From a bacterium (lineage in GTDB: Bacteria; UBP14; UBA6098; JAFGQG01), in the NCBI GenBank assembly GCA_016930435.1, contig JAFGGQ010000148.1, forward strand, positions 1 through 61,595: DNA of 61,595 nt, given 5' to 3'. This document shows, in pieces, positions 1 to 61,595 of the stretch; positions within the stretch are counted from its first letter, which is position 1, and each line of letters begins with the position of its first letter. Position numbers and translations under genes: made by a program. The notes under the pieces were generated by a model, which ran no database searches, had not been told where the DNA came from, and saw only the letters and a program-made list of their open reading frames with translations.

Positions 1-2
1 AT

Positions 3-197
3 TTTAAGGGCCAGACCTTTAACCTGAACGAACAGGGGAATATCCATGGTAACCTGTCACTGCCGGCCCAACTTGTGGTTATTAAGGGCTCTGTGAAGGA
101 CAACATTACCGGTCAGTGCCAGACGCTGGTTATCCCTGAAGATTTTCAGGGGCATGTGAATCTCATTTACGGTTCGGTAACCTATACTAATTATTGA
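3..197 (+). CDS. 3' end of a gene entering the window; possible polymer-forming/bactofilin-like beta-helix repeat protein
   Basis: Frame 3 is open from the window edge to TGA 195-197: FKGQTFNLNEQGNIHGNLSLPAQLVVIKGSVKDNITGQCQTLVIPEDFQGHVNLIYGSVTYTNY. The I/V-x-G-x-V/L periodicity resembles beta-helix repeats. Not in the ORF track. Confidence 0.5.
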   Translation, partial: FKGQTFNLNEQGNIHGNLSLPAQLVVIKGSVKDNITGQCQTLVIPEDFQGHVNLIYGSVTYTNY

Positions 198-301
198 GTT
201 CTGATAAGGTTCTGTTCTATGATGAGCCTGCTGGTTTGTCCGGAAGAAAAATCAAAAATCAGCATGGAAGTTATTTAAAAAAACTCCAAAATATGAGAGC
301 A

Positions 302-1918
302 TTAATCGGAGATGATCTTCCAACGGGGGCTTACTTCCGGTGAAAGCGGTGAGTGTTTTCGAAAATATTCGGTCAGGGCGTCCCGGATAGTAACATAGGT
401 GTGATTCATTATCTCGTGCGAGAATCCCTCCAGGTAGCGGAGGTTGTAGGCATCGATGAGGTAATCGGAAACGGCAAGGGTATAAATGATGTCATCTTTC
501 ATAGTCTGGCCTTCCACCTCCACTTTGACTATACTGGCTTCCTGATGGGCTTTTGGGTCGAAGAAGAGCTTGCCTCCGGAGATCAGCAATCCCTGGTGCT
601 TGGAGGCTACCCGGGAGAATATTTTCACCATCAGTGAACCTGGCGCGGCAACCACAACGATGGAATTATCAAAGGGCATGACGTTGAAGAGGTCCCGGAG
701 GGTGACCTCTCCACCCGGGATTTCAGCTCGAACACCGCCCAGGTTGGAAATAGCGAAGTCGGTACCCGCGTTTTCACGCATGGCATCACAGACCAGGTAT
801 CCCGCATAGTTGGAAGCGGCATCCCCTCGTGTAATGATTCCCGTGGTATAACCGACGACCTCGTCGAACCCGGCTTCAACCTCGCCCTGAAGGGTGTTCA
901 GAAGACTGTCTAAGACCGGGTCAGGCCAGAACTCCTCCTCAAAATAAGTTACTATTTCGCTTTGGTATTCGGGGAATTCATAACCTACGATGGCTTTGGC
1001 TTCGAAATCCACTTTCAGCATCAGGGTTCCAATGCTTCCTCCGTTGGCGTAGTTCTGAACGACAAGTGTATGCTTCTCGGGGTGCTCCCAGGGTTGGCGG
1101 TGACCGATATGAATATGACCCCCGATGATAAGGTCCACTCCCTCGGTAAAATGGGCGACTTCCACGGCATTCAAGCGTTTGTCGGTGGATTTTAACTCAC
1201 CCGCATCGATCTTCCGGAGCATCTCCCGGTAGGCTTCGTCGGGATCCCAGGGCAGTCCCAGGTGCGCCAGGAGGATCACTATTTCGGCGCCCTCTGCGCG
1301 AACCTTATCAATATATTTCTGAGCAGTTTCGGCCTCCGGGAGAAATTGAACATTGGCAACATTTTCGGAGAAGGTGGTGATCTCGGTCTCCGCAGTGGTC
1401 AATCCAATTATGGCCACTTTAACTCCAAAGAAATATTTTATGATATACGGCTTGACATAGCTTACCAATTCTTTGGTATCTTTGTCAATTATATTACAGG
1501 AGAGAAATGGAAAATGGGCTATCTGTGAGAGGGTTTTTAGGTTTTCCTCGCCTGCATCGAATTCATGATTGCCCACCGCCATGGCGTCGAACCCCATCTG
1601 GTTCATCAACCTGATCACTGCTTCGCCTTTTGAAAGGGAGCCGATAGGGGTTCCGGTGAAGCAATCGCCGGCATCCAGAAAAAGCAATCCGTCCCCTTTT
1701 TCCTTATACCTTTCCCGCAATCTTTTCAGGTATGTAAGCTGAGATGCGATACTCCCCATTTCAGGGGGAAAATCGGGGTTGATAAAGGTTGCCGGACGGC
1801 TGGTTACTCCGCCGTGCACATCGTTGGTATGAACGATGATTAACTTGCGGGTTTCATTGGCATCAACAAATACCGCAGTTATTAAAACCAGGAGTAAGAT
1901 TATCGCTACTTTTTTCAT
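302..1918 (-). CDS. Secreted 5'-nucleotidase / UDP-sugar hydrolase (UshA-like metallophosphoesterase plus 5_nucleotid_C domain)
   Basis: Signal peptide; motifs HTNDVHG, DAGD, GNHEFD, GGHIH; C-terminal NLGGVR...MPFDN. Confidence 0.92.
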   Translation of the reverse strand: MKKVAIILLLVLITAVFVDANETRKLIIVHTNDVHGGVTSRPATFINPDFPPEMGSIASQLTYLKRLRERYKEKGDGLLFLDAGDCFTGTPIGSLSKGEAVIRLMNQMGFDAMAVGNHEFDAGEENLKTLSQIAHFPFLSCNIIDKDTKELVSYVKPYIIKYFFGVKVAIIGLTTAETEITTFSENVANVQFLPEAETAQKYIDKVRAEGAEIVILLAHLGLPWDPDEAYREMLRKIDAGELKSTDKRLNAVEVAHFTEGVDLIIGGHIHIGHRQPWEHPEKHTLVVQNYANGGSIGTLMLKVDFEAKAIVGYEFPEYQSEIVTYFEEEFWPDPVLDSLLNTLQGEVEAGFDEVVGYTTGIITRGDAASNYAGYLVCDAMRENAGTDFAISNLGGVRAEIPGGEVTLRDLFNVMPFDNSIVVVAAPGSLMVKIFSRVASKHQGLLISGGKLFFDPKAHQEASIVKVEVEGQTMKDDIIYTLAVSDYLIDAYNLRYLEGFSHEIMNHTYVTIRDALTEYFRKHSPLSPEVSPRWKIISD

Positions 1919-2062
1919 ATTTGGAACTTAATTAATGATAGTTAAAGGGTAAAGTCAAGTTTTTTTGAGAATGCGGTCTTTTGGTTACCCACAATAGACC
2001 TTGACTTTTATGAAATATAGTATTTATTAAATTATTGGTTAGAAATTAAAAGGGGATTAAAT

Positions 2063-5000
2063 GTGGGTAAAAAATTTCTATTAATAATGGTTATTGTAGG
2101 GTTTTGCGCAAATATTTGCCTGGCTGAACGCTGCAATATTCTAATCTACACCACGGGGGGGATGTATGCTGGCGACCGTTTTGATTCTCTAAAAGCTGTA
2201 CTCGAAGATATGGGCAATACGGTGCGATTAGAGGATCGCACTTCGATCTCCGATCTATCAAGTCTGTTACCGGGTGATTACTCCCAATGTTGGTTTATCA
2301 ACGGGGATACCAATCGCGCGGTTTCATTAAACACAGAGGAGCGAGATTCAATAATCCTGTTTGCCGAAAGCGGGGGTGGACTGGTTATTTTAGCGGATCA
2401 TGTATCTGGTTTAGCCTCTTATCATGCCGACGCTAATTTTATCTGTCAGGAATGGTTGCTTCAATTTAGCGGAAACCGTAATCACTCCTTTGGAGGAAGT
2501 CATACATGTAATCCTTATATACTGTTTTCAGACCACCCTATTTCTGAGTCGATCACAACATTATTCACCACAATCTCGGAAGCTGAAATACATTTCAGTG
2601 GATTGGATACAGATTGTCATCCTATAGCTATTTATGCTGAAGATACTTTACAATGCAGCTTTGAGATGGATGATGCTAAAATATTTTTGGATGGGTGTTT
2701 TGAAAGGTACCTGGATGAATTTATTCACGAGTGTGGGGGCGATAGTCTGGTCCGAAATATATCATGCTGGCTAGAACCTCATGGTTGTGGTTGTGAAGAA
2801 TTATATGTTTCTTCCATCGATTACCTCTGGTTCTGGGAGGAAACTGATTGCAACGATAGCAACATCGTCCATATCTGCTACCTTCTCAGCGGTGACACCA
2901 GCAATATTACGATCTCCCTGAGTAGTGATGGCGGTTTGACCTGGGAGGTTCCTTTATTCACTCTGCTGGATACCGTGGGTGACCTGGGAAGCGAAGTCGC
3001 TCCCGGGGAGCATTGTTTTCAATGGCTGATGAATGAAGACCTGCCGGATAGTGAAGGGATGAACTGGATGCTGGAGATTGCCACCGGTTATTCCCGGGGA
3101 TCCTGTTCGGATAGTGTACTCTATATCCTGGCTGATTCTTTTTACATAGGATACAGGGAGGGGCAGGATCTGGCGCATACGGATTCCACTATGCTGTTAG
3201 TGGCTAATCCCTATTCATCCATTATCTCAATCTATGAATTTTCGAAATGTACCAGTGCTCTGCTTCGCTCTGCGGAGATCCCGGTTGCCGCGTCATCTCC
3301 ACACCAGGGAATAACCTATGCTTTTGGTTTTATCTGGGTAACCGGTCATGACGGAGTAATCTATAAAGTTGACCATTCCACTTTAATGGTGGAAGGAAGA
3401 TATGCCCTGGACCGCTCAGGGTTGGCAGGTTCGCCTTATTATGAAGGTTTGACCTATGATGATAGTCTGCTTTATGTGATCGAGGATTGGAGCGCGGTCG
3501 GTGGGGCAAGTATGATCTTCGGCTTCGACCCTGATTCTGCTCTATCCTGTTCTGTCGCGTTACTGCCACGGGCTATAGACATTGATGTGCCAGATTATAA
3601 CTATGAAGGTTTTACTATGGCCGGGGGGGTGTTCTGGTGCACCTGTCCCGGTGATCATTCGATCAAGGGCATCGATCTGAGCGGCGCGGTGGTGGAAGAC
3701 TATCCGGCTCCGGGCCCCCTTACTAACGGAGCAGCCTGGGATGGCTGTTATCTTTTCCTCTCCGATCGGAACAGCCCCTGGGTTTTTATCTATGGAGACG
3801 GGGCAAGGTTATGGGAATGGTTGTGCCCATCCTCCTTAAGGGCTAATGCAAATCTGGATTCCCGGCCACCTGAAATCAACCTATTCTGTCCCGAGGGTAC
3901 ATTTGTAGAAGGAGATACGATCATATTCGATTGGTCGGTATCGGATTCCTTCTGGGTAAATGAGCCTTGCAGTCTGCATATCTATGGTTCTGGAAGGGAC
4001 CTTCATTTCGAAGTATCCGATACTTATTTTATCTGGGAGAGTTCGTTTGCCTGCTCCTCCTGCACGGTGGTTGTTGCCGCCCGGGATTCATTCTGCAACT
4101 GGGGATATGATAGTTGTGTAGTTATTATTGAACCTGCAGTTACAAGCCCTCGTATCGATTCTCTCTGGTTCTGGGAAGAAACGGAATGTGATGATACTAA
4201 CCGAGTACACATTTGTTATCATCTTAGTGGGGGTATTAGTGATGTTTATATAGAAGCAAGTACAAATGGGGGAATGACATGGGATGTTCCATTAGAAACC
4301 TTGGAAGATACAACAGGTGATATTGGATCAGATATACTTACTGGTTACCATTGTTTTACCTGGATTTTAAGTGAAGATCTGCCTAATTGGGAGGGGGAAT
4401 TATTACTTTCTATCTGCGCACCAATTGGAGATAGTATTGAATACTTTTATGATTTTGAAGATGGAACCTATAGCGATTTCGAAGAGTATGTTCCAGGAAG
4501 GTTTTTCGTAGTAGATGACGAAGCATATACAGGGTCTCTTTCTGTATATTGTGCTCATACAACTGGTGGTGATCATGATCGCATAATACACTTTGATCAC
4601 CGTTTTTCGAAAGGAAGAATAACCTGTTGGTTTAAGTGCATGGGCCCCAGTGCAGATGGTGATCTCTATATAAATTATGATACAAGTGCTATGTCAGGTT
4701 ACAGATGCAGCTATAGGCCCCGTTACACGGACGACCATGATTTTTTTGTAGCGTCTTTGGTGGATGGCCGACCAGATGAATATCTTCTATGGCATGATCC
4801 CATCCATGTGGACAGATACGAATGGTTCAAAGGGGAAATGGTTAGGGATGATGATTGGATATATATTAATGTTTATGATTCTTTCAATGTGCTAGTTGAT
4901 GAAGATTCGATAAGAGACTGTCGTTATTGTACTTATTGCCCTGGCCAGGCTACCGGTGTAGGGCTTTTTAATGGAGGCTATTTGGACGATGTTCTAATTA

Positions 5001-8000
5001 AATTTATCCCTTTGGATACTATAGGGATTTCTAACTACATTGATTCTTATCCACCAAGGGTATTCGTAAGATGCCCAGTTGAATCGATGAGCCCAGGAGA
5101 TACTGTAGAAATATCCTGGCATGTTGATGATCTCTTCTGGGCCAATGACCCTTGCAGTTTGCATATCTATGGTTCTGGAAGGGACCTTCATTTCGAAGTA
5201 TCCGATACTTATTTTATTTGGGAAAGTTCGTTTGCCTGCTCCTCCTGCACGGTGGTTGTTGCCGCCCGTGATTCCTTCTGCAACTGGGGATATGATAGCT
5301 GTGTAGTTATTATTGAACCTGCAGTTACAAGCCCTCGTATCGATTCTCTTTGGTTCTGGGAAGAAACGGAATGTGATAGGATCAATATTGTGAATATATG
5401 CTACATATTATCAGGAGACAGTGCTGATATTTCGTTTAGAATGAGTGCCGATTCCGGTTTGACCTGGTCAGTACCACTAGATAGTTTAATCAATATGGAG
5501 AATGACTTAGGGTGGGTTGATACCGGTGTACATTGCTTCGAATGGGTTATAAGCAGCGACCTGCCGGATACTGAAACTTGCAGATTTACTGTTGAAATTA
5601 TATCACGCTCCACTATGGTGGGTGAATTGTCCAACAGCAGCTTTGATGATTTTAGCGAGGGAGATACTACTTCAAATGTGAAAATAATGTCACCGGATCC
5701 TGATGGTACGGATGATGGCGCTTTATGGATACCTCCTGGAGAGGACACTATTAAGGTTCTTCAGATAGAGGCTGGTGGACCCTACTACACCCCATGTATC
5801 CCTGAAGCGATATACGCATACATGCTGGAGGGGGATCCACCACTGAGCATTAAGATATACCAGATCAACATATCTGCTTTTAATGCCTCCGCAGTTTCTC
5901 CATCGAGTATGCTTGAAGTGAGTTATGTCGATTACAGTGGTCTTTTAAGTCCTCCCGAATCGATCAGTCTAGCCAGTTTTGATCTGCTAATCTTTGGAAC
6001 CAGGGATTGCTACGGACACTATGATCTTACACTTTCCTCCGCTGATGCAGTAAGGTCGGTTGTGATTGGAGGTTCTGGATTAATGCTGACTCATGATACT
6101 GCTACTCCGCATGCGCCCTGTGGAGACCACAGTAATTTTTGCTCGTTGTATGATATAACCGGAATAACTTGTGATCCGGATATCCCCACAGACGATTGGG
6201 AGGGTTTTACCTCCGTTATACGAGTAGTCGAAACAGACCTTCCAATATTGAATACCCCTTTCGATATACCGGATACCTTCGATGTTATGCTGACCCATTG
6301 GTTGGGTCAAGGTGTTAGCGCTGGTTGGATTTTATACACGGGTCTTGATGCTCCTTATTCTGCTTTTGATAATGGTCTGTACTGGCAAGCTTATCACAAC
6401 CCTTTATACAATTCATTTTCCACCTTCTTCAGCTACGGGCATCGCCCTTTAGTGCCAGAAGAGTGGGAATCGAAAGCCATGATCAATTCCCTATTCTTTT
6501 CCCTGAACGGAGGAATTGGCACTGGGGTTTACAATAGTCCCGTCTATGAATATTGTGAGGGTACTTCAATTGATACCGTTGTATGGTCACTCACTGTTCC
6601 CCCTTGCGGCGGAGAATTGAATATTCAAATTGCCGTCGATACCTCGATCGGTATTACGGAATCCTGGACAGATTGGATACCGGTAATCACTGCAATCCAT
6701 GATCTCCCGGCTTTCGATCAATTACGCTATAGGGTAGGGATAACTGTCCAGCCGGGGTGTGAAAGCCCCATTTTGCACTGGATAAGGTTTAGGTTAACTG
6801 AACCTGATTATAGCAGTTACCATTATACTGGTTGTTTGGATTCCCGATCCCCCGAAGTTGTACTCCGGTGTCCCGAATCCCTATTTTTGGAAAGAGATAT
6901 GATCATATTCGATTGGTCGGTATCGGATTCCTTCTGGGTAAATGACCCTTGCAGTTTGCATATCTTTGGCTGTGGAACTGAACTTCACACCGAGGTTTCC
7001 GATACTTATTTTATTTGGGAAAGTTCGTTTGCCTGCTCCTCCTGTACGGTGGTTGTTGCCGCCCGGGATTCATTCTGCAACTGGGGGTACGATAGTTGTA
7101 TTATAAATATTGAAGCTTCGGTGCCCATAACCGCCTCTATCATTGAGCCTCTCCCAAACACCTGGACCAGTTGCGCAGACCAATTTATCGGTATCGTTTT
7201 GCATCCCGGCAGCATTATGGGTTGGATCTGTGAGGGAGAGACCTTGAACAGCCGTGGTGAATTGCCGGCAGCCCTGATCATTGGGACCTGGGATGGAGAT
7301 ACAACACCCTTTAGAGGGGAGATTTCTCCTTCACCGGGAGACAGCTATGGGGGCAGAACCTGGCTCACCCAGGAGGCCAATTACTGCACTACTTATTGTT
7401 ATTTTACTTGCGGGATCTCACCAGCAGCTGTCTGGCCGGAAGAGTATGCCACTGCCTATATGCATTTCTATATCTGCTCCCCGGATAACCGGGAAGCAGT
7501 CCTTTATATCGATGAGCACGATAATGCTCTTACTATCTGGCATAACGGAGATAGTATTTATTACTATGATCGGCAAAGGCTTTGTACAGAGGTCTCAGTT
7601 CATCTTGAAGCCTGCTGGAACCGGTTTCTTTTCAAGGTTTACAATACTACCATGACTACTTCCGCTGCCTGGAATGTTACCTGGGCTTTCTGGGATTCCA
7701 CCGGAAGTCCCATGACCGACCTGAGATATATTCTGGAAGTACCGGATACTTCCTATAGATCTCACTGCCCCATTGATCCGGGGAGTATCGATCTTACGCT
7801 GAATGGAGAACACTTTTCTGTTGGGGATGGTTATTTAGACCTGGTCGAGGATACGATACTTAGTTGGATACCAATGATTCCAGATTTTTTTGAAGATGGT
7901 GATACTGTGGAGGCGTGCTTGCTTTATGCCGGGGATTCCTGCGGTGGAACCTTAGAGGCCCCATTATGCTGGAATTTCTGGGTAGATCTCAGCGCGCCCC

Positions 8001-10753
8001 TCATAACTGACATCCTACCTTTACCAGGATCCACTATAGAGGATACCTCGCCGTTCATAGGATTTAGAATCGTCGACCCTCTATCCGGGGCCGATACAAG
8101 TTCCATGCAAATGACCGTGGACGGATGTCCGGTGAGTCCTTTTTTTTCCTGGTCGGGAACCGACTGGGAGGCCGGTTGGGAAGCCGCTGGGCCATTTATA
8201 CCCGGCGACAGCGTATTAGTATGTATTACCATAACAGACAGCACAGATTATTGTGAGGATAATCGACTGGATAGTTGTTGGGTTTTTTATATCCAGGATA
8301 CATGGCCCGAGATGAATGCCTCTATCATTGAGCCTCTCCCAAATACCTGGACCAGTTGCGCCGATCAGGCTATTATAATGCATCTTTTTGAAGGCGAAGG
8401 GGGGTGCACCGGTGCTCTAATTACAGAAGATGGAGAAATCCCGGAAGTATTGATCCTGGGTCCATTTGATTCCTCCGAAGAGCCATTGACCGACGCCGGA
8501 CTTTCAGAAATTCGGCCTTCCGAAGGGGATACTACTCTTGGCTATGCATGGTTTGCTGAAAATCCCTATCATTTCAGCTCGGATTACCATTGTGACTTGC
8601 CCTACATAGGGTTCGATTTCTATGATCTGGGTACGGAATGGAGTTCTATTCATGGATCATGTTATATACTTTTTTATCTTTGTACTCCCGAGGAACGAGA
8701 CATCTGTATGGCCTGGTGTATCGATGATGATATCATGATCTGGCTAAACGGCAGTCTTATATATTCTGATCGCGATGGTTCTGCCGAGTATGATTATACT
8801 TGTGATTTTCACCTTACTCCTGGTTATAATACGGTGCTTTTATGGGCTTCAAACTCCGGGGGGTTGAGAGCCTGGGATTTTAAATGGCATTTCGAAGATA
8901 GCCTCGGTGAATCTATTACAGATCTTTACTATTCTATTACATCGCCAGCCAGTGGGGCTTTAAGTTGCCCCATTGATCCTTCTTCCATACTCTTTACTGT
9001 AGAAAGTCTTCTTTATTCGGTGGGTGACGGTTTCTTGTCCTTTAGTGACGATTCAGTATTAACCTGGATTCCTATTTTACCGGATACTTTCCATAATGGT
9101 GATACTATAACAGCTTGCTTAGTAGCAGCAGATGACAGTTGTGGAGGAACCATACCCGATCTACCAATATGCTGGAATTTTTATGTTGATCTTACTCCCC
9201 CAGCTGTATTTAATATTTACCCACCCCCTGATACTACGCTATTTTATTACTTAACTGAATGGACATTTTACCTAGTGGATTCCTTATCAGGGCTTAACAC
9301 AGCTTCATTAACCCTAAATGCAAATGGTATTGAGATAGACCCTTGGATGGAATGGAGGGAAGAAGGATTGTGGATATCATGGAACCCGGACTCTGAAATG
9401 CTTTTTACTGACTCGGTGGCAGTCTGTTTATCCCTATCTGATACTACGGACTATTGTCCAGATAACTGGCTGGATACTTGCTGGAGCATCTATTTAGAAA
9501 ATCCCTGCAGCTTATTTCTAGCCTTACCTGAAACGCTTGCCTATCCAGGTGATACTTTGATTATACCTTTATTTTATAGTACTGTTGGAGCTTTTTCTAC
9601 TGATAACTTTCAATGTATCATCCAATTTAGAGAGGAGATTATCCAAATATTGACTTTGGAATTTGAAGATAGTCGAATGGATGATTGGACAATGGTAGAT
9701 TTCGATACCAGTATCAGTGGATTTTTAACTATTAGCGGGTCAGGAGATTTTATTCCCGAGGATTCCATTTTATGCTGGATAAAGCTATTGATAAGATTCA
9801 CTGCTTCAGAAGGCTGTTATACGGAACTCAGCTTCGGTTCGATAGATCTCTTTGACAGGGATTGTTACTTGACCTGGGAGAATGGTTTCATAAGCTTGCT
9901 TATAAGGGAGAGGGAGTGGTTGTTTGATCTGGTTTTTAGAAGCATTCAATTTAGAAATTCTACCATACTTACCATGGGCATGAACAGTTTTGGGTCGGAA
10001 GCCTATGATTCCGGCTTGGATATTATATATTTACCGGTACCCAGCTCCCCGCCCACCTGGTTCACCCTGGATGATTCCTCCGCTCCGCATATAACGAAAC
10101 TATCCAGGGATATTAGAAATGTTTCAGAAGTCCCTCAAATATGGACTGTCCATACTACTGATTATGAAGGTGATTTATCATGGATACCGGAACTACTGCC
10201 ACCAGGGGATTTTCTTATTAACGAACTTGTTGATATGCGAGCTAATGATGAATATCACTATGAAGCTTTTGAAGTACTGACTATTGAATATGATCGTCCC
10301 GAATTGGGACGATATACCTTTTCTCTGGAAGAAGGCTGGAATATGATATCATTCCCGGTTATCCCAACTTGCGGGGATTGGTATGACTGGTTTCCCGAAA
10401 TGTTAGGTGCAGCTTATTACTACGATCCTGAAAGCAGATGTTACGGTACAGCAACGTTACCCGAAAGGGGCAAAGGATATTGGGTTTATTTAAGAAGTGA
10501 TACTATAATCGAAATTGTAGGCTATCTTATAGACAGCTATAATTTGGAGATTGCTGAAGGTTGGAATATCATTGGCGGGACCACTGATACGGTGATAGCG
10601 GATTATATCGGATACGATCCGCCGGTTATAATAATTACGCCTCTTTATTTCTATTCTATGGGGTATTACTTGGATTCCTACGAATTAATTCCAACAAAAG
10701 CCTATTGGTTGTTTAGTATGGGAAATTCCCTTATTTCTGTAAGTGCTCCATAA
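2063..10753 (+). CDS. Giant (2896 aa) secreted, acidic, Cys/Trp-rich modular surface protein. Order: GATase-like N-domain, 3 type-A scaffold modules with different inserts, 2 type-B modules with PA14-like inserts, cohesin-like domain, twin GWN-repeat C-terminus
   Basis: GTG start after AGGGGA; signal peptide MGKKFLLIMVIVGFCANICLA; WFWEETxC and AARDSFCNWGYDSC each x3; ASIIEPLPNTWTSCADQ and CPIDPxSI each x2; LALPETLAYPGDTLIIPL (cohesin-like); LEEGWNMIS/IAEGWNIIG. Confidence 0.85.
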   Translation: MGKKFLLIMVIVGFCANICLAERCNILIYTTGGMYAGDRFDSLKAVLEDMGNTVRLEDRTSISDLSSLLPGDYSQCWFINGDTNRAVSLNTEERDSIILFAESGGGLVILADHVSGLASYHADANFICQEWLLQFSGNRNHSFGGSHTCNPYILFSDHPISESITTLFTTISEAEIHFSGLDTDCHPIAIYAEDTLQCSFEMDDAKIFLDGCFERYLDEFIHECGGDSLVRNISCWLEPHGCGCEELYVSSIDYLWFWEETDCNDSNIVHICYLLSGDTSNITISLSSDGGLTWEVPLFTLLDTVGDLGSEVAPGEHCFQWLMNEDLPDSEGMNWMLEIATGYSRGSCSDSVLYILADSFYIGYREGQDLAHTDSTMLLVANPYSSIISIYEFSKCTSALLRSAEIPVAASSPHQGITYAFGFIWVTGHDGVIYKVDHSTLMVEGRYALDRSGLAGSPYYEGLTYDDSLLYVIEDWSAVGGASMIFGFDPDSALSCSVALLPRAIDIDVPDYNYEGFTMAGGVFWCTCPGDHSIKGIDLSGAVVEDYPAPGPLTNGAAWDGCYLFLSDRNSPWVFIYGDGARLWEWLCPSSLRANANLDSRPPEINLFCPEGTFVEGDTIIFDWSVSDSFWVNEPCSLHIYGSGRDLHFEVSDTYFIWESSFACSSCTVVVAARDSFCNWGYDSCVVIIEPAVTSPRIDSLWFWEETECDDTNRVHICYHLSGGISDVYIEASTNGGMTWDVPLETLEDTTGDIGSDILTGYHCFTWILSEDLPNWEGELLLSICAPIGDSIEYFYDFEDGTYSDFEEYVPGRFFVVDDEAYTGSLSVYCAHTTGGDHDRIIHFDHRFSKGRITCWFKCMGPSADGDLYINYDTSAMSGYRCSYRPRYTDDHDFFVASLVDGRPDEYLLWHDPIHVDRYEWFKGEMVRDDDWIYINVYDSFNVLVDEDSIRDCRYCTYCPGQATGVGLFNGGYLDDVLIKFIPLDTIGISNYIDSYPPRVFVRCPVESMSPGDTVEISWHVDDLFWANDPCSLHIYGSGRDLHFEVSDTYFIWESSFACSSCTVVVAARDSFCNWGYDSCVVIIEPAVTSPRIDSLWFWEETECDRINIVNICYILSGDSADISFRMSADSGLTWSVPLDSLINMENDLGWVDTGVHCFEWVISSDLPDTETCRFTVEIISRSTMVGELSNSSFDDFSEGDTTSNVKIMSPDPDGTDDGALWIPPGEDTIKVLQIEAGGPYYTPCIPEAIYAYMLEGDPPLSIKIYQINISAFNASAVSPSSMLEVSYVDYSGLLSPPESISLASFDLLIFGTRDCYGHYDLTLSSADAVRSVVIGGSGLMLTHDTATPHAPCGDHSNFCSLYDITGITCDPDIPTDDWEGFTSVIRVVETDLPILNTPFDIPDTFDVMLTHWLGQGVSAGWILYTGLDAPYSAFDNGLYWQAYHNPLYNSFSTFFSYGHRPLVPEEWESKAMINSLFFSLNGGIGTGVYNSPVYEYCEGTSIDTVVWSLTVPPCGGELNIQIAVDTSIGITESWTDWIPVITAIHDLPAFDQLRYRVGITVQPGCESPILHWIRFRLTEPDYSSYHYTGCLDSRSPEVVLRCPESLFLERDMIIFDWSVSDSFWVNDPCSLHIFGCGTELHTEVSDTYFIWESSFACSSCTVVVAARDSFCNWGYDSCIINIEASVPITASIIEPLPNTWTSCADQFIGIVLHPGSIMGWICEGETLNSRGELPAALIIGTWDGDTTPFRGEISPSPGDSYGGRTWLTQEANYCTTYCYFTCGISPAAVWPEEYATAYMHFYICSPDNREAVLYIDEHDNALTIWHNGDSIYYYDRQRLCTEVSVHLEACWNRFLFKVYNTTMTTSAAWNVTWAFWDSTGSPMTDLRYILEVPDTSYRSHCPIDPGSIDLTLNGEHFSVGDGYLDLVEDTILSWIPMIPDFFEDGDTVEACLLYAGDSCGGTLEAPLCWNFWVDLSAPLITDILPLPGSTIEDTSPFIGFRIVDPLSGADTSSMQMTVDGCPVSPFFSWSGTDWEAGWEAAGPFIPGDSVLVCITITDSTDYCEDNRLDSCWVFYIQDTWPEMNASIIEPLPNTWTSCADQAIIMHLFEGEGGCTGALITEDGEIPEVLILGPFDSSEEPLTDAGLSEIRPSEGDTTLGYAWFAENPYHFSSDYHCDLPYIGFDFYDLGTEWSSIHGSCYILFYLCTPEERDICMAWCIDDDIMIWLNGSLIYSDRDGSAEYDYTCDFHLTPGYNTVLLWASNSGGLRAWDFKWHFEDSLGESITDLYYSITSPASGALSCPIDPSSILFTVESLLYSVGDGFLSFSDDSVLTWIPILPDTFHNGDTITACLVAADDSCGGTIPDLPICWNFYVDLTPPAVFNIYPPPDTTLFYYLTEWTFYLVDSLSGLNTASLTLNANGIEIDPWMEWREEGLWISWNPDSEMLFTDSVAVCLSLSDTTDYCPDNWLDTCWSIYLENPCSLFLALPETLAYPGDTLIIPLFYSTVGAFSTDNFQCIIQFREEIIQILTLEFEDSRMDDWTMVDFDTSISGFLTISGSGDFIPEDSILCWIKLLIRFTASEGCYTELSFGSIDLFDRDCYLTWENGFISLLIREREWLFDLVFRSIQFRNSTILTMGMNSFGSEAYDSGLDIIYLPVPSSPPTWFTLDDSSAPHITKLSRDIRNVSEVPQIWTVHTTDYEGDLSWIPELLPPGDFLINELVDMRANDEYHYEAFEVLTIEYDRPELGRYTFSLEEGWNMISFPVIPTCGDWYDWFPEMLGAAYYYDPESRCYGTATLPERGKGYWVYLRSDTIIEIVGYLIDSYNLEIAEGWNIIGGTTDTVIADYIGYDPPVIIITPLYFYSMGYYLDSYELIPTKAYWLFSMGNSLISVSAP
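3965..4192 (+). repeat. Intragenic 228-bp direct repeat, copy 1 (module A1/A2 junction)
   Basis: Aligns by eye with 5150-5377 with 7 mismatches, all synonymous. Confidence 0.93.
5150..5377 (+). repeat. Intragenic 228-bp direct repeat, copy 2 (module A2/A3 junction)
   Basis: About 97% identical to 3965-4192; encodes PCSLHIYGSG...WFWEETECD. Confidence 0.93.
6901..7099 (+). repeat. Intragenic repeat, copy 3 (mosaic of copies 1 and 2)
   Basis: The 5' part gatcatattc...gtaaatga matches 3919 onward (copy 1 flank). Internal SNPs agtttg and atttgggaa match copy 2, while cgggattca matches copy 1. Confidence 0.88.
7133..7176 (+). repeat. 44-bp direct repeat opening module B1 (partner at 8318-8361)
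   Basis: gcctctatcattgagcctctcccaaa(c/t)acctggaccagttgcgc, 43/44 identical. Confidence 0.9.
8318..8361 (+). repeat. 44-bp direct repeat opening module B2 (partner at 7133-7176)
   Basis: 43/44 identical to 7133-7176; encodes ASIIEPLPNTWTSCA. Confidence 0.9.
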
Positions 10754-10830
10754 AAGCATAGAGAAATCAGTCAATTATTGAATAGTATTCAGAAGCAAAA
10801 TCAATAAGTGCAATTACTCGGAAGGATCTA

Positions 10831-11700
10831 ATGTATTGTCCAATATGTGGGGGGAAATTTAAGGAAATCAACATTGGCAAGTCCTGTCTCCTTTTAAAAT
10901 GCAAGCAATGTGGATTACTAAAAAGGGATTTAGATAAATGTTTTGCCCATGCTAGGGCTTTTCAAGATTTTGGAGGAAATTCTCAGCTCGATAAGTGGCG
11001 CTTGGCAAATGTAAAGCTTTTAGTGGACAGGATTATAAATAAATATTTCAGTAATAGGAAACAGAGTATTCTCGATATAGGTTTCGGAAGGGGATTTTTA
11101 TTAAAGGCTTTTATACGAGAAGGACATTCAGTCTGGGGGATAGACCACGATCAAAGAATGGTTGATAAAGTCTCTATGGATCTCGAACGTTCTTATAGAT
11201 CGAATATCATCCATTCCGAACTAGAAAAATTTGAGGTCCCCTCAGGTTGTTTTGATATAGCTTATATGGTACATGTTATAGAGCATTTAAAGAACCCCAG
11301 CATCGTTTTGGGAAGGCTCTACGAAGCTCTTAAACCAGGTGGAATATTATTAATCATCACTCCAAATGGGGATAGTGCAAGTTTGAGATTATTTAAAGAA
11401 AACTGGTGGTTTCTGGAGGACCCCACGCATTACTACTTCTATAATCATACTTCTATGCATATTCTATTAGAAAGCGCAGGATTTAAAATTATTAGCAGGC
11501 AGCCAGTCTTGGGGGAAAGTTTTACACTGGAAGCAAACAGTGCTCTCAGGTGGTTGGGCTTTTACAATCTTAATAATCCTACCTTGACTTTCTCTTCCTT
11601 GGGACTATCGCTCTTATTTAACCTTATCAGAATTGCTTACCCTGATCTTCATCCCTCTATTACTGCTATAGCACGAAAAAAGGATGATAATAATCATTAA
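10831..11700 (+). CDS. Class I SAM-dependent methyltransferase with N-terminal Zn-ribbon (type common in polysaccharide loci)
   Basis: CPIC...CKQC; ILDIGFGRG motif I; HVIEHL; LKPGG; TPN. Confidence 0.85.
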   Translation: MYCPICGGKFKEINIGKSCLLLKCKQCGLLKRDLDKCFAHARAFQDFGGNSQLDKWRLANVKLLVDRIINKYFSNRKQSILDIGFGRGFLLKAFIREGHSVWGIDHDQRMVDKVSMDLERSYRSNIIHSELEKFEVPSGCFDIAYMVHVIEHLKNPSIVLGRLYEALKPGGILLIITPNGDSASLRLFKENWWFLEDPTHYYFYNHTSMHILLESAGFKIISRQPVLGESFTLEANSALRWLGFYNLNNPTLTFSSLGLSLLFNLIRIAYPDLHPSITAIARKKDDNNH

Positions 11701-12674
11701 CTCAGCTTTTTTACCCAATAATCCAGCAGATCTTTCATGGTTTGGTCAAGAGGTATCTCAGGTTTCCAACCTGTAGCTTCTTGAACTTTCGTTATATCTG
11801 GTATCTGGATCTGGATGTCGATTTTTCGATAAAGATTTGGATGAACGTACATTTCTACTTTCTCCAGGCCGGAAAGCTCAAGAAGTTTTTCGGTGAACCA
11901 ACGCATTTTCTTTACTTCGTTTCCACCAACGTTATAAGCTTCTCCGCTTTTGCCTTTTAACATCAGCAGATAATAGGCCTTAACGCAATCACGGACGTCG
12001 ATTACCACCCTTTCAGTATCAAGATTCCCAATATTCAGGACTTTATCTTGAATGCCTAACATCATTCGGGCAATCTGGTAGGCATCGGAAGATATTGAAA
12101 AATTCTTGCCCCTTCGGGGTCCTGTATGTGAGAATGCTCGGGTTATAAAACCATCAATAAACCCATTATTGACTCTTTCTTGAAGATAAAGGTCAATAGC
12201 GGCTTTGCTTGCTCCGTATGGATTAACAGGCATGATCTCAGTAGTCTCATCAATTTTCCCGTAAGTTTCACTTGCCCGGCCATAAACCTCAGAAGTGGAA
12301 CAGAACATCAGGCGACATTTGTTCTGAAATGATTGAATAGCATCTATTAAATTCACAGAACCCTGCACATTATCTGCAAATGTCTCAACTGGGTCAGTAA
12401 AACTGGTAGGGGGGTGACTTTGAGCAGCAAGATGGAAGACTCCATCATATTGGTTTTCAGTGAATATTTTATAAAGGCTTCTTAAATCTTTAAGATCCCC
12501 GAATAGCCATTTCATCTTTTTAAAAGCCTCATCCTCCATAACATCAATCGTATCCACTTCCCTTCCATTGCATACCCTTATCAATCCATAAACTTCATGA
12601 CCCTCTGCAACCAACAGATTAGCTAAGTGGGGCCCTACAAAACCTGTAGCACCGGTTATTAAATATCTGCTCAC
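11697..12674 (-). CDS. GDP-mannose 4,6-dehydratase family (Gmd/Rmd-like) extended SDR
   Basis: GATGFVG, HLAAQS, STSEVYG, YGASK, RAFSHTGPR. Start moved to GTG 12674, which follows GGGAGG (the track start is 12746). Confidence 0.85.
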   Translation of the reverse strand: MSRYLITGATGFVGPHLANLLVAEGHEVYGLIRVCNGREVDTIDVMEDEAFKKMKWLFGDLKDLRSLYKIFTENQYDGVFHLAAQSHPPTSFTDPVETFADNVQGSVNLIDAIQSFQNKCRLMFCSTSEVYGRASETYGKIDETTEIMPVNPYGASKAAIDLYLQERVNNGFIDGFITRAFSHTGPRRGKNFSISSDAYQIARMMLGIQDKVLNIGNLDTERVVIDVRDCVKAYYLLMLKGKSGEAYNVGGNEVKKMRWFTEKLLELSGLEKVEMYVHPNLYRKIDIQIQIPDITKVQEATGWKPEIPLDQTMKDLLDYWVKKLS

Positions 12675-12780
12675 ATTGTCCTCCCTTTTACAAAATCTTT
12701 CATTATTTAATTCAATTTGAATTTTTAATATAAATTTATATTTCATTCAGTCAATATAATTTATGAATTTGGCTTTTAAC

Positions 12781-12808
12781 TTGACTTTGTATCTGCTCCG
12801 TTTATAAT
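12781..12808 (+). promoter_or_regulatory. Putative sigma70 promoter for mutS2
   Basis: TTGACT-N16-TATAAT, about 40 nt upstream of ATG 12850. Confidence 0.65.
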
Positions 12809-12849
12809 TTGGGCTTCAGAATTACTAAATTCTATATTATACTTTAATT

Positions 12850-15204
12850 ATGGATAACTGGTATCTACATAGCTCTTCGGTTCTGGAACTGCTGAAGGTA
12901 AAAGGTCTTCTGCAGGAATATTGTGTTTCACCCATGGCTAAGCAAAGAGCAGCAGACTTGAGCCCTTTGAACTCCCGGGAAGAGGCCGGGTGGTCCTTCT
13001 CCTTTATCAGCGAGATAAAAAGGATGCTCCAGCAAAGCCATAATCCCAATCTTCACGGGCTTCATGATATCAGGGAATATTGTTCCAAAGCCGCCAAGCA
13101 GGGGATATTGAACGAGGAACAGCTATGGAAGGTCATGGAGGTACTCTGCCTCACCGAGCAACTGATCAGACTCATCCGGAAGAGCAACGATGAATACCCG
13201 ATGCTGCGGGTTTTTTTATCAAATCTGATCACCCTCATCCCCCTGGATTCTCAGATCGAACGCTTTCTCCAGGCGCCCGGGGAGATCAGGGAAAATGCCA
13301 CCCCCACCCTTGTAAACCTCAATAAACAGTACGAGATAGTCCGGGAAAGGATACAGGGTAAACTTGAAGGATATCTGAATTCCCGTAAATTCTCCGGATA
13401 TCTCCAGGAGCCACTGGTTACTTTCAGGCAGGGGCGGTTTGTTATTCCGGTTCAGGCGGTTCACAAAGAACGGATACCGGGTGTTATTCATGACCGTTCC
13501 GCCAGCGGGGCTACGCTCTTCGTGGAGCCTTTTACCGTGGTTAGTTTCAACAATGAGCTCAGGGAGATAGAGCTCAAGATCAAGGCCGAAAAAGAGCGAA
13601 TATTGCGATTTCTTTCCCAGTTGATCGGGGCCAAAGCAGATACGATTAATTCCAATGTGGATTATCTTGCAACCCTGGATTTCTACACCGCCGCTGCCCA
13701 TCTCTCACAACGCTACGATGCTGGAGCCCCGGATTTTAGCAAGAATGGCGACTTTATCCTTAAGCGAGCTTATCATCCCCTGCTCCTTGAAGAGCGATAC
13801 AAGGACCCTGAATTTAAACCAATTCACCTGGATCTGGAGCTTAAAGGAGCTATAAATGCCCTGATAATTACCGGCCCTAATATGGGTGGCAAGACGGTCA
13901 CCCTGAAGACTATCGGTCTGCTTTCCATGATGGCGGTGATGGGGCTTCATATCCCTGCGGCTAACGGGACCACTATGCCCTTCTTTAAAAAAATATTTGC
14001 CGATATAGGAGATGAGCAGTCCATTGAGTTCTCACTGTCCAGTTTTGCTTCCCATATCAAGCACTGGTGTGAGGCTCTGGATGGGGCCGGCCCCGACAGC
14101 CTGGTGTTGTTGGATGAATTGGGTTCCTCAACCGCCCCGGAGGAAGGCGCTCCGCTTTCCATCGCCCTACTGAATAAACTGGTTAAAAAAAAGGCCCGGA
14201 TAATAGCGACAACACATCTGGGTACACTGAAAACACTTGCGGCCCAACGCCCGGAGTTTGATAACGCCGCCATGGAATTCGACCCGGATAACCTCAATCC
14301 CACATACCAGTTAAGGATGGGTGCTCCCGGAAGAAGCTGGGCATTCCAAATCGCTCAGGTGCTGGGACTCCCACAGGAAATAATAACCAGCGGTTACCAA
14401 CTGCTCTCACAGGAAGAAGTTAAGATCGATAACCTTACCCGGGAATTGGAAGAACAGATTACTACCCTTCAGAAAAAGAATGACCAGGTTAGTGGATACC
14501 TGCAGGAACTCGAAGGCCAGAAAATGATGCTGGAAGGGCTGCTTAAAAGCAATAAGGAGAAAGAAGAAATACTTCTGAGATTAAAAAAGAGATATGAAAA
14601 GGAAAAAAACGAGATGCTCAAGGATTTTCTGGAAAAAGAACGGCATCGCCTAAGGATATTGCTTCCCGACAGTAATGATAAGGAGACCCTTCATAGAGCG
14701 ATTGAAACCGTCGAAGATAACCTTAAGAAAGTGAAGAAGAAGCAGGATCGGTTTCGAAAGATAAATTATGAATTCCGTGAGGGGCAGCACGTTAATATTA
14801 TCTTTATGGATAAAGAGGGCGAAATTCTCAGTCTCCCGGATAAATCTGGATACCTGAAGATACTGGTGGATGGATACCAGATGAATATTCACGGCAGCGA
14901 ATTGGAGCCTTTAAAGGAGGATAAGAAACCACAGCAGAAGCAGATTTTTTATAAGGAAAGGAAGCCTCCTGAATCCCTTAATCTATTGGGGCTGCATTTT
15001 GCGGAAGCTCAGGAGAAGATCGATCAGTATATTGATGATGCTATCGTGAAGGAAAAGAACGATCTACTGATAATCCACGGGAAAAAGGTGCTCAAGGATA
15101 AAGTCCGGGCATACCTGCGTAATAACAAGAGGGTTGAATCTATTGAACCGGCTGAGCTTTGGGAAGGTGGTGATGGCGCTACGGTCGTTAAATTGAAAAT
15201 ATGA
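12850..15204 (+). CDS. mutS2: MutS2 family ATPase with C-terminal Smr domain
   Basis: HDRSASGATLFVEP, Walker A GPNMGGKT, DIGDEQSI, LLDELG, coiled coil, Smr ending EGGDGATVV. Confidence 0.93.
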   Translation: MDNWYLHSSSVLELLKVKGLLQEYCVSPMAKQRAADLSPLNSREEAGWSFSFISEIKRMLQQSHNPNLHGLHDIREYCSKAAKQGILNEEQLWKVMEVLCLTEQLIRLIRKSNDEYPMLRVFLSNLITLIPLDSQIERFLQAPGEIRENATPTLVNLNKQYEIVRERIQGKLEGYLNSRKFSGYLQEPLVTFRQGRFVIPVQAVHKERIPGVIHDRSASGATLFVEPFTVVSFNNELREIELKIKAEKERILRFLSQLIGAKADTINSNVDYLATLDFYTAAAHLSQRYDAGAPDFSKNGDFILKRAYHPLLLEERYKDPEFKPIHLDLELKGAINALIITGPNMGGKTVTLKTIGLLSMMAVMGLHIPAANGTTMPFFKKIFADIGDEQSIEFSLSSFASHIKHWCEALDGAGPDSLVLLDELGSSTAPEEGAPLSIALLNKLVKKKARIIATTHLGTLKTLAAQRPEFDNAAMEFDPDNLNPTYQLRMGAPGRSWAFQIAQVLGLPQEIITSGYQLLSQEEVKIDNLTRELEEQITTLQKKNDQVSGYLQELEGQKMMLEGLLKSNKEKEEILLRLKKRYEKEKNEMLKDFLEKERHRLRILLPDSNDKETLHRAIETVEDNLKKVKKKQDRFRKINYEFREGQHVNIIFMDKEGEILSLPDKSGYLKILVDGYQMNIHGSELEPLKEDKKPQQKQIFYKERKPPESLNLLGLHFAEAQEKIDQYIDDAIVKEKNDLLIIHGKKVLKDKVRAYLRNNKRVESIEPAELWEGGDGATVVKLKI

Positions 15205-15334
15205 ACTGAAAACCGGTACAATTTGAAATGTTAATATTTGGAGTTTTATAAATAATGGAATTAAGTTTGAAAATATAAGGTATGATCAAAAAAAGGTTGC
15301 CTAAAAACACCATATATAACTATATTGAACCGTT

Positions 15335-15844
15335 ATGAATAAGCTAAGGGAACTTAATGAATTAATATTTTTAAGGAACAAGTGGAGGTCCGAGGGGAAG
15401 AGGGTCGTTTTCACCAATGGGTGCTTTGATCTCATCCATAGCGGCCATATTGAGTTACTGACCAGTGCCAAAGCTCAGGGCGAGCTGTTGATCGTAGGCT
15501 TGAATTCGGACAGCTCGGTACGGAAGATAAAGGATAAGGGCCGCCCGATCGTGGACGAGACAAACAGGGTGATCGTGTTATCCGCCCTTGAAATGATAGA
15601 CTATATTGTTTTGTTTGAGGAGACCACCCCTGAAAAACTGATCTCAGCCCTGCTCCCGGATGTTTTGGTGAAGGGCAGTGATTGGGCTATCAGTGAAGTA
15701 GTGGGCAGGGAAGAAGTAGAGAAGAATGGGGGCAAGGTTATGTTGGTAGATCTTTTGAAAGGGTTCTCCACCAGTAATATCATTAAAAATATAATCAGCA
15801 ATTATTGTCCCCCTGATAATGAACATGAAGAAGCTGCAGATTGA
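15335..15844 (+). CDS. rfaE2: D-glycero-beta-D-manno-heptose 1-phosphate adenylyltransferase (RfaE/HldE domain II)
   Basis: VFTNGCFDLIHSGH, GLNSDSSV, PDVLVKGSD, GFSTS. Confidence 0.92.
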   Translation: MNKLRELNELIFLRNKWRSEGKRVVFTNGCFDLIHSGHIELLTSAKAQGELLIVGLNSDSSVRKIKDKGRPIVDETNRVIVLSALEMIDYIVLFEETTPEKLISALLPDVLVKGSDWAISEVVGREEVEKNGGKVMLVDLLKGFSTSNIIKNIISNYCPPDNEHEEAAD

Positions 15845-16919
15845 CCGTTCAAAAATAGATAAAATATTGCTCTTAGCCCTGCCGGGTATCGGGGATACCT
15901 TGTTATTTACTCCTGCAATCGAAGTTATAAGGCGTAATTTCCCCGAATCTAAAATAACTGTGGTGGTAATGATTAAGGGATCCTTTACGGTCCTTGACGC
16001 CAATCCGGATATTGATGAGGTTATTTATTGGAATTTTGTTAAGGAGGGAATATGGAGATCCCTTAAATTTGTACTCCAATTAAGAAGAAAAAAATTTCCA
16101 ATTACCATTGTAGCCTATCCTGCAAACCGGATTGAGTATAATATGATTAACTTTATGATCGGGTCCAGGTGGCGTCCAACCCATAAATATAATCATCTTG
16201 ATTTTCGTTGTGGTGGTTTTCTTAATCATCAGGTGATCCGGGAGGATGACAATCGCCACAATGTTCTGGAGAATCTTTTACTGCTCAGGGATATTGGATT
16301 GCAAATAGAGCCCGTTCCAGAACGCTTATCAGTCTATCTTGCAGACTCTGACTACGAATGTGCTGATTCATTTTTAAAAAAGCATGGTCTTTTCAATAAA
16401 TCTCTGATAGGATTTCATCCGGGATGTTCCGAGCTTAAAAGCCACTATAAACGGAGATGGGAAGCTTTCAAATATGGTGAATTAGGTACTGTTCTAAAAC
16501 AGAAACATGGGTATGAAATTCTTGTTTTCGGGGGACCTGATGAAGCTGAATTAAAAGAAGAGGTGGCTTCACTTATAAAACCATGTGGTATCGTGGTGGA
16601 GGGGACTACTATGTTAGGAACTGCTGCTTTAATGAAAAAATGCAGATTGTTTGTAACTAATATTTCTTCTTTAATGCATATGGCTTCTGCTGTTCAAATA
16701 CCCACTGTTGCAATTTTTGGACCTACAAGCCATATCTATGAAGCCCCTTATGGTACCCGATTCATTATAGCCCGAACCGATCTTCCTTGCAGTCCCTGTT
16801 TCTATTATTCCCCGCGGCACCTCAAATGCGGCACTAACCGCGATTTCGAATGCCTGAAAAAACTCACGGTTGAACAGGTCTATAAAGCCTGTCTGGAACT
16901 CCTCAACGAAAGCTCTTAA
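15819..16919 (+). CDS. Glycosyltransferase family 9 (heptosyltransferase-like)
   Basis: GIGD catalytic loop, HPG..KRW, MHMASAV..PTVAIFGPT, CSPC...C...C; overlaps rfaE2. Confidence 0.88.
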   Translation: MNMKKLQIDRSKIDKILLLALPGIGDTLLFTPAIEVIRRNFPESKITVVVMIKGSFTVLDANPDIDEVIYWNFVKEGIWRSLKFVLQLRRKKFPITIVAYPANRIEYNMINFMIGSRWRPTHKYNHLDFRCGGFLNHQVIREDDNRHNVLENLLLLRDIGLQIEPVPERLSVYLADSDYECADSFLKKHGLFNKSLIGFHPGCSELKSHYKRRWEAFKYGELGTVLKQKHGYEILVFGGPDEAELKEEVASLIKPCGIVVEGTTMLGTAALMKKCRLFVTNISSLMHMASAVQIPTVAIFGPTSHIYEAPYGTRFIIARTDLPCSPCFYYSPRHLKCGTNRDFECLKKLTVEQVYKACLELLNESS

Positions 16920-16954
16920 AATAATATGATGTTTTTGTAAAGTTGTATTTAATA

Positions 16955-18097
16955 CTACCCCACCACCGAGGGTTCCAGGATCAATTTCCCGGTTTGGAAG
17001 CGTTTATAGGTAAGCGGAGAAACATCGATCTCCGGGGGTTGTCCGGCTATCATCTGAGCTAATACTTTGGATGTGCTGGGTCCGATCATAAAACCATGCC
17101 CTGAAAACCCAACCGCCTGGAAGAACCCGGGTAGATCTTCTGCCTCTCCGACTATAGGTTGAGCATCGGGTGTTTTGTTGTATGAACCGGCCCATTGGCG
17201 AACCACCCTAAGTCTCTTGAAAATAGGGAGTATTTGTACGGCTTGTCCTACCATATATTCCAGAAAATGCCAACTGGCATTGATATTGTGGCTGGGTTCC
17301 TCCTTCTCACTGATCCCCATAATGAAACTGCCATGCGGCACCTGCTGGGTGTAGATCCCTATCTGGAAGGAGATTACCATGGTCTGGAATAGCGGCTCAA
17401 TAGGCTCTGTAACCAGTATCTGATGACGCTCAGAATAGGTTGGTATTGTTATCCCGGCCATTGCCGCTACCTCCCTGGAATATCCGCCTGCAGCATTAAC
17501 TACAATGGAAGTCCGAATAGTCCCCTGATCGGTCACCACTCCAGTAATACGGCCTTTCTCTATCAGTATTTCCCGGGCTTCAGTGAACTTGTTAATCTCT
17601 ACCCCCAATCGGCTGGCCGCATTGGCGTAGGCATAATTGGTCAGGAATGGATTAGCATGACCATCCGTAGGACAAAAAGTGGCGGCTATAAAACGGGAAG
17701 TGTCCAGATACGGGCAGATCTCCAGTGCTTCCTTTACACTGATCAGCCGGGAAGGAATATTGTATTTAGCCTGTACCGACAGGTTACGCTTGAACTGCTC
17801 TACCTGGGTCTCGTTATGAGCCAGGACCAAATAGCCCCCCTGCCGGTATTCTATGTCATAATCCAGCTCTTCCCTCAAGTTCTCAAATATATCAACGCTG
17901 GCCTTGGCCAGCTGACAGTTCATGTCCAAACCCCACTGCTGCCTGACCCCAGCTCCGCATCGGCCTGTAGCACCCGAAGAGAGGTAACTCCTCTCCAGGA
18001 TAACAATATCCTTGATACCTAACCCCGCTAAATAATAGGCAGTGGCTGATCCTATTATCCCCCCACCTATGATTACTACATTAGCGCTACTCCTCAC
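16955..18097 (-). CDS. FAD-dependent DAAO-family oxidoreductase (dye-linked proline dehydrogenase beta / sarcosine oxidase beta-like)
   Basis: IIGGGIIG, GATGRCGAGVRQQW, RQWAG, TPDAQP, GFSGHGFM. Confidence 0.88.
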   Translation of the reverse strand: MRSSANVVIIGGGIIGSATAYYLAGLGIKDIVILERSYLSSGATGRCGAGVRQQWGLDMNCQLAKASVDIFENLREELDYDIEYRQGGYLVLAHNETQVEQFKRNLSVQAKYNIPSRLISVKEALEICPYLDTSRFIAATFCPTDGHANPFLTNYAYANAASRLGVEINKFTEAREILIEKGRITGVVTDQGTIRTSIVVNAAGGYSREVAAMAGITIPTYSERHQILVTEPIEPLFQTMVISFQIGIYTQQVPHGSFIMGISEKEEPSHNINASWHFLEYMVGQAVQILPIFKRLRVVRQWAGSYNKTPDAQPIVGEAEDLPGFFQAVGFSGHGFMIGPSTSKVLAQMIAGQPPEIDVSPLTYKRFQTGKLILEPSVVG

Positions 18098-18371
18098 CTT
18101 CTACCCCCTCTAATATGGTCTCAAATTTTGTCACAAGTAATGGAGGGCGCTTGGTTGGCATTTCAATCTCGTCAATACTCACCCCAAGATAACGGGCTAA
18201 TTCCTTTCTGATCAAGGGCATACAGGTTGTTCCCTGGCAAGGTCCCATCCCACAACGGAGCGTCCTCTTGATCTCCTCCAGATTGTCAGCCCCATTACGA
18301 ATACATTCCCGGATCATATCCAGGGTGATATCCTCACACCTGCAGATAACAATATCCTTTTTTTCCTCCAT
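18087..18371 (-). CDS. BFD-like [2Fe-2S]-binding protein
   Basis: ICRCEDIT...RCGMGPCQGTTC...RPP. ATG 18371 follows AAGGA. Its stop overlaps the oxidoreductase start. Confidence 0.88.
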   Translation of the reverse strand: MEEKKDIVICRCEDITLDMIRECIRNGADNLEEIKRTLRCGMGPCQGTTCMPLIRKELARYLGVSIDEIEMPTKRPPLLVTKFETILEGVEGEE

Positions 18372-18504
18372 TGGTCCTTTCAATTTTATTTTAATTTGTT
18401 TTTTTCCCTTATCCTTTTCCGTTGTTTGTAGCCTTAGTATAAAAGTGGTTATTTATATATCTCTAACCTTATTAGCTTATTAAAATGTTTATCCCTACTC
18501 CGAA

Positions 18505-19254
18505 TCATATTTCCTTAAGCCAGAATAATATTTTAGTTAAAAGTGCCAGGGCGGCGGTCTCCGTCCTCAAACGCCGGTTGCCCAGCATCAATGGGATGCA
18601 GCCCCATTCTCTGAGCAGAACGATCTCCCGGCTGGAAAACCCGCCCTCAGGACCCACCGCCAAAAACAGATCCTGGTTGGCTTCGAAAGTATGTGATTTT
18701 AAATTGGGAAAGCCATCCAAATCGGCGTAAACCTTGAGATCGAAACTATGCTCTTTAAAAAATTCATCGATTGTTATTGCGGGATGAATCACCGGGAATC
18801 GGGTTCGAAGGGATTGCTTCATAGCTTTTATAGCAATTTTTTCCAGGCGGCCCAAAATATTTGATTGATGATCCCCGCTTTTAAATTCAAAAACATTAAA
18901 ATCTACCAGTAAAGGAACGAATTGGCTGATCCCCAGTTGAGTGGCCTGGTCCAGAATCAACTCCATATTCTTCTGACGCACCATCCCCACTGCCAGCGTA
19001 ATATTAAAGGGTAATTCGGAAAATGTAGCGGGGGTTTCCAATACCTCACATTTCACCGAATTATGCTCTATGCCGATGATCTTGCACTTGTAAAGCCCGC
19101 CCACTCCATCTACTACATAGATGGTCTTACCCTTCTTGTTCCTCAGTACGACTGTAGCATGTTTAGCCTCTTCATCCTTCAATTTAAGGGTATCCTGTTT
19201 CACCAGACTTGGGGGGGTATAAAAATATGTGGTAAGATGATCTAACATGGACAT
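18505..19254 (-). CDS. rsmE: 16S rRNA m3U1498 methyltransferase
   Basis: H...VLR, ATQLG, AMKQS, VGPEGGFS, LGNRRLRTETA. Confidence 0.93.
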   Translation of the reverse strand: MSMLDHLTTYFYTPPSLVKQDTLKLKDEEAKHATVVLRNKKGKTIYVVDGVGGLYKCKIIGIEHNSVKCEVLETPATFSELPFNITLAVGMVRQKNMELILDQATQLGISQFVPLLVDFNVFEFKSGDHQSNILGRLEKIAIKAMKQSLRTRFPVIHPAITIDEFFKEHSFDLKVYADLDGFPNLKSHTFEANQDLFLAVGPEGGFSSREIVLLREWGCIPLMLGNRRLRTETAALALLTKILFWLKEI

Positions 19255-19276
19255 TGAATTTTGTAAACTTCTGCTT

Positions 19277-20422
19277 CTATATTCCGAAAAAATCTCTTAT
19301 TTTTTCCAGGTAATCACCTTTAAGCTGGGGCTCTTTATCGCCCTGAACCTGTTTTAATTTTTCAAGGAGCTTCTTTTCCTCGGGGTTCAGTTTTTCAGGG
19401 GTCACGACGATGGTCCGGACCAGCAAATCACCCCTGCCATGGCCTTTTAAATGGGGCAATCCCTGGTTACTGAAAGAAAATACTTCCCCTGACTGGGTGC
19501 CTTTGGGAATCTTTAATTCCACTTTTCCATTCAGGGTTGGAATCTTGATCTTGTCCCCCAGGGCGGCCTGGCTGAAAGTGATACCCTGTTGAAAGAGCAG
19601 ATTGTCTTCACGGCGCATGAACAAAGGATGTTTTTTCTCGTGTACGAATACAAGCAGAGAACCCGGGGGACCGTTATTCGGCCCTACATCACCCTTGCCC
19701 TCAAGAACAACATAATTCCCTTCTTTAACCCCCGCCGGGAATTTTACCGGAATTGTCTCCTCCTCTTGAACCCTCCCACTGCCACGGCAAATATCACAGG
19801 TCTCTGTTGCAACCTTGCCTTTACCGCCACAATCAGGACAGGTGATGATCTGGATTGAATGACCCAGCAGAAACTGAGATACCTTTCTAACCTGGCCCCT
19901 GCCCTGACAGGTCTGACAGGTCTTGACCTCCGCCCCCGGTGGCACACCGCCTCCACCACAATTCGAACAGGGAACATAGCGCTTGACCTTCAGGGTCTTT
20001 TCAACACCAGTATTGATCTCCTCCAGAGTAAGATTTACAGATGCCTTCAAGTCCTTGCCCCGATAAACCTGATTACGGGCAGCCGAACCGGTTGAACCAA
20101 ATCCGAACCCGCCGAAACCATTCATTACATTCCTGAAAAGGTCGAAGGGATTAGTCATATTTATGCCAAATCCAAAAATATCCTCCAGGCTGCTGAAACC
20201 CCCGCTATCGTAACGGGCACGTTTCTCGGGATCGGAGAGTACCGCATAAGCCTCAGAGATTTCCTTGAAACGCTTTTCCGCCTCCGGCTGGTCCGGGTTG
20301 CGGTCCGGATGCCATTTCATGGCTAATTTACGGTATGAAGCCTTGATCTCCTCCAGGGTTGCACTCTCGGAAACCTCAAGCAACTCGTAGTAATCCTGCT
20401 TGTTAGAAGCGTTAAATGGCAT
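19277..20422 (-). CDS. dnaJ: Chaperone DnaJ
   Basis: J domain with HPD, G/F-rich region, four CxxCxGxG repeats. Confidence 0.97.
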   Translation of the reverse strand: MPFNASNKQDYYELLEVSESATLEEIKASYRKLAMKWHPDRNPDQPEAEKRFKEISEAYAVLSDPEKRARYDSGGFSSLEDIFGFGINMTNPFDLFRNVMNGFGGFGFGSTGSAARNQVYRGKDLKASVNLTLEEINTGVEKTLKVKRYVPCSNCGGGGVPPGAEVKTCQTCQGRGQVRKVSQFLLGHSIQIITCPDCGGKGKVATETCDICRGSGRVQEEETIPVKFPAGVKEGNYVVLEGKGDVGPNNGPPGSLLVFVHEKKHPLFMRREDNLLFQQGITFSQAALGDKIKIPTLNGKVELKIPKGTQSGEVFSFSNQGLPHLKGHGRGDLLVRTIVVTPEKLNPEEKKLLEKLKQVQGDKEPQLKGDYLEKIRDFFGI

Positions 20423-20964
20423 CAGTTCGCGGACTCCTTATCATCATCTTTGCTAATTCCTACAACCACCCTGGAAGGCCTTATCAAACGGTCCTTACGA
20501 CGGTAACCCTTCTGTATCTCCTCGATAACCATACCATCCTTATCCGGTTCCGCAGGCATCTGACTAACCGCCTCATGCACCAGGGGGTCAAATGGCATTC
20601 CCATACATTCTAACTCCTCTACACCTTCCTGACGGAGCATCTCACAGTAGTGCTTATAGGTCAATTCGATCCCCTTATAGAATGATTCATAGCATTCCGA
20701 TTCCTCTGCGGCTTTCAAAGCCCGTTCTAAATTATCCTTGATTTCCAGGAAACGGGCCAGCATAGCATCCTGCATAGAATTCAAAATATCCCCGGTGAAT
20801 TTCTGCTGGCGCTTTTTGTAATTTTCAAAATCAGCCGCCAAACGAAGATATTTGTCTTCCAACGCCTTGTATTCCGCTTCATAATCCCGCTCCGGGGTAT
20901 TTTCCGGTTCATCAGTTAAGGGAATCTTTTTTTTCTTATCAGGATTTTCTTTGGGACTGCTCAT
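20422..20964 (-). CDS. grpE: Nucleotide exchange factor GrpE
   Basis: LRLAADFENYKKR, DNLERAL, FDPLVHEAV, QKGY...RPSRVVV; TGATG coupling to dnaJ. Confidence 0.96.
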   Translation of the reverse strand: MSSPKENPDKKKKIPLTDEPENTPERDYEAEYKALEDKYLRLAADFENYKKRQQKFTGDILNSMQDAMLARFLEIKDNLERALKAAEESECYESFYKGIELTYKHYCEMLRQEGVEELECMGMPFDPLVHEAVSQMPAEPDKDGMVIEEIQKGYRRKDRLIRPSRVVVGISKDDDKESAN

Positions 20965-21027
20965 TGTGCTCCTTAAACAACATTTATTTTAGGTATAAAT
21001 AGGTTTTATTTTAAAAGGTAATTAAGA

Positions 21028-21055
21028 ATTATAAAAATATTCTCTGTTTTGTCAA
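21028..21055 (-). promoter_or_regulatory. Putative sigma70 promoter for grpE-dnaJ-rsmE
   Basis: Minus strand reads TTGACA-N16-TATAAT (perfect hexamers). Confidence 0.7.
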
Positions 21056-21201
21056 GTTACAACCGGGATTTTTTAAAAAGTTTGAGGATAATAGGGTATG
21101 AATGTAGGAGTGTAATGGCAGAACTGTATTGGAATCCGGGGGAAAAACCCCGCTTCTATCTTAAGGCAAAAATGGGGCAATCGAATTCTTCTGCCTATAT
21201 A

Positions 21202-24200
21202 CTAACGGATCAACGTAACGGAACCATTACAGACTATTTCATCCTCGAAGACGATGATCCAGATATAAATACCCCGTGGCGCAGGATTTCCGCGATTATT
21301 AGTCCCGTCCCAAACAAGGAAGTCGCCAGCCTCTCCGTGCACAGTGCGTATCTCCTCCTCATCAAGTGTAAAGATGGTAAGGGTGCCTCCGCCCAGATAC
21401 ATGTGAGGGTAGGTGAAGGTTACCACATCGTTATACCCGTCGCCGTTAGGCGTAAAGACATTGGGAGAATAACTGCATACCGATATAGACGGGATAAAGC
21501 ACCAGCGCAGGATTTCATAGAGGGGATTTGGAAGACCGTAATCAGGGGTCAGGTCGTCCGCGGCCTCCAGGGTAACGCAGGCGCTTTCGCCATCCACAAA
21601 AGACAGCGGGATGTCCTCGGGGATAAAGGATAGGGTATGGGAAGCAAGGTCCCAGTGAATGCCCGGATCTCCGATAATGTAAAGGGTTTCGTTTATGCGC
21701 AATTGAATAGTGCTGATATTGACTTCCCGCAATTCATCCTCCACCGTCAGGATGATATCCTGTTGATAATCTTCGGTTACAGAACCTGCCGGCGGAAGGA
21801 TGGTAGTTCCTACCGGGCCGGTCAGATCAACCCGGAACGTCCAGCCGAACGGGTTTTGAAGCTCATTGCCAACATTGTCGTCGGCTGCAATCAATTGGCA
21901 GTTGACTGTCTGCCCATCGGTGAAAAGGTTGGGTGATTCCGGGTAATACCATAGTATGCTATCCGCATCATAAATGACCGTAGTGCCATTGACATAAAGG
22001 TTCAGTCCGGCTACATTCAAGTGAATTGTAGAGGGATCCACACCATTGGCATCATCCACTATCCTGATAGCGATGGACTGGTTCGCATTGGTGGTCCATG
22101 TGCTGGAATCAGGCTGGATCAGGGTGGCGATAGGTCCGGTGATATTGCGGAAGCTTATGCGCTGAGTGTCACTGCAGCAGAAAGAACGGTCGATACTGAG
22201 AGAATCGTCAAAGTCGTCATCGTACGCGCATACCCGATAGATGAAAGAGGCATTTTCATCCTGTCCGGGGATGAGTGCACGGAAGATATCTCCGCCAAAT
22301 CTTTCCATCTGTTCCTCGTAATTATCTGTCATATCCTCCAGGCTGCCATCGGGAGTCCATTCAAGGTAAACTCCATAGCCTTCCGAGCCGGTAAGATCAT
22401 CATATACTCCGGATGCATCCTCTATGGCGCACTGTATGTAGAATTGCAGGTTTTCCTCTACATGCTGGGGTGAAAAATCGGTGAATTCCGGGCAGAGTGT
22501 ATCATCATCCTGGATGTAAAAACACCATTCATAGGGGATCATGGAATTGGGGTCGCCATAGTCGGGGTTATCGACGGCCCGGATGACCCGAACGCAAACG
22601 GTGTCCCGCTCCAGGAAATGAAGGTTAACCTCTTCCGGGTCGATCACGAAAGTGGTTCCATTCCAGGCAATACCATCCGAGTAAACCGAGAAGTTGACAT
22701 CTATCCCGGATAGTGGTGCGGTAATTTTAATCAGGATAGAAGCCTCTCTGACCCCGGCCAGATCGTCAGTGATATCCATTCGGATAATGGGGGTCTGTCG
22801 GTCCGGGCCGTTCAGTACGGTGTCAGGCAGGGGACTGACATTGGATACTACCGGTCCCCTTAAATCGACGTAGAATTCCCATTCGATGGGTCCGGAGAAG
22901 GGGCTGTGCCCATTGCCGTCCAGTACCTGAGCCAGAATAACGTTCACCTCTTGCCTGTGGGTGAAAGGAACGGATGGATAAAAATAAAGGGTATCATCGG
23001 AAAATGATAGTTCGGGTGAGCCATATACGGTATAGAGGACCTCCTCCACCACAAACTGGATGGTGGTGTCATTGATCCCTTCGTGCGGCTCGTTGAGAAC
23101 CATAAGTATTTCTTGCCGGGAATTAGAGCTATTGGTGCCGTTGAGCGGTTTTATGATCTCACCGGCGGGTCCGCATGGTGCCATGAATGGGGTTTCATCA
23201 TCATCGTCCAGTCCCACGAATTGAACTTCCAGGTTGAGGTGGCGGATGCCGCAATCGGCAACCGAATTAGATGTGGTGTAGGATACATAGTAACCACCGC
23301 GAATAAATTCAGATATCTGCTCTAATATCTCGTCGAATGGGTAGTCCAGATCGTACCAGGTGCCGCCGGTTTCATCGGTCAGGGTCCCGGGCCCGGTATA
23401 AAAGGAAGAATAATAATCACTGCTAACCACGAAGCAAACCGAATTATAAGAGAGCAGTGAGTCCACGCATTCATCCAGTGTAATATCCGAGTATGTAGTG
23501 CCATCACCCCTGTAATGGGGGTTATTATCGGTGATCATAATAATCACGATCCTTGCCCCCGGTCGGAATTCCAGAAAATGGAGGGCATCGGCGATCGCAT
23601 CGAGAGAAGTTTCCGGTCCGTCCCCGCCTCCGGATGCCACTACACCATCCACCATATCCTGAAACAGGTCGATATCAGAGGTCAGTTCATAACCCAGCCC
23701 AAAGCGGGTACCATCAAAATCTGTTTCGTCCTTAAAGGTAACCAGTCCCAACCGATAGTTGATACCGATCATCGCCAATGAATCAGCAAAGGCTCCCACT
23801 CGTGCCTGAACATCGGAGATGATCCAGCCCATGCTTCCGGTGTCATCGATTACGAATACGATATCAGCCATGCCCCCGCCGCCCAGATTGCGAACGATCA
23901 GGGGATATTGACGGGTGCCATCTTCGTGTGCAATAAAGTTCCGGGCGGTCAAGCCCTCTACGGTGCGGTCGTCCTCATCGGTAACGTAAACCAGTGACTG
24001 GATGAGGGGGAAGTTATCCGGTGCCACCTGACGAATGGAGAGGTTGATATCAGATGGGGGCGGTATATATATGACAAAGGACCAGCAGGTGTCGGTAATA
24101 GAATTAGCACCGCAGTATTCTGACCGATCGGAAACTGAATCCAGGCATACAACAACGGTATCACCGATGTAGAATTCCCTGCCGGCCATGGAGGCAGTCC

Positions 24201-25050
24201 ATACCAGGCTGTCTCCGCCCCAACGAAGCGATGGATGCCCCCAACTGTAAGTAATGCCGCCGATAGTTATGGTGATGGAACTTGTATCCAGTCCGGAACC
24301 GGAATCAGCAACATAGAAGGATATTCGAGGATAGGTTTCCCGGGTAGTTCCCCCGGGATCGGGATGTATATTCCAGAGCACAGGTGGAGTCAGGTCCACC
24401 CAGAAAGAGCAGTTGATCAGGGGTAGCCCGATTGAATTTCCCAATGTATCGGCTAACTCGGTAATGGCATAGTGATACTCACCGTCTTCAGCGGGGAGCG
24501 AGGGGCGGAATATCAACAGGGTTTCAGTAGGCGAGGAGAAGAAGGTCAGTTCAGGCGATGATATATCGAAAATGAATCCATTTACCACTACTTCGATAGA
24601 GAGAGTATCGATCTCGTGTTCGTCCCAGAGAGCTACAATTATAGCGGTGTCCGCACAACTGATATAGGAACTGCAGGGTGGAAAGATCATCCTTCCAACC
24701 GGGGGGTAAACATCATCATCTATGATCCAGAATCCATCAAAGAGTGTATCGGCAGCTCCGCTGGGGTTTGTAACGATAACGTCCCTGGTCCCCAGTGGGG
24801 CGGCGATATCGATATCGATATTTGCCCGTAGAAAAGCGGAAGTGATATAAACCAGGCTGGTTACAGTTATCCCGGCGCCAAAATCTGTTGAAAGTGCGGG
24901 TCCGGAAACGAAATTGGTACCGGACAGCAGGATGGTCAAGCTGCTTCCCTGCGCCCCGGTGTCGGGGCTGACACTATACAACGTTGGGGTTTGGGCCCAT
25001 AGCGCAAAGGGAATAATTATTAACAAAGCAAAAAATAACCTATATTTCAC
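21202..25050 (-). CDS. Secreted 1282-aa protein: IPT/TIG-like N-domain, Cys-containing Ig-like repeats, VWA domain, C-terminal gliding-motility-associated (CHU_C / T9SS type-B-like) domain
   Basis: GTG after GGAGG; signal peptide; DIVFVIDDTGSM (MIDAS-like), GGGDGPE, ITD; C-terminus SPNVFTPNGDGYND...WDG...GIYIW...GSVTLIR. Confidence 0.87.
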   Translation of the reverse strand: MKYRLFFALLIIIPFALWAQTPTLYSVSPDTGAQGSSLTILLSGTNFVSGPALSTDFGAGITVTSLVYITSAFLRANIDIDIAAPLGTRDVIVTNPSGAADTLFDGFWIIDDDVYPPVGRMIFPPCSSYISCADTAIIVALWDEHEIDTLSIEVVVNGFIFDISSPELTFFSSPTETLLIFRPSLPAEDGEYHYAITELADTLGNSIGLPLINCSFWVDLTPPVLWNIHPDPGGTTRETYPRISFYVADSGSGLDTSSITITIGGITYSWGHPSLRWGGDSLVWTASMAGREFYIGDTVVVCLDSVSDRSEYCGANSITDTCWSFVIYIPPPSDINLSIRQVAPDNFPLIQSLVYVTDEDDRTVEGLTARNFIAHEDGTRQYPLIVRNLGGGGMADIVFVIDDTGSMGWIISDVQARVGAFADSLAMIGINYRLGLVTFKDETDFDGTRFGLGYELTSDIDLFQDMVDGVVASGGGDGPETSLDAIADALHFLEFRPGARIVIIMITDNNPHYRGDGTTYSDITLDECVDSLLSYNSVCFVVSSDYYSSFYTGPGTLTDETGGTWYDLDYPFDEILEQISEFIRGGYYVSYTTSNSVADCGIRHLNLEVQFVGLDDDDETPFMAPCGPAGEIIKPLNGTNSSNSRQEILMVLNEPHEGINDTTIQFVVEEVLYTVYGSPELSFSDDTLYFYPSVPFTHRQEVNVILAQVLDGNGHSPFSGPIEWEFYVDLRGPVVSNVSPLPDTVLNGPDRQTPIIRMDITDDLAGVREASILIKITAPLSGIDVNFSVYSDGIAWNGTTFVIDPEEVNLHFLERDTVCVRVIRAVDNPDYGDPNSMIPYEWCFYIQDDDTLCPEFTDFSPQHVEENLQFYIQCAIEDASGVYDDLTGSEGYGVYLEWTPDGSLEDMTDNYEEQMERFGGDIFRALIPGQDENASFIYRVCAYDDDFDDSLSIDRSFCCSDTQRISFRNITGPIATLIQPDSSTWTTNANQSIAIRIVDDANGVDPSTIHLNVAGLNLYVNGTTVIYDADSILWYYPESPNLFTDGQTVNCQLIAADDNVGNELQNPFGWTFRVDLTGPVGTTILPPAGSVTEDYQQDIILTVEDELREVNISTIQLRINETLYIIGDPGIHWDLASHTLSFIPEDIPLSFVDGESACVTLEAADDLTPDYGLPNPLYEILRWCFIPSISVCSYSPNVFTPNGDGYNDVVTFTYPHMYLGGGTLTIFTLDEEEIRTVHGEAGDFLVWDGTNNRGNPAPRGIYIWIIVFEDEIVCNGSVTLIR

Positions 25051-25286
25051 AGAAGCCTCCTTGATAATTACTACTATAATTTAAGCTATTATAATATCTT
25101 TTTCAAAGTATAATGCAAGGATATAAAAGTCAACTATTATTTTGCAACTGCATTAAACAGGATAATATTGCAAAGCATTTCAAACAGTTTTTCTTGATAA
25201 ACAGCCAGAGTCCAGCCGCTTATGAAATGTTTGAAATATAATCACCAAAGCAGATGAAAATCCGGATAGGTGGGTCAGTTATTCTT

Positions 25287-27641
25287 TTACTGCGGCTGTT
25301 TTCCCGGGGGTGAGACAAGATCCAGATAATAGAGTACTTCATCCATATTTTCGAATAGTTGAAGGTCCAATCCTTTTTTGATTTGGGGATCGATCTCCAC
25401 TAGTTTTTCCTGGTTTCGTTTGGGCAGGATGACCTTGTTTATTTTGTTGCGTTTGGCAGCCAGTAGTTTTTCAGGCAATCCGCCAATGGGCAGCAACCGT
25501 CCGTTAAGGGTTACTTCTCCGGTAAAAGCGATATCTTCAGGGAGGCTTTTTCTGGTAAATGCGGATATGATGCTCAGGGCAAGTGTAATACCTGCGGAAG
25601 GCCCGTCCTTGGGTATTCCGCCTTCGGGGACATGTATATGAATCTCTTTGCGGCGAAAGAGGGCTGGGTCGATACCCAGCATCTTGGTTCTGGATCGAAC
25701 GTATGAGAGTGCTGCCGCGGCTGATTCCTTCATCACATCGCCCAGCGAACCGGTTAGGGAAAGCTTAAAGGGAGCATCCATAAGGGCTGTTTCGATAACC
25801 ATGATGTCGCCGCCACTGGCTGTCCAGGCAAGGCCGATGGTTTCGCCGGGGAGAAGCGTTTCGGGCTTCTTGCTCTCAAGAAAGGTGTGTTGGCCTAAAT
25901 ATTTGACAAGATTCTGCTTGCTGATAAAAAGTGGTTTCTGGTTCTGTGGCTCCAGACCCTTTTCGACTAATTGTGTAGCGATTACCCGGAATACCTTGTG
26001 GATTTTACGCTCCAACTCCCGTACTCCGGCTTCCTGAGTATAATTGGTGATTATACTGAGTATAGAACTGTCGGAGAAGGTTATTCTCAGTTTTTCCAAA
26101 CCATGCGCTTTGAGACCCTTAGGGATCAGGAATTCTTTGGCTATGGCTAATTTTTCATTGTCCAGATAACCGGGGAACCTCAGTATCTCCATCCTGTCCA
26201 GAAGCGGGGGAGGAATACCCGGCAAGGTATTTGCCGTTGTGATGAACAGCACATTGGAGAGGTCGTAATCCACTTCCAGAAAATGGTCGCAGAATGCGTT
26301 ATTTTGTTCGGGATCAAGTACTTCCAGGAGGGCGCTTGCGGGGTCTCCGCGAATATCCTGACCCATCTTGTCCACTTCGTCGAGCAGGAAGACCGGATTA
26401 ATGGAACCCGCTTTTCGAAGGGATTCGATAACCTTTCCGGGTATCGCCCCGATATAAGTGCGGCGATGCCCACGGATCTGAGCTTCATCATGTACTCCGC
26501 CCAGGGATGTACGGACAAAATTCCGCCCCAGACACCGTGCAATAGACTTCCCCAGTGAGGTCTTGCCAACTCCCGGCGGACCTACAAAGCAGAGTATCTG
26601 TCCTTTAATACTCCGGGAAATTCGCATTACTGAAAGATATTCGATAATCCGGTTCTTCACTTCCTTTAGACCATAATGATCCTCATCCAGTATCTTGCGA
26701 GCTTTCTTGATGTCCAGATTGTCCCTGGTTTTGAGTGTCCAGGGGATATCCAGTAACCAGTCCAGATAATTACGAACTACCGCTGCCTCAGCGGATACCG
26801 GATGCATCCTGGTTAACCGGTTGAACTCGCGCTCTGCAACCTCCCGGATATTTTCCGGAAAATCCGCCACTTCAATGCGCTCGAAAAGCTCCCGGTATTC
26901 ATCGGATTCAAAGTTATTCTCCCCTAATTCATCCTGGATGGTCTTGAGCTGCTGCTGAAGATATAATCTGCGCTGAGAATCGGTGATCTGCTGCTTGACC
27001 TCACCATCTAACTGCTGCTCGATCTTGGAGATCTCTATCTCCTTGGTAAGATAACCTATGAGCAGTTTGAACTGGTCCAGCAAAGTTTCAGATTCAAGCA
27101 GCTTCTGCTGTTCGTTTACCCTGAGCAGAAGATGCGCGGAAAGAAGGTCGGCAAACCTCTGGGGATTATCGATCCGTAATACACTGGATGAAACTTCCAG
27201 TGGAATCCCCTCGTTATAGCGGGAATAATTCTCGAACAGGGCAGTAGCTTTTCTACGCAGAGCTTCTAAAAGGGGGGAAGTGGGATCATCGTTACGGCGA
27301 ATAACCGAGATCTTTGCCTCCAAATGATCGTCAGCCCGTAAAAACCTGATCACCTTAGCACGGTGCAAACCCTCCACCAGTACCTTTAATTCACCTTTGG
27401 GTAATCTCATTATCTGGAGTAAATTTGCAAGGGTGCCTACCCGGTAAAGCTTTCGGGAAGAGGGGTCCTCTGCCTCGGGGTCCTTCTGGGTGACCAATAA
27501 GATCTTTTTTTTGCCCATCATGGATTCCTCCAGGGCATTTATTGAATTGGTCCTGCCCACTAAAATGGGGAATACCATATTGGGAAAGACCACCAGATCG
27601 CGAAGTGGTACCAGTGGGATCTGTAAGATTTCTTCTTTCAA
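25287..27641 (-). CDS. lon: ATP-dependent Lon protease (LonA)
   Basis: PLRD N-domain, GPPGVGKT, RGHRRTYIGA, LLDEVDK, PKDGPSAG (catalytic Ser), IGGLPEK (catalytic Lys). Confidence 0.97.
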   Translation of the reverse strand: MKEEILQIPLVPLRDLVVFPNMVFPILVGRTNSINALEESMMGKKKILLVTQKDPEAEDPSSRKLYRVGTLANLLQIMRLPKGELKVLVEGLHRAKVIRFLRADDHLEAKISVIRRNDDPTSPLLEALRRKATALFENYSRYNEGIPLEVSSSVLRIDNPQRFADLLSAHLLLRVNEQQKLLESETLLDQFKLLIGYLTKEIEISKIEQQLDGEVKQQITDSQRRLYLQQQLKTIQDELGENNFESDEYRELFERIEVADFPENIREVAEREFNRLTRMHPVSAEAAVVRNYLDWLLDIPWTLKTRDNLDIKKARKILDEDHYGLKEVKNRIIEYLSVMRISRSIKGQILCFVGPPGVGKTSLGKSIARCLGRNFVRTSLGGVHDEAQIRGHRRTYIGAIPGKVIESLRKAGSINPVFLLDEVDKMGQDIRGDPASALLEVLDPEQNNAFCDHFLEVDYDLSNVLFITTANTLPGIPPPLLDRMEILRFPGYLDNEKLAIAKEFLIPKGLKAHGLEKLRITFSDSSILSIITNYTQEAGVRELERKIHKVFRVIATQLVEKGLEPQNQKPLFISKQNLVKYLGQHTFLESKKPETLLPGETIGLAWTASGGDIMVIETALMDAPFKLSLTGSLGDVMKESAAAALSYVRSRTKMLGIDPALFRRKEIHIHVPEGGIPKDGPSAGITLALSIISAFTRKSLPEDIAFTGEVTLNGRLLPIGGLPEKLLAAKRNKINKVILPKRNQEKLVEIDPQIKKGLDLQLFENMDEVLYYLDLVSPPGKQPQ

Positions 27642-27793
27642 ATATCAGCCTTTGGTTAGGTTCTTAAAAATATAAATCGAAAAGCAGGGGACAAACTAAA
27701 TAAAAAAAAATATAATGCAAATTATTTTTAAAATTATAATTTCCGGATAGCCGTATTTGATTGTTGGGGGGGTTAATCGGGTATTACAACGAT

Positions 27794-29917
27794 TTAGAAC
27801 CAACCCTCCAATCCGATCATTGGTATCATAAACGGGGGCAGTACGCCGGTTTCTTTTAGAGATGCGCCCTCACCTTGAACCCTGGTAAGGTTCTTATTGC
27901 CGAAGAGATTCCTTATTTCCAGATAAGGCCGCAGGTGAAAATTGGCTATGTTCTTTTCCCAGGCTATTGCTATATCAGTACGGGAGTATGCCGGAAATCG
28001 TTTTTGCATAAGCTCTCCATAAGGCAGTCCGGATCCATATTGATACCCGAGTCCCATTGACCAATGTGATGACAGGGCGATCTGCAGCATCAACTCCAGT
28101 TTAAAGGGCCGATCTGACTTGGATGGAAAAGGGTCCTCCCCGAAATTCTGTTCGGCTTTTAAGAATGTTACTCCCAGCCAGCCTTTTGGATTTCCCCTGG
28201 AACGTTTCATAAAAAGCTCCAGACCGCGAGCATCCCCATCGCCCTCTATATATAGATCATCCAGGGAGATGGGATGGTCGTTCATCCTGATTATTCGCTG
28301 GCTTCTGATCCACCAGCCCTCCAGAGATAAACAATAATCATTGCCCAACCATTGTTCCAGGGAGAGAATGAAATGGTGAGCTGAAGCCGGTTCGGATTGA
28401 TCCGAAAAGACCCAAAGATTCAGGGGGAAATAGAGGTCATCATCAAAGAGAGAATGAATATACTGGTACTGTAAAACCCAACCGGCTTTCAAGGCCAGAT
28501 TATCATTAAGCATATATTTGACTTTTAGATTTGGCGACAGCAGGAGGGATTTGATCCGGGCGAAATATGTGCTACGTAATCCATATTCAAAGGTGATCTT
28601 CTGGCTGAAGTAGAATTTATCCTGACCATACAGGCTGATTTGATTTTCGGTACCGGAATCCTTAAGAAAAGGAACACCGTTAGCCTCGTAAAGATAATTA
28701 AAATAGTAGCCATTATATTGAAGGCCCCAATTTAACAGGTGTTTGGAAATACCAAAATACTCAATACCGCAGGAGATGGATAGATCACTGAGGGTGTCGA
28801 TAAGAAAGACGGTACTAATATTCTCGGTTTGGTCCATACGGGTTCCGAAACTGGAGTAGGATAGACTAAGCATGGAGAGCAATTTCCCTCCCAGCAAGAA
28901 TTGATTGTTCCAATAAAGCAGTTTGCTGCTCCAGTCAAAATCAATTTTCTGGGGGGTATTTTCAAGTGTCTCCGATTCATCGCCCTGAAAATTTATTTGG
29001 TCTCCGGAAAAGAGTATTCCCAGGCTATTATTCATCCAGTTTGCCGGTTTAAGGTGTAATTTCCCCCAGAAGTCGTAAAAGTCAAAGGGCAGTTGTTTTA
29101 GCAGGGCGGTTTTTCCGGTAAATATCAGGGATGCTTTACTTGTAATGGGACCTTCAAGCTGTGCGCTCCCCCATAAAGGGGAAAGGTTGAAATTTCCGGA
29201 ATAGTTGCTTTTTGAACCATCTTTAGGATAGAATTCCAAAACGCCTCCCAGTTTTTCGCCATAATGGGGTGGCAAACCTCCGGAAATTATCTTCAGGTTT
29301 CGGATAGATGAAGCATTGAGTGCAGAGACTAATCCTCCAAGGTGATAGGGATTATATAGAGGAGCCCGGTCGAAAATTATCCGGCTCTGATCGGAACTCC
29401 CTCCCCGAAAGAATGGCTGGCTGGCAAAATCATCCAGAAAATCGATGCCGGGAAGCTTCCTGGCGATGTTCAAGGCATCGCTTCCCTGAAAAAAAAGTCC
29501 ACCGGATATCTCATCCTGGTAAAGAATCCGCTCGGATAGGACTATCTCCCTCTCAAATATCTCCCTCTCAGGGGTCTTCTGTTCCGGAGCTTCCGCCCGG
29601 AAGGCTTCAGGATATAGAATTACCCTTACTTCTGTAATTTCATCCGCTTGAATCTCCACCTGGATAACGGTATCCCCGTAACCGATCCGGGTTATCTTCA
29701 GATCATGGGAACCAGCGGGAACGCCCTCCATAAAGAACAGGCCGTTTAACTCGGAAAAGGATTTTTTATTTGTGTTCAGCAGATCGATATGAGCATAAGA
29801 CAGTGGTTCTTCATGGTCATCCAGGATATTTCCCTGCAGAAAACCCGTTTCCCGGGCATAAAGAACACTGAATAATAACAACAGATTTATGAACAGAAAT
29901 TGAAGAATTTTCTTCAT
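27794..29917 (-). CDS. TonB-dependent receptor with N-terminal carboxypeptidase-regulatory-like domain
   Basis: Signal peptide; plug motifs LPG...FRGGSSDQ, YNPYHLGG, GG.P..YG..LGGV; amphipathic barrel strands; NLFG; terminal aromatic residues (EGWF). Confidence 0.88.
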   Translation of the reverse strand: MKKILQFLFINLLLLFSVLYARETGFLQGNILDDHEEPLSYAHIDLLNTNKKSFSELNGLFFMEGVPAGSHDLKITRIGYGDTVIQVEIQADEITEVRVILYPEAFRAEAPEQKTPEREIFEREIVLSERILYQDEISGGLFFQGSDALNIARKLPGIDFLDDFASQPFFRGGSSDQSRIIFDRAPLYNPYHLGGLVSALNASSIRNLKIISGGLPPHYGEKLGGVLEFYPKDGSKSNYSGNFNLSPLWGSAQLEGPITSKASLIFTGKTALLKQLPFDFYDFWGKLHLKPANWMNNSLGILFSGDQINFQGDESETLENTPQKIDFDWSSKLLYWNNQFLLGGKLLSMLSLSYSSFGTRMDQTENISTVFLIDTLSDLSISCGIEYFGISKHLLNWGLQYNGYYFNYLYEANGVPFLKDSGTENQISLYGQDKFYFSQKITFEYGLRSTYFARIKSLLLSPNLKVKYMLNDNLALKAGWVLQYQYIHSLFDDDLYFPLNLWVFSDQSEPASAHHFILSLEQWLGNDYCLSLEGWWIRSQRIIRMNDHPISLDDLYIEGDGDARGLELFMKRSRGNPKGWLGVTFLKAEQNFGEDPFPSKSDRPFKLELMLQIALSSHWSMGLGYQYGSGLPYGELMQKRFPAYSRTDIAIAWEKNIANFHLRPYLEIRNLFGNKNLTRVQGEGASLKETGVLPPFMIPMIGLEGWF

Positions 29918-29992
29918 TTCAAAAAAGGATAAGAACCCTTATCGGGCATATTGGAAGTATTTTTATTTGATGGTTCGGTAAAAGATTTCAGA

Positions 29993-32131
29993 TTACTCTT
30001 CCGGGTAATATCGTAAAATAGCTCCAGCTTCTCCCACTATGAATCCATAATCGGGATCGGAATTAATAAAGCTGATTTCGCTTAGATGCCCTGTATTTTC
30101 GCTATTCTGACGGTGCCAGTTGGCTCCTCCATCGTTAGTGTGGTAGATCATACCGTAAAGCCCGGTGACCCAGCCGTTATTGGCGTCGGTGAAGAACACA
30201 TCTGTCCACCAGATGGATTCGCCGGTATTCTGAAAGGTCCAGGTATCGCCGCCATCCTGAGTACTATAGATATGGCTTGTACCCCCTTCCATACTGCCTA
30301 CTACCCAACCTTGGTTAGCGCTGATAAAGTGCAGTCCCAGGAAATTAGCGATGGTGCCGCAATCCTGTTGTTCCCAGCTCTCTGCGCCATCGGTAGTATG
30401 AATAACGGTTCCGTTGTCCCCGCAGAGCCAGCCATTGTTCGGGTCTGCAAAGTACAGGTCTTTAAAATGAACTTTAGAAGGATAGACCTGAACTTCCCAG
30501 GAATCGCCTCCGTCTTCGGATTTAAGAATGGTTCCGCTATCTCCAACGGCATAACCGATGTTGTTGGTGGGGAAATAAACTTTGTGCAACCTTACCTGGA
30601 CCCCGGAGGAAACGGTGTTCCAATTCTCACCCCCGTCAGTCGTCTTGCGGATTACCCCGTCATTTCCCACTAGCCAGCCCAGGTTGTTATCCCGCATGTG
30701 AATGCTGTTAAGGTAACTGGTGGCACGGGAATTCTGATGCACCCAGATATTACCGCCGTCGGTTGTGTTTACACAAACCCCATCACTGCCAACAATCCAG
30801 CCATTATTTACATCGGTAAAGCATAGTCCGCTTAAATAACGGTTCACGCCATAGCTCTGAATGGTCCATTCTGTTCCATTGTCTTTAGTGAGCAGGATGG
30901 TACCTACCCGTGCGGAGGTTCGGTATCCCACTATCCAGCGGGTATCCAGGTCAATAATCCCGGTAGAATAAAGATCAGCATTTACTTCAGAATCATCGTT
31001 GGACCAGCTTGAGCCTCCGTTGGTAGTAAAAAGCACCTTGCTGGTTTTGCCCACAATCCAACCATTTTGCAGTGCTTCATGGAACCGGATTTCCAGTAAA
31101 TCCCTGATACAGCTTGAAACGTTGACTTCATTCCATGACTCACCGCCGTCCAGGGTTTTCAGGATCAGGCATTCGGAACCTACCGCCCAGCCATCGGTGG
31201 CACTGGTAAAATTAATATCCTCCAGGCGTATATCCGATTCCGGTTCCAGTTTCCGTACCCAATTTTGTCCCTGATTGCCGGAATACAGGATGCTCTTGTC
31301 CAGGCCGGAGATCCACCATTTGCTGTTGCCATAAGTACAGGCCCCAAGGAAATTGGTAGAGAAGATGGTCTTCTGGGTATAATAGGTAGTATCCCCAAGC
31401 ACTGTGTCTATAATGGTAGTATCTGTACCTACAATCAAAGTTTCCACGAAGGTTTTGTACCAGGGAATGGGAATAACGATAGTAGTATCAAGGGCATGGC
31501 GGCCCTCCCAGGATACCCCGCCATCGGAAGTAACGTAAACCACCCCTCCCGAACTGGCTATAAAACCCTGCTGGGGATCCGAAAATTCCACGTCGTTAAG
31601 GTCCTGATACCTGAATTGAACCTCCACGGTATCAAGGAAATAAAGTGTCGTATCCCGGGTGAATTGAAGGATATTATCGGGATCGGAAAAGTCAACCGAG
31701 TCAATGATCACACTGTCAACTATGGTGGAGTCAATAAAGATAAAATCATCGGCAGATATATCGGTCCAACTATCACCGCCGTCCTCAGACTTTAGCAATA
31801 GTCCTTTCTGGCCGCATGCCCAGATTACCCCACCAGGAATCCGGTCGATATCGAATAAGTCCTGCCAGATCCCGGCAAGGGGGATTGTATCCCAATCGGC
31901 CCCCTGATTAACTGTATGGGCGATGAAGCCCTCTTTCCCGGCGATAAAAGCCTCCTGGTCGCCAATTATCTCTATATCAAAAATACCGGGTACCTTGCTT
32001 CCCCCGACCCTTAACCATTGAGAATTATCCACGGGCTCAGGCTCGTTGGGGTCCTTATCACAGCTAATCATCAGTAAAGCCACTAAAATAATGGTAACGG
32101 GGCAAAACCATTTCATACTGTTTTTAAACAT
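29993..32131 (-). CDS. YCF48-like / BNR (Asp-box) beta-propeller lipoprotein
   Basis: Lipobox MISC; about 14 (S/T)xDGGxxW-type Asp-box repeats with GWxVG blades. Confidence 0.88.
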   Translation of the reverse strand: MFKNSMKWFCPVTIILVALLMISCDKDPNEPEPVDNSQWLRVGGSKVPGIFDIEIIGDQEAFIAGKEGFIAHTVNQGADWDTIPLAGIWQDLFDIDRIPGGVIWACGQKGLLLKSEDGGDSWTDISADDFIFIDSTIVDSVIIDSVDFSDPDNILQFTRDTTLYFLDTVEVQFRYQDLNDVEFSDPQQGFIASSGGVVYVTSDGGVSWEGRHALDTTIVIPIPWYKTFVETLIVGTDTTIIDTVLGDTTYYTQKTIFSTNFLGACTYGNSKWWISGLDKSILYSGNQGQNWVRKLEPESDIRLEDINFTSATDGWAVGSECLILKTLDGGESWNEVNVSSCIRDLLEIRFHEALQNGWIVGKTSKVLFTTNGGSSWSNDDSEVNADLYSTGIIDLDTRWIVGYRTSARVGTILLTKDNGTEWTIQSYGVNRYLSGLCFTDVNNGWIVGSDGVCVNTTDGGNIWVHQNSRATSYLNSIHMRDNNLGWLVGNDGVIRKTTDGGENWNTVSSGVQVRLHKVYFPTNNIGYAVGDSGTILKSEDGGDSWEVQVYPSKVHFKDLYFADPNNGWLCGDNGTVIHTTDGAESWEQQDCGTIANFLGLHFISANQGWVVGSMEGGTSHIYSTQDGGDTWTFQNTGESIWWTDVFFTDANNGWVTGLYGMIYHTNDGGANWHRQNSENTGHLSEISFINSDPDYGFIVGEAGAILRYYPEE

Positions 32132-32246
32132 TATATATCCTCCTCAGCTTTTTATTTTTTCAGTTATAATTACAAAATATTATTTCAAAATATAAACGTA
32201 CCCATAGTTGTCAAATTAAATTTTACCAAATTTGTTTTTATTTTGT

Positions 32247-32275
32247 TTGACAAAGAGGCTCTAAATATTTATATT
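32247..32275 (+). promoter_or_regulatory. Putative sigma70 promoter for tRNA-Gln-prs-rplY
   Basis: TTGACA-N17-TATATT, 25 nt before the tRNA. Confidence 0.7.
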
Positions 32276-32300
32276 CTTCAAGATTTATTGCGCTCGGATT

Positions 32301-32372
32301 TGGGGCGTCGTCAAGCGGTAAGACACAGGATTTTGGATCCTGCATTCGGAGGTTCGAATCCTCCCGCCCCAG
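32301..32372 (+). tRNA. tRNA-Gln (TTG), CCA not encoded
   Basis: Acceptor stem TGGGGCG/CGCCCCA; anticodon arm CAGGA-TTTTGGA-TCCTG; T arm GGAGG-TTCGAAT-CCTCC; usual position before prs. Confidence 0.96.
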
Positions 32373-32411
32373 TACATTATTAATTTGCTGTTATAACAGG
32401 ATTTATTAAAA

Positions 32412-33413
32412 ATGGGAAACATAAAATTATTAGTAGGGCGTTCTAATCCTGGATTAGGTAATAGGATTGTTGAACTTTTTGGGGCTGAACCGGTAACCTC
32501 GGTTCTAAAAAATTTTGCGGATGGAGAGATCCGTTTTCAGATATGTGATAACATCAGGGGAAAGGATGTATTCATCATTCAATCCACAAATCCGCCAGGG
32601 GATAATATTCTTGAGCTGTTGCTGATGGTCGATGCGGCCAAACGAGCATCAGCCCGTCGGGTCACTGCGGTAATCCCATACTTTGGCTATGCCCGTCAGG
32701 ATCGGAAGGATAAACCAAGGGTGCCGATCAGCGCAAAACTGATAGCCAATCTTCTTGCAACAGCGGGGACTGACCGCATCCTTACCCTGGATTTGCATGC
32801 CCCGCAAATACAGGGATTTTTTGATATACCCACCGATAATCTGAGCTCGGAAGGCGTCTTTAAATGGTACCTGCGGGGAGAAGGGATAGTGCCCTCCAAA
32901 GCCGACCGGGATCATAAGGTGGTAGTTGCCTCCCCCGATGTAGGGGGTGTTAAAAGGATCGAAGATTTCGCGGAGGGCTTAGAAGTAGGCATAGCAGTAA
33001 TTTACAAGAGAAGAAATCAACCTAATCAGTCTGAAGCCATTGATCTGATTGGAGATGTAGAAGGTGCTACCGTGGTTCTTAAGGATGACATCATCGATAC
33101 CGGCGGCACTTTGGCCAAAGCAGCGGACCTTTTAGTCAAGAAAGGAGCAAAGGAGGTCTTTGCCTTTTGTACTCACGCATTACTATCCACCAAGGAGGTC
33201 GATGGCAAATTGGTTTCCGCACGGGAAGTAATTGAAAAATCAAGTATAAAACAACTGATAGTAACTGATACCATCCCTATAGAGGATAAAAAGCGCTCTG
33301 TTAAGCTGAAAGTAATCCCTATTGCCAGCCTTTTTGCAGCAGCGATTAACAATATACATCTGGAAAGGTCGGTAAGTGTGCTTTTTCAGGAAAGGCCAAT
33401 ATTGCACCTCTAA
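32412..33413 (+). CDS. prs: Ribose-phosphate pyrophosphokinase
   Basis: FADGE, PYFGYARQDRK, DLHAPQIQGFF, SPDVGG, DDIIDTGGT. Confidence 0.97.
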   Translation: MGNIKLLVGRSNPGLGNRIVELFGAEPVTSVLKNFADGEIRFQICDNIRGKDVFIIQSTNPPGDNILELLLMVDAAKRASARRVTAVIPYFGYARQDRKDKPRVPISAKLIANLLATAGTDRILTLDLHAPQIQGFFDIPTDNLSSEGVFKWYLRGEGIVPSKADRDHKVVVASPDVGGVKRIEDFAEGLEVGIAVIYKRRNQPNQSEAIDLIGDVEGATVVLKDDIIDTGGTLAKAADLLVKKGAKEVFAFCTHALLSTKEVDGKLVSAREVIEKSSIKQLIVTDTIPIEDKKRSVKLKVIPIASLFAAAINNIHLERSVSVLFQERPILHL

Positions 33414-33447
33414 GATGCCATAAAAGAGAATAAAGGAGAATTTTGCC

Positions 33448-34098
33448 ATGAAAAAATTTCCATTAACTGTAAAGAAGAGAGAGAATCCCGGGAAGAAATC
33501 CGCCAAGAGTTACCGGGCTGAAGGATTGATCCCTGCGGTATTGTATGGACTGGATATTGAAAATCAGTTGCTTGCAGTACCCAAAATCGAGTTAGACAAC
33601 CTTTTAAAAGGAGTAGGATCCGAACACGCTCTTTTGGGTTTGAAGATCGGAACCCGTTCCCGCCAGGAGGTGTTAGCGGTGATCAAGGAAATCCAGCATG
33701 CTCCAGTTGATGAATCGATTCAGCATGTGGATTTTGAGCATATCAGCCCTAAACGGCCCATCACAATTGAGGTCGGCCTTGAGTTTGAAGGTGAAGCGGT
33801 GGGCCAGAAACAGGGGGGCATCGTTACCGGGCATCTCTGGGAGATTCCGGTAAAGGGTCTTATCCAGGATATCCCTGATATTATTAAGGTGAATATTACC
33901 GATCTGGAAATTGACCAATCAATACACATCAAAGACCTTAAAGTTGAAGGATTCGAGATATTGGTGGATCCTGACCGGACAGTAGTGACAATCTCTTCAC
34001 CTAAGAAGATCACCGTAGAGGAAAAGGCCGAAGAAGAGGTTGAAGAAGCCGAGGAGATTGGTGAGGAAGCGGCAATAAAAAAGGAAAGCAAAGAATAG
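33448..34098 (+). CDS. rplY: 50S ribosomal protein L25 (long Ctc/TL5 form)
   Basis: GLIPAVLYG, IQHVDF, GEAVG..QGG, acidic tail. Confidence 0.95.
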   Translation: MKKFPLTVKKRENPGKKSAKSYRAEGLIPAVLYGLDIENQLLAVPKIELDNLLKGVGSEHALLGLKIGTRSRQEVLAVIKEIQHAPVDESIQHVDFEHISPKRPITIEVGLEFEGEAVGQKQGGIVTGHLWEIPVKGLIQDIPDIIKVNITDLEIDQSIHIKDLKVEGFEILVDPDRTVVTISSPKKITVEEKAEEEVEEAEEIGEEAAIKKESKE

Positions 34099-34161
34099 CT
34101 GGATATATAGAAATCCTTTAAAGGATATTTGACCGATAAATGATATATTTACTGAAAAATG

Positions 34162-34194
34162 ATCCCGGTGTGAAAACGCGCCGGGATTTTTTTT
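34162..34194 (+). terminator. Intrinsic terminator after rplY
   Basis: Hairpin ATCCCGGTGTG-AAAA-CGCGCCGGGAT followed by a T run. Confidence 0.8.
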
Positions 34195-34315
34195 GCAGTT
34201 AAATTTTTTTAAAAAATAATTGATTTTATTTAAGACTTAACTTATTATAAACTATATTTGCAAAAGAGAAAGTAAATCCAAAATAGTTCTATAAGTAAAG
34301 TAAAGGAGAGATGGA

Positions 34316-35863
34316 ATGATTCCAGAGTTTAAGACTATGCCTTATGTGGATTTTAATCAGCCGGGCCCTCGTGAAAAGATGGAAAAAGCGATAGCTTATG
34401 TTCAGTCACAAGTGGGTAAGGAATATGGTTTGATAATAGATGGGGAGGAGATATTTACGGAGGGCAAGATAAAATCAATAAATCCCGGGAATGTTGATGA
34501 AATAGTAGGAATTCATTCCAAATGTACCAAGGAGCTTGCAGAGAGGGCAATGCAAAGCGCCCTGAAGGCCTTCGATAAATGGAAGAAAGTACCCGGTAAG
34601 GTCCGCGCACGGTATCTTTGGAAGGCTGCCTCAATAATGAAGGAAAGGATCTATGAGCTTTCAGCATGGATGGTCTTTGAGGAGGGTAAAAACTGGCTGG
34701 AAGCCTATGCGGATACCTGTGAGGCAATCGATTTTCTGGAATTCTATGGACATCAGATGGTAAAGTTGGATAGTATCCAACCGTTGACCCGAATGGAAGG
34801 CGTGGATAATGAGCTTCACTATATTTCCCTCGGAGTCGGGGTGGTCATACCTCCATGGAATTTTCCTTGTGCTATTATGGCTGGAATGACAACCGCAGCG
34901 ATTGTTTCGGGTAATTCTGTATTGTTGAAACCGGCAAGTACGGCTCCCACCATAGCCCGGAAATTCGTGGATATCATGCGGGAAGTGATGTTACCTCCCG
35001 GAGTGCTCAATTTCATACCGGGTTCCGGAAGTGAGATCGGTGATTTTATCGTGGAACATCCCAAAACCCGTTTTATCGCTTTTACCGGTTCCATGGAGGT
35101 TGGTTTGAGGATACAGGAGCTGGCCTCTAAATGCTCCCCTGGTCAAATATGGGTAAAACGAACAATCCTGGAGATGGGGGGTAAGGATGCCATAGTGGTG
35201 GACAATAGCGCCAAATTAGATGAAGCGGCGACCGGTATAGTAGCAAGCGCATTCGGGTTCCAGGGTCAGAAGTGCTCGGCATGCTCACGGGCCATTGTAG
35301 TCAAAGAAGTATATGATGAACTGCTACAATTGATCATTGATAAGGCCAAGAAAATAACCGTCGGGAATGTAAAACAATGGGAAAACTATATGGGGCCGGT
35401 AATCGATAAGTCCGCCTACGCAAAGATAATGGAATATATCGAGATCGGGAAGGGTGAGGGTAGATTAGTACTGGGCGGCGAAAAAGCGTCCGGAAATGGC
35501 TACTATATCCAGCCTACTATTATCGCTGATGTAGATTCTAATGCCCGGATAGCCCAGGAAGAAATCTTTGGGCCGGTACTTGCTTACATAAAAGCAGATA
35601 ATTACGACCATGCTCTGGAAATAGCAAATGGTACTAAATACGGGTTGACCGGTGCGGTTTTTGCTATGGACCGCATGAAGCTCGAGAGGGCCAGGGAAGA
35701 ATTTCACGTGGGGAATCTCTACCTGAACCGGAAATGTACCGGGGCCCTGGTCGATGTGGAACCCTTTGGCGGATTTAATATGTCAGGCACCGACTCAAAA
35801 GCCGGCGGCCGGGACTACCTGCTGTTATTCACCCAGGCGAAATCTGTTTCTGAAAAGATTTAA
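34316..35863 (+). CDS. pruA: L-glutamate gamma-semialdehyde (P5C) dehydrogenase, stand-alone RocA/PruA type
   Basis: EAIDFLEFY, PPWNFP, FTGS, LEMGGKD, FGFQGQKCSACS, EEIFGP, NRKCTGA, PFGGFNMSGTDSKAGG. Confidence 0.93.
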   Translation: MIPEFKTMPYVDFNQPGPREKMEKAIAYVQSQVGKEYGLIIDGEEIFTEGKIKSINPGNVDEIVGIHSKCTKELAERAMQSALKAFDKWKKVPGKVRARYLWKAASIMKERIYELSAWMVFEEGKNWLEAYADTCEAIDFLEFYGHQMVKLDSIQPLTRMEGVDNELHYISLGVGVVIPPWNFPCAIMAGMTTAAIVSGNSVLLKPASTAPTIARKFVDIMREVMLPPGVLNFIPGSGSEIGDFIVEHPKTRFIAFTGSMEVGLRIQELASKCSPGQIWVKRTILEMGGKDAIVVDNSAKLDEAATGIVASAFGFQGQKCSACSRAIVVKEVYDELLQLIIDKAKKITVGNVKQWENYMGPVIDKSAYAKIMEYIEIGKGEGRLVLGGEKASGNGYYIQPTIIADVDSNARIAQEEIFGPVLAYIKADNYDHALEIANGTKYGLTGAVFAMDRMKLERAREEFHVGNLYLNRKCTGALVDVEPFGGFNMSGTDSKAGGRDYLLLFTQAKSVSEKI

Positions 35864-36045
35864 AGGGTAAACGCATATTGACTAAAAAGTGGATTCACCT
35901 CGTTCTAAAACAAAAGAGGAGAGTGTTCCCCCCCAGGCTGGAGATTTAAGTAATGCAGCATTTATACTAAATGCCCGAAAAAAAATGTTGCTATTTTTTT
36001 GGAAAGCTATAAACTATAGTTGAGAGTTGCATAAATAACTTATAT

Positions 36046-36579
36046 ATGGATACGGTCATGAATAATTTTAAGAAAAAATTGGGTTTTACCCTGATTGAGT
36101 TGATGATCGTTATCGTTATTATCGGGGTTTTAGCGGCCATAAGTTTTACCAAATATAAGAGCCTGACCACTAAAGCCAAAATACGGGGACCCGCTACATT
36201 GCTAAAACACTTCTGGGAGCTTCAGATGACCTACTATTATGAGCATGGTAAAACTGCCACCAGCGATGGAGCTATCTGTTTTATGGGCCTGAAAGTGGGT
36301 GACGAGCTCGGTAGTTTGCCTATCTGGCAGCAGATCGAAGATGTTTCCCGGTTAAGGCTGCAATGGTTAGGCGTTGATGAACCCACGGAAACCTCCTACT
36401 TCTGGTTTATCTTCCGGCCCGATGGTGTGATCCATGCTTATTCCAAGTATAATCTGTCATCCTTCTATAATTTCAGCGATAAAGAATGCGATAAAAATCT
36501 GCGGGATATCGGAATGAGTATTGATCTTGACGGGCAAATCTACCTCTGGGGAGTCCGAGGGGAAGAAAAATGGCCCTAA
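36046..36579 (+). CDS. Type IV pilin-like protein (prepilin N-terminal cleavage/methylation motif)
   Basis: KKKLG-FTLIELMIVIVIIGVLAAI class III signal peptide with Glu at +5. Confidence 0.88.
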   Translation: MDTVMNNFKKKLGFTLIELMIVIVIIGVLAAISFTKYKSLTTKAKIRGPATLLKHFWELQMTYYYEHGKTATSDGAICFMGLKVGDELGSLPIWQQIEDVSRLRLQWLGVDEPTETSYFWFIFRPDGVIHAYSKYNLSSFYNFSDKECDKNLRDIGMSIDLDGQIYLWGVRGEEKWP

Positions 36580-36687
36580 AAAGACCATAACTCAGTTGTG
36601 ATCCCTGCCGTTACTGAAGATAATTACTCAAACAATCATAGTGAAAGAGGCTGCTTTCCCGGCTAATTTCTTAACCATCCCATAAAA

Positions 36688-37668
36688 ATGCTTAAATTTC
36701 CACTGATAGACCTGCATTGTGATGTTCTTTATGCCCTGAAGGATCCCCGGGATTTTATAAATGGTCGAAAAGAAGGACATTGCGATCTTCCCCGGATGAT
36801 AAAAGGGGAAGTTTCAGCTCAGGTATTTTCATTATTTGTTTCTCCCCGGGGAAAAAACACCGCTGAATTCCGCTCTGAAATCGACCGGCAACTGGAACTG
36901 CTTTACCATATCGTTGAAATCGGCGAAGGTAAGATAGCAATAGTAAAGGGCGTATCGGAATTGGGGGAAAATTTTGAGAATGGAATCATATCCGTGATCA
37001 TCGAGATAGAGGGCCTTCATCCCCTGGGAGACAATCTGGCAATGATCGAGGATTATTTTCACCGTGGAGTTCGTATGTTTACCCTGACCTGGAACAACAC
37101 CAATGCCTTTGCTAACGCGGGATGGGAGGTATCCAGGGGTCAAACTGACAGGGGCTTGACAGGGTTGGGCAGGGATGCGGTCAGGGAGATCGGCAGACTG
37201 GGAGGGATAATCGACCTCTCCCATGCCTCCGACAATACCTTTCAACAGGTTATGGAATTCAGCCCTTATCCCCCACTGGTCTCACATTCATGTATGAGAC
37301 ATTTCAAGTCATCCTCCCGAAATATTTCCGATACCATGCTGCATGATTTGGCCCAAAAGAGGGGGGTTTTGGGTCTTAATTTCTACCCCGGTTTTCTCTC
37401 CTCCCAAAAATGGAGCAGGATAAGTATTAAAGACATGGTGGTCCAGATGGATTATATAAAGGGAAACTCCGGGATAGGTGTGCTCGCCTTCGGTTCGGAC
37501 TTTGATGGTGTATCCAGGTTGCCCCAGGGGGTTAAGGATATCAGTTATTTTCCGGCAATCCTGAAGGCGATGGATGATTACGGTTTCAGTGAAAAGGAGA
37601 TAGCCCTGGTTGCGGGAGGTAATTTTATCCGCTTCTGGAAGGGTATTCAGGAGGGGGAAGGTTCTTGA
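36688..37668 (+). CDS. Dipeptidase, peptidase M19 (renal dipeptidase family)
   Basis: DLHCD, IEG, LTWN, IDLSH, SHS, RN, GSDFDG. The 3' end overlaps the convergent trmD by 22 nt. Confidence 0.92.
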   Translation: MLKFPLIDLHCDVLYALKDPRDFINGRKEGHCDLPRMIKGEVSAQVFSLFVSPRGKNTAEFRSEIDRQLELLYHIVEIGEGKIAIVKGVSELGENFENGIISVIIEIEGLHPLGDNLAMIEDYFHRGVRMFTLTWNNTNAFANAGWEVSRGQTDRGLTGLGRDAVREIGRLGGIIDLSHASDNTFQQVMEFSPYPPLVSHSCMRHFKSSSRNISDTMLHDLAQKRGVLGLNFYPGFLSSQKWSRISIKDMVVQMDYIKGNSGIGVLAFGSDFDGVSRLPQGVKDISYFPAILKAMDDYGFSEKEIALVAGGNFIRFWKGIQEGEGS

Positions 37669-38402
37669 TCCCCCTTGAAATCTTTTAACAGTTTTTTTTG
37701 AGTGGGGGTTAGGTCGCTATTTTGGAGGAGATCCGGCCGGTTTTTCAGGGTGGTAATCAAGGCTTGGGTTTCGCGCCATTTCTGGATTTCCTGGTGATTT
37801 CCGGAAAGCAGCACGGGGGGAACTGTCAGTCCCTGGAATTCTACTGGCCGGGAGTATGCAGGGGCACCCAGGAGATCAGGCGAGGAAGTGAAAGAGTCCG
37901 AAAGTGCGGAATCCAAATCCCCAAGCACTCCGGGAACAAAACGGGCAATGGCATTTAAAAGGATCAGTGCAGGAAGCTCGCCCCCGGTAAGGACATAATC
38001 ACCAATTGAAATTTCCTGGGCTCCAAGCAGTTTCTGAACCCTTTGGTCTATCCCTTTATATTGGCCACAGATGAAGATGAGGTTAGGTTCTTTGCTGAGA
38101 GCCATGGCTTTTTCCTGTTTGAATAGTACTCCGCGGGGTGATGGCAGAATTACCGTTGCGTTTTCCCGAACGGGCTTTGGTATGGCCTGATAAGCCCTCC
38201 ACAATGGCTCTACCTGGAGTACCATCCCCGACCCACCGCCATAGGGCAGGTCGTCCACCTTGGAATGCTTGTCCAGGCTGAAATCCCGAAAGTTCATCAG
38301 ATGAATATTCAGCAGCTTCTTCTGGATCGCCGTACCAAGAATGCTGTTCTCCAAAAAAGGATCAAAATAATGGGGAAATAAAGTAAGTATATATAGGTCC
38401 AT
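37647..38402 (-). CDS. trmD: tRNA (guanine37-N1)-methyltransferase
   Basis: LTLFP, VDD.PYGGG.GMV, SPRG, SIGDYVLTGGE, P.VLLSGNH. Confidence 0.96.
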   Translation of the reverse strand: MDLYILTLFPHYFDPFLENSILGTAIQKKLLNIHLMNFRDFSLDKHSKVDDLPYGGGSGMVLQVEPLWRAYQAIPKPVRENATVILPSPRGVLFKQEKAMALSKEPNLIFICGQYKGIDQRVQKLLGAQEISIGDYVLTGGELPALILLNAIARFVPGVLGDLDSALSDSFTSSPDLLGAPAYSRPVEFQGLTVPPVLLSGNHQEIQKWRETQALITTLKNRPDLLQNSDLTPTQKKLLKDFKGDQEPSPS

Positions 38403-38463
38403 AATGGAAAGAAAAGACCATTCAAAGGATTTTGAAAAGGGGAGCGAGGTTACCTGTAAAGAC

Positions 38464-38694
38464 TTATTCCACGATTTCCAATACGGCTCTTTTACCCTGC
38501 TTCGCGGCTACTGCACCGAGTAATGTTCTGGTAGCCCGTGCAGTCTTACCACCTTTTCCAATTACTTTTCCCAGGTCACCTTCGCCCACTCGTAATTCAA
38601 AAACAGTGGTACGGTCACCGGAGATTTCTTTTACTTCTACCGAATCAGGATTGTCCACTAAGGCTCTCGCGATGAATTCGATGAACTCTTTCAT
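38464..38694 (-). CDS. khpA: KH-domain RNA-binding protein KhpA (YlqC/UPF0109)
   Basis: [16 protein letters not shown]; lies directly after rpsP. Confidence 0.93.
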
Positions 38695-38775
38695 TTTACT
38701 ACCTCCTTGCGCATACTAGGCGAATCTGGTATGGAGTATCAGATTCAATAGGGAACGTCCAACTAAGTGAACCAG

Positions 38776-39024
38776 TTAGGGCGTTGCTATTCCTTTTTTG
38801 TGTAGAAGTGACTTTACGGTATCCGTGGGTATAGCTCCCCTCTCCAGCCAATACCTTATTCTATCTTCCTTAATTTCAATTGTTGCCGGTGTGGACATGG
38901 GATTGTAAAATCCCAGGATCTCTAAAAATCTACCATCTCTTGGAGACCGTGAATCAGCAGCGATAATTCGATAGGATGGCTGCTTTATCTTACCGCCTCT
39001 CCTCAACCGTATTTTTACAGCCAA
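38776..39024 (-). CDS. rpsP: 30S ribosomal protein S16
   Basis: AVKIRLRRGG, YRIIAADSRSPRDGRF, GFYNP; TTG start after AGGAGG. Confidence 0.97.
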   Translation of the reverse strand: MAVKIRLRRGGKIKQPSYRIIAADSRSPRDGRFLEILGFYNPMSTPATIEIKEDRIRYWLERGAIPTDTVKSLLHKKGIATP

Positions 39025-39116
39025 AGTAACCTCCTTAGGTTATTAATTTTCTAAAACTTCCAATATAAAGAAGTGCCCAAAATAAAGCAATAAAAATCTA
39101 CTATTTTCTAAAAAAA

Positions 39117-40430
39117 CTAAAATCCCATCATCTTTGGACCTAACTTGCTCATTTTGCTCATCATCTTTTTGGTCATCTTGAATTGTTTCAGCAGTTTATT
39201 GACATCCTGTATCTGTGTCCCGCTGCCCGAAGCGATCCGTTTCCGGCGGCTGCCATCGAGAATATCCGGATTTTTGCGTTCGGCGGGGGTCATGGAACTG
39301 ATAATGGCTTCAATCTTGGAAAACTCCCGTTCGTCGAAACTGCCCTCGTTAATATTCATCTTTCTGAATCCCGGAATCATTTCCATCAAATTCTGCAGCG
39401 GTCCCATTTTCTTCAACTGCTGTAACTGATTGTAAAAGTCCTGTAAAGAGAGCTCATCCTTTCGGATCTTCTTCTCCAATTCCCGGGCTTTTTCCTCATC
39501 ATAAAGTTGTTCGGCTTTTTCAACCAGGGAGACGATATCGCCCATCCCCAGGATGCGGGAGGCCATTCGATCCGGATAAAAGGGTTCAAGTTGGCTTAAT
39601 TTTTCACCCACTCCGGCGAAGAGAATGGGTTTCATGGTGATTGCCCGTAGGGAAAGGGCGGCTCCTCCCCGGGCATCCCCATCCAGCTTGGTCAAAGCAA
39701 AACCATCCACCCCAAGTTCTTTTTCGAACTCAGAGGCTACCGCAACAGCTTCCTGTCCGGTCATGGAATCAACCACCAGGATTATTTTTTCGGGGGTCAG
39801 CTTATTCTTCAATTGTTTCAGTTCGGCCATCATTACGGTATCGATCTGGAGTCTTCCTGCGGTATCCATAATCAGAATGTCCCAGCCTCGCCGGGGGGCC
39901 TCCCGGGCGACCCTGAGGCAGGTTTCCAGGGGCTTTTCACCCGGCTCGAAAACTACTGTGGGAATACTGATACTCTTACCCAGTATGTTTAGCTGTTCAC
40001 CAGCTGCAGGACGGTATATATCGGCGGCTACCAGAACCGGCGACCAGTTCTTGCCCTTTAAATAAAGCGCCAGTTTACCAGCCAGCGTTGTCTTTCCCGA
40101 ACCCTGCAGACCAACCAGCATGATCTTCGAAGGTTCCCTGCGCGGGATATCAAAGGAAACCGCGGATCCCCCAAGCAGCTCTACCAACTTACTATGCACA
40201 ATCTTTATCACTTTCTGGCCCGGAGTGATAGAAGATATAACCTCTTCACCTAACGCTTCGGCTTCAACCTGGCTTATGAAATCCTTTGCGACTTTGTAAT
40301 TTACATCAGCCTCCAGCAGAACCCGCCTTATCTCACGGAGGGTCTCATGGATGTTGGCAGGAGTTAGTTTGCCCCGATTGGTCAGATTACGGAATATCTG
40401 ATCCAGTTTGTTGGTCAGTTGGTCGAACAT
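39117..40430 (-). CDS. ffh: Signal recognition particle protein Ffh
   Basis: LLEADV, GLQGSGKTT, DTAGR, TKLDGDARGG, GMGD, SMT..ER M domain. Confidence 0.97.
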   Translation of the reverse strand: MFDQLTNKLDQIFRNLTNRGKLTPANIHETLREIRRVLLEADVNYKVAKDFISQVEAEALGEEVISSITPGQKVIKIVHSKLVELLGGSAVSFDIPRREPSKIMLVGLQGSGKTTLAGKLALYLKGKNWSPVLVAADIYRPAAGEQLNILGKSISIPTVVFEPGEKPLETCLRVAREAPRRGWDILIMDTAGRLQIDTVMMAELKQLKNKLTPEKIILVVDSMTGQEAVAVASEFEKELGVDGFALTKLDGDARGGAALSLRAITMKPILFAGVGEKLSQLEPFYPDRMASRILGMGDIVSLVEKAEQLYDEEKARELEKKIRKDELSLQDFYNQLQQLKKMGPLQNLMEMIPGFRKMNINEGSFDEREFSKIEAIISSMTPAERKNPDILDGSRRKRIASGSGTQIQDVNKLLKQFKMTKKMMSKMSKLGPKMMGF

Positions 40431-41108
40431 TTAGGAACCCAGCAGTGTATTGGCAATTTCATTAAAATGGTCATAGCGGTATTCCCCTTGATCCTTAAAA
40501 AAGGCATTTCCGGCAACTATAACTTGTGCCCCCGCAGCGATAGCGAGGGGGGCGGTACGGGGATTAATTCCGCCATCAATAGAGATTATGAACGGCTCTT
40601 TCGCGGCTTTATTATATTCAGCAATTTTCTTAACTTTTGTCAATGTTTCCGGGATAAATTGCTGACCCCCAAAGCCTGGATGTACGCTCATAACAAGAAT
40701 TTCAGAACATATCCCCTCCAACTGTTCAAAGCCATCAATGGGGGTCTCCGGATTGTAGCTAATCCCAACCTTAACCCGGTAATTTGCCTCAGACTGAATG
40801 GCCCCCGCCAGTTCCACGGGATCAGTAGTTACTTCCCGGTGAAAGATTATGCTATCCGCACCGGCTTTATAGAATTGCGGGGTGTAAAGAAGGGGGTCAC
40901 GAATCATCAGATGGACGTTAAGGTGCATACGGGAGGTTGCCCGGCGAACAGCCTCTACAATCAGTGGCCCAAAACTTATATTCGGAACAAAATGACCATC
41001 CATTACATCCAGATGGAGGATCATTATACCCGCTTTCTCCACGGCACTGAGTGTTTCTCCCAGGCGATTGAAGTCTGCTGAAAGTATAGATGGAGCGAGT
41101 TTAACCAT
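40431..41108 (-). CDS. rpe: Ribulose-phosphate 3-epimerase
   Basis: APSILSADF, HLDVMDGHFVPN, MSVHPGFGGQ, DGGIN; stop abuts the ffh ATG. Confidence 0.96.
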   Translation of the reverse strand: MVKLAPSILSADFNRLGETLSAVEKAGIMILHLDVMDGHFVPNISFGPLIVEAVRRATSRMHLNVHLMIRDPLLYTPQFYKAGADSIIFHREVTTDPVELAGAIQSEANYRVKVGISYNPETPIDGFEQLEGICSEILVMSVHPGFGGQQFIPETLTKVKKIAEYNKAAKEPFIISIDGGINPRTAPLAIAAGAQVIVAGNAFFKDQGEYRYDHFNEIANTLLGS

Positions 41109-41258
41109 ATTCCTTAAATATAAATCGAATCCTTGCTTTGATATTGAAACTCAAAATAAATGTAAAAAACTATTAGTCAAGTACAATAACTTATTCCGGA
41201 TAAACTCTTTTTCAATATAAAAAGCTCATATATTTGTTGGAAAGGTTGATTTTAAAAC

Positions 41259-41287
41259 TTGACTTACTGAAAAATTTTAGATATATT
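41259..41287 (+). promoter_or_regulatory. Putative sigma70 promoter for the S8 peptidase gene
   Basis: TTGACT-N17-TATATT. Confidence 0.6.
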
Positions 41288-41370
41288 TTTCCAGCGTAAT
41301 ATATTGATAATTGATGGTTAATTAATGTAGATAGGAACAAGCTAAGATATTTTACTTGAAAGGAGATGGA

Positions 41371-43281
41371 ATGTCGAAGTACTTTGTAGCGCTGTTCATC
41401 TTATTGTTATTGGCAGGTACATTATTCGCCGCATATAACCGGCCTCCGGATGCCCAACAGGTACTTCGCCGGTTTTCCACCGGCTGCATACTAATCAAAG
41501 CGGATGAATCGGTACTCTCTTCCCTTGAAGGTTTCAATCTTGAGTATCAAACTACAATGCGCCCGATCTCGTCCCGTTTGGGAATTTATATTATTAAGTT
41601 TGAAACCGTTTTCCATCCTGCTGAGGTTGAAGAAGCAAAAAATGAACTGGATTGGGAAAGGTTCAATGAACTTTATTCGATGGCTGACGAGCAGGTTAAT
41701 GCCTTTGTGGAACTTTATCAGGGCAGCGGACTGGTAGAATGGGCGGAACCAAACTATATTTTATACACCCTTTATACTCCGAATGATCCGTATTTTGTCG
41801 ATGATGGAAATTACCTGGAAACAAGTTCACCGGACCAATACGGAGCTTTTATAATGAACTGCGAAGAGGGTTGGGGATTCACTACCGGCGCTCAGGATGT
41901 GCTGATCGCCGTTCTGGATTCAGGAGTGGATATTGACCATCCGGACCTTATGGGGAATATTTGGGTGAATCCGGGTGAGGATATCGATCACGATGGTGTA
42001 GTATATGATCTGGATGATATAAATGGGGTTGATGATGACGGTAATGGTTACGTTGATGATCTGAATGGTTATGATTTTGTTGGTGGGGTTACCGGTCATG
42101 AGTCGGATATGTCCGCAGTAGAATGGCAGCATGACTGGAATCCGGATATCCATTATGATGGTGATGATGGTTGGGGTGAGCCCGACCCATCGGTAGGAGA
42201 TGGGGTATCCTCCTTCCCCATACTACTGCCTGCCGACATGGGGGTGAGCCACGGCACCCATTGTGCAGGGATCATTGCGGCAGTGATGGACAATGCGTAT
42301 CAGTTTGCGGGAATGGCGGGAAACTGCACGGTAATGCCCGTTAGAGTAGGCCATGCCGAAGGGGGATTGACCGGTGAAGGGGATTTGATCATGGGTATTG
42401 AATATGCGGTTGATAATGGTGCCGATGTGCTCAGCATCAGTCTGGGATTGATGTTTGGTGATGTTCCTGCAGCTTTGGAGGCAGCTATAGACTGGGCTTA
42501 CGAACAGGGTGTAACTATTGTATGCGCTTCCGGTAATGTTACTTTTTTCCCTATGGGAGTGAGCTATCCTGCTTCTTCCCCGTATACCCTGGCAGTGGGT
42601 TCATTTAATTCCGACCGGGAGACCTCAAGTTTCACCGAATATGGCCCCGAACTGGATGTTTTGGCTGCCGGCGGGGAAGCCGGCGGAACCGGTTACAGCG
42701 AGGTTATATGGTCCACCTGGGTTGCCAGCGTGGCAGATGAGGACGAACATGGCTGGCCGGCAGGAAGCCACCAGGTGAAAGGTGAAGTGGGAACTTCAAT
42801 GGCCTGTCCCCATGCCGCCGGATTGGCTGGTTTGATCCTTTCAAGATCACCCGGGATATCTCCGGATAGCGTCTATAACCTTATCCGTAATACTGCCCAG
42901 GACATCGGACCCACCGGGTGGGATGAACAAACAGGCTATGGAATCGTCGATTTCGGGGCAGCCTTAAGCTCAACCGGAATCAACGAACATAATAAACCGA
43001 TCAGCTCTTTCCAATTAGGGAAAGCATACCCCAATCCCGTGAATATGGTTACTTCTATACCATACCAACTGGAAACTCCTGGACGGGTTCAACTCCAGGT
43101 CTATGACTGCCTTGGAAAAAGGGTGAAGGAGCTGGTTAACCAATATCAGGCTCCTGGAAAATACTCCGTAACCTGGCAGGGGCAGGACTCTGATGGCAAC
43201 TCCCTGAACTCTGGTGTCTATCTGTATCGTCTGAAGGTCAACGAGTCCGAACAATTCGGGAAATTGATGATTATGAAATAG
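41371..43281 (+). CDS. Secreted subtilisin-family (S8) serine peptidase with propeptide and C-terminal FlgD-Ig / T9SS type-A-like sorting domain
   Basis: ATG 41371 after AGGAG; signal peptide; catalytic triad LDSG / SHGTHCAG / GTSMACP; oxyanion SGN; tail AYPNP...YDCLG..V..L...WQG.D..G....SGVYLYRL...K. Confidence 0.92.
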   Translation: MSKYFVALFILLLLAGTLFAAYNRPPDAQQVLRRFSTGCILIKADESVLSSLEGFNLEYQTTMRPISSRLGIYIIKFETVFHPAEVEEAKNELDWERFNELYSMADEQVNAFVELYQGSGLVEWAEPNYILYTLYTPNDPYFVDDGNYLETSSPDQYGAFIMNCEEGWGFTTGAQDVLIAVLDSGVDIDHPDLMGNIWVNPGEDIDHDGVVYDLDDINGVDDDGNGYVDDLNGYDFVGGVTGHESDMSAVEWQHDWNPDIHYDGDDGWGEPDPSVGDGVSSFPILLPADMGVSHGTHCAGIIAAVMDNAYQFAGMAGNCTVMPVRVGHAEGGLTGEGDLIMGIEYAVDNGADVLSISLGLMFGDVPAALEAAIDWAYEQGVTIVCASGNVTFFPMGVSYPASSPYTLAVGSFNSDRETSSFTEYGPELDVLAAGGEAGGTGYSEVIWSTWVASVADEDEHGWPAGSHQVKGEVGTSMACPHAAGLAGLILSRSPGISPDSVYNLIRNTAQDIGPTGWDEQTGYGIVDFGAALSSTGINEHNKPISSFQLGKAYPNPVNMVTSIPYQLETPGRVQLQVYDCLGKRVKELVNQYQAPGKYSVTWQGQDSDGNSLNSGVYLYRLKVNESEQFGKLMIMK

Positions 43282-43350
43282 TCCCAGTGAGAGTTCTGAT
43301 CTGATTTCAGACCATCTCTGCGACTTTTTTTTAATATTGACTTGGAATAA

Positions 43351-43378
43351 CGGGAAGTCCCGGGATCCGGGATTCCCG
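43351..43378. other. GC-rich inverted repeat between the S8 gene and the giant lipoprotein gene
   Basis: CGGGAA-G-TCCCGG-GAT-CCGGGA-TTCCCG with only a short T tract after it; role unclear. Confidence 0.5.
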
Positions 43379-43428
43379 CTTTAATAGATAGGTTGAATAA
43401 AGTTGTTTAGAATTAGGGAGTTGCAGTC

Positions 43429-46400
43429 ATGATAAATCATAAAAGGATCAATTTCCTTATAGTAGTTCTCCTTTCTGTTGCTTTACTGGCTTCGGTCTGG
43501 ATAGCCTGTCAGAAAACCGGGAATATGAGCCCTTATTCCCCCGAATTGCAATCTGTTGTGGACTCCATGTGGGCTTCTCCCCTGGAAATCAATGTAGGGA
43601 GTAGCAGTGATATTTATGCCAGGGTGGTCAATGAGAATACCGGAAACACCCAGAGTAATGTTGAAGTTAACTTTACTTGCGACAGCGGTTATGTAAGCCC
43701 TTCCAATTCGCGAACCAATGCCAACGGGATAGCCCGTGTACGCTATACCTATGCCGGCTATGATTCCGCCCGGTTTAATGCGAACATTGTAGGTGGCGTA
43801 TATGGGAGGGAGGATGCTACTACAATAGTAAAAGTATATCCCGCAGATTATCCCATTACTACCGTGGAGATCGAATCCATCTACGCAGACCCGTCCCAGA
43901 TAAATGCTGGCGAACAGAGCAAGATATACGTTAAGATCGTGGAGGAGGCTACCGGGGATCCCGTGGAAGGGATCACCATCAATTTTTCGGTAAGCAGTTT
44001 CCCGCCTTTCGGAGGTCTATCCCCGGAATATGTGAATACAGATTCCAATGGGTGGTGCCATACAACCTACAGCACCGATATCTCAGATACCGCCCGTTTT
44101 GTTGATATCAAGGCGGAAGTTGCAGGGTTGTTCAAGACGGTTCGAATCCTGGTCTATGAAACCGATTATTTGCCGGTGGAGATAGATACAATTTATGCTG
44201 TTCCTTCGGAGATTGTGGCTGGAGATAATTGCGAGGTATATGTGGTTATCGTGGATGAGGACACCCGGGAACCTTATCCCAATGCCCGGGTTTCCTTTTC
44301 GAGAGACTTCGGTACCCTGTCTCCTTCCAGCGACCTGAGCGATGCAGATGGTATTGCTCACACTACACTGAGCACCCCAAATTCTACCGTGGAAGTGATT
44401 GCCCATGTTACCGCTTTGATCAGCGGGTTGCAGCGTTCGGTATCCATTCTGGTACATGAAACCGGTTTTATCCCAGCCGGATATCTGACTCTGAGAGTGG
44501 TCAATGATTCGATGGAAGCGCTCCCTGCCGGGGATTCTATCCTGGTTGAGGCCAGACTGGAGAACATCCATCATTCGCCTTTACAGGGTGAAACAATCAA
44601 TTTCAGCTCGCCGGATATTACGATTATTACTGTTAATTCCGGGATAACGAACAGTATGGGCAAAGCCTGGGCTTATTTCCCCAATTCGGGAGATACCGTT
44701 ACCGCGCTTGCTATAGCCCGGTATGACACCCTTGCCGATACGGTTACAGTCCATTTTGTGGAACCTGCACCGCCTCCGGTTACCGATATAGTCATTACAA
44801 CAGATTCAACCCGGATGACCGCTAATGGGGTAAGTTATACACAAGTGCGAGCCATTGTATATACCGGGGAAGGATTGGCCAGGGACAGCACCCTGATTAA
44901 TTTTTATGCCTCTGCGGGAAGGCTGTTGCGCATAACCACATCCCGCGCCAAGGGTACTAACGCGCCAGGAATAGAAGCACTACGATCCCCATTTCGCAAG
45001 AATGACCAGCCTTCAAAGCCTCAATATAGCTTTACCGCTACCCTGGACGATTTCATCTCCGAATATACTGTCGGCGGGGTCGCTCAGGTTTACCTCCGCA
45101 GCACCACAACCGTCGATACCTCTATTTTGACCGCATCCAAAGACGGCGTTGTTGACAGTACCAGGGTACTGTTTGTCCCCGGCCCGCCAGATAATATCGA
45201 GTTGTTACCCGCCGAAATGCAGATGACCGCGGACGGCCGCGATACGATGACCGTAAAAGCCTTTCTCACGGATGCCTACGGGAACAGTGTGATCTCTGGC
45301 TATAATGTGGAATTCGAAATACTGGAAGGATTGGGATGTTCATTTATCCCTTCTGCATTTATCAATACCGATATTACCGGAATGGCAAAAGTCCTTCTGC
45401 GCAGCGGGAACATCTCCGGTTACGCTACTTTGAGAGCATCTTACGGGGTGATCTATGACCAGGTGGTGATATTTATTGCCAGTTCGGTACCTTATACAAT
45501 TTACCTTCAATCTTCACCCCCTTTCCTCACTGCAGACGGTGTCAGTTACAGTAATCTGCAGGCTCAGGTTCTCGATGAAAGTTCACTTCCGGTTACCGAT
45601 GGGGTACCGATAATGTTCTACTCTACCGAGGGAGTACTGATGTCTGCTTCCCGGGGACTTGCCCGGCCGCGGTCAGAGCGGGAAAAAATCCCGTTCGATC
45701 CATCATATCAGACATTGGCAGCCCTTGATTCCAGCGCTTTTATAGCTTATACAACAGGTGGGATCGCCACCCTGCGACTGATGAGTTCAACTGAATCCTG
45801 CACAGCCATGGTGGTTTCCTATGCTGAAACATCCAGGGTCATGGTTGCAGCCGATACCATTTATGTTCCTTTCCAGCCAGGTTCACCGGATGATATAACC
45901 CTCTTTGCTTCAAAGGATACGTTGACCGCTAATGAGGATGATACCTGCATCGTAACCGCACTGGTAGTTGATGGATTTGATAATCCAGTGGAAGATGATT
46001 ATCTGGTCAATTTCACGGTAACTTCCGGGAGGATAGTTTCCTCTGCTTATACCGATGAAAACGGCCGTGCCAGGGTTATACTGACCAGTTCACTGGATGT
46101 GGGTTCACAAACCATCGAAGCTACATGCGCGGGAGCAATGGCTCATCGTAACCTTTACTATCAGTATAATCTTCCTTCAGAGATCAATCTTTCGCTTTCG
46201 GCACTTCGTATCGTAGCCAATGGAACCAGCCGGGATACTATAACCGCCGAAATCTTCGATAGTGATAGAAACCATATCAGTAACGGAACCGATGTTCAAT
46301 TCAGATCGATGCTGGGCTCCCTGGAAATGGCTCGCAGCTTTGCGCGGCGAAGTAAATCCAGAACCATCATGGAACCCTTGCTGGATAATATTATTGTGGA

Positions 46401-49400
46401 ATCCGAGGGGGGATATGCACAGGCGGTTTTGATCAGTCCTACAACTGCGGGGATTGATACCGTGATTGTAACCGTCAGTGTGGATACAGTCTCCGTAGTT
46501 GATACTATTCTGGTTGAATATATCCCGGGCGCCCCGGGCCGATTGGTAGTTTCCGCAGACCCGGATACCATATTTGCCGATAACACGGCTACCTCCACGA
46601 TCACCATTCAGGTCTTCGATGAATTCGATAACAGGGTAGGAAGGGATATAGCTGTAAACGTCAATACTACCCTGGGTACCGTTTATCCGGGAGTCGCCTA
46701 TACCACCACCGGCGGAGTGGCGACGGCTACCTTGCGCAGTGGTTACGAGCCCGGAGTGGCTACGGTAGAAGCGAGCATCGGTGGGATCCGTCAACAGACC
46801 CAGGTCTTTTTTATTGAATCCGCGCCGGCTATAATCATCCTGACTACGGATCAGAATTATGTCCAGATCGGGAATACACTGGGCTTAAATGCTTTGGCAC
46901 TGGATGCCACCGGCCACATCGTTTCTGATGGTATGCCTATTAACTTCTCCTCTGTACTGGGCTTTACTGAACCGCCGATTGCATTTACCTTTTCCGGTGT
47001 TGCCACTTCCATTTTGCATCCCCAGACAGATGCAGGCTGGGACACGGTTATTGCATATTCCGGTGATGTTGCGGATACTGCGCTGGTTCAGATCAAAGCG
47101 GGGCTTTGCCAGTATATTGAATTATCGGCGAATCCGGATACCATCGCGGCGGATGGCCGCAGCCGGTCCACTATTACCGCCCGATGCCGTGATGAATACG
47201 GTAATATTGTGGGAGTTGGCCGTATGGTGTCATTCAGCACATCACTGGGAACCATTACCTCTACCGTCTCCACCGATTCACTGGGTATAGCTCAAGCGCT
47301 ATTGACCAGCGCTCCGGATATCGGAACCGCCCAGGTAAGAGCAATCTGTGAAAGCGGCTCCCAGATAGTCGAGGTGGAATTCGTAGCCACTGAAGCCGCA
47401 TTTATCTCGGTATCCGCAAATCCCTCCAAGATCGTAGCGGACGAAGATTCATTCTCAACAATCAGAGCACTGGTGCTAAACGACCGGGCAGAACCCGTAG
47501 CGGATGGCACCATAGTTATTTTCCACAGTTACCATGCTACAACCGGATTGCCCTTCGGTAGTATCGATTCCCTCACTTCGACCACGGGCGGGATAGCAAC
47601 TTCCCTGCTGTACGCTGAAAATATTACCGGTGACGCAGTAGTAGTGGCTTCGGTTATGGGGCTGTCCGACTCGGTAATCGTGGAATTTATACCCGGACCG
47701 GCCGCCCGGATTGACATCGAAGCGGTGCCGGATACAATTCCTGCGGATGGGGTAACCCTGGCCGAAATATCTGCCACACTATTCGACATCCATAATAATC
47801 GCTTGCCAGAAGGCAAGGCTGTTAATTTCCAGACTACATTGGGCGCGGTCAACCGCAGTTTCTCCCGTACCGATAGCACTGGCACCGCCCGTGTGAACCT
47901 GCGCAGCTCAACGGTCAGCGGTGAAGCCATCGTAACCGCATCATCGGGCGGGGTCGAGAATGATGTGGTGGTTTTCTTCAGCCCTCTCGAAGTTGTAACA
48001 CTCTTTCTGACTGCGGACTCCCTCTCGTTGGTCGCCGATGGCAGGGCATCAACCGTTATCAGGGCTTTGGCTTTGGATTCCTGGAGTAATCCCGTGTCCG
48101 ACAATACCCCCATCATCTTCTCTACATCCCTGGGAAATATCGTTCCGGGAGTTGCTTATACCGAAGATGGTTATGCTTTCACCACCCTGATCAGCGGCGA
48201 TAGTCCCGGTACTGCAATGGTTATCGGAAATGCCGGCGGCGGAGTGATGGATACCGTCTATGTCAATTTCGTAACCGGCCCTCCGGCTACTATCGATCTG
48301 ATTGCCGTCCCCAACGTTCTTCCTGCTGATGGAGACACTACTGCCCTGGTCTATGCCGCCGTTATGGATGCCAGCGGCAACCCAGTCCGGCCCGGATTTA
48401 TTATCAATTTCTCTACTACCCTGGGCAGTATCGATACCTTCGCTATAACCGATACACTGGGTGAAGCCGCTGTTACTTTTTACGCCGGGATAACCCCCGG
48501 TAACGCTCTGGTCATAGCCACCGCCGGTGAAGCAGTAGGTCAAACCCAAATTACATTGACAAATACAGAAGCCGGCGAGATCATCATGACCATCGATCCC
48601 GGTGAGATCGTTGCCGATGCACACAGCACCGGGACTATAACTGGCCAGGTATTGAACACCGTTGGTTTTCCCGTTACCGATGGCACGCCGGTAATCTTCT
48701 CGGTGGTTCCGGACAGCCTGGGCAGGGTATCCCCCCGGACTGCTTATACCCTGGGCGGCCAGTTCACAGCTACATTTACCAGCCGAACATATACCGGGTC
48801 TGCTTATATTTTCGCGAACGTGGGTTCTGCACTGGACTCGGTGCTGGTTGACCTCATCCCCGGCCCCGCCGACTATATCATTCTGGAAGCTGATACCTAC
48901 GAGATCCCGGCGGACAGCTCCAGTTTTGCTTCTATTACAGGGACGGTATATGACCGCTATGGCAATACTGTCCGGTCCGGAGTGCCCGTCTCATTTTCCA
49001 CTAATTTAGGGGAGCTTGTCCCTGCTTCCGAAGAGACCGACAGCAGGGGCCAGATATCCTTCATACTGCGCAGCGGTTATGAGCCCGGAGTTGCCAGGGT
49101 GCGCGCTCAATACGGGAGCGCAAGGGGTGAAATCGAAATCGTTATTACCAGTACTACCGCCCGGAGCATTACCCTTACCGCTACTCCTAACCAGATAACC
49201 GCTGATGGCTTTTCCACATCCACACTGGAAGCATTGGTACTGGACAGCCTGGGCAATTTTGTAAGTGATGGAACCCCGGTGCGCTTCTCTTCATTACCGG
49301 GAACAGCTTTCGTCCGGATAGACAGCCTCACTTTCGATACAACTTATATCCTGGATACCCTGGGCGCGGTGATCCCTACTATCAGCTATACCGAACTGGG

Positions 49401-52400
49401 TGTGGCAACGGCAATTTTCAGAGCCGGAACGATACCCGGAAATGCCCGGGTTCAGGCCTCTATCGATTCTATATATGACCGGGCAACCATTCGATTGAAA
49501 CCGGGACCCGTAGCTGCCATTATAGTTACCGCGGAACCGGAAACTATTGCAGCTAATGGCTTGGAGACATCTGTTATTACTGCCTGGCTTTACGATGAAT
49601 TTGACAATCCGGTATCCTCCGGTATCGGTGTAACCTTCGTAACCAGCATGGGCAATATTAATCCTACCTCCACCCTGACCAACAGCCTGGGAAGAGCTTA
49701 CACTATCCTCACCAGCACCGATGAACCCGGGATCGCCTTTGTTACGGTTTCTTCAGGAGGATTCTCGGAAATCGTAGAAGTTGTTTTCAAGGCTCCAATC
49801 GTTAATGATATCATTCTTACTGCCTACCCGAACAGGATTCAAATTGGGGAGGATGAAGTCATTCAACTAAGTGCGCTGGTGGTGGATTTTGCTGGAAGGC
49901 CTATATATGACGGAGTGCTGGTGAACTTCTCTTCGGCGATCGGGAATCTCACCCCGCCAACAGCTACCACCTCCGGCGGAGTAGCCCAAACAGATCTGCT
50001 GGCAGGGATTCGGGCGGGAACAGATACTGTTATCGCTACCGCGGATGGGATTTCGGATACTATTACTGTGCGTTTCCTTGCCGGGCTTACCTCCTATCTT
50101 ATCCTGACACCCGAGGACAGCATAATTGCCGCTAACGGGCGCGCCAGGACTAACATCATAGCCGAACTGCGTGATGAATATAATAATCTCGTGGGAGTAG
50201 GAAGGAGCGTTGCTTTTAGTACCGATCTGGGCACGATAACCACACCGGCTTACACCGATTCGATGGGGATCGCAATCGCGGTTCTCACCAGCGCCGAGGA
50301 GATCGGGGTTGCCAGTATAGAAGCTTCCTGTGAATTGGCTATCGGCCGAACTACTGTGGAGTTTGTGGATATCGATGTGGCTTATCTATTAGTACGGGCA
50401 ACTCCAAGGGATATTGTGGGCAATGGGATAGCTACCTCTACCATTTCCGCGAAAGCCCTGAATAGCCTTGGCAACCCGGTAGCTGACGGGACGGTTATCT
50501 ATTTTGAGAGTTTTGATTCAACCGGCGCTTCCTTCGGGGAAATAGAGGTCATGGGGATAACATCTGGCGGTACGGGTACTGCGACCGTAGAGTTAGTTAG
50601 CGCTGAAAGCCTGGGGCGCTGTTTTGTCCGCGCCTACCTGATGGGATTTGCCGACACTACTTATGTCGATTTTATTGCGGGGCCAGTAGCAACTATCGAT
50701 GTCTATGCCGACCCTGCTTCTATCTTTGCCAACGGTTACCGCACATCCCAGATCACCGCCTTTTTATACGACGATTATGGCAACCCGATCCCAGATGGCC
50801 AGGAGGTAACATTTGAAACCGACCTGGGTTCTATCTATCCGGGTCTCAGTTATACGGTAGCCGGTTCGGTACAAGCAACCCTGGTCAGCGCCGACAGCGC
50901 AGGGATAGCCCATGTTCTGGTTCGGTCCGGTGATGTCGTAGGATTCACCAGTGTGGTTTTCGTGTTCGTACCGGTTGGGAATCTGTTTATCTATAGCGAT
51001 TCTGTCAGTCTGGTCGCCAATGGATTCTCTACTACACAGATTTATGCTCTGGTTACCGATGATTCAGGAAGGGCGATCACTAATGGAACCCCAATTTACT
51101 TCGATTCGAATATTGGGCTGGTCATCCCGGGGGTGAGTTACACCAATGACGGCCAGGCTATTTCAGTCCTGCGGAGCACTACTCATTCTGGCGATACATG
51201 CTGGGTAAGGGTGGATGCAGGGGTCCTTTTGGATTCCATCGATATTCCTTTTGTGGCGGGTCCACCGGCAAAGGTGAATTTGACCGCGATCCCTACTTCT
51301 ATTCCAGCTAATGGTGATACTTTCTCTGAAATCGAGGCATTTATTACGGACATTAACGATAATCCTATCGGGGGAGGCTACATCGTTCGTTTCAGTAGCA
51401 GTTTAGGCAGCATCGATACAATGGGTATCACCGATGATTCTTCCCGGGCTTATGTGATCTTGAGAGCTGGCATAACACCGGGTACCGCTTTGGTATTAGC
51501 CTCTATCGAGGGCGCTTTGGGTCAGGTCCGGGTGAACTTTACCGATTCCACTACGGTTGAACAACTTCTGCTCTTTGCCGACCCACGGGAGATCGTCGCT
51601 GATGGCCGCAGTACCTCCTTGATCTCCGGTTTCGTTTATAATGATCTGGGCAATCCAATAGCGGATGGTTCACCAATTGAACTCTGGGTATCCCAGGATT
51701 CCATGGCTACTATTTCCCCGCGCACTGTTTATACTGATAGCGGGGCGTTCTCCGCTACACTTATGGCCGGGATACATGCCGGTAATGTGGCCGTAATAGC
51801 CCTTGCCGCCCCAGTCCAGGAAACAACTTATGTGGGACTTCAACCCGGTGAACCGGACAGTATTGAAGTATGGGCTACCGATAATGACACCATTATCCCC
51901 GCCGATTCATTTACTGCAGTCCAGATCAATGCCAGAATATATGACCGCTATGGCAATCCATTACGGTCGGGAGTAGATGTAAATTTTGAGACATTAATTG
52001 GAATTATGGACCCAATTTCAACCCGAACAAATAGCAATGGCATTGCCTACAGCTATCTGATGAGTGGTTTCCAGCCTGGCCGCACCACGGTCAGGGTGAC
52101 CTCCGGCGACGGTGTCGGGGAAATTGACATACTGTTCACCAATACCGAAGTCTTTACGGTGTCCCTGACCGCTGACCCAATGATCCTCGCCGCTGACGGA
52201 TTCTCCACTTCCTCTATCACAGCCTATGTTATGGATAGCCTGGGCAATGCGGTTAGCAACCGGACCCCTGTGTTCTTTACCGATACCCCTGATTCTTTGG
52301 GGAACCTCATCCCCAACATAGGCTTCACCGAGGGCGGGGAAGTAAATATTATATACCGGGTAGGGACGGACCGCGGAGATGTGGTTGTTAGAGCTTATAC

Positions 52401-55400
52401 TTTTGGTTCAAGCGTATTGGATACTATCGACGATAATATAACGCTGAGTATTGACCCGGGATCGGTGAATGAGATATTGCTCAGTGCGACGGACTCCACG
52501 ATAGATGCGAATGGTTACGCCACCACGGAGATTATTGCTGTCCTTCTGGATGAGTATGGAAATGGGGTTTTATCGGGCATTCCGGTAAATTTCTCCACCA
52601 GTATGGGGTCTATCGATCCCAATATCGTTTACACAAATAATAATGGCGAGGCGACCTCTATTTTGACCAGCGGGAATGTTCCCGGCCGGGCTCGGGTGAC
52701 CGTAAATTCTGGTTCTATTTACAGCCAGATAGAGATCACTTTCGATACCACGGATGTAGGTAATATTACGATAACGGCGAATCCCAGGACGCTCACTGCC
52801 GACGGGGTTTCCAATGCCGTGATCACGGTCAATGTTTATGACAGTTATGGCGCACCGGTGTCAGACCGCACGAGGGTGGACCTCAGGGTAAACCCGCCCG
52901 ACCGGGGTACCGTGATCAGTCCAAAGATGACCACAGACGGTACAGCCATTTCAGAGTATAATGCGGGGATCATTACCGGAGAGATTTGGGTGGTTGCTCA
53001 GGTAGAAACACTGCTCGACAGCGTGAGGATCCAGCAGAATCCAGGCAATCCGAATTCCATTACCCTGATACCGGACTCCGCTTCTATCCCTGCTGATGGA
53101 ATGGCTTCCACCTGGATCCATGCTACAATATTAGATGAATTTGGCAATCCGGTTCGCCCGGGAACCAGGGTTCTCTTTGAAACCGATCGGGGATCGATAA
53201 CTTCCTCCGCTATGACCGATACGTCCGGTAATGCCCAGGCCCTCCTGCAGGCAGGCATAGTACCCGGCAGAGCCATCGTGATAGGCACCTGTGGGGACGC
53301 AGTAGGATTCACCCAGGTGCTTTTCGATACCACGGTCGTTCAAAACATAATCCTAACCGCGGATACTAATTACCTGGTAACCGATGGTGTAAGTAGCATT
53401 AACCTTACGGCATACGTGATGACCTTGCGGGGCACTCCGGTATCGGATGGTACCGAGGTTAGTTTTTTTGTGGAGGGGGGTTATGGCGACCTGATGCCAA
53501 ATATTGCCTATACCGACAGCGGGTACGCTGAAGTCAAGTTGCGTTCAGACACTTCAGCGGTAGGTGGAAGGGAGGTCTATGCAGTTGCGGGTTCAGATAC
53601 CGCGACGATTACTGTCTATTTTGTTCCCGGTCCGCCCCTGGAAATCAAAGTAGTGATACTGGCTTTCCGGGATACGGTCATTATCGATGAGCTACCTGCT
53701 GACGGCGCGTCAAATGCCACGGTACAATGTACGGTCTGGGATCGCTTCGGAAATATAGTTACCCCTGGTACCCCGGTTACTTTCCAAACAGAGTTAGGTT
53801 CTATAACTCCAATTGATGTAACCGATATAACCGGCTCAGCGCAAGCGTTGTTAACCAGCGGAACTGAAACCGGATTATCACTGATAACGTTACGCAGTCA
53901 AAATGCGGTAGCCTATACCCAGATAGAATACACTGAACTGGTCGCCCATGAAATCATCTTGACCATTAATCCTCCTACTTTGCCGGCGGACGGGATCAGC
54001 TCAGCTCAAGTTATCGCCACTGTTTTTGATTCCTTGGGCATTCCGGTATCTGATGGTACCCCTATTAACTTCATACAGGATACCTCTTCGACATTTGTTA
54101 CAGGCCGGATCATCCCGGGTAGGGTACGCACCGAAGCGGGTCAGGCCCTGACTGAAATCTATTCGCCAATCGTGACCGGCACGGCCAGGGTAATAGCCAG
54201 CGCATCCGGTACCGTCGCCGATACATTCGATATGCGTTTTATCCCAGGCGATCCTGCGATTATAGTCCATGATACCACATTGGGAACCATTTTTTATGCC
54301 GATGGAGGTTCCTATGACATACGGGTCTTTGTCTATGATGCCTATTCGAATCCGGTACAACTGGGAACAGAGGTGCATTTTTCGGCTACCCGGGGAGATT
54401 TTATCGATGAGGATGTGATAGTATATACGGATTCCGGTGGAGCGATGGCTTCTATTGCCAGCAGTGAAGCCGGGATATCGGTGATCACGGTAACTTCGGG
54501 AATGGCCTCTACGGTTTTTTCAATTGATTTTATGCCTATTCAGGCCTACGTGCTATACTCAGTAGCAACTCCTTTCTCGCTCCCTGCGGATGGAATTTCC
54601 ATGTCAACTATCACTGCTACTGTTCTTGATTCCAATTATCGGCCCGTTTCGGATGGACTGCCTGTGTTCTTCAATATTTTCGGACCTGGTATATTATCGC
54701 CCCGGACAGTACTTACCGAAAATGGACTTGTTCAAAGTTATCTCACCTCCACAACTATTGCCGGAAGCACCTTAGTAGTCGTAAGTATTTCTGATAGCCT
54801 GGCGGATACCCTGACCATCACCTTCATGCCGGGGGAAGCTGCAAATCTGGAATTTGTGACTCCTATAAGGGATTTGTATGCCACCGGTATCGATACACAG
54901 ACCGTATGGGTTCATGTACGGGATGAATACGGTAATGATGTCAGGCCGGGTACACGGGTTGATTTCTCCATTTATCCGGAGGACCTGGCAACAGTGCTGC
55001 GTTATAACGCTACCAATGATTCTGGACATGCCCGTACCCTTATGACCAGCGGTACAAGGGAGGGAAGTGGCATATTATCCGCCGAATCGGGTGAGGCGAT
55101 AGGTTATGCGCTGGTCCGGTTTTTAACCTTCCCGGCAGGCTCTATAATCGTTATCACGGACTCAGTACGGTTGGTTGCTAATGGCAGAAGCAGTACCGAT
55201 ATAACCGCTACTGTGTTCGATGATACACTTGGTTTGCCTATTTCTGATGGCGCTATAGTGCGTTTTTCCGCAACCCGGGGAGCTATTAACCCGGTAATCG
55301 ATTATACAGAGGGAGGCGTTGCACGTTCCACCCTTACAAGTAATATCAGCCCCTTCGATACAGTATGGGTTTTCGCCAATATCGGCGCAGTTGAGGGATC

Positions 55401-58400
55401 TACTTCTGTGTCGTTTATTCCGGGTCCACCTCATTTCATAGAGATCTGGGCACGGGATAGCTCAATCCTGGCAAACGGAGTAGATACTACTACGATAACT
55501 GTGAGGGTCCTTGATGAATTTGGGAATCGGGTTGGACCCGGTGAGCGGATTAATTTTTCTGCGACGCTTGGAACTGTATCCCCTTCTTACGTTTATACCG
55601 ATACAAGTAGTGAGGCTTCAATAGTATTGATCAGCAGTCGGGATGCCGGATGGTCGGCTGTTAATGCTATTTCCACGGATGGCGACGGTAATGCGGCTAT
55701 CATTATACAATTTATGAGTACCGAGGTCGGGCATGTGGATCTCTCGGTTTCACCTACGCGTCTGACAGCGGATGGGTCAAGCTCAGCTATTGTCCGGGTA
55801 ACGGTTCTTGATATTGAAGATGCGCCTGTTGCCAATGGAACCCCCGTGCAGTTCAGCGGTTTGAACCTGGGCATAGTTGATCCCGTTTACACCACCACAA
55901 TGGATGGAGTAGCTACGGCTACCCTCTATGCCTTCACCGAAGTGGGCAAGGACAGTATTATCGCTTGCAGCGGGGGCATTTGCGATACTCAGCGGGTAGT
56001 TTTCGAATCTGGTGATCCGGCAGTAATCTGGCTGAGGGCGGCAAGGTCTCAGATCATCGCCAATCTTGTGGACCGGGATACCATATATGTTGTCGTTGAG
56101 GATGATTTTAATAACAGGGTGGGTCCAGGCCATATCGTAAATTTCGACCTTCTCCCGGATGACATCGGGGATATTACTCCTACTGCAGTAACTGATACCG
56201 CTGGTTCCTGTTTTGTGATGCTTCAAGCCGGGAGGAAACCGGGACTTGCTACCGTTTTAGCCTCATCAGGGTCTGCAACGGGGGTCGTTCAGGTTGAACT
56301 TCTGGCTACTATGGTGGGATCGGTTTCCCTTAATGTCCCCGATCGCTACCTGCCTGCTGACGGGGTTAGTAGTACTAACCTCATTGCCCTGGTGCTTGAT
56401 ACACTGGGCAATCCTATTACAGATGGCACCGGAGTTTATTTTATGGCTTACGGGAATCCGGCTATCCTTTACCCAACCTGGGCTTCAACTGACACCGGTT
56501 TCGCGGATGTGATTATGATGAGTTCGCACGTGGGTACTACTTTTGTTTATGCCCGTGTGGATACCGGGGGAGGATCAGGGATATTCAGTGATACGGTAGA
56601 GGTCTATTTTCACGCCGGGGATCCTGTTTCCATTACCTTTGATACTGCTGGAATAAGAATAAGCTCGGTTACGCTAATGGGCAATGGCGTTGACAGTATT
56701 GGGGTTACGGCTACGGTGAAGGATGCCTTCAGTAATCCCGCCCCGGGTGTTTACGTAACCTTTTCCCTTAGCCTTGGCCTGGTCGCGCCGATGGAGGGGA
56801 TCACCGACAGCGCAGGTCAGATCGATTTTAATATCTCTGCGCCCCGGCAGGTGGGGGTTACACAGATGAAAGCCCAGTGCGGCTCCGCTGTAGCATATCT
56901 TAGAGTAAGATTCCAGGCCCCACCGATTATGGATATCTCACTTACCGCATCTCCATCAGGATTGCCAGCGAATGGTATTGCAACTTCCCAGATTCGGGCA
57001 TTTGTCAGGGATTCTTCCGGCTACCCTATTTCCGATGGTTTAATGGTCTTCTTTACGGCGCAGTTGGGAGCAATAACCCCATTTGGTTACACCAGTTCCG
57101 GTTACGCGGATGCTATATTGATCAGTGCTGATTCAGCGGGTATTGATACTATTTCCGCAATTTGTATGGGGGAAAGCGCACTGGTAGTCGTTCGTTATGA
57201 GGCTGGTTCCCCCTCCCGTATCGAATTGTACACCTCCGCTGATACGGTTACGGTTGGCGCCAGTGAGATAGTTGCCTTTAGCGGCCAGGTACTGGATGAA
57301 GGGGATAATCCGGTAGTCGAGGGGACAATTGTCAGCCTAAGCATAAATGACCCCGACTTTGGCAGCCTTGCCGATTGGGTCGTTACTACCGACGATTCCG
57401 GCTGGTTCAGTACCGAATTCACACCCGGTCTGAAAGCCGGTTTAGCCTGGTTGAAAGCCAGTTCTTCAGGTATCCGGGACAGCATCAATATAATTTTATT
57501 TGCCCGTAGCCCAAATACTATGGAAATTGAGGTGTCCGATACTTTCATATATGTTATTGAATCAGGAGAGGTTGACCAGTCCGTTTTAATGGTCAGGGTT
57601 TACGATATTTACAATAATTACGTGGCGGACAGCACCAAGGTATGGTTTGAATTGGTGAATTATCCGGGGACCACTCCGACTCAAAGGCCTTCTTTCCAAC
57701 CCTCTAATCCTTTAAATCCGTTGGAATCGGACACTGTTTACATCCTGAATGGACGTGCTTCCGCTACTCTGAGAGCAGGTACCCACTCGGGTACAGTTAG
57801 GATCGATGCCCATACTTCAAGCATTTCCACTCGGGCTCCACGTATTGTGATCAGCAGCGGACTACCCTATACAATCTCTCTATCCCGGGCTGAATGCAAT
57901 GTTCGGGGTTGGGATATCGATGGGGTTCCAAACCAGATCACTGCGATAGTATCGGATACCTTTGCAAACCCTGTTGCGCCGGGTACCGCAGTATGGTTCA
58001 CCACTACCGAAGGAGTAGTGGTTGGGAATGCTACCACTGACGATTCCGGCTTTGCTTTTACCACCTGGTACAGCTCGGAACCCCGGGATAGTGGTTGGGC
58101 ATGTGTCATTGGCGAGAGCCGCGGTGCGGGTGGCCATGTAGCCATCGATACGACTTGTTTCTTCAACTCCGGACCAATATATAATTTGTCTGTCGTTGTA
58201 ACCCCTTCAAATGTCCTTGCTGATGGGATATCTGAAGCAGAAGTATATGTTGAAGTTCAGGATATTAATGGGAACCCGGTTATCGATGACTTTAGTATTA
58301 CCTTAGAGGCTGAAAAAGGCGATGTTACAAATGTAATAACTACGGTGAACGAGTGTTTTGGGAGTTATGCCGTAGGGACATATACCAGTACAACAGTGGA

Positions 58401-58920
58401 AGTTGATAGCGGATGTTCATTGCCATTGGTATATAGGGACGTAATTCGGGCAAGGGCGGGAATCGTTACGGGAAGCGCAACGGTGAATCTGTTAAACGGT
58501 CCCGCTTCCGAGACCAATTCCAGTATCAGCGCTCCGACCAGGGTGCCTTATGGAGCGACGGTTCCGGTTAGTACCAATATAGAGGACATTTTCGGTAATC
58601 CCATTTGCGGTGAGAACCTTACTTATAGCAGCAGTTACGGGACCATCTTACCCTTAAACAGCATTACTGATAATATAGGCCGGTCCTTCGTGAGTTATAC
58701 CGCGCCGGCGGTTCCCGCGGATAGCGCGGAACATATATCCGTTATTTCGGTAAGTTTCACCGGCGGGGTGTTATTCACCGAGATCACCTTGGTCATGGGC
58801 AAAGTGCTGCCGGAGGGGGCGTTGGATTTCGTCCCTAATGAAGGTCAGCGGGAACCCTCAAATATTCCGTTACTGCCTCTTAAGGAAGAAAAATACTTGG
58901 ACCCTCTGCTAAAAGAATAG
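43429..58920 (+). CDS. Giant (5163 aa) lipoprotein of tandem invasin/intimin-type Ig-like (Big_1) domains; putative surface adhesin
   Basis: ATG after AGGGAG; lipobox VWIA-C; roughly 45-50 repeats of about 100 aa (estimated by eye) with pattern A(D/N)G..I.A...D..GNPV..G..V.F....G......T...G.A...L; no beta-barrel domain. Confidence 0.9.
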   Translation: MINHKRINFLIVVLLSVALLASVWIACQKTGNMSPYSPELQSVVDSMWASPLEINVGSSSDIYARVVNENTGNTQSNVEVNFTCDSGYVSPSNSRTNANGIARVRYTYAGYDSARFNANIVGGVYGREDATTIVKVYPADYPITTVEIESIYADPSQINAGEQSKIYVKIVEEATGDPVEGITINFSVSSFPPFGGLSPEYVNTDSNGWCHTTYSTDISDTARFVDIKAEVAGLFKTVRILVYETDYLPVEIDTIYAVPSEIVAGDNCEVYVVIVDEDTREPYPNARVSFSRDFGTLSPSSDLSDADGIAHTTLSTPNSTVEVIAHVTALISGLQRSVSILVHETGFIPAGYLTLRVVNDSMEALPAGDSILVEARLENIHHSPLQGETINFSSPDITIITVNSGITNSMGKAWAYFPNSGDTVTALAIARYDTLADTVTVHFVEPAPPPVTDIVITTDSTRMTANGVSYTQVRAIVYTGEGLARDSTLINFYASAGRLLRITTSRAKGTNAPGIEALRSPFRKNDQPSKPQYSFTATLDDFISEYTVGGVAQVYLRSTTTVDTSILTASKDGVVDSTRVLFVPGPPDNIELLPAEMQMTADGRDTMTVKAFLTDAYGNSVISGYNVEFEILEGLGCSFIPSAFINTDITGMAKVLLRSGNISGYATLRASYGVIYDQVVIFIASSVPYTIYLQSSPPFLTADGVSYSNLQAQVLDESSLPVTDGVPIMFYSTEGVLMSASRGLARPRSEREKIPFDPSYQTLAALDSSAFIAYTTGGIATLRLMSSTESCTAMVVSYAETSRVMVAADTIYVPFQPGSPDDITLFASKDTLTANEDDTCIVTALVVDGFDNPVEDDYLVNFTVTSGRIVSSAYTDENGRARVILTSSLDVGSQTIEATCAGAMAHRNLYYQYNLPSEINLSLSALRIVANGTSRDTITAEIFDSDRNHISNGTDVQFRSMLGSLEMARSFARRSKSRTIMEPLLDNIIVESEGGYAQAVLISPTTAGIDTVIVTVSVDTVSVVDTILVEYIPGAPGRLVVSADPDTIFADNTATSTITIQVFDEFDNRVGRDIAVNVNTTLGTVYPGVAYTTTGGVATATLRSGYEPGVATVEASIGGIRQQTQVFFIESAPAIIILTTDQNYVQIGNTLGLNALALDATGHIVSDGMPINFSSVLGFTEPPIAFTFSGVATSILHPQTDAGWDTVIAYSGDVADTALVQIKAGLCQYIELSANPDTIAADGRSRSTITARCRDEYGNIVGVGRMVSFSTSLGTITSTVSTDSLGIAQALLTSAPDIGTAQVRAICESGSQIVEVEFVATEAAFISVSANPSKIVADEDSFSTIRALVLNDRAEPVADGTIVIFHSYHATTGLPFGSIDSLTSTTGGIATSLLYAENITGDAVVVASVMGLSDSVIVEFIPGPAARIDIEAVPDTIPADGVTLAEISATLFDIHNNRLPEGKAVNFQTTLGAVNRSFSRTDSTGTARVNLRSSTVSGEAIVTASSGGVENDVVVFFSPLEVVTLFLTADSLSLVADGRASTVIRALALDSWSNPVSDNTPIIFSTSLGNIVPGVAYTEDGYAFTTLISGDSPGTAMVIGNAGGGVMDTVYVNFVTGPPATIDLIAVPNVLPADGDTTALVYAAVMDASGNPVRPGFIINFSTTLGSIDTFAITDTLGEAAVTFYAGITPGNALVIATAGEAVGQTQITLTNTEAGEIIMTIDPGEIVADAHSTGTITGQVLNTVGFPVTDGTPVIFSVVPDSLGRVSPRTAYTLGGQFTATFTSRTYTGSAYIFANVGSALDSVLVDLIPGPADYIILEADTYEIPADSSSFASITGTVYDRYGNTVRSGVPVSFSTNLGELVPASEETDSRGQISFILRSGYEPGVARVRAQYGSARGEIEIVITSTTARSITLTATPNQITADGFSTSTLEALVLDSLGNFVSDGTPVRFSSLPGTAFVRIDSLTFDTTYILDTLGAVIPTISYTELGVATAIFRAGTIPGNARVQASIDSIYDRATIRLKPGPVAAIIVTAEPETIAANGLETSVITAWLYDEFDNPVSSGIGVTFVTSMGNINPTSTLTNSLGRAYTILTSTDEPGIAFVTVSSGGFSEIVEVVFKAPIVNDIILTAYPNRIQIGEDEVIQLSALVVDFAGRPIYDGVLVNFSSAIGNLTPPTATTSGGVAQTDLLAGIRAGTDTVIATADGISDTITVRFLAGLTSYLILTPEDSIIAANGRARTNIIAELRDEYNNLVGVGRSVAFSTDLGTITTPAYTDSMGIAIAVLTSAEEIGVASIEASCELAIGRTTVEFVDIDVAYLLVRATPRDIVGNGIATSTISAKALNSLGNPVADGTVIYFESFDSTGASFGEIEVMGITSGGTGTATVELVSAESLGRCFVRAYLMGFADTTYVDFIAGPVATIDVYADPASIFANGYRTSQITAFLYDDYGNPIPDGQEVTFETDLGSIYPGLSYTVAGSVQATLVSADSAGIAHVLVRSGDVVGFTSVVFVFVPVGNLFIYSDSVSLVANGFSTTQIYALVTDDSGRAITNGTPIYFDSNIGLVIPGVSYTNDGQAISVLRSTTHSGDTCWVRVDAGVLLDSIDIPFVAGPPAKVNLTAIPTSIPANGDTFSEIEAFITDINDNPIGGGYIVRFSSSLGSIDTMGITDDSSRAYVILRAGITPGTALVLASIEGALGQVRVNFTDSTTVEQLLLFADPREIVADGRSTSLISGFVYNDLGNPIADGSPIELWVSQDSMATISPRTVYTDSGAFSATLMAGIHAGNVAVIALAAPVQETTYVGLQPGEPDSIEVWATDNDTIIPADSFTAVQINARIYDRYGNPLRSGVDVNFETLIGIMDPISTRTNSNGIAYSYLMSGFQPGRTTVRVTSGDGVGEIDILFTNTEVFTVSLTADPMILAADGFSTSSITAYVMDSLGNAVSNRTPVFFTDTPDSLGNLIPNIGFTEGGEVNIIYRVGTDRGDVVVRAYTFGSSVLDTIDDNITLSIDPGSVNEILLSATDSTIDANGYATTEIIAVLLDEYGNGVLSGIPVNFSTSMGSIDPNIVYTNNNGEATSILTSGNVPGRARVTVNSGSIYSQIEITFDTTDVGNITITANPRTLTADGVSNAVITVNVYDSYGAPVSDRTRVDLRVNPPDRGTVISPKMTTDGTAISEYNAGIITGEIWVVAQVETLLDSVRIQQNPGNPNSITLIPDSASIPADGMASTWIHATILDEFGNPVRPGTRVLFETDRGSITSSAMTDTSGNAQALLQAGIVPGRAIVIGTCGDAVGFTQVLFDTTVVQNIILTADTNYLVTDGVSSINLTAYVMTLRGTPVSDGTEVSFFVEGGYGDLMPNIAYTDSGYAEVKLRSDTSAVGGREVYAVAGSDTATITVYFVPGPPLEIKVVILAFRDTVIIDELPADGASNATVQCTVWDRFGNIVTPGTPVTFQTELGSITPIDVTDITGSAQALLTSGTETGLSLITLRSQNAVAYTQIEYTELVAHEIILTINPPTLPADGISSAQVIATVFDSLGIPVSDGTPINFIQDTSSTFVTGRIIPGRVRTEAGQALTEIYSPIVTGTARVIASASGTVADTFDMRFIPGDPAIIVHDTTLGTIFYADGGSYDIRVFVYDAYSNPVQLGTEVHFSATRGDFIDEDVIVYTDSGGAMASIASSEAGISVITVTSGMASTVFSIDFMPIQAYVLYSVATPFSLPADGISMSTITATVLDSNYRPVSDGLPVFFNIFGPGILSPRTVLTENGLVQSYLTSTTIAGSTLVVVSISDSLADTLTITFMPGEAANLEFVTPIRDLYATGIDTQTVWVHVRDEYGNDVRPGTRVDFSIYPEDLATVLRYNATNDSGHARTLMTSGTREGSGILSAESGEAIGYALVRFLTFPAGSIIVITDSVRLVANGRSSTDITATVFDDTLGLPISDGAIVRFSATRGAINPVIDYTEGGVARSTLTSNISPFDTVWVFANIGAVEGSTSVSFIPGPPHFIEIWARDSSILANGVDTTTITVRVLDEFGNRVGPGERINFSATLGTVSPSYVYTDTSSEASIVLISSRDAGWSAVNAISTDGDGNAAIIIQFMSTEVGHVDLSVSPTRLTADGSSSAIVRVTVLDIEDAPVANGTPVQFSGLNLGIVDPVYTTTMDGVATATLYAFTEVGKDSIIACSGGICDTQRVVFESGDPAVIWLRAARSQIIANLVDRDTIYVVVEDDFNNRVGPGHIVNFDLLPDDIGDITPTAVTDTAGSCFVMLQAGRKPGLATVLASSGSATGVVQVELLATMVGSVSLNVPDRYLPADGVSSTNLIALVLDTLGNPITDGTGVYFMAYGNPAILYPTWASTDTGFADVIMMSSHVGTTFVYARVDTGGGSGIFSDTVEVYFHAGDPVSITFDTAGIRISSVTLMGNGVDSIGVTATVKDAFSNPAPGVYVTFSLSLGLVAPMEGITDSAGQIDFNISAPRQVGVTQMKAQCGSAVAYLRVRFQAPPIMDISLTASPSGLPANGIATSQIRAFVRDSSGYPISDGLMVFFTAQLGAITPFGYTSSGYADAILISADSAGIDTISAICMGESALVVVRYEAGSPSRIELYTSADTVTVGASEIVAFSGQVLDEGDNPVVEGTIVSLSINDPDFGSLADWVVTTDDSGWFSTEFTPGLKAGLAWLKASSSGIRDSINIILFARSPNTMEIEVSDTFIYVIESGEVDQSVLMVRVYDIYNNYVADSTKVWFELVNYPGTTPTQRPSFQPSNPLNPLESDTVYILNGRASATLRAGTHSGTVRIDAHTSSISTRAPRIVISSGLPYTISLSRAECNVRGWDIDGVPNQITAIVSDTFANPVAPGTAVWFTTTEGVVVGNATTDDSGFAFTTWYSSEPRDSGWACVIGESRGAGGHVAIDTTCFFNSGPIYNLSVVVTPSNVLADGISEAEVYVEVQDINGNPVIDDFSITLEAEKGDVTNVITTVNECFGSYAVGTYTSTTVEVDSGCSLPLVYRDVIRARAGIVTGSATVNLLNGPASETNSSISAPTRVPYGATVPVSTNIEDIFGNPICGENLTYSSSYGTILPLNSITDNIGRSFVSYTAPAVPADSAEHISVISVSFTGGVLFTEITLVMGKVLPEGALDFVPNEGQREPSNIPLLPLKEEKYLDPLLKE
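46830..52750 (+). repeat. Tandem super-repeat of about 10 Ig domains (about 2.98 kb x2) within the giant lipoprotein; boundaries approximate
   Basis: Paired motifs at an offset of about 2980 nt: VQIG 46861 / IQIG 49837; RDEYGNIVGVGR 47188 / RDEYNNLVGVGR 50170; tatgaccgctatggcaat 48949 / 51940. Confidence 0.8.
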
Positions 58921-59191
58921 GAATTGATTATAAACTAAAAAAATAAGGTTGTATAAACTAAGGCAGGTAATATTTTGGAAGCTAAACGGAGCTGATTTGG
59001 AATTTAGACCTGCTGTTTGACCCGTAAGATGAAGTTTTTAATGTTGAATAGGAAAGTTTAATTAACTGAGAAACATTCCAAAATGAATATTTTAACTTGT
59101 TCTTTGGGAGTAAAGTATAAAACATTGATAATCTAATTTCATAAAAACAAATGAGTTACTTAAATAGCAGAAGTCTAAAGAGGTTATCCTT

Positions 59192-59992
59192 ATGATAAGG
59201 AGTTATGATATGTGGCGGCTTATCCTGGTTTTTAGTATATTAGTATCATTGGGAGTATCATCCACCTGGGGATATTCGCTTGCTAATCCCTCTCCTTCAA
59301 TGCTGGGAGGCAAACTACGGATTTCAGCGGATTATACTATTGCTCGCCGGGTGATCACCAGCGATTCCGGTCCCGATTTTAAGGTGGTTTCCAATCGATT
59401 ATTGTTGAAGCCCAGCTACAGTCCTCTCTCCGGTTGGGAGCTGTTTGGATTACTGGGATCGGCTGACCTTAATTTCAAATCCCCGGATCCTATTTACCTG
59501 GACAATTATGATGGGACCTGGGAGCTGGCCTTTGGTTTTGGCAGCAAAATACAATATTACAATGTTGCTCTGGATGCTAATGAGGAGTTTATTATCCGGT
59601 TCTACGCCACAGGTCTGTTCTTTTCACATTTCTCCAGGGGCGAAATAGATGAGGCAAGCATCTGGTTGTGGAAATCAAACTACCGCTGGCAGGAATATAT
59701 GATAGGAGCCTACTGGTCTATGCAATATAATAGACTGATTCCTTACCTGGGATTGGAGTGGTATTACATTAACGGAAGGGTTGACCGGGGTGCTTACCGT
59801 ATGGATAATACCAGCCAGAAGTATAACAAGTTTTTTGACCAAACCGCATATTTTGCGGATCCCACTCAATTCCCCAAACCGGTGATCGGGATCGATTACA
59901 TGCTTCCGGCTAAAATAATTCTCTCATTAGAGATAGTACCCTGGGTAAGGGATCAGACTACGGTTACAGTGGGAATTAGCCAGGCGCAGTAG
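59192..59992 (+). CDS. Putative outer-membrane beta-barrel protein of unknown family
   Basis: Signal peptide; alternating aromatic/hydrophobic strands (WELFGLLG, LAFGFGSK, IPYLGLEW, VIGIDY, LSLEI, VTVGIS). Confidence 0.65.
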   Translation: MIRSYDMWRLILVFSILVSLGVSSTWGYSLANPSPSMLGGKLRISADYTIARRVITSDSGPDFKVVSNRLLLKPSYSPLSGWELFGLLGSADLNFKSPDPIYLDNYDGTWELAFGFGSKIQYYNVALDANEEFIIRFYATGLFFSHFSRGEIDEASIWLWKSNYRWQEYMIGAYWSMQYNRLIPYLGLEWYYINGRVDRGAYRMDNTSQKYNKFFDQTAYFADPTQFPKPVIGIDYMLPAKIILSLEIVPWVRDQTTVTVGISQAQ

Positions 59993-61595
59993 ATGGATTT
60001 GAATTTAAGAACAAAAATATACCAGGTTGTTTTATTGTTATTATTATTACTGGTTTTTGCCGGAAATGTTAAGGCGGAGTCACCAGCAGAACTTGATTTC
60101 TTGCAGTACAAGGCTCTTAATATTCCCTTAAAAGCTTCACCGGGTTTCATTTATAATCTTGACCCCTTCGATCTGGACCCCGATTTTTGGGAATCTTATC
60201 AAATGATCTCGGGGTATTATTACTTCAAGGGGAAGGATTACCTGAATTCTGTATCCGCTTTCTCCAAGGTCATTCATTCGCAACTAAGCAACAATGAAAA
60301 AGAATGGCTTTTTTTCTGGAAGGGCTTAGCGCTCAGTGAGAGTAGAGATCATGAGCTTATCAGGGAGTATTTTGGTAAGCCGCAGGAATTGAACTGGGGG
60401 CAATTCTGGCATGCAAATTACCTCTTCAGCGTGGATAGCAGCGAGAAGGCGATTATTGCGCTTGAAGAACTTTTAGAGAGACCCAAACTTCATGATATGC
60501 TTAAACTGAAAGGGGGTTATCTCTTAGGGCTAACTTATTTTAAGTTGAAGGATTATAAAAAGTCAACAGAAATATTCAAGGATTGCTCTGAGCTTTATCC
60601 GGGAAATGTCTTAGAAGGTGAACTAAATTATAATCTTGGATTAATCAAGTTCAAGGAAGGGGATTATGATGAAGCAATGGTTTACCTCAATAATTCCATA
60701 GAGTTTTATGGAAGAAGCCGTCGTAAAGATGCTCATTGGTGGATCGATGAAACCCAGATCCTGTTGGCTATTGTATATTTTAAGTTGGGGGATTATGAGA
60801 GGTCGCTGGGTTTACTGGCGCAAATGGAGGATACCGGAAATAGGGATTCTCTTGAATATATGCAGGAGATAGAATACTATCAGAAGTTGATAGGGTTGAT
60901 TTCCCAAGCCGCCCCTCCGGAGAGCGTGATTGCCCAAATCGAAGGGCTGCGGGAAAGTTATGCATTTGATCTTTATTTTAAGACAGGGTATCAGTTTTAC
61001 CAAAGAGGCCTATTTAAACAGGCTCAGAATTACTGGCTGGAGAGCCTGATGTTTAATATTTCTGCCCCTTTGAAAGAGCAGGTACTATTTTTTCTGGGGG
61101 AAGCATTCTACCGTACCCGTGATTTCTCAACTGCCGAGGAATACTATAGGCTATCCTTGAATTATTCCCGGGATTATACCTACGATACCTATTATGGCTT
61201 AGCCTGGTCATTATACCGGCAAAGGGATTACAACGATGCTCGGGAGCTATTCAGGATAATCGCTGATTCTACTGAATGGCCATTAGCAGAATATTCGGGT
61301 TATATTTATGCCCGTAGCTTTTACATTACCAAATCTTATTCAAGAGCGATCCGGGAACTCGGTTCTTTTGAGAGGGCTTTCCCTGCGTCAAAATACAAAA
61401 ATGATGTTAGGTATCTTATTGCGGAATGCTGGAATCAATTGGGGGAATTTCAAGCAGCGGCGGAAGCCTATATGGATGTTTGTGAACAACTGGCTGATAA
61501 TAAACATTTAAATGATGCTTTTTTGAAAGCAGTGGGTCTTTTTTTCGACCTTGGTTACTATGGCAGGGTAATCAGCCTGGTGGATTCTCTGGCTA
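59993..61595 (+). CDS. Exported tetratricopeptide-repeat protein, runs off the window end (at least 534 aa)
   Basis: ATG immediately after the TAG of the upstream gene and open to the window edge; signal peptide MDLNLRTKIYQVVLLLLLLLVFAGNVKA; TPR-like units YLLGLTYFKLKDYKKS, YNLGLIKFKEGDYDEA, FFLGEAFYRTRDFSTA, YGLAWSLYRQRDYNDA. Missing from the ORF track. Confidence 0.88.
   Translation, partial: MDLNLRTKIYQVVLLLLLLLVFAGNVKAESPAELDFLQYKALNIPLKASPGFIYNLDPFDLDPDFWESYQMISGYYYFKGKDYLNSVSAFSKVIHSQLSNNEKEWLFFWKGLALSESRDHELIREYFGKPQELNWGQFWHANYLFSVDSSEKAIIALEELLERPKLHDMLKLKGGYLLGLTYFKLKDYKKSTEIFKDCSELYPGNVLEGELNYNLGLIKFKEGDYDEAMVYLNNSIEFYGRSRRKDAHWWIDETQILLAIVYFKLGDYERSLGLLAQMEDTGNRDSLEYMQEIEYYQKLIGLISQAAPPESVIAQIEGLRESYAFDLYFKTGYQFYQRGLFKQAQNYWLESLMFNISAPLKEQVLFFLGEAFYRTRDFSTAEEYYRLSLNYSRDYTYDTYYGLAWSLYRQRDYNDARELFRIIADSTEWPLAEYSGYIYARSFYITKSYSRAIRELGSFERAFPASKYKNDVRYLIAECWNQLGEFQAAAEAYMDVCEQLADNKHLNDAFLKAVGLFFDLGYYGRVISLVDSLA

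Follow-up and report, generated by a model that had tools for sequence, protein, structure and literature searches.

The window analysed here, a stretch of 61,595 nucleotides of bacterial DNA, carries one very long gene whose product is a giant modular protein, probably secreted; the N-terminus of the 2896-aa frame is hydrophobic and signal-like by eye. Cassettes in this product follow the order Ig-like domain B, unrelated payload, Ig-like domain A. The three copies of A and three of B form no tandem array, since unrelated payloads (250, 214 and 404 aa) lie between them, and A3 is followed downstream by a C repeat and no B domain. An Asp-box (SSDGGLTW) sits in B0. Pfam returned only DUF5057 and Asp-box for the 2896-aa protein, both weak and the Asp-box sub-threshold, and NCBIfam returned no match. 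Neither collection contained a family above cut-off for domains A and B, for payloads 1 and 2, for the C repeats or for the C-terminal part, and for A and B the protein Atlas led only to the bacterial Ig families Big_7 and Big_9, all below 0.9. An AlphaFold model of A1-B1 is all-beta, with 13 strands and a pLDDT of 90.3. Among its 155 matches to the PDB at E<=0.001, tandem Ig chains rank best, at TM-scores of only 0.35-0.45, kept low by a different orientation of the two domains. On this model, A and B are predicted to be two tandem Ig-like beta-sandwich domains. The coordinates of all features are collected in Table 1.

Table 1. Features of the giant gene, with positions in the window, strand and the evidence for each.
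Feature	Position (residues)	Strand	Evidence or remark
Single 2896-aa open frame	2063-10753	+	GTG start; contains all repeat copies
B0, first copy of Ig-like scaffold domain B	2813-3079 (aa 251-339)	+	self-blastp, HMM
A1, scaffold domain A copy 1	3830-4141 (aa 590-693)	+	self-blastp, HMM, AlphaFold model
Probable conversion tract, copy 1	3944-4192 (aa 628-710)	+	alignment, blastn, silent sites, max-chi-square
B1, scaffold domain B copy 2	4151-4396 (aa 697-778)	+	self-blastp, HMM, B tree
Segment between tracts (B1 body, payload 2, 5' third of A2)	4193-5128	+	GC3
A2, scaffold domain A copy 2	5039-5326 (aa 993-1088)	+	self-blastp, HMM
Probable conversion tract, copy 2	5129-5377	+	alignment, blastn, silent sites
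B2, scaffold domain B copy 3	5336-5599 (aa 1092-1179)	+	self-blastp, HMM, B tree
A3, scaffold domain A copy 3	6812-7123 (aa 1584-1687)	+	self-blastp, HMM
Mosaic copy 3	6883-7117	+	88% to 3901-4135, 87% to 5134-5320 (blastn)
Second, shorter seam patch, start of C repeat 1	7124-7182	+	blastn 50 nt at 94%
Partner of second seam patch, start of C repeat 2	8309-8367	+	alignment, blastn

The first two copies of the A|B seam are nearly identical in DNA. As an earlier note on this sequence had reported, 3965-4192 and 5150-5377 differ at 7 of 228 positions (C/T, C/T, G/A, G/T, A/C, T/C and C/T), and all seven differences are synonymous; the copies are spaced 1185 nt, or 395 codons, apart, and both lie in the frame of the ORF starting at 2063. 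The note's further description, of unrelated inserts and a diverged neighbouring scaffold, also stands: self-blastp of the 2896-aa protein, run in 120-aa chunks, gave no insert-versus-insert match at E<=1e-4, and only 11 of 31 residues are identical at 3851-3943 and 19 of 49 at 4193-4339. The shared tract proved slightly longer than first given, 249 nt at 95% identity (244 nt at 95.9% by blastn), with exact runs of 58, 50, 44, 27 and 23 nt and 80 of 83 encoded residues identical. It straddles the seam: in copy 1 it takes in the 3' two thirds of A1, crosses the linker and reaches 12 codons into B1, so that only the head of that domain is included. Its 3' boundary is abrupt at 4192/4193. Within the A1-B1 model the tract comprises residues 39-121 and is not a folding unit, since it begins past strand 2 of A and ends past strand 1 of B.

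The tract is set off from its flanks at silent sites as well. A two-breakpoint max-chi-square search over 489 aligned bases selected 3950-4192, where 10 of 243 positions differ as against 135 of 246 elsewhere; the value of 151 was reached by none of 200 shuffles, the highest of which gave 15.4. Divergence at silent sites is low inside the tract (dS ~0.17) and saturated in the flanks (pS 0.80 and 0.97). Degenerate codons that specify the same residue are identical in 68 of 75 cases within the tract, compared to 4 of 10 and 3 of 18 in the two flanks (Fisher p 2e-10). These values bear on the idea that no exchange took place and that the tract is simply where the domain pair is most constrained, held by selection on protein or RNA. 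The two most conserved motifs of the family, ARDSFCNWGYDTC and IDSVWFWEETxC, both lie within the tract, as that idea expects. Constraint on protein, however, does not hold silent sites, at which the tract so far exceeds the flanks (7 of 28 codons identical there, taken together). The genome also has paralogues on contigs C77, C18 and C74 with 39-46% protein identity, for which the best DNA match is 67-83 nt at 76-79%; the paralogue on C77 carries the same conserved motifs and yet has merely this level of DNA identity. The copies in other family proteins are anciently diverged. We therefore consider constraint without exchange extremely improbable.

Copy 3 is a mosaic of the kind the earlier note described, with every allele it named in place. 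It has CGGGATTCA in common with copy 1, AGTTTG and ATTTGGGAA in common with copy 2, and a private patch that reads FGCGTELHT against YGSGRDLHF. Over 3901-3964, copies 1 and 2 differ at 30 positions, copies 1 and 3 at 5, and copies 2 and 3 at 31; in the same order of pairs, the counts are 1, 12 and 11 over 3965-4030, then 5, 5 and 6 over 4031-4117, and finally 1, 50 and 50 over 4118-4192. The 50 odd-one-out sites of a three-way runs test fall into 10 runs, and as few were seen in none of 10000 shuffles. A second, shorter patch of the same sort lies at the starts of C repeats 1 and 2, where 12 of 13 same-residue codons are identical, compared to about a third to half elsewhere in the C repeat.

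Domain trees place the homogenisation in A and not in the bodies of B. In the A-domain tree (57 rows), A1, A2 and A3 form one clade with an SH-aLRT of 99, and in the proteins L043, L044, P0007 and P0008, which have four copies each, copies at the same position group together between genomes (4 changes each). The B-domain tree (59 rows) leaves the three B copies of this gene ungrouped (3 changes). Neither the B bodies nor the 5' part of A2 are nearer to their siblings than to the copies of other genomes. Upstream of the tract, the five A sequences nearest to A2 all come from other organisms, at 41-45% identity; inside it, A2 matches A1 at 100% and A3 at 83%, with the next best at 56%. A2 is a chimera whose 5' part is old and whose 3' part has been converted.

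The low silent divergence, the A clade, and the ungrouped B bodies and A2 5' part together argue for gene conversion, rather than for conservation or duplication of whole modules. We think it likely that the near-identity arose by intragenic ectopic gene conversion between the A|B seams of one modular protein gene. The earlier note had read the junctions as a footprint of recombination or gene conversion, and this reading is borne out by the jump in silent divergence at the tract edges, by an A clade that has no B counterpart, by the chimeric A2 and by the mosaic breakpoints. Its word "recent" holds in a relative sense only, because a dS of ~0.17 with 80 of 83 residues identical implies that time under purifying selection has elapsed. 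RecA-type homologous recombination within the gene would have copied short stretches of DNA from seam to seam, through two or more events whose endpoints differ: one may have homogenised 3944-4192 and 5129-5377, and another 3901-3964 and 6883-6946. The edges of the tract lie at motifs conserved in the family, D-x-F...PCS on the 5' side and WFWEETxC on the 3' side, and we propose that exchange halted beyond them because the copies there were too different. Both copies have been under strong purifying selection since the event that made copies 1 and 2 alike, as all seven changes in 228 nt are silent. Among the points against conversion, DNA identity outside the conserved motifs was probably only 60-70% before the event, a poor substrate for RecA. 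The 244-nt direct repeat, 96% identical, could in turn mediate the in-frame loss of the 1185-nt cassette, one of the outcomes, besides duplication and swapping of modules, that the earlier note ascribed to its putative homology arms.

Base composition singles out the segment between the tracts. Its 936 nt have a GC3 of 0.285, within the lowest 0.27% of the genome's 1860 blocks of 312 codons each. GC3 is 0.43 in the tracts, 0.45 in the A1 5' part and 0.46 in A3, as opposed to 0.27 in the A2 5' part and 0.22 in the B1 body. The composition of these short segments hints that transfer ran from copy 1 or 3 to copy 2, with a Fisher p of only 0.19 for the contrast between tract 2 and the A2 5' part; no outgroup comes closer than ~50% protein identity, too far to prove donor and recipient. 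The same island invites another history, in which a single crossover with a circular or misaligned partner brought the 1185-nt unit (B1 body, payload 2, A2 5' part and one tract) into the seam and duplicated the seam tract on both sides. The edges of the island coincide with those of the tracts, neither the B body nor the A 5' part within it is nearer to its siblings than to the copies of other genomes, and single and reordered cassettes occur in the family. Such an entry, however, needs an incoming tract at least 97% alike at silent sites and more than 50% different immediately beside it, which already presupposes a conversion-like mosaic. It leaves the separate mosaic of copy 3 and the 7124/8309 patch unexplained, and the donor was not found in the organism's own genome. 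We judge this history unlikely.

Collapsed or cross-threaded reads of paralogues or strain variants in a metagenome bin could also create the near-identity. The genome is a bin of 180 contigs, and the module order rests on the original assembly alone; contigs from the only run found to contain the stretch (share 0.86, 4 pieces) break at 3963/4135, 4900/5320 and 6852 and bridge no repeat. Among these k=31-type contigs, no joined or deleted form occurs. Against an artefact, three of these contigs match unique parts with 0 mismatches, in a run that is possibly the bin's own source and so not independent, and the contigs starting at 4135 and 5320 each join their own C/T allele (4165/5350) to their own downstream insert. 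The longest exact run between any two copies, 58 nt, is shorter than ordinary reads, which would be expected to span the variants, and the frame is open across 2896 codons. An assembly artefact is therefore very unlikely.

The earlier note had envisaged partner copies elsewhere in the genome, and this part of its proposal found no support: blastn against the organism's own genome, 90% complete, found every near-identical match inside 2063-10753. Programmed diversity, whether by a diversity-generating retroelement or by silent-cassette antigenic variation, would suit a large surface protein with direct in-frame repeats and mosaic exchange. Silent-cassette systems such as pilE/pilS and vlsE keep silent partial copies archived at other places in the genome. 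Here there are no silent copies elsewhere in the 90%-complete genome, adenine occurs in either copy at only 2 of the 7 differences, all 7 are silent, and the four ORFs adjoining the giant gene encode a 5'-nucleotidase, a methyltransferase, a sugar dehydratase/epimerase and MutS2. A retroelement target was rejected because the differences are not confined to template adenines, and silent-cassette variation because the near-identical matches all fall inside the giant gene; we give programmed diversity practically no credence.

The A/B domain pair was found in 25 of 41 genomes searched, all 25 among the 26 genomes of the window's class. Searches revealed no close orthologue among proteins of near length (14 matches, best non-self 51%), among shorter proteins (68 matches, best 60% over 13% of the query) or in a metagenome scan (34 loci, best 57%). 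The class is labelled Zixibacteria-like here only from the names on 4 database matches; a contig scan with MutS2 matched nothing better than a Treponema sequence at 25%, which gives no placement. Homogenised scaffolds around unrelated payloads are seen at 4 of the 21 other family loci with at least two scaffold copies. The same payloads occupy different positions in different family members, and cassettes occur singly and in varying order; this comparison supports cassette shuffling on an evolutionary time scale. P0030, a protein of one cassette with the precomputed bacterial-lectin Pfam PF18483, aligns at 32% with the whole B1-payload 2-A2 cassette, and the alignment offers a lead, and only a lead, that the payload-2 cassette may be lectin-like. 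A broader proposal is that the A|B seam serves as a standard connector for the exchange of payload cassettes, by homologous recombination, among the giant surface proteins of this class, and that the payload-2 cassette, foreign by composition and flanked by the 244-nt direct repeats, is a recent arrival still being gained and lost in the population. The gene would then belong to a natural system of in-frame domain shuffling, beyond occasional conversion. We regard this as conceivable but doubtful.

Gene conversion among intragenic repeats is a well-known process, of which this giant gene is a good example. It provides a clean, quantified case of how very large modular surface proteins are maintained and rebuilt in uncultured bacteria, with conserved Ig-like seam domains homogenised repeatedly while the payloads between them differ. 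It also brings an unannotated A/B domain pair to attention and, in practical terms, advises caution over the module order of the giant gene. If the direct repeats do drive the loss or exchange of cassettes in the population, the gene would be a simple switch for surface functions and a natural model for in-frame domain shuffling.

Among known systems, Periscope Proteins (SasG, Rib, Sgo_0707 and CdrA) are surface proteins of bacteria in which near-identical repeats form arrays; the high DNA identity of these repeats is proposed to permit in-frame intragenic recombination (PMC8201768). The giant protein resembles them in its size and surface-type character, in its repeated beta-sandwich spacers and in the high DNA identity between repeats, here 244 nt at 95.9% and covering part of a domain pair. 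Periscope repeats are tandem, many and whole-domain, whereas here three copies are parted by unrelated payloads and the identical stretch is a patch smaller than a domain that crosses a seam. There, recombination alters the length of a stalk, and length variation between strains is the defining observation of the class; here it would remove or move a payload, beyond a change in length. In Helicobacter pylori cagY, direct DNA repeats likewise lie within the gene of a surface-exposed protein and yield recombination products in frame (PMC2194252). The cagY case differs in that its rearrangements are reported to have been observed experimentally, while none was observed here, and in its unrelated protein family and organism.

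Ectopic gene conversion that makes paralogous repeats evolve in concert is a general phenomenon. The giant gene shares with it a local drop in silent divergence, sharp edges, mosaic breakpoints and clustering within the genome relative to orthologous copies, the last for A only, since the B bodies do not cluster. The process is the same in principle; what is particular here is that the patches lie on the B-payload-A seams of unannotated domains restricted to one class.

The repeated DNA lies entirely within one open frame, whose domain order was derived from a chunked self-comparison and from HMMs built on the gene's own copies (see the table of features). Domains A and B have no family in Pfam or NCBIfam. 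A1-B1 was modelled with AlphaFold on 33 family pairs. The model is all-beta and confident (pLDDT 90.3), and because its top PDB matches are tandem Ig-type chains, A and B are predicted to be two Ig-like sandwich domains. From end to end, a database protein of 610 aa (P0030) matches B1-payload 2-A2 at 32% identity; P0030 has a type-IX secretion tail as well as a precomputed bacterial-lectin Pfam assignment. B-payload-A thus appears to be the evolutionary unit, which places the repeated DNA on the seam between cassettes. The C-terminal part has no Pfam match, and recurs at 30-43% identity in at least eight other large open frames of the same genome (contigs C77, C147, C39, C20, C66 and C94) and at 30-48% in three loci outside it (L037, L038, L085); it probably serves the giant proteins of this genome as a shared terminus for anchoring or sorting.

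Features of the giant open frame
Feature	Window position (nt)	Strand	Content
Single open frame	2063-10753	+	2896 codons; contains the entire finding
N-terminal domain	2063-2812		aa 1-250
Cassette 1			B0 (2813-3079), payload 1 (250 aa), A1
Cassette 2			B1 (body 4193-4396), payload 2 (214 aa), A2
Cassette 3			B2, payload 3 (404 aa; weak DUF5057 match), A3
After A3			two C repeats, 395 aa each, then C-terminal part of 415 aa
C-terminal part	9503-10750		aa 2481-2896
Tract 1	3944-4192		A1-B1 seam
Tract 2	5129-5377		A2-B2 seam
Copy 3	6883-7117		within A3

According to the earlier note, only 7 of 228 positions, all synonymous, distinguish 3965-4192 from 5150-5377, and the spacing is 1185 nt or 395 codons. 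Both statements were borne out, with the two segments in frame, and the match proved somewhat longer, with tracts 1 and 2 running over 249 nt at 95% identity (244 nt at 95.9% by blastn) up to an abrupt 3' edge at 4192/4193. A two-breakpoint chi-square scan of 489 aligned bases delimited 3950-4192, with 10 differences in 243 positions against 135 in 246 elsewhere (chi-square 151; at most 15.4 in 200 shuffles). The C repeats show the identical spacing of 1185 nt (7133-7182 and 8318-8367) in unrelated sequence, probably by coincidence. The tract spans aa 628-710, from the last five strands of A through the linker to strand 1 of B, and is not a folding unit in the model.

The two most conserved motifs of the family fall within the tract, and constraint alone might be invoked for its identity. 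Silent sites contradict this, and we regard it as very improbable. In the tract, 80 of 83 residues are shared by copies 1 and 2, as are 68 of the 75 degenerate codons that specify the same residue (Nei-Gojobori dS 0.17, dN 0.02), whereas the flanks on either side are saturated at silent sites (pS 0.80 and 0.97), with only 4/10 and 3/18 such codons identical. The same conserved motifs in the C77 paralogue reach just 76-79% DNA identity over 67-83 nt. On these comparisons, the near-identity of the tracts points to DNA exchange rather than conservation.

The search for further copies proposed in the earlier note, run on the own 2.85-Mb, 90%-complete genome, returned near-identical matches within this gene alone; paralogous A/B proteins on C77, C18 and C74 are 39-46% identical in protein. 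Programmed diversification, for example by a retroelement or from a silent archive, is contradicted both by this search and by the fact that all 7 differences in 228 nt are silent, and is scarcely credible. Outside the window, the genome carries a dispersed non-coding repeat of ~340 nt (reference G000:C118:2167-2509, L087; also on C50, C18, C97, C92, C146 and others), with 24 blastn matches (E<=1e-10) spread over 21 contigs; identity is 89-100% for nearly all of them, and 73% and 80% for two weaker ones. Eleven of these matches are cut by a contig end, so this repeat breaks the assembly; none of four inspected copies has an ORF of at least 90 aa, and for three copies Rfam had no counterpart at E<=0.01. 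Another repeat family is common to C167, C96 and C133.

Phylogeny favours a copied segment over recent duplication of a whole module. Among 57 A domains placed in a tree, the gene's own three copies form one clade (SH-aLRT 99). Four relatives have four copies apiece, and there the grouping follows position in the protein, across genomes. A tree built from 59 B domains, by contrast, shows no grouping of the own three copies. Upstream of the tract, the five closest neighbours of A2 all belong to other organisms (41-45% identity), whereas within it A2 matches A1 at 100% and A3 at 83%, the next best being 56%. Taken together, the groupings and these identities show A2 to be chimeric, its 5' part old and its 3' part copied, with the adjoining B bodies also old. 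Each C repeat opens with a second, small patch of this type (7124-7182 and 8309-8367), where 12 of 13 same-residue codons are identical, compared with roughly a third to a half in the remainder.

Copy 3 is a mosaic exactly as first described. Its affinities change along the alignment (see the table of differences), and the 50 odd-one-out sites of the three copies fall into 10 runs, as few as which occurred in none of 10000 shuffles. At least two exchange events with different endpoints are needed for this copy.

Pairwise differences among the three copies
Interval (copy 1 coordinates)	Copies 1-2	Copies 1-3	Copies 2-3
3901-3964	30	5	31
3965-4030	1	12	11
4031-4117	5	5	6
4118-4192	1	50	50

The silent-site jump at the tract edges, the A clade against ungrouped B domains, the chimeric A2 and the mosaic copy 3 all support a footprint of recombination or gene conversion. 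The best reading, which we consider likely, is intragenic gene conversion: seam copies inside the gene would have been converted, with the conserved motifs as anchors, and purifying selection would have acted afterwards. The seams might also permit the module switching that the earlier note envisaged.

Composition bears on the history of the middle cassette. GC3 of the 936 nt between the tracts is 0.285 (B1 body 0.22, payload 2 0.31, 5' part of A2 0.27), as against 0.43 in the tracts, 0.45 in the 5' part of A1 and 0.46 in A3. A value this low occurs in just 0.27% of 1860 blocks of 312 codons taken from the genome's long open frames (mean 0.494, sd 0.055). The middle cassette may accordingly differ in origin, its A end having been overwritten from copy 1 or 3. 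Because the segments compared are short, Fisher tests (p = 0.009, tract 1 vs B1 body; p = 0.19, tract 2 vs 5' part of A2) weakly support that direction of transfer. The whole gene is strongly patchy in GC3 (B0 0.63, payload 1 0.50, B1 body 0.22; N-terminal domain, C repeat 2 and C-terminal part all at 0.35-0.37). Insertion of a cassette that duplicated the seam would fit the compositional island, but still requires a prior mosaic and leaves copy 3 unexplained; we hold it unlikely.

An assembly artefact, the remaining alternative, is improbable. One sequencing run, which may be the bin's own source, contains the stretch and was compared as its contigs; three pieces match unique parts with 0 mismatches (3605-3963, 4135-4900, 5320-6852). 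At the difference 4165/5350, the piece that begins at 4135 and the one that begins at 5320 have the allele proper to their own copy. The pieces end at repeats, none spans one and no joints are reported, so the comparison is neither a variant test nor independent confirmation of module order. Given that the longest exact run common to two copies is 58 nt, ordinary reads should be able to phase variants. Another contig of this run, 5197 nt long, matches the conserved stretches 4061-4112 (7 mismatches) and 5275-5304 (1) and then diverges from the window; the sample therefore contains a further organism that has this domain family.

The A/B pair was found in 25 of the 41 genomes searched, all 25 among the 26 of the window's class (own genome counted), with no match in the 15 outside it; part of the database matches are labelled Zixibacteria. 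Among 50 family loci fetched, 21 have at least two A or B copies, and 6 of these 21 carry direct repeats at least 60 nt long with identity of 80% or more. In four (L040, L041, L052 and L065) the repeats lie in frame on scaffolds and surround payloads that either show no relationship or reach at most 30-44% identity over short stretches, the exception being payloads 1 and 3 of L052, which are 62% identical to each other; in L036 and L074 the repeats are out of frame and do not fall in the domains. Since L040 and L041 are related and loci were picked by similarity to the query, the four are not independent cases. The metagenomic L065 (5037-9662) has three cassettes in which scaffolds, together with a 113-aa extra domain (two copies, 86% protein identity), reach a DNA identity of 91-98% over 182-785 nt and payloads of 244-248 aa just 30-44% identity over short stretches, which looks like conserved scaffolds with fast-diverging payloads. 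Payloads change position among family proteins. Payload 3 is found at 40-51% identity in seven other loci, and payloads 1 and 2 have no relative by blastp at E<=1e-5 in the compared family set. The N-terminal domain (aa 23-245) is internal, after the last A, in five related giant proteins (P0003, P0005, P0007, P0008, P0009; ~aa 1565-1800, 38-43% identity), and near the N-terminus in the C77 paralogue.

The process at work is already known. The closest described class is the Periscope Proteins, in which high DNA identity among tandem repeats is a proposed cause of intragenic recombination and of variation in length (PMC8201768); this gene lacks their tandem array. H. pylori cagY is a second comparator. 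Particular to this gene is that the patches sit on the B-payload-A cassette seams of an unannotated domain pair, and the resulting direct repeats therefore bracket a whole payload.

Follow-up and report, generated by a model that had tools for sequence, protein, structure and literature searches.

Split domains were reportedly defined by Graham et al. 2024 (Proteins). In the RTX adhesins AhLap, FrhA, and MpIBP, ligand-binding domains project from domains of this kind, as set out in PMC12077191, and the split domains of RTX adhesins are also covered in PMC10865825. By these accounts, RTX adhesins are giant fibrillar proteins with Ig-like extender domains, their passengers include CBM-like jelly rolls, and a binding domain buds after the first strand or strands of an Ig-like domain, the remainder of which follows. 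The first two traits appear to be shared by a protein encoded in the window, by which we mean the whole stretch of 61,595 nucleotides of bacterial DNA analyzed here, and the third is the arrangement of its type-B modules. By this comparison, the split domains of RTX adhesins are the closest precedent for the layout of the protein, which may be regarded as a lineage-specific version of it.

There are also differences. Pfam searches with the full-length protein, and with its last 416 aa alone, returned no RTX (HemolysinCabind-type) match, no type I secretion signal was found with Pfam, and the organism has type IX machinery. The type-A modules are bracketed by two autonomous domains, here called X and Y, rather than by one split domain; only the B modules were found to be split in the RTX sense. 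Unlike those of RTX adhesins, the Ig-like families of this protein are Cys-rich, have no Pfam match, and show no evident Ca-binding linkers.

We consider it fairly probable that the gene encodes a giant, Cys-rich, secreted, adhesin-like protein of an uncultured sediment bacterium, a multivalent binding protein with an Ig-like axis and five passengers. The axis would consist of lineage-specific Ig-like domains in a rod, with the passengers at set joints. In the three type-A modules X and Y alternate and each passenger lies between an X and a Y; the Y-to-X joint is tight (≤6 aa), and the X-to-Y joint is the sole place to admit whole foreign domains, which in this protein are a propeller with five blades, a possible jelly roll, and an element of 403 aa that resembles DUF5057. 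In the two type-B modules, an Ig-like domain is split after two strands by a probable CBM-like jelly roll, as in RTX adhesins. The passengers would bind ligands, and the protein would be displayed on the cell surface.

The gene and the ends of its product

All of the motifs from which the preliminary description was built fall inside one ORF at 2063..10753 on the forward strand, and their coordinates proved correct. The positions are nt 2828, 4166, and 5351 for WFWEET; nt 3857, 5042, and 6839 for DSxxP...CP; nt 3965, 5150, and 6947 for PCSLHI; and nt 4076, 5261, and 7058 for AARDSFCNWGYDSC. In the type-B modules they are nt 7133 and 8318 for ASIIEPLPNTWTSCADQ and nt 7766 and 8966 for CPIDP. 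Motifs of the propeller, as well as FDLLIFG and GGSGLMLTHD, were likewise found in place. The gene has a GTG start and encodes 2,896 aa, and the protein was rightly called Cys-rich because it contains 104 Cys (3.6% of its residues).

Internal repeats were compared by BLAST of masked 120-aa windows of the protein. Copies of X are 53 to 60% identical over 82 to 89 aa (E values of 4e-32 and 1e-28) and copies of Y are 69 to 81% identical (E down to 1.5e-62), similarities that are far above chance. The whole protein had no match in NCBIfam. Searched singly, the bracketing domains X and Y, passenger 2, the inserts of the B modules, and the N- and C-terminal parts of the protein had none in Pfam. The alternation of X, insert, and Y is repeated in the same genome by the paralogues C77 (1,748 aa), C18 (1,195 aa), and C74 (827 aa).

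The N-terminal domain (aa 1-250, 2063..2812, forward strand) begins with a stretch that by eye resembles a signal peptide, MGKKFLLIMVIVGFCANICLA, and is common to the paralogues C77_18848 and C74_890, to which it is 43% and 42% identical, respectively. It had no match when searched by sequence against solved structures. By eye, it also contains a ThuA/GATase1-like motif, GGGLVILADH. The other end of the protein is a 416-aa module (9503..10750, forward strand) that is common in whole or in part to 21 other reading frames of the genome. Its ESM Atlas leads all lie below 0.9: a cluster with Cohesin in 13% of its members at 0.86 and an FlgD_ig cluster at 0.75.

SprA_N is matched in the genome at C77:5662-6882 with 112 bits, which exceeds the cut-off, and there are 143 Por_Secre_tail matches; judged by such sequence matches, the organism possesses type IX secretion machinery. 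Small relatives of the protein are laid out like type IX cargo, with a signal peptide, X, a passenger, and Y followed by Por_Secre_tail, CHU_C, or FlgD_ig, and a sorting domain is present in P0018, P0020, and P0067. In contrast, Pfam found no type IX C-terminal sorting domain (Por_Secre_tail or CHU_C) in the window protein, which closes with the 416-aa module, and none of the 143 Por_Secre_tail matches lies at 10,500-10,753. Because a recognized C-terminal domain is lacking, we infer the surface route and the anchoring from the relatives and from the signal peptide read by eye.

The domains that bracket the type-A passengers

X is about 90 aa and Y about 104 aa long. Repeat alignment places the three copies of X at 2813..3079, 4151..4417, and 5336..5602 and those of Y at 3830..4141, 5015..5326, and 6812..7123, all on the forward strand. 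AF2 models X1 with 6 strands (pLDDT ~85) and Y1 with 9 (pLDDT ~90), each as a separate confident stretch with pLDDT ~85-90. Both are Ig-like domains. X carries an Asp-box, S-x-D-x-G-x-T-W, which reads SSDGGLTW, STNGGMTW, and SADSGLTW in the three copies; its match to sialidases is limited to this motif (profile positions 29-53, E 1.6e-4), and its Pfam BNR match is weak. Three of its cysteines are conserved, and a fourth occurs in 49 of 119 copies. Y, recognizable by DSxPP..CP ... ARDSFCNWGYDSC, had no match when searched by sequence against solved structures. Kre9_KNH, Big_7, and Big_13 Ig-like matches in Pfam overlap the arrays of distant Y-like relatives, but the Y copies of this protein reach no Pfam model.

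At E ≤ 1e-3 the family numbers 449 representative proteins, a count that falls to 176 when E ≤ 1e-10 is required and to 88 with E ≤ 1e-30. Among the genomes searched it is restricted to one uncultured class, where it is present in 24 of 26 genomes, and the source names seen for its members are 'hypothetical' and 'VCBS repeat-containing' only. A literature search found no description of the family itself, nor of type IX cargo with brackets of this kind. We ran the X and Y profiles on the best 150 of the 449 representatives, 148 of which were annotated: 91 contain both X and Y, 26 contain X only, and 31 contain Y only. Strict (XY)n order holds in 83 of the 91, with one module in 69 proteins, two in 8, three in 3, four in 2, and five in 1.

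These data bear on whether, as had been proposed for the type-A modules, X and Y make up a single disulfide-rich beta-sandwich that carries the passenger in a loop. The regular pairing of X with a following Y in 83 of 91 proteins would suit such a sandwich, as would the weak support for X:Y contact described below. Against it stand the separate and confident stretches of 6 and 9 strands, together with the X-only and Y-only proteins, some of which are tandem arrays, and relatives that finish on X without a following Y or start on Y without a preceding X. Y-like arrays also match established stand-alone Ig-like families, and 35 of 118 X-to-Y joints hold no insert. Arrays built from X only or Y only are distantly related, with per-domain E values of 1e-5 to 1e-12, and so what they demonstrate is that the fold type is autonomous, not that these particular copies are. 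Folding as independent domains was the outcome named beforehand as refuting the single sandwich, and it is the one that was found. We regard a split type-A sandwich as hardly tenable; on the models and the sequence comparisons, X and Y are two autonomous Ig-like domains.

The joints between these domains follow a simple rule. Among the best 150 representatives, 118 X-to-Y joints fall into two groups, 35 of 2 to 15 aa and 83 of 155 to 416 aa, while 32 of the 34 Y-to-X joints measure at most 6 aa, the exceptions being 106 and 226 aa. One relative, P0003, is an (XY)5 protein with zero inserts, and because of it and the passenger-free joints the X-Y pair itself can be seen to repeat. The 83 inserts sort into 15 BLAST classes. 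Homologues differ in which inserts they carry and in the order of those inserts, so that the same inserts in the same order, an outcome that would have counted against constant flanks around many different passengers, were not observed. The idea of constant flanks thereby stood, with 83 of 118 joints filled and 15 classes among them. Passenger class requires 53 changes on the tree of the flanks, compared with 68.4 ± 2.5 for shuffled labels and a minimum possible of 14, which suggests that it follows the flank phylogeny weakly.

Whether X and Y touch is a separate question. The predicted X:Y complex scored an ipSAE of 0.42 versus 0.01 for the best of 3 controls, a result graded weak; the runs share at least 91% of contacts, and partner pLDDT is at least 75. 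In the benchmark, the ipSAE mark was passed by 58 of 80 solved complexes and by 2 of 110 mismatched pairs. Those passing at scores of 0.60 or less were 7 of the 80 solved complexes plus both mismatched pairs, and 0.42 falls in a band that is more often wrong than right unless the pairing is likely beforehand. The model of X1, the propeller, and Y1 has an AF2 pTM of 0.60, a value that is uninformative on X:Y contact. From the complex prediction, X and Y may touch and so hold the passenger off the axis.

Two arrangements of the autonomous domains can be set side by side here. In one, X and Y would be non-touching spacer Ig-like domains, plain beads on a string, and the regular X-insert-Y order would simply reflect an evolutionary unit of one module, made of a signal peptide, X, a passenger, Y, and a sorting domain, copies of which would have been fused or duplicated head to tail. 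The autonomy of both domains, the single module in 69 of 83 strict proteins, and the weak contact prediction all agree with this, and the Y-to-X joints are uniformly short, as fusion points would be. Passenger-free joints (35 of 118) and the insert-less (XY)5 of P0003 are harder to accommodate, as are 15 passenger classes at one joint with loose ties to flank phylogeny and a contact score of 0.42 where controls reach 0.01; we rate this arrangement as rather unlikely. In the other, X plus Y would form a two-domain socket, a non-split counterpart of the RTX design evolved in an uncultured type IX lineage, in which passengers with adjacent termini are kept off-axis while the rod stays continuous, and the Y-X joints would be recombination handles that reassort at least 15 kinds of passenger among genes. 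The family would then be a natural plug-in chassis for display. We offer the socket tentatively and rate it, too, as rather unlikely.

Passengers and the split type-B modules

Passenger 1 (3080..3829, forward strand) had been taken for a beta-propeller on the strength of its repeated motifs, and this call is borne out by AF2 modeling and structure comparison. Its 20 modeled strands form 5 blades at model residues 106-327, and it aligns with 3mbr at Z 23.6 and rmsd 2.8 (209 of 236 residues) and with 3qqz at Z 21.6; a TM score of 0.74 was also obtained for the propeller. Across the bacterial and plant glutaminyl cyclases and the YjiK C-terminal domain (3mbr, 3nok, 2iwa, and 3qqz), rmsd is 2.8 to 2.9 over 209 to 215 aligned residues, but identity is 12 to 21%, and the propeller here is embedded in a giant protein. 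Passenger 1 is a five-bladed, glutaminyl-cyclase/YjiK-like propeller, and an enzymatic role is possible because its closest structural neighbors, glutaminyl cyclases at 21% identity, are enzymes. This propeller is the commonest passenger class, with 35 of the 83 inserts.

Passenger 2 (4418..5014, forward strand; ~200 aa) is the one member of its class in the set of 83 inserts. Its ESM Atlas neighbors, at 0.91 to 0.93, carry 3keto-disac_hyd, Laminin_G_3, and Sialidase-like_CBM and share 116 to 143 of 256 features with it. These neighbors give a lead toward a ConA-like jelly roll, in keeping with the lectin or jelly-roll fold first suggested, to which Pfam, being blank, adds nothing.

Passenger 3 (5603..6811, forward strand; 403 aa) has a weak DUF5057-like match in its first third, at profile positions 253-378 of 378 and 22.6 bits, below the cut-off of 27.9; the relative P0067 reaches 27.3 bits. 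No match was obtained when it was searched by sequence against solved structures. The FDLLIFG and GGSGLMLTHD motifs that had prompted a GATase/ThuA-like assignment are present, and the sub-threshold DUF5057 match is the one support for that assignment. In 7 other representative proteins the same element is likewise flanked by X and Y, and it is N-terminal in three other giant proteins of the genome, there without an adjoining X or Y. In passengers of small relatives, Pfam recognized IgGFc_binding (2.8e-22), a legume-lectin-like domain (1.6e-8), PQQ/BamB and NHL propellers, and DUF5057 (3e-6).

The type-B modules are built differently. A canonical 210-aa Ig-like unit has 157 domain matches in 45 ORFs of the genome. 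In both B1 and B2 its match is broken into two pieces, profile positions 3-28 and 32-210, which are separated by 188 to 190 aa. In B1, the split Ig-like domain has its first two strands at 7130..7207 (profile positions 3-28); the 188-aa insert follows at 7208..7771, and the remainder of the domain, with a second Ig-like domain, lies at 7772..8296 (profile positions 32-210, pLDDT ~90). In B2, the first strands lie at 8318..8401 (profile positions 4-31), an insert of 190 aa, homologous to that of B1 by sequence comparison, at 8402..8971, and the segment that follows, which matches the canonical-unit profile, at 8972..9496; all are on the forward strand. The two modules are 36.7% identical over 409 columns (E 9.5e-80). 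The AF2 model of B1 gives the two N-terminal strands a pLDDT of 76 to 85 and the insert values from <50 to ~80. Structures of two tandem Ig domains align over model residues 1-2 to ~390, 3b43 at Z 9.7 with 174 residues aligned and 8bxr at Z 8.8 and rmsd 3.6 with 176. On the profile match and the model, type B is a canonical Ig unit split after profile position 28 by a probable jelly roll of 188 to 190 aa, and the proposal of one sandwich with an insert in a loop, mistaken for type A, is sound for type B.

The top structural matches of the B insert are the N-terminal sugar-binding jelly rolls of GH2 enzymes (Z 9.8 to 8.3), with 6ncw at Z 9.8 and rmsd 3.0 over 121 aligned residues in a part of the model that has moderate to low confidence. 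The insert may thus be a galactose-binding-like jelly roll. A PA14-like fold, which had been suggested, was not confirmed: Pfam was blank at E ≤ 5, and PA14 was not among the 50 structural matches listed for this model of moderate to low confidence. The further suggestion that type B takes exchangeable cassettes did not hold up, as 4 of 144 confident copies of the canonical unit in the genome are split, every insert is homologous, and the inserted module is conserved across the class.

Recombination traces and module order

A DNA tract over the Y1-to-X2 joint (3950..4190, forward strand) is nearly identical to a partner tract over the Y2-to-X3 joint (5135..5375, forward strand), with 230 of 240 bases matching compared with 40 to 50% in the upstream flank. 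A crossover between the tracts would stay in frame because their offset is exactly 1,185 nt (395 codons). Taken with the loose tie between passenger class and flank phylogeny, these tracts are what might be expected if the Y-X joints were sites at which passengers are quickly swapped, deleted, or duplicated, as in antigenic or phase variation. Against such active shuffling, the gene was seen to have a 5'-nucleotidase, a methyltransferase, a sugar epimerase/dehydratase, and MutS2 as neighbors, but not a recombinase, a reverse transcriptase, or a silent store of cassettes. The flanks of different paralogues within the genome are 41 to 61% identical in protein sequence and so indicate no recent exchange between genes, and ordinary gene conversion among tandem repeats yields such tracts. 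One sequencing run containing the stretch showed no deletion or rearrangement joint across the modules; it was compared as contigs, which leave parts of the gene uncovered and are blind to rare variants. We judge active shuffling to be very improbable, and the undescribed diversification system first proposed gives way to a layout with precedent in RTX adhesins and no active mechanism found. The tracts and the passenger diversity fit domain shuffling on an evolutionary time-scale together with gene conversion within the gene, and we infer that the diversity arose from domain shuffling and recombination rather than from a dedicated mechanism.

Near-identical tracts can also mislead assembly, and the module order given here comes from a single assembly of short reads. 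If type-A modules had been misjoined through the Y-X tracts, the order and co-linearity of the passengers would be artefactual. Independent contigs from the one run cover 3605-3963, 4135-4900, and 5320-6852 at 100% identity and a depth of 7 to 12, and none spans a Y-to-X joint, which leaves room for such a chimera. The depth is similar across the three pieces, and 14 of 83 strict (XY)n relatives, from other assemblies, have 2 to 5 modules; we hold a chimera to be quite improbable. Every X-to-passenger and passenger-to-Y junction sits within an independent contig, so the anatomy of the modules holds whatever their order.

Within a large and unnamed family, the rule that emerges is that X-to-Y joints take passengers, which Y-to-X joints hardly ever do. 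This gives a handle for finding probable ligand-binding domains in thousands of blank giant proteins, as the split-domain criterion does for RTX adhesins. Should X and Y truly make a socket, the pair would offer a compact natural scaffold on which foreign domains could be displayed; otherwise, the family would be a tidy example of domain shuffling in the surface proteins of sediment bacteria.

Domain order of the giant protein

The giant protein is encoded on the forward strand at positions 2063-10753 by a single open reading frame of 2,896 codons with a GTG start. All sequence motifs quoted in the preliminary description were found within this frame at the coordinates it had assigned them. 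Masked self-comparison and profile searches established the boundaries of the domains. An N-terminal domain (aa 1-250) precedes three type A modules, each built from an X domain, a passenger, and a Y domain: X1 (aa 251-339), passenger 1 (aa 340-589), and Y1 (aa 590-693); X2 (aa 697-785), passenger 2 (aa 786-984), and Y2 (aa 985-1088); and X3 (aa 1092-1180), passenger 3 (aa 1181-1583), and Y3 (aa 1584-1687). The type B modules B1 (aa 1689-2083) and B2 (aa 2084-2480) follow, and a C-terminal module (aa 2481-2896) ends the protein. Similarity among the copies is far above chance, both in the masked self-comparison of X (E of 4e-32 and 1e-28) and Y (E as low as 1.5e-62) and between B1 and B2 (E of 9.5e-80). 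Cysteines number 104, or 3.6% of residues. The sole Pfam matches were a sub-threshold one to DUF5057 and an Asp-box, and a scan of NCBIfam returned no match, so that the two libraries together leave the protein nearly blank.

The N-terminal domain is also found in two paralogues of the same genome and was recognized by eye in a relative, P0005, where it is placed after the modules. The C-terminal 416 aa, which matched no known family, are shared in whole or in part by 21 other reading frames of the genome. Depending on the frame, this module (9503-10750 in the window) either precedes a type IX sorting domain or is itself the last element; its last ~140 aa, with GWNMISFP ... GKGYWV motifs, occur alone at C termini too. 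No recognized type IX sorting domain is present at the end of the giant protein's own copy, and the module may serve in anchoring or sorting in some way.

X and Y are autonomous domains

The preliminary description took the two constant parts of type A to be halves of one beta-sandwich. The family architecture, the insert-free joints, and an AF2 model agree against this: X and Y are two autonomous domains that fold as independent linear units, the outcome that the description itself had named as refuting its proposal. A search with a Y-X pair profile recovered, out of 1.84 billion, 449 representative proteins at E <= 1e-3, and the best 150 of these were annotated with iterated X and Y profiles, 148 having at least one match. 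Both domains occur in 91 of the 148, X without Y in 26 (at least three X copies in 12), and Y without X in 31 (at least three Y copies in 25). Arrays of a single type belong to distant relatives (E-values per domain of 1e-5 to 1e-12), and the Y-type arrays overlap with the stand-alone Ig-like families Kre9_KNH, Big_7, and Big_13. In some proteins the last domain is an X-like one that no Y follows, and three representative proteins start with a Y that no X precedes. X and Y abut, with 2-15 residues between profile ends, at 35 of 118 X-to-Y joints, and the relative P0003 consists of five consecutive X-Y pairs with zero inserts. In the AF2 model of aa 251-790 (21 sequences, mean pLDDT 76, pTM 0.60), X1 (6 strands) and Y1 (9 strands) form separate confident stretches that flank the passenger.

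In four X-only giants (P0017, P0019, P0052, and P0058), X-like repeats with gaps of ~25 aa form groups of three or four, the groups being separated by elements of ~250 or 360 aa; thus inserts between Ig-like repeats also occur without Y. Three cysteines of X are highly conserved (in 91-96% of 128 copies), and just 49 of 119 copies have a fourth; the cysteine that is left odd may conceivably be paired in an inter-domain disulfide.

Folded as separate chains, X1 and Y1 gave an ipSAE of 0.42 (the best of 3 controls reached 0.01), which weakly supports a contact, with at least 91% of contacts in agreement between runs and a partner pLDDT of at least 75. Of 80 solved complexes, 58 passed the mark applied to such predictions, as did 2 of 110 mismatched pairs. 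At a score of 0.60 or under, just 7 of the 80 passed along with both of those mismatched pairs, and a pass in that range is likelier to be wrong than right when the guess was not already a probable one. Some contact is plausible because the domains are neighbors with a linker of 2-15 aa in a third of joints, and we infer that X and Y may touch each other.

Passengers of the type A bracket and the split type B unit

Proteins with both domains follow a simple rule, 83 of the 91 being strictly (XY)n, with one module in 69, two in 8, three in 3, four in 2, and five in 1. Of 34 Y-to-X joints, 32 span at most 6 aa and the other two 106 and 226 aa; inserts of 155-416 aa occupy 83 of the 118 X-to-Y joints. 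All-against-all BLAST sorted these 83 inserts into 15 classes, which bears out, for type A, the proposal of a constant bracket with many different passengers. The largest class has 35 members, passenger 1 among them; the passenger 3 class has 8 and an IgGFc_binding class 7, and passenger 2 is a singleton. Pfam names for several of the classes in small relatives are IgGFc_binding, legume-lectin-like, PQQ/BamB propeller, NHL propeller, and DUF5057.

Homologues do not always carry the same inserts in the same order, and the second outcome that the description had named as refuting thus did not arise. Successive insert lengths are 249, 200, and 403 in the giant protein, 403 and 239 in a paralogue on contig C77, 403, 381, and 237 in P0004, and 181, 235, none, and none in P0005. 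On a FastTree phylogeny of concatenated X+Y flanks from 116 modules, passenger class changes 53 times (68.4 +/- 2.5 with shuffled labels; minimum possible 14), a count inflated by tree error since the alignment is short and the sequences deeply diverged. The nearest flank neighbor has a different passenger class for 68 of the 116 modules. Passengers are clearly not strictly inherited together with their brackets.

Passenger 1 is the beta-propeller that had been suspected by eye, with five blades and 20 strands in its model. Structural comparison, for which Foldseek was also used, matched the model to glutaminyl cyclase 3mbr (Z 23.6, rmsd 2.8, 209 aligned, 21% identity), YjiK 3qqz (Z 21.6), and 5efv, the propeller of a phage receptor-binding protein (Z 18.1). 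For passenger 2 the only leads came from a language model and pointed to ConA-like families. Passenger 3 weakly matches DUF5057, and its element is free-standing, as it occurs at the N terminus of three other giant proteins of the genome without X or Y.

For type B, the proposed insert in a loop of one sandwich held. A profile built from five 210-aa units of a 4,132-aa protein finds the canonical unit, two Ig-like domains, 157 times in 45 reading frames of the genome. The match of B1 and B2 to this profile is interrupted: one stretch covers positions 3-28 (or 4-31) and another 32-210, and the two are separated by 188 and 190 aa. In the AF2 model of B1 (22 sequences, pLDDT 74, pTM 0.60), pLDDT is 76-85 for the two N-terminal strands, ~90 for the remaining two-Ig part, and <50 to ~80 for the insert. 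The two-Ig tandems titin 3b43 (Z 9.7, 174 aligned), 8bxr (Z 8.8, rmsd 3.6, 176 aligned), and CbhA 3pdd (181 aligned) align from model residue 1-2 to ~390, which fits a first sandwich completed by the first B1 strands. Among the matches listed, the insert's best was 6ncw (Z 9.8, rmsd 3.0, 121 aligned), the N-terminal sugar-binding jelly roll of a GH2 enzyme. The 50 matches listed for the B1 model, in which the insert has the pLDDT range noted, include no PA14 entry.

The idea of type B as an exchangeable site is not supported. Only 4 of 144 confident units of this genome start at profile position ~32, namely B1, B2, and one in each of two adjacent genes on contig C39, and their inserts are all homologous to one another. 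Full-length matches to the entire inserted module number 32 and are spread over 18 of the 26 genomes of the class, counting this one; in 15 genomes searched outside the class, neither the 210-aa unit nor the B module was found. The B insert is a single old insertion, since inherited.

The C39 genes (20236-26367, locus L037; 1,177 and 866 aa) have a shorter insert of ~155 aa, homologous to those of B1 and B2, and the pair recurs in the related genome G001 (C158). A 1,282-aa protein on the reverse strand of the window (21202-25050) combines VWA, CHU_C (type IX sorting), and three copies of the two-Ig unit. Giants of up to 4,132 aa with this unit lie on C131, C147, C157, C36, C92, and other contigs of the 2.85-Mb genome, an unusually large share of whose coding capacity is secreted giants (157 two-Ig units, 143 Por_Secre_tail matches).

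Genomic context and proposed working

Tracts 3950-4190 and 5135-5375, which run from the end of a Y into the next X at an offset of 1,185 nt (395 codons), are identical at 230 of 240 bases, and their upstream flanks at 40-50%. Such tracts are a signature of gene conversion among repeats, and through them a module could be lost or gained in frame; they are also a weak point of the assembly. We checked the latter against contigs of the sole run found with the stretch (0.91 of sampled words). These cover 3605-3963, 4135-4900, and 5320-6852 at 100% identity and a depth of 7-12. Every junction of a passenger with its X or its Y falls within a contig, which makes the anatomy of the modules secure; no contig bridges a Y-to-X joint, and the order of modules, which rests on the assembly, is putative. 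One contig of the run (run X1, record 2; 6,412 nt) has two matches to the start of the X1 domain (2826-2881), spaced 1,244 nt from each other, and otherwise differs from the window; it presumably represents another X-bearing gene of the sample. Y1-Y2 (3855/5040) and B1-B2 (7133/8318), unrelated repeat types, have the same start-to-start spacing of 1,185 nt (395 codons), probably by coincidence.

The gene's neighbors in the window are housekeeping and envelope genes (5'-nucleotidase, methyltransferase, sugar dehydratase/epimerase, MutS2, and heptosyltransferase). No recombinase or reverse transcriptase is among them, and the suggested diversification system is not supported. A second giant frame on the forward strand (43429-58920; 5,163 aa) is Cys-poor (27 Cys), has a lipoprotein-like start, and is a different kind of giant protein, as it has no X, Y, or 210-aa-unit matches.

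Of the 26 genomes of the class, 24 contain the X/Y family, with 3-18 matches in each of the 24. Related public records are uncultured MAGs, one of them Candidatus Zixiibacteriota. Relatives of the protein are named at source only "hypothetical protein" or "VCBS repeat-containing protein"; literature searches found no description of the family. Small relatives have type IX sorting domains at their ends, and the genome has a SprA-like gene and 143 Por_Secre_tail matches. The closest multi-module paralogue (C77:18848-24091) shares its contig with the SprA-like translocon gene (C77:5662-6882), which is ~12 kb upstream of it. By the sorting-domain criterion the giant protein itself is not recognizable as type IX cargo, and Pfam scans, which found neither RTX repeats nor a type I secretion signal in it, reject an RTX adhesin.

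We read the giant protein as a secreted, multivalent binding protein, probably attached to the surface, whose passengers would bind ligands. It would work like split-domain adhesins, but its Ig-like families are lineage-specific and without a Pfam match, and it uses a two-domain bracket. A rod of Ig-like domains would present a propeller, a probable jelly roll, a DUF5057-like element, and two CBM-like jelly rolls, five passengers in all. Each B passenger buds from a split Ig-like domain; in the A modules a pair of whole domains may do the split domain's job, and the passengers would in this way be displayed off the axis of the rod.
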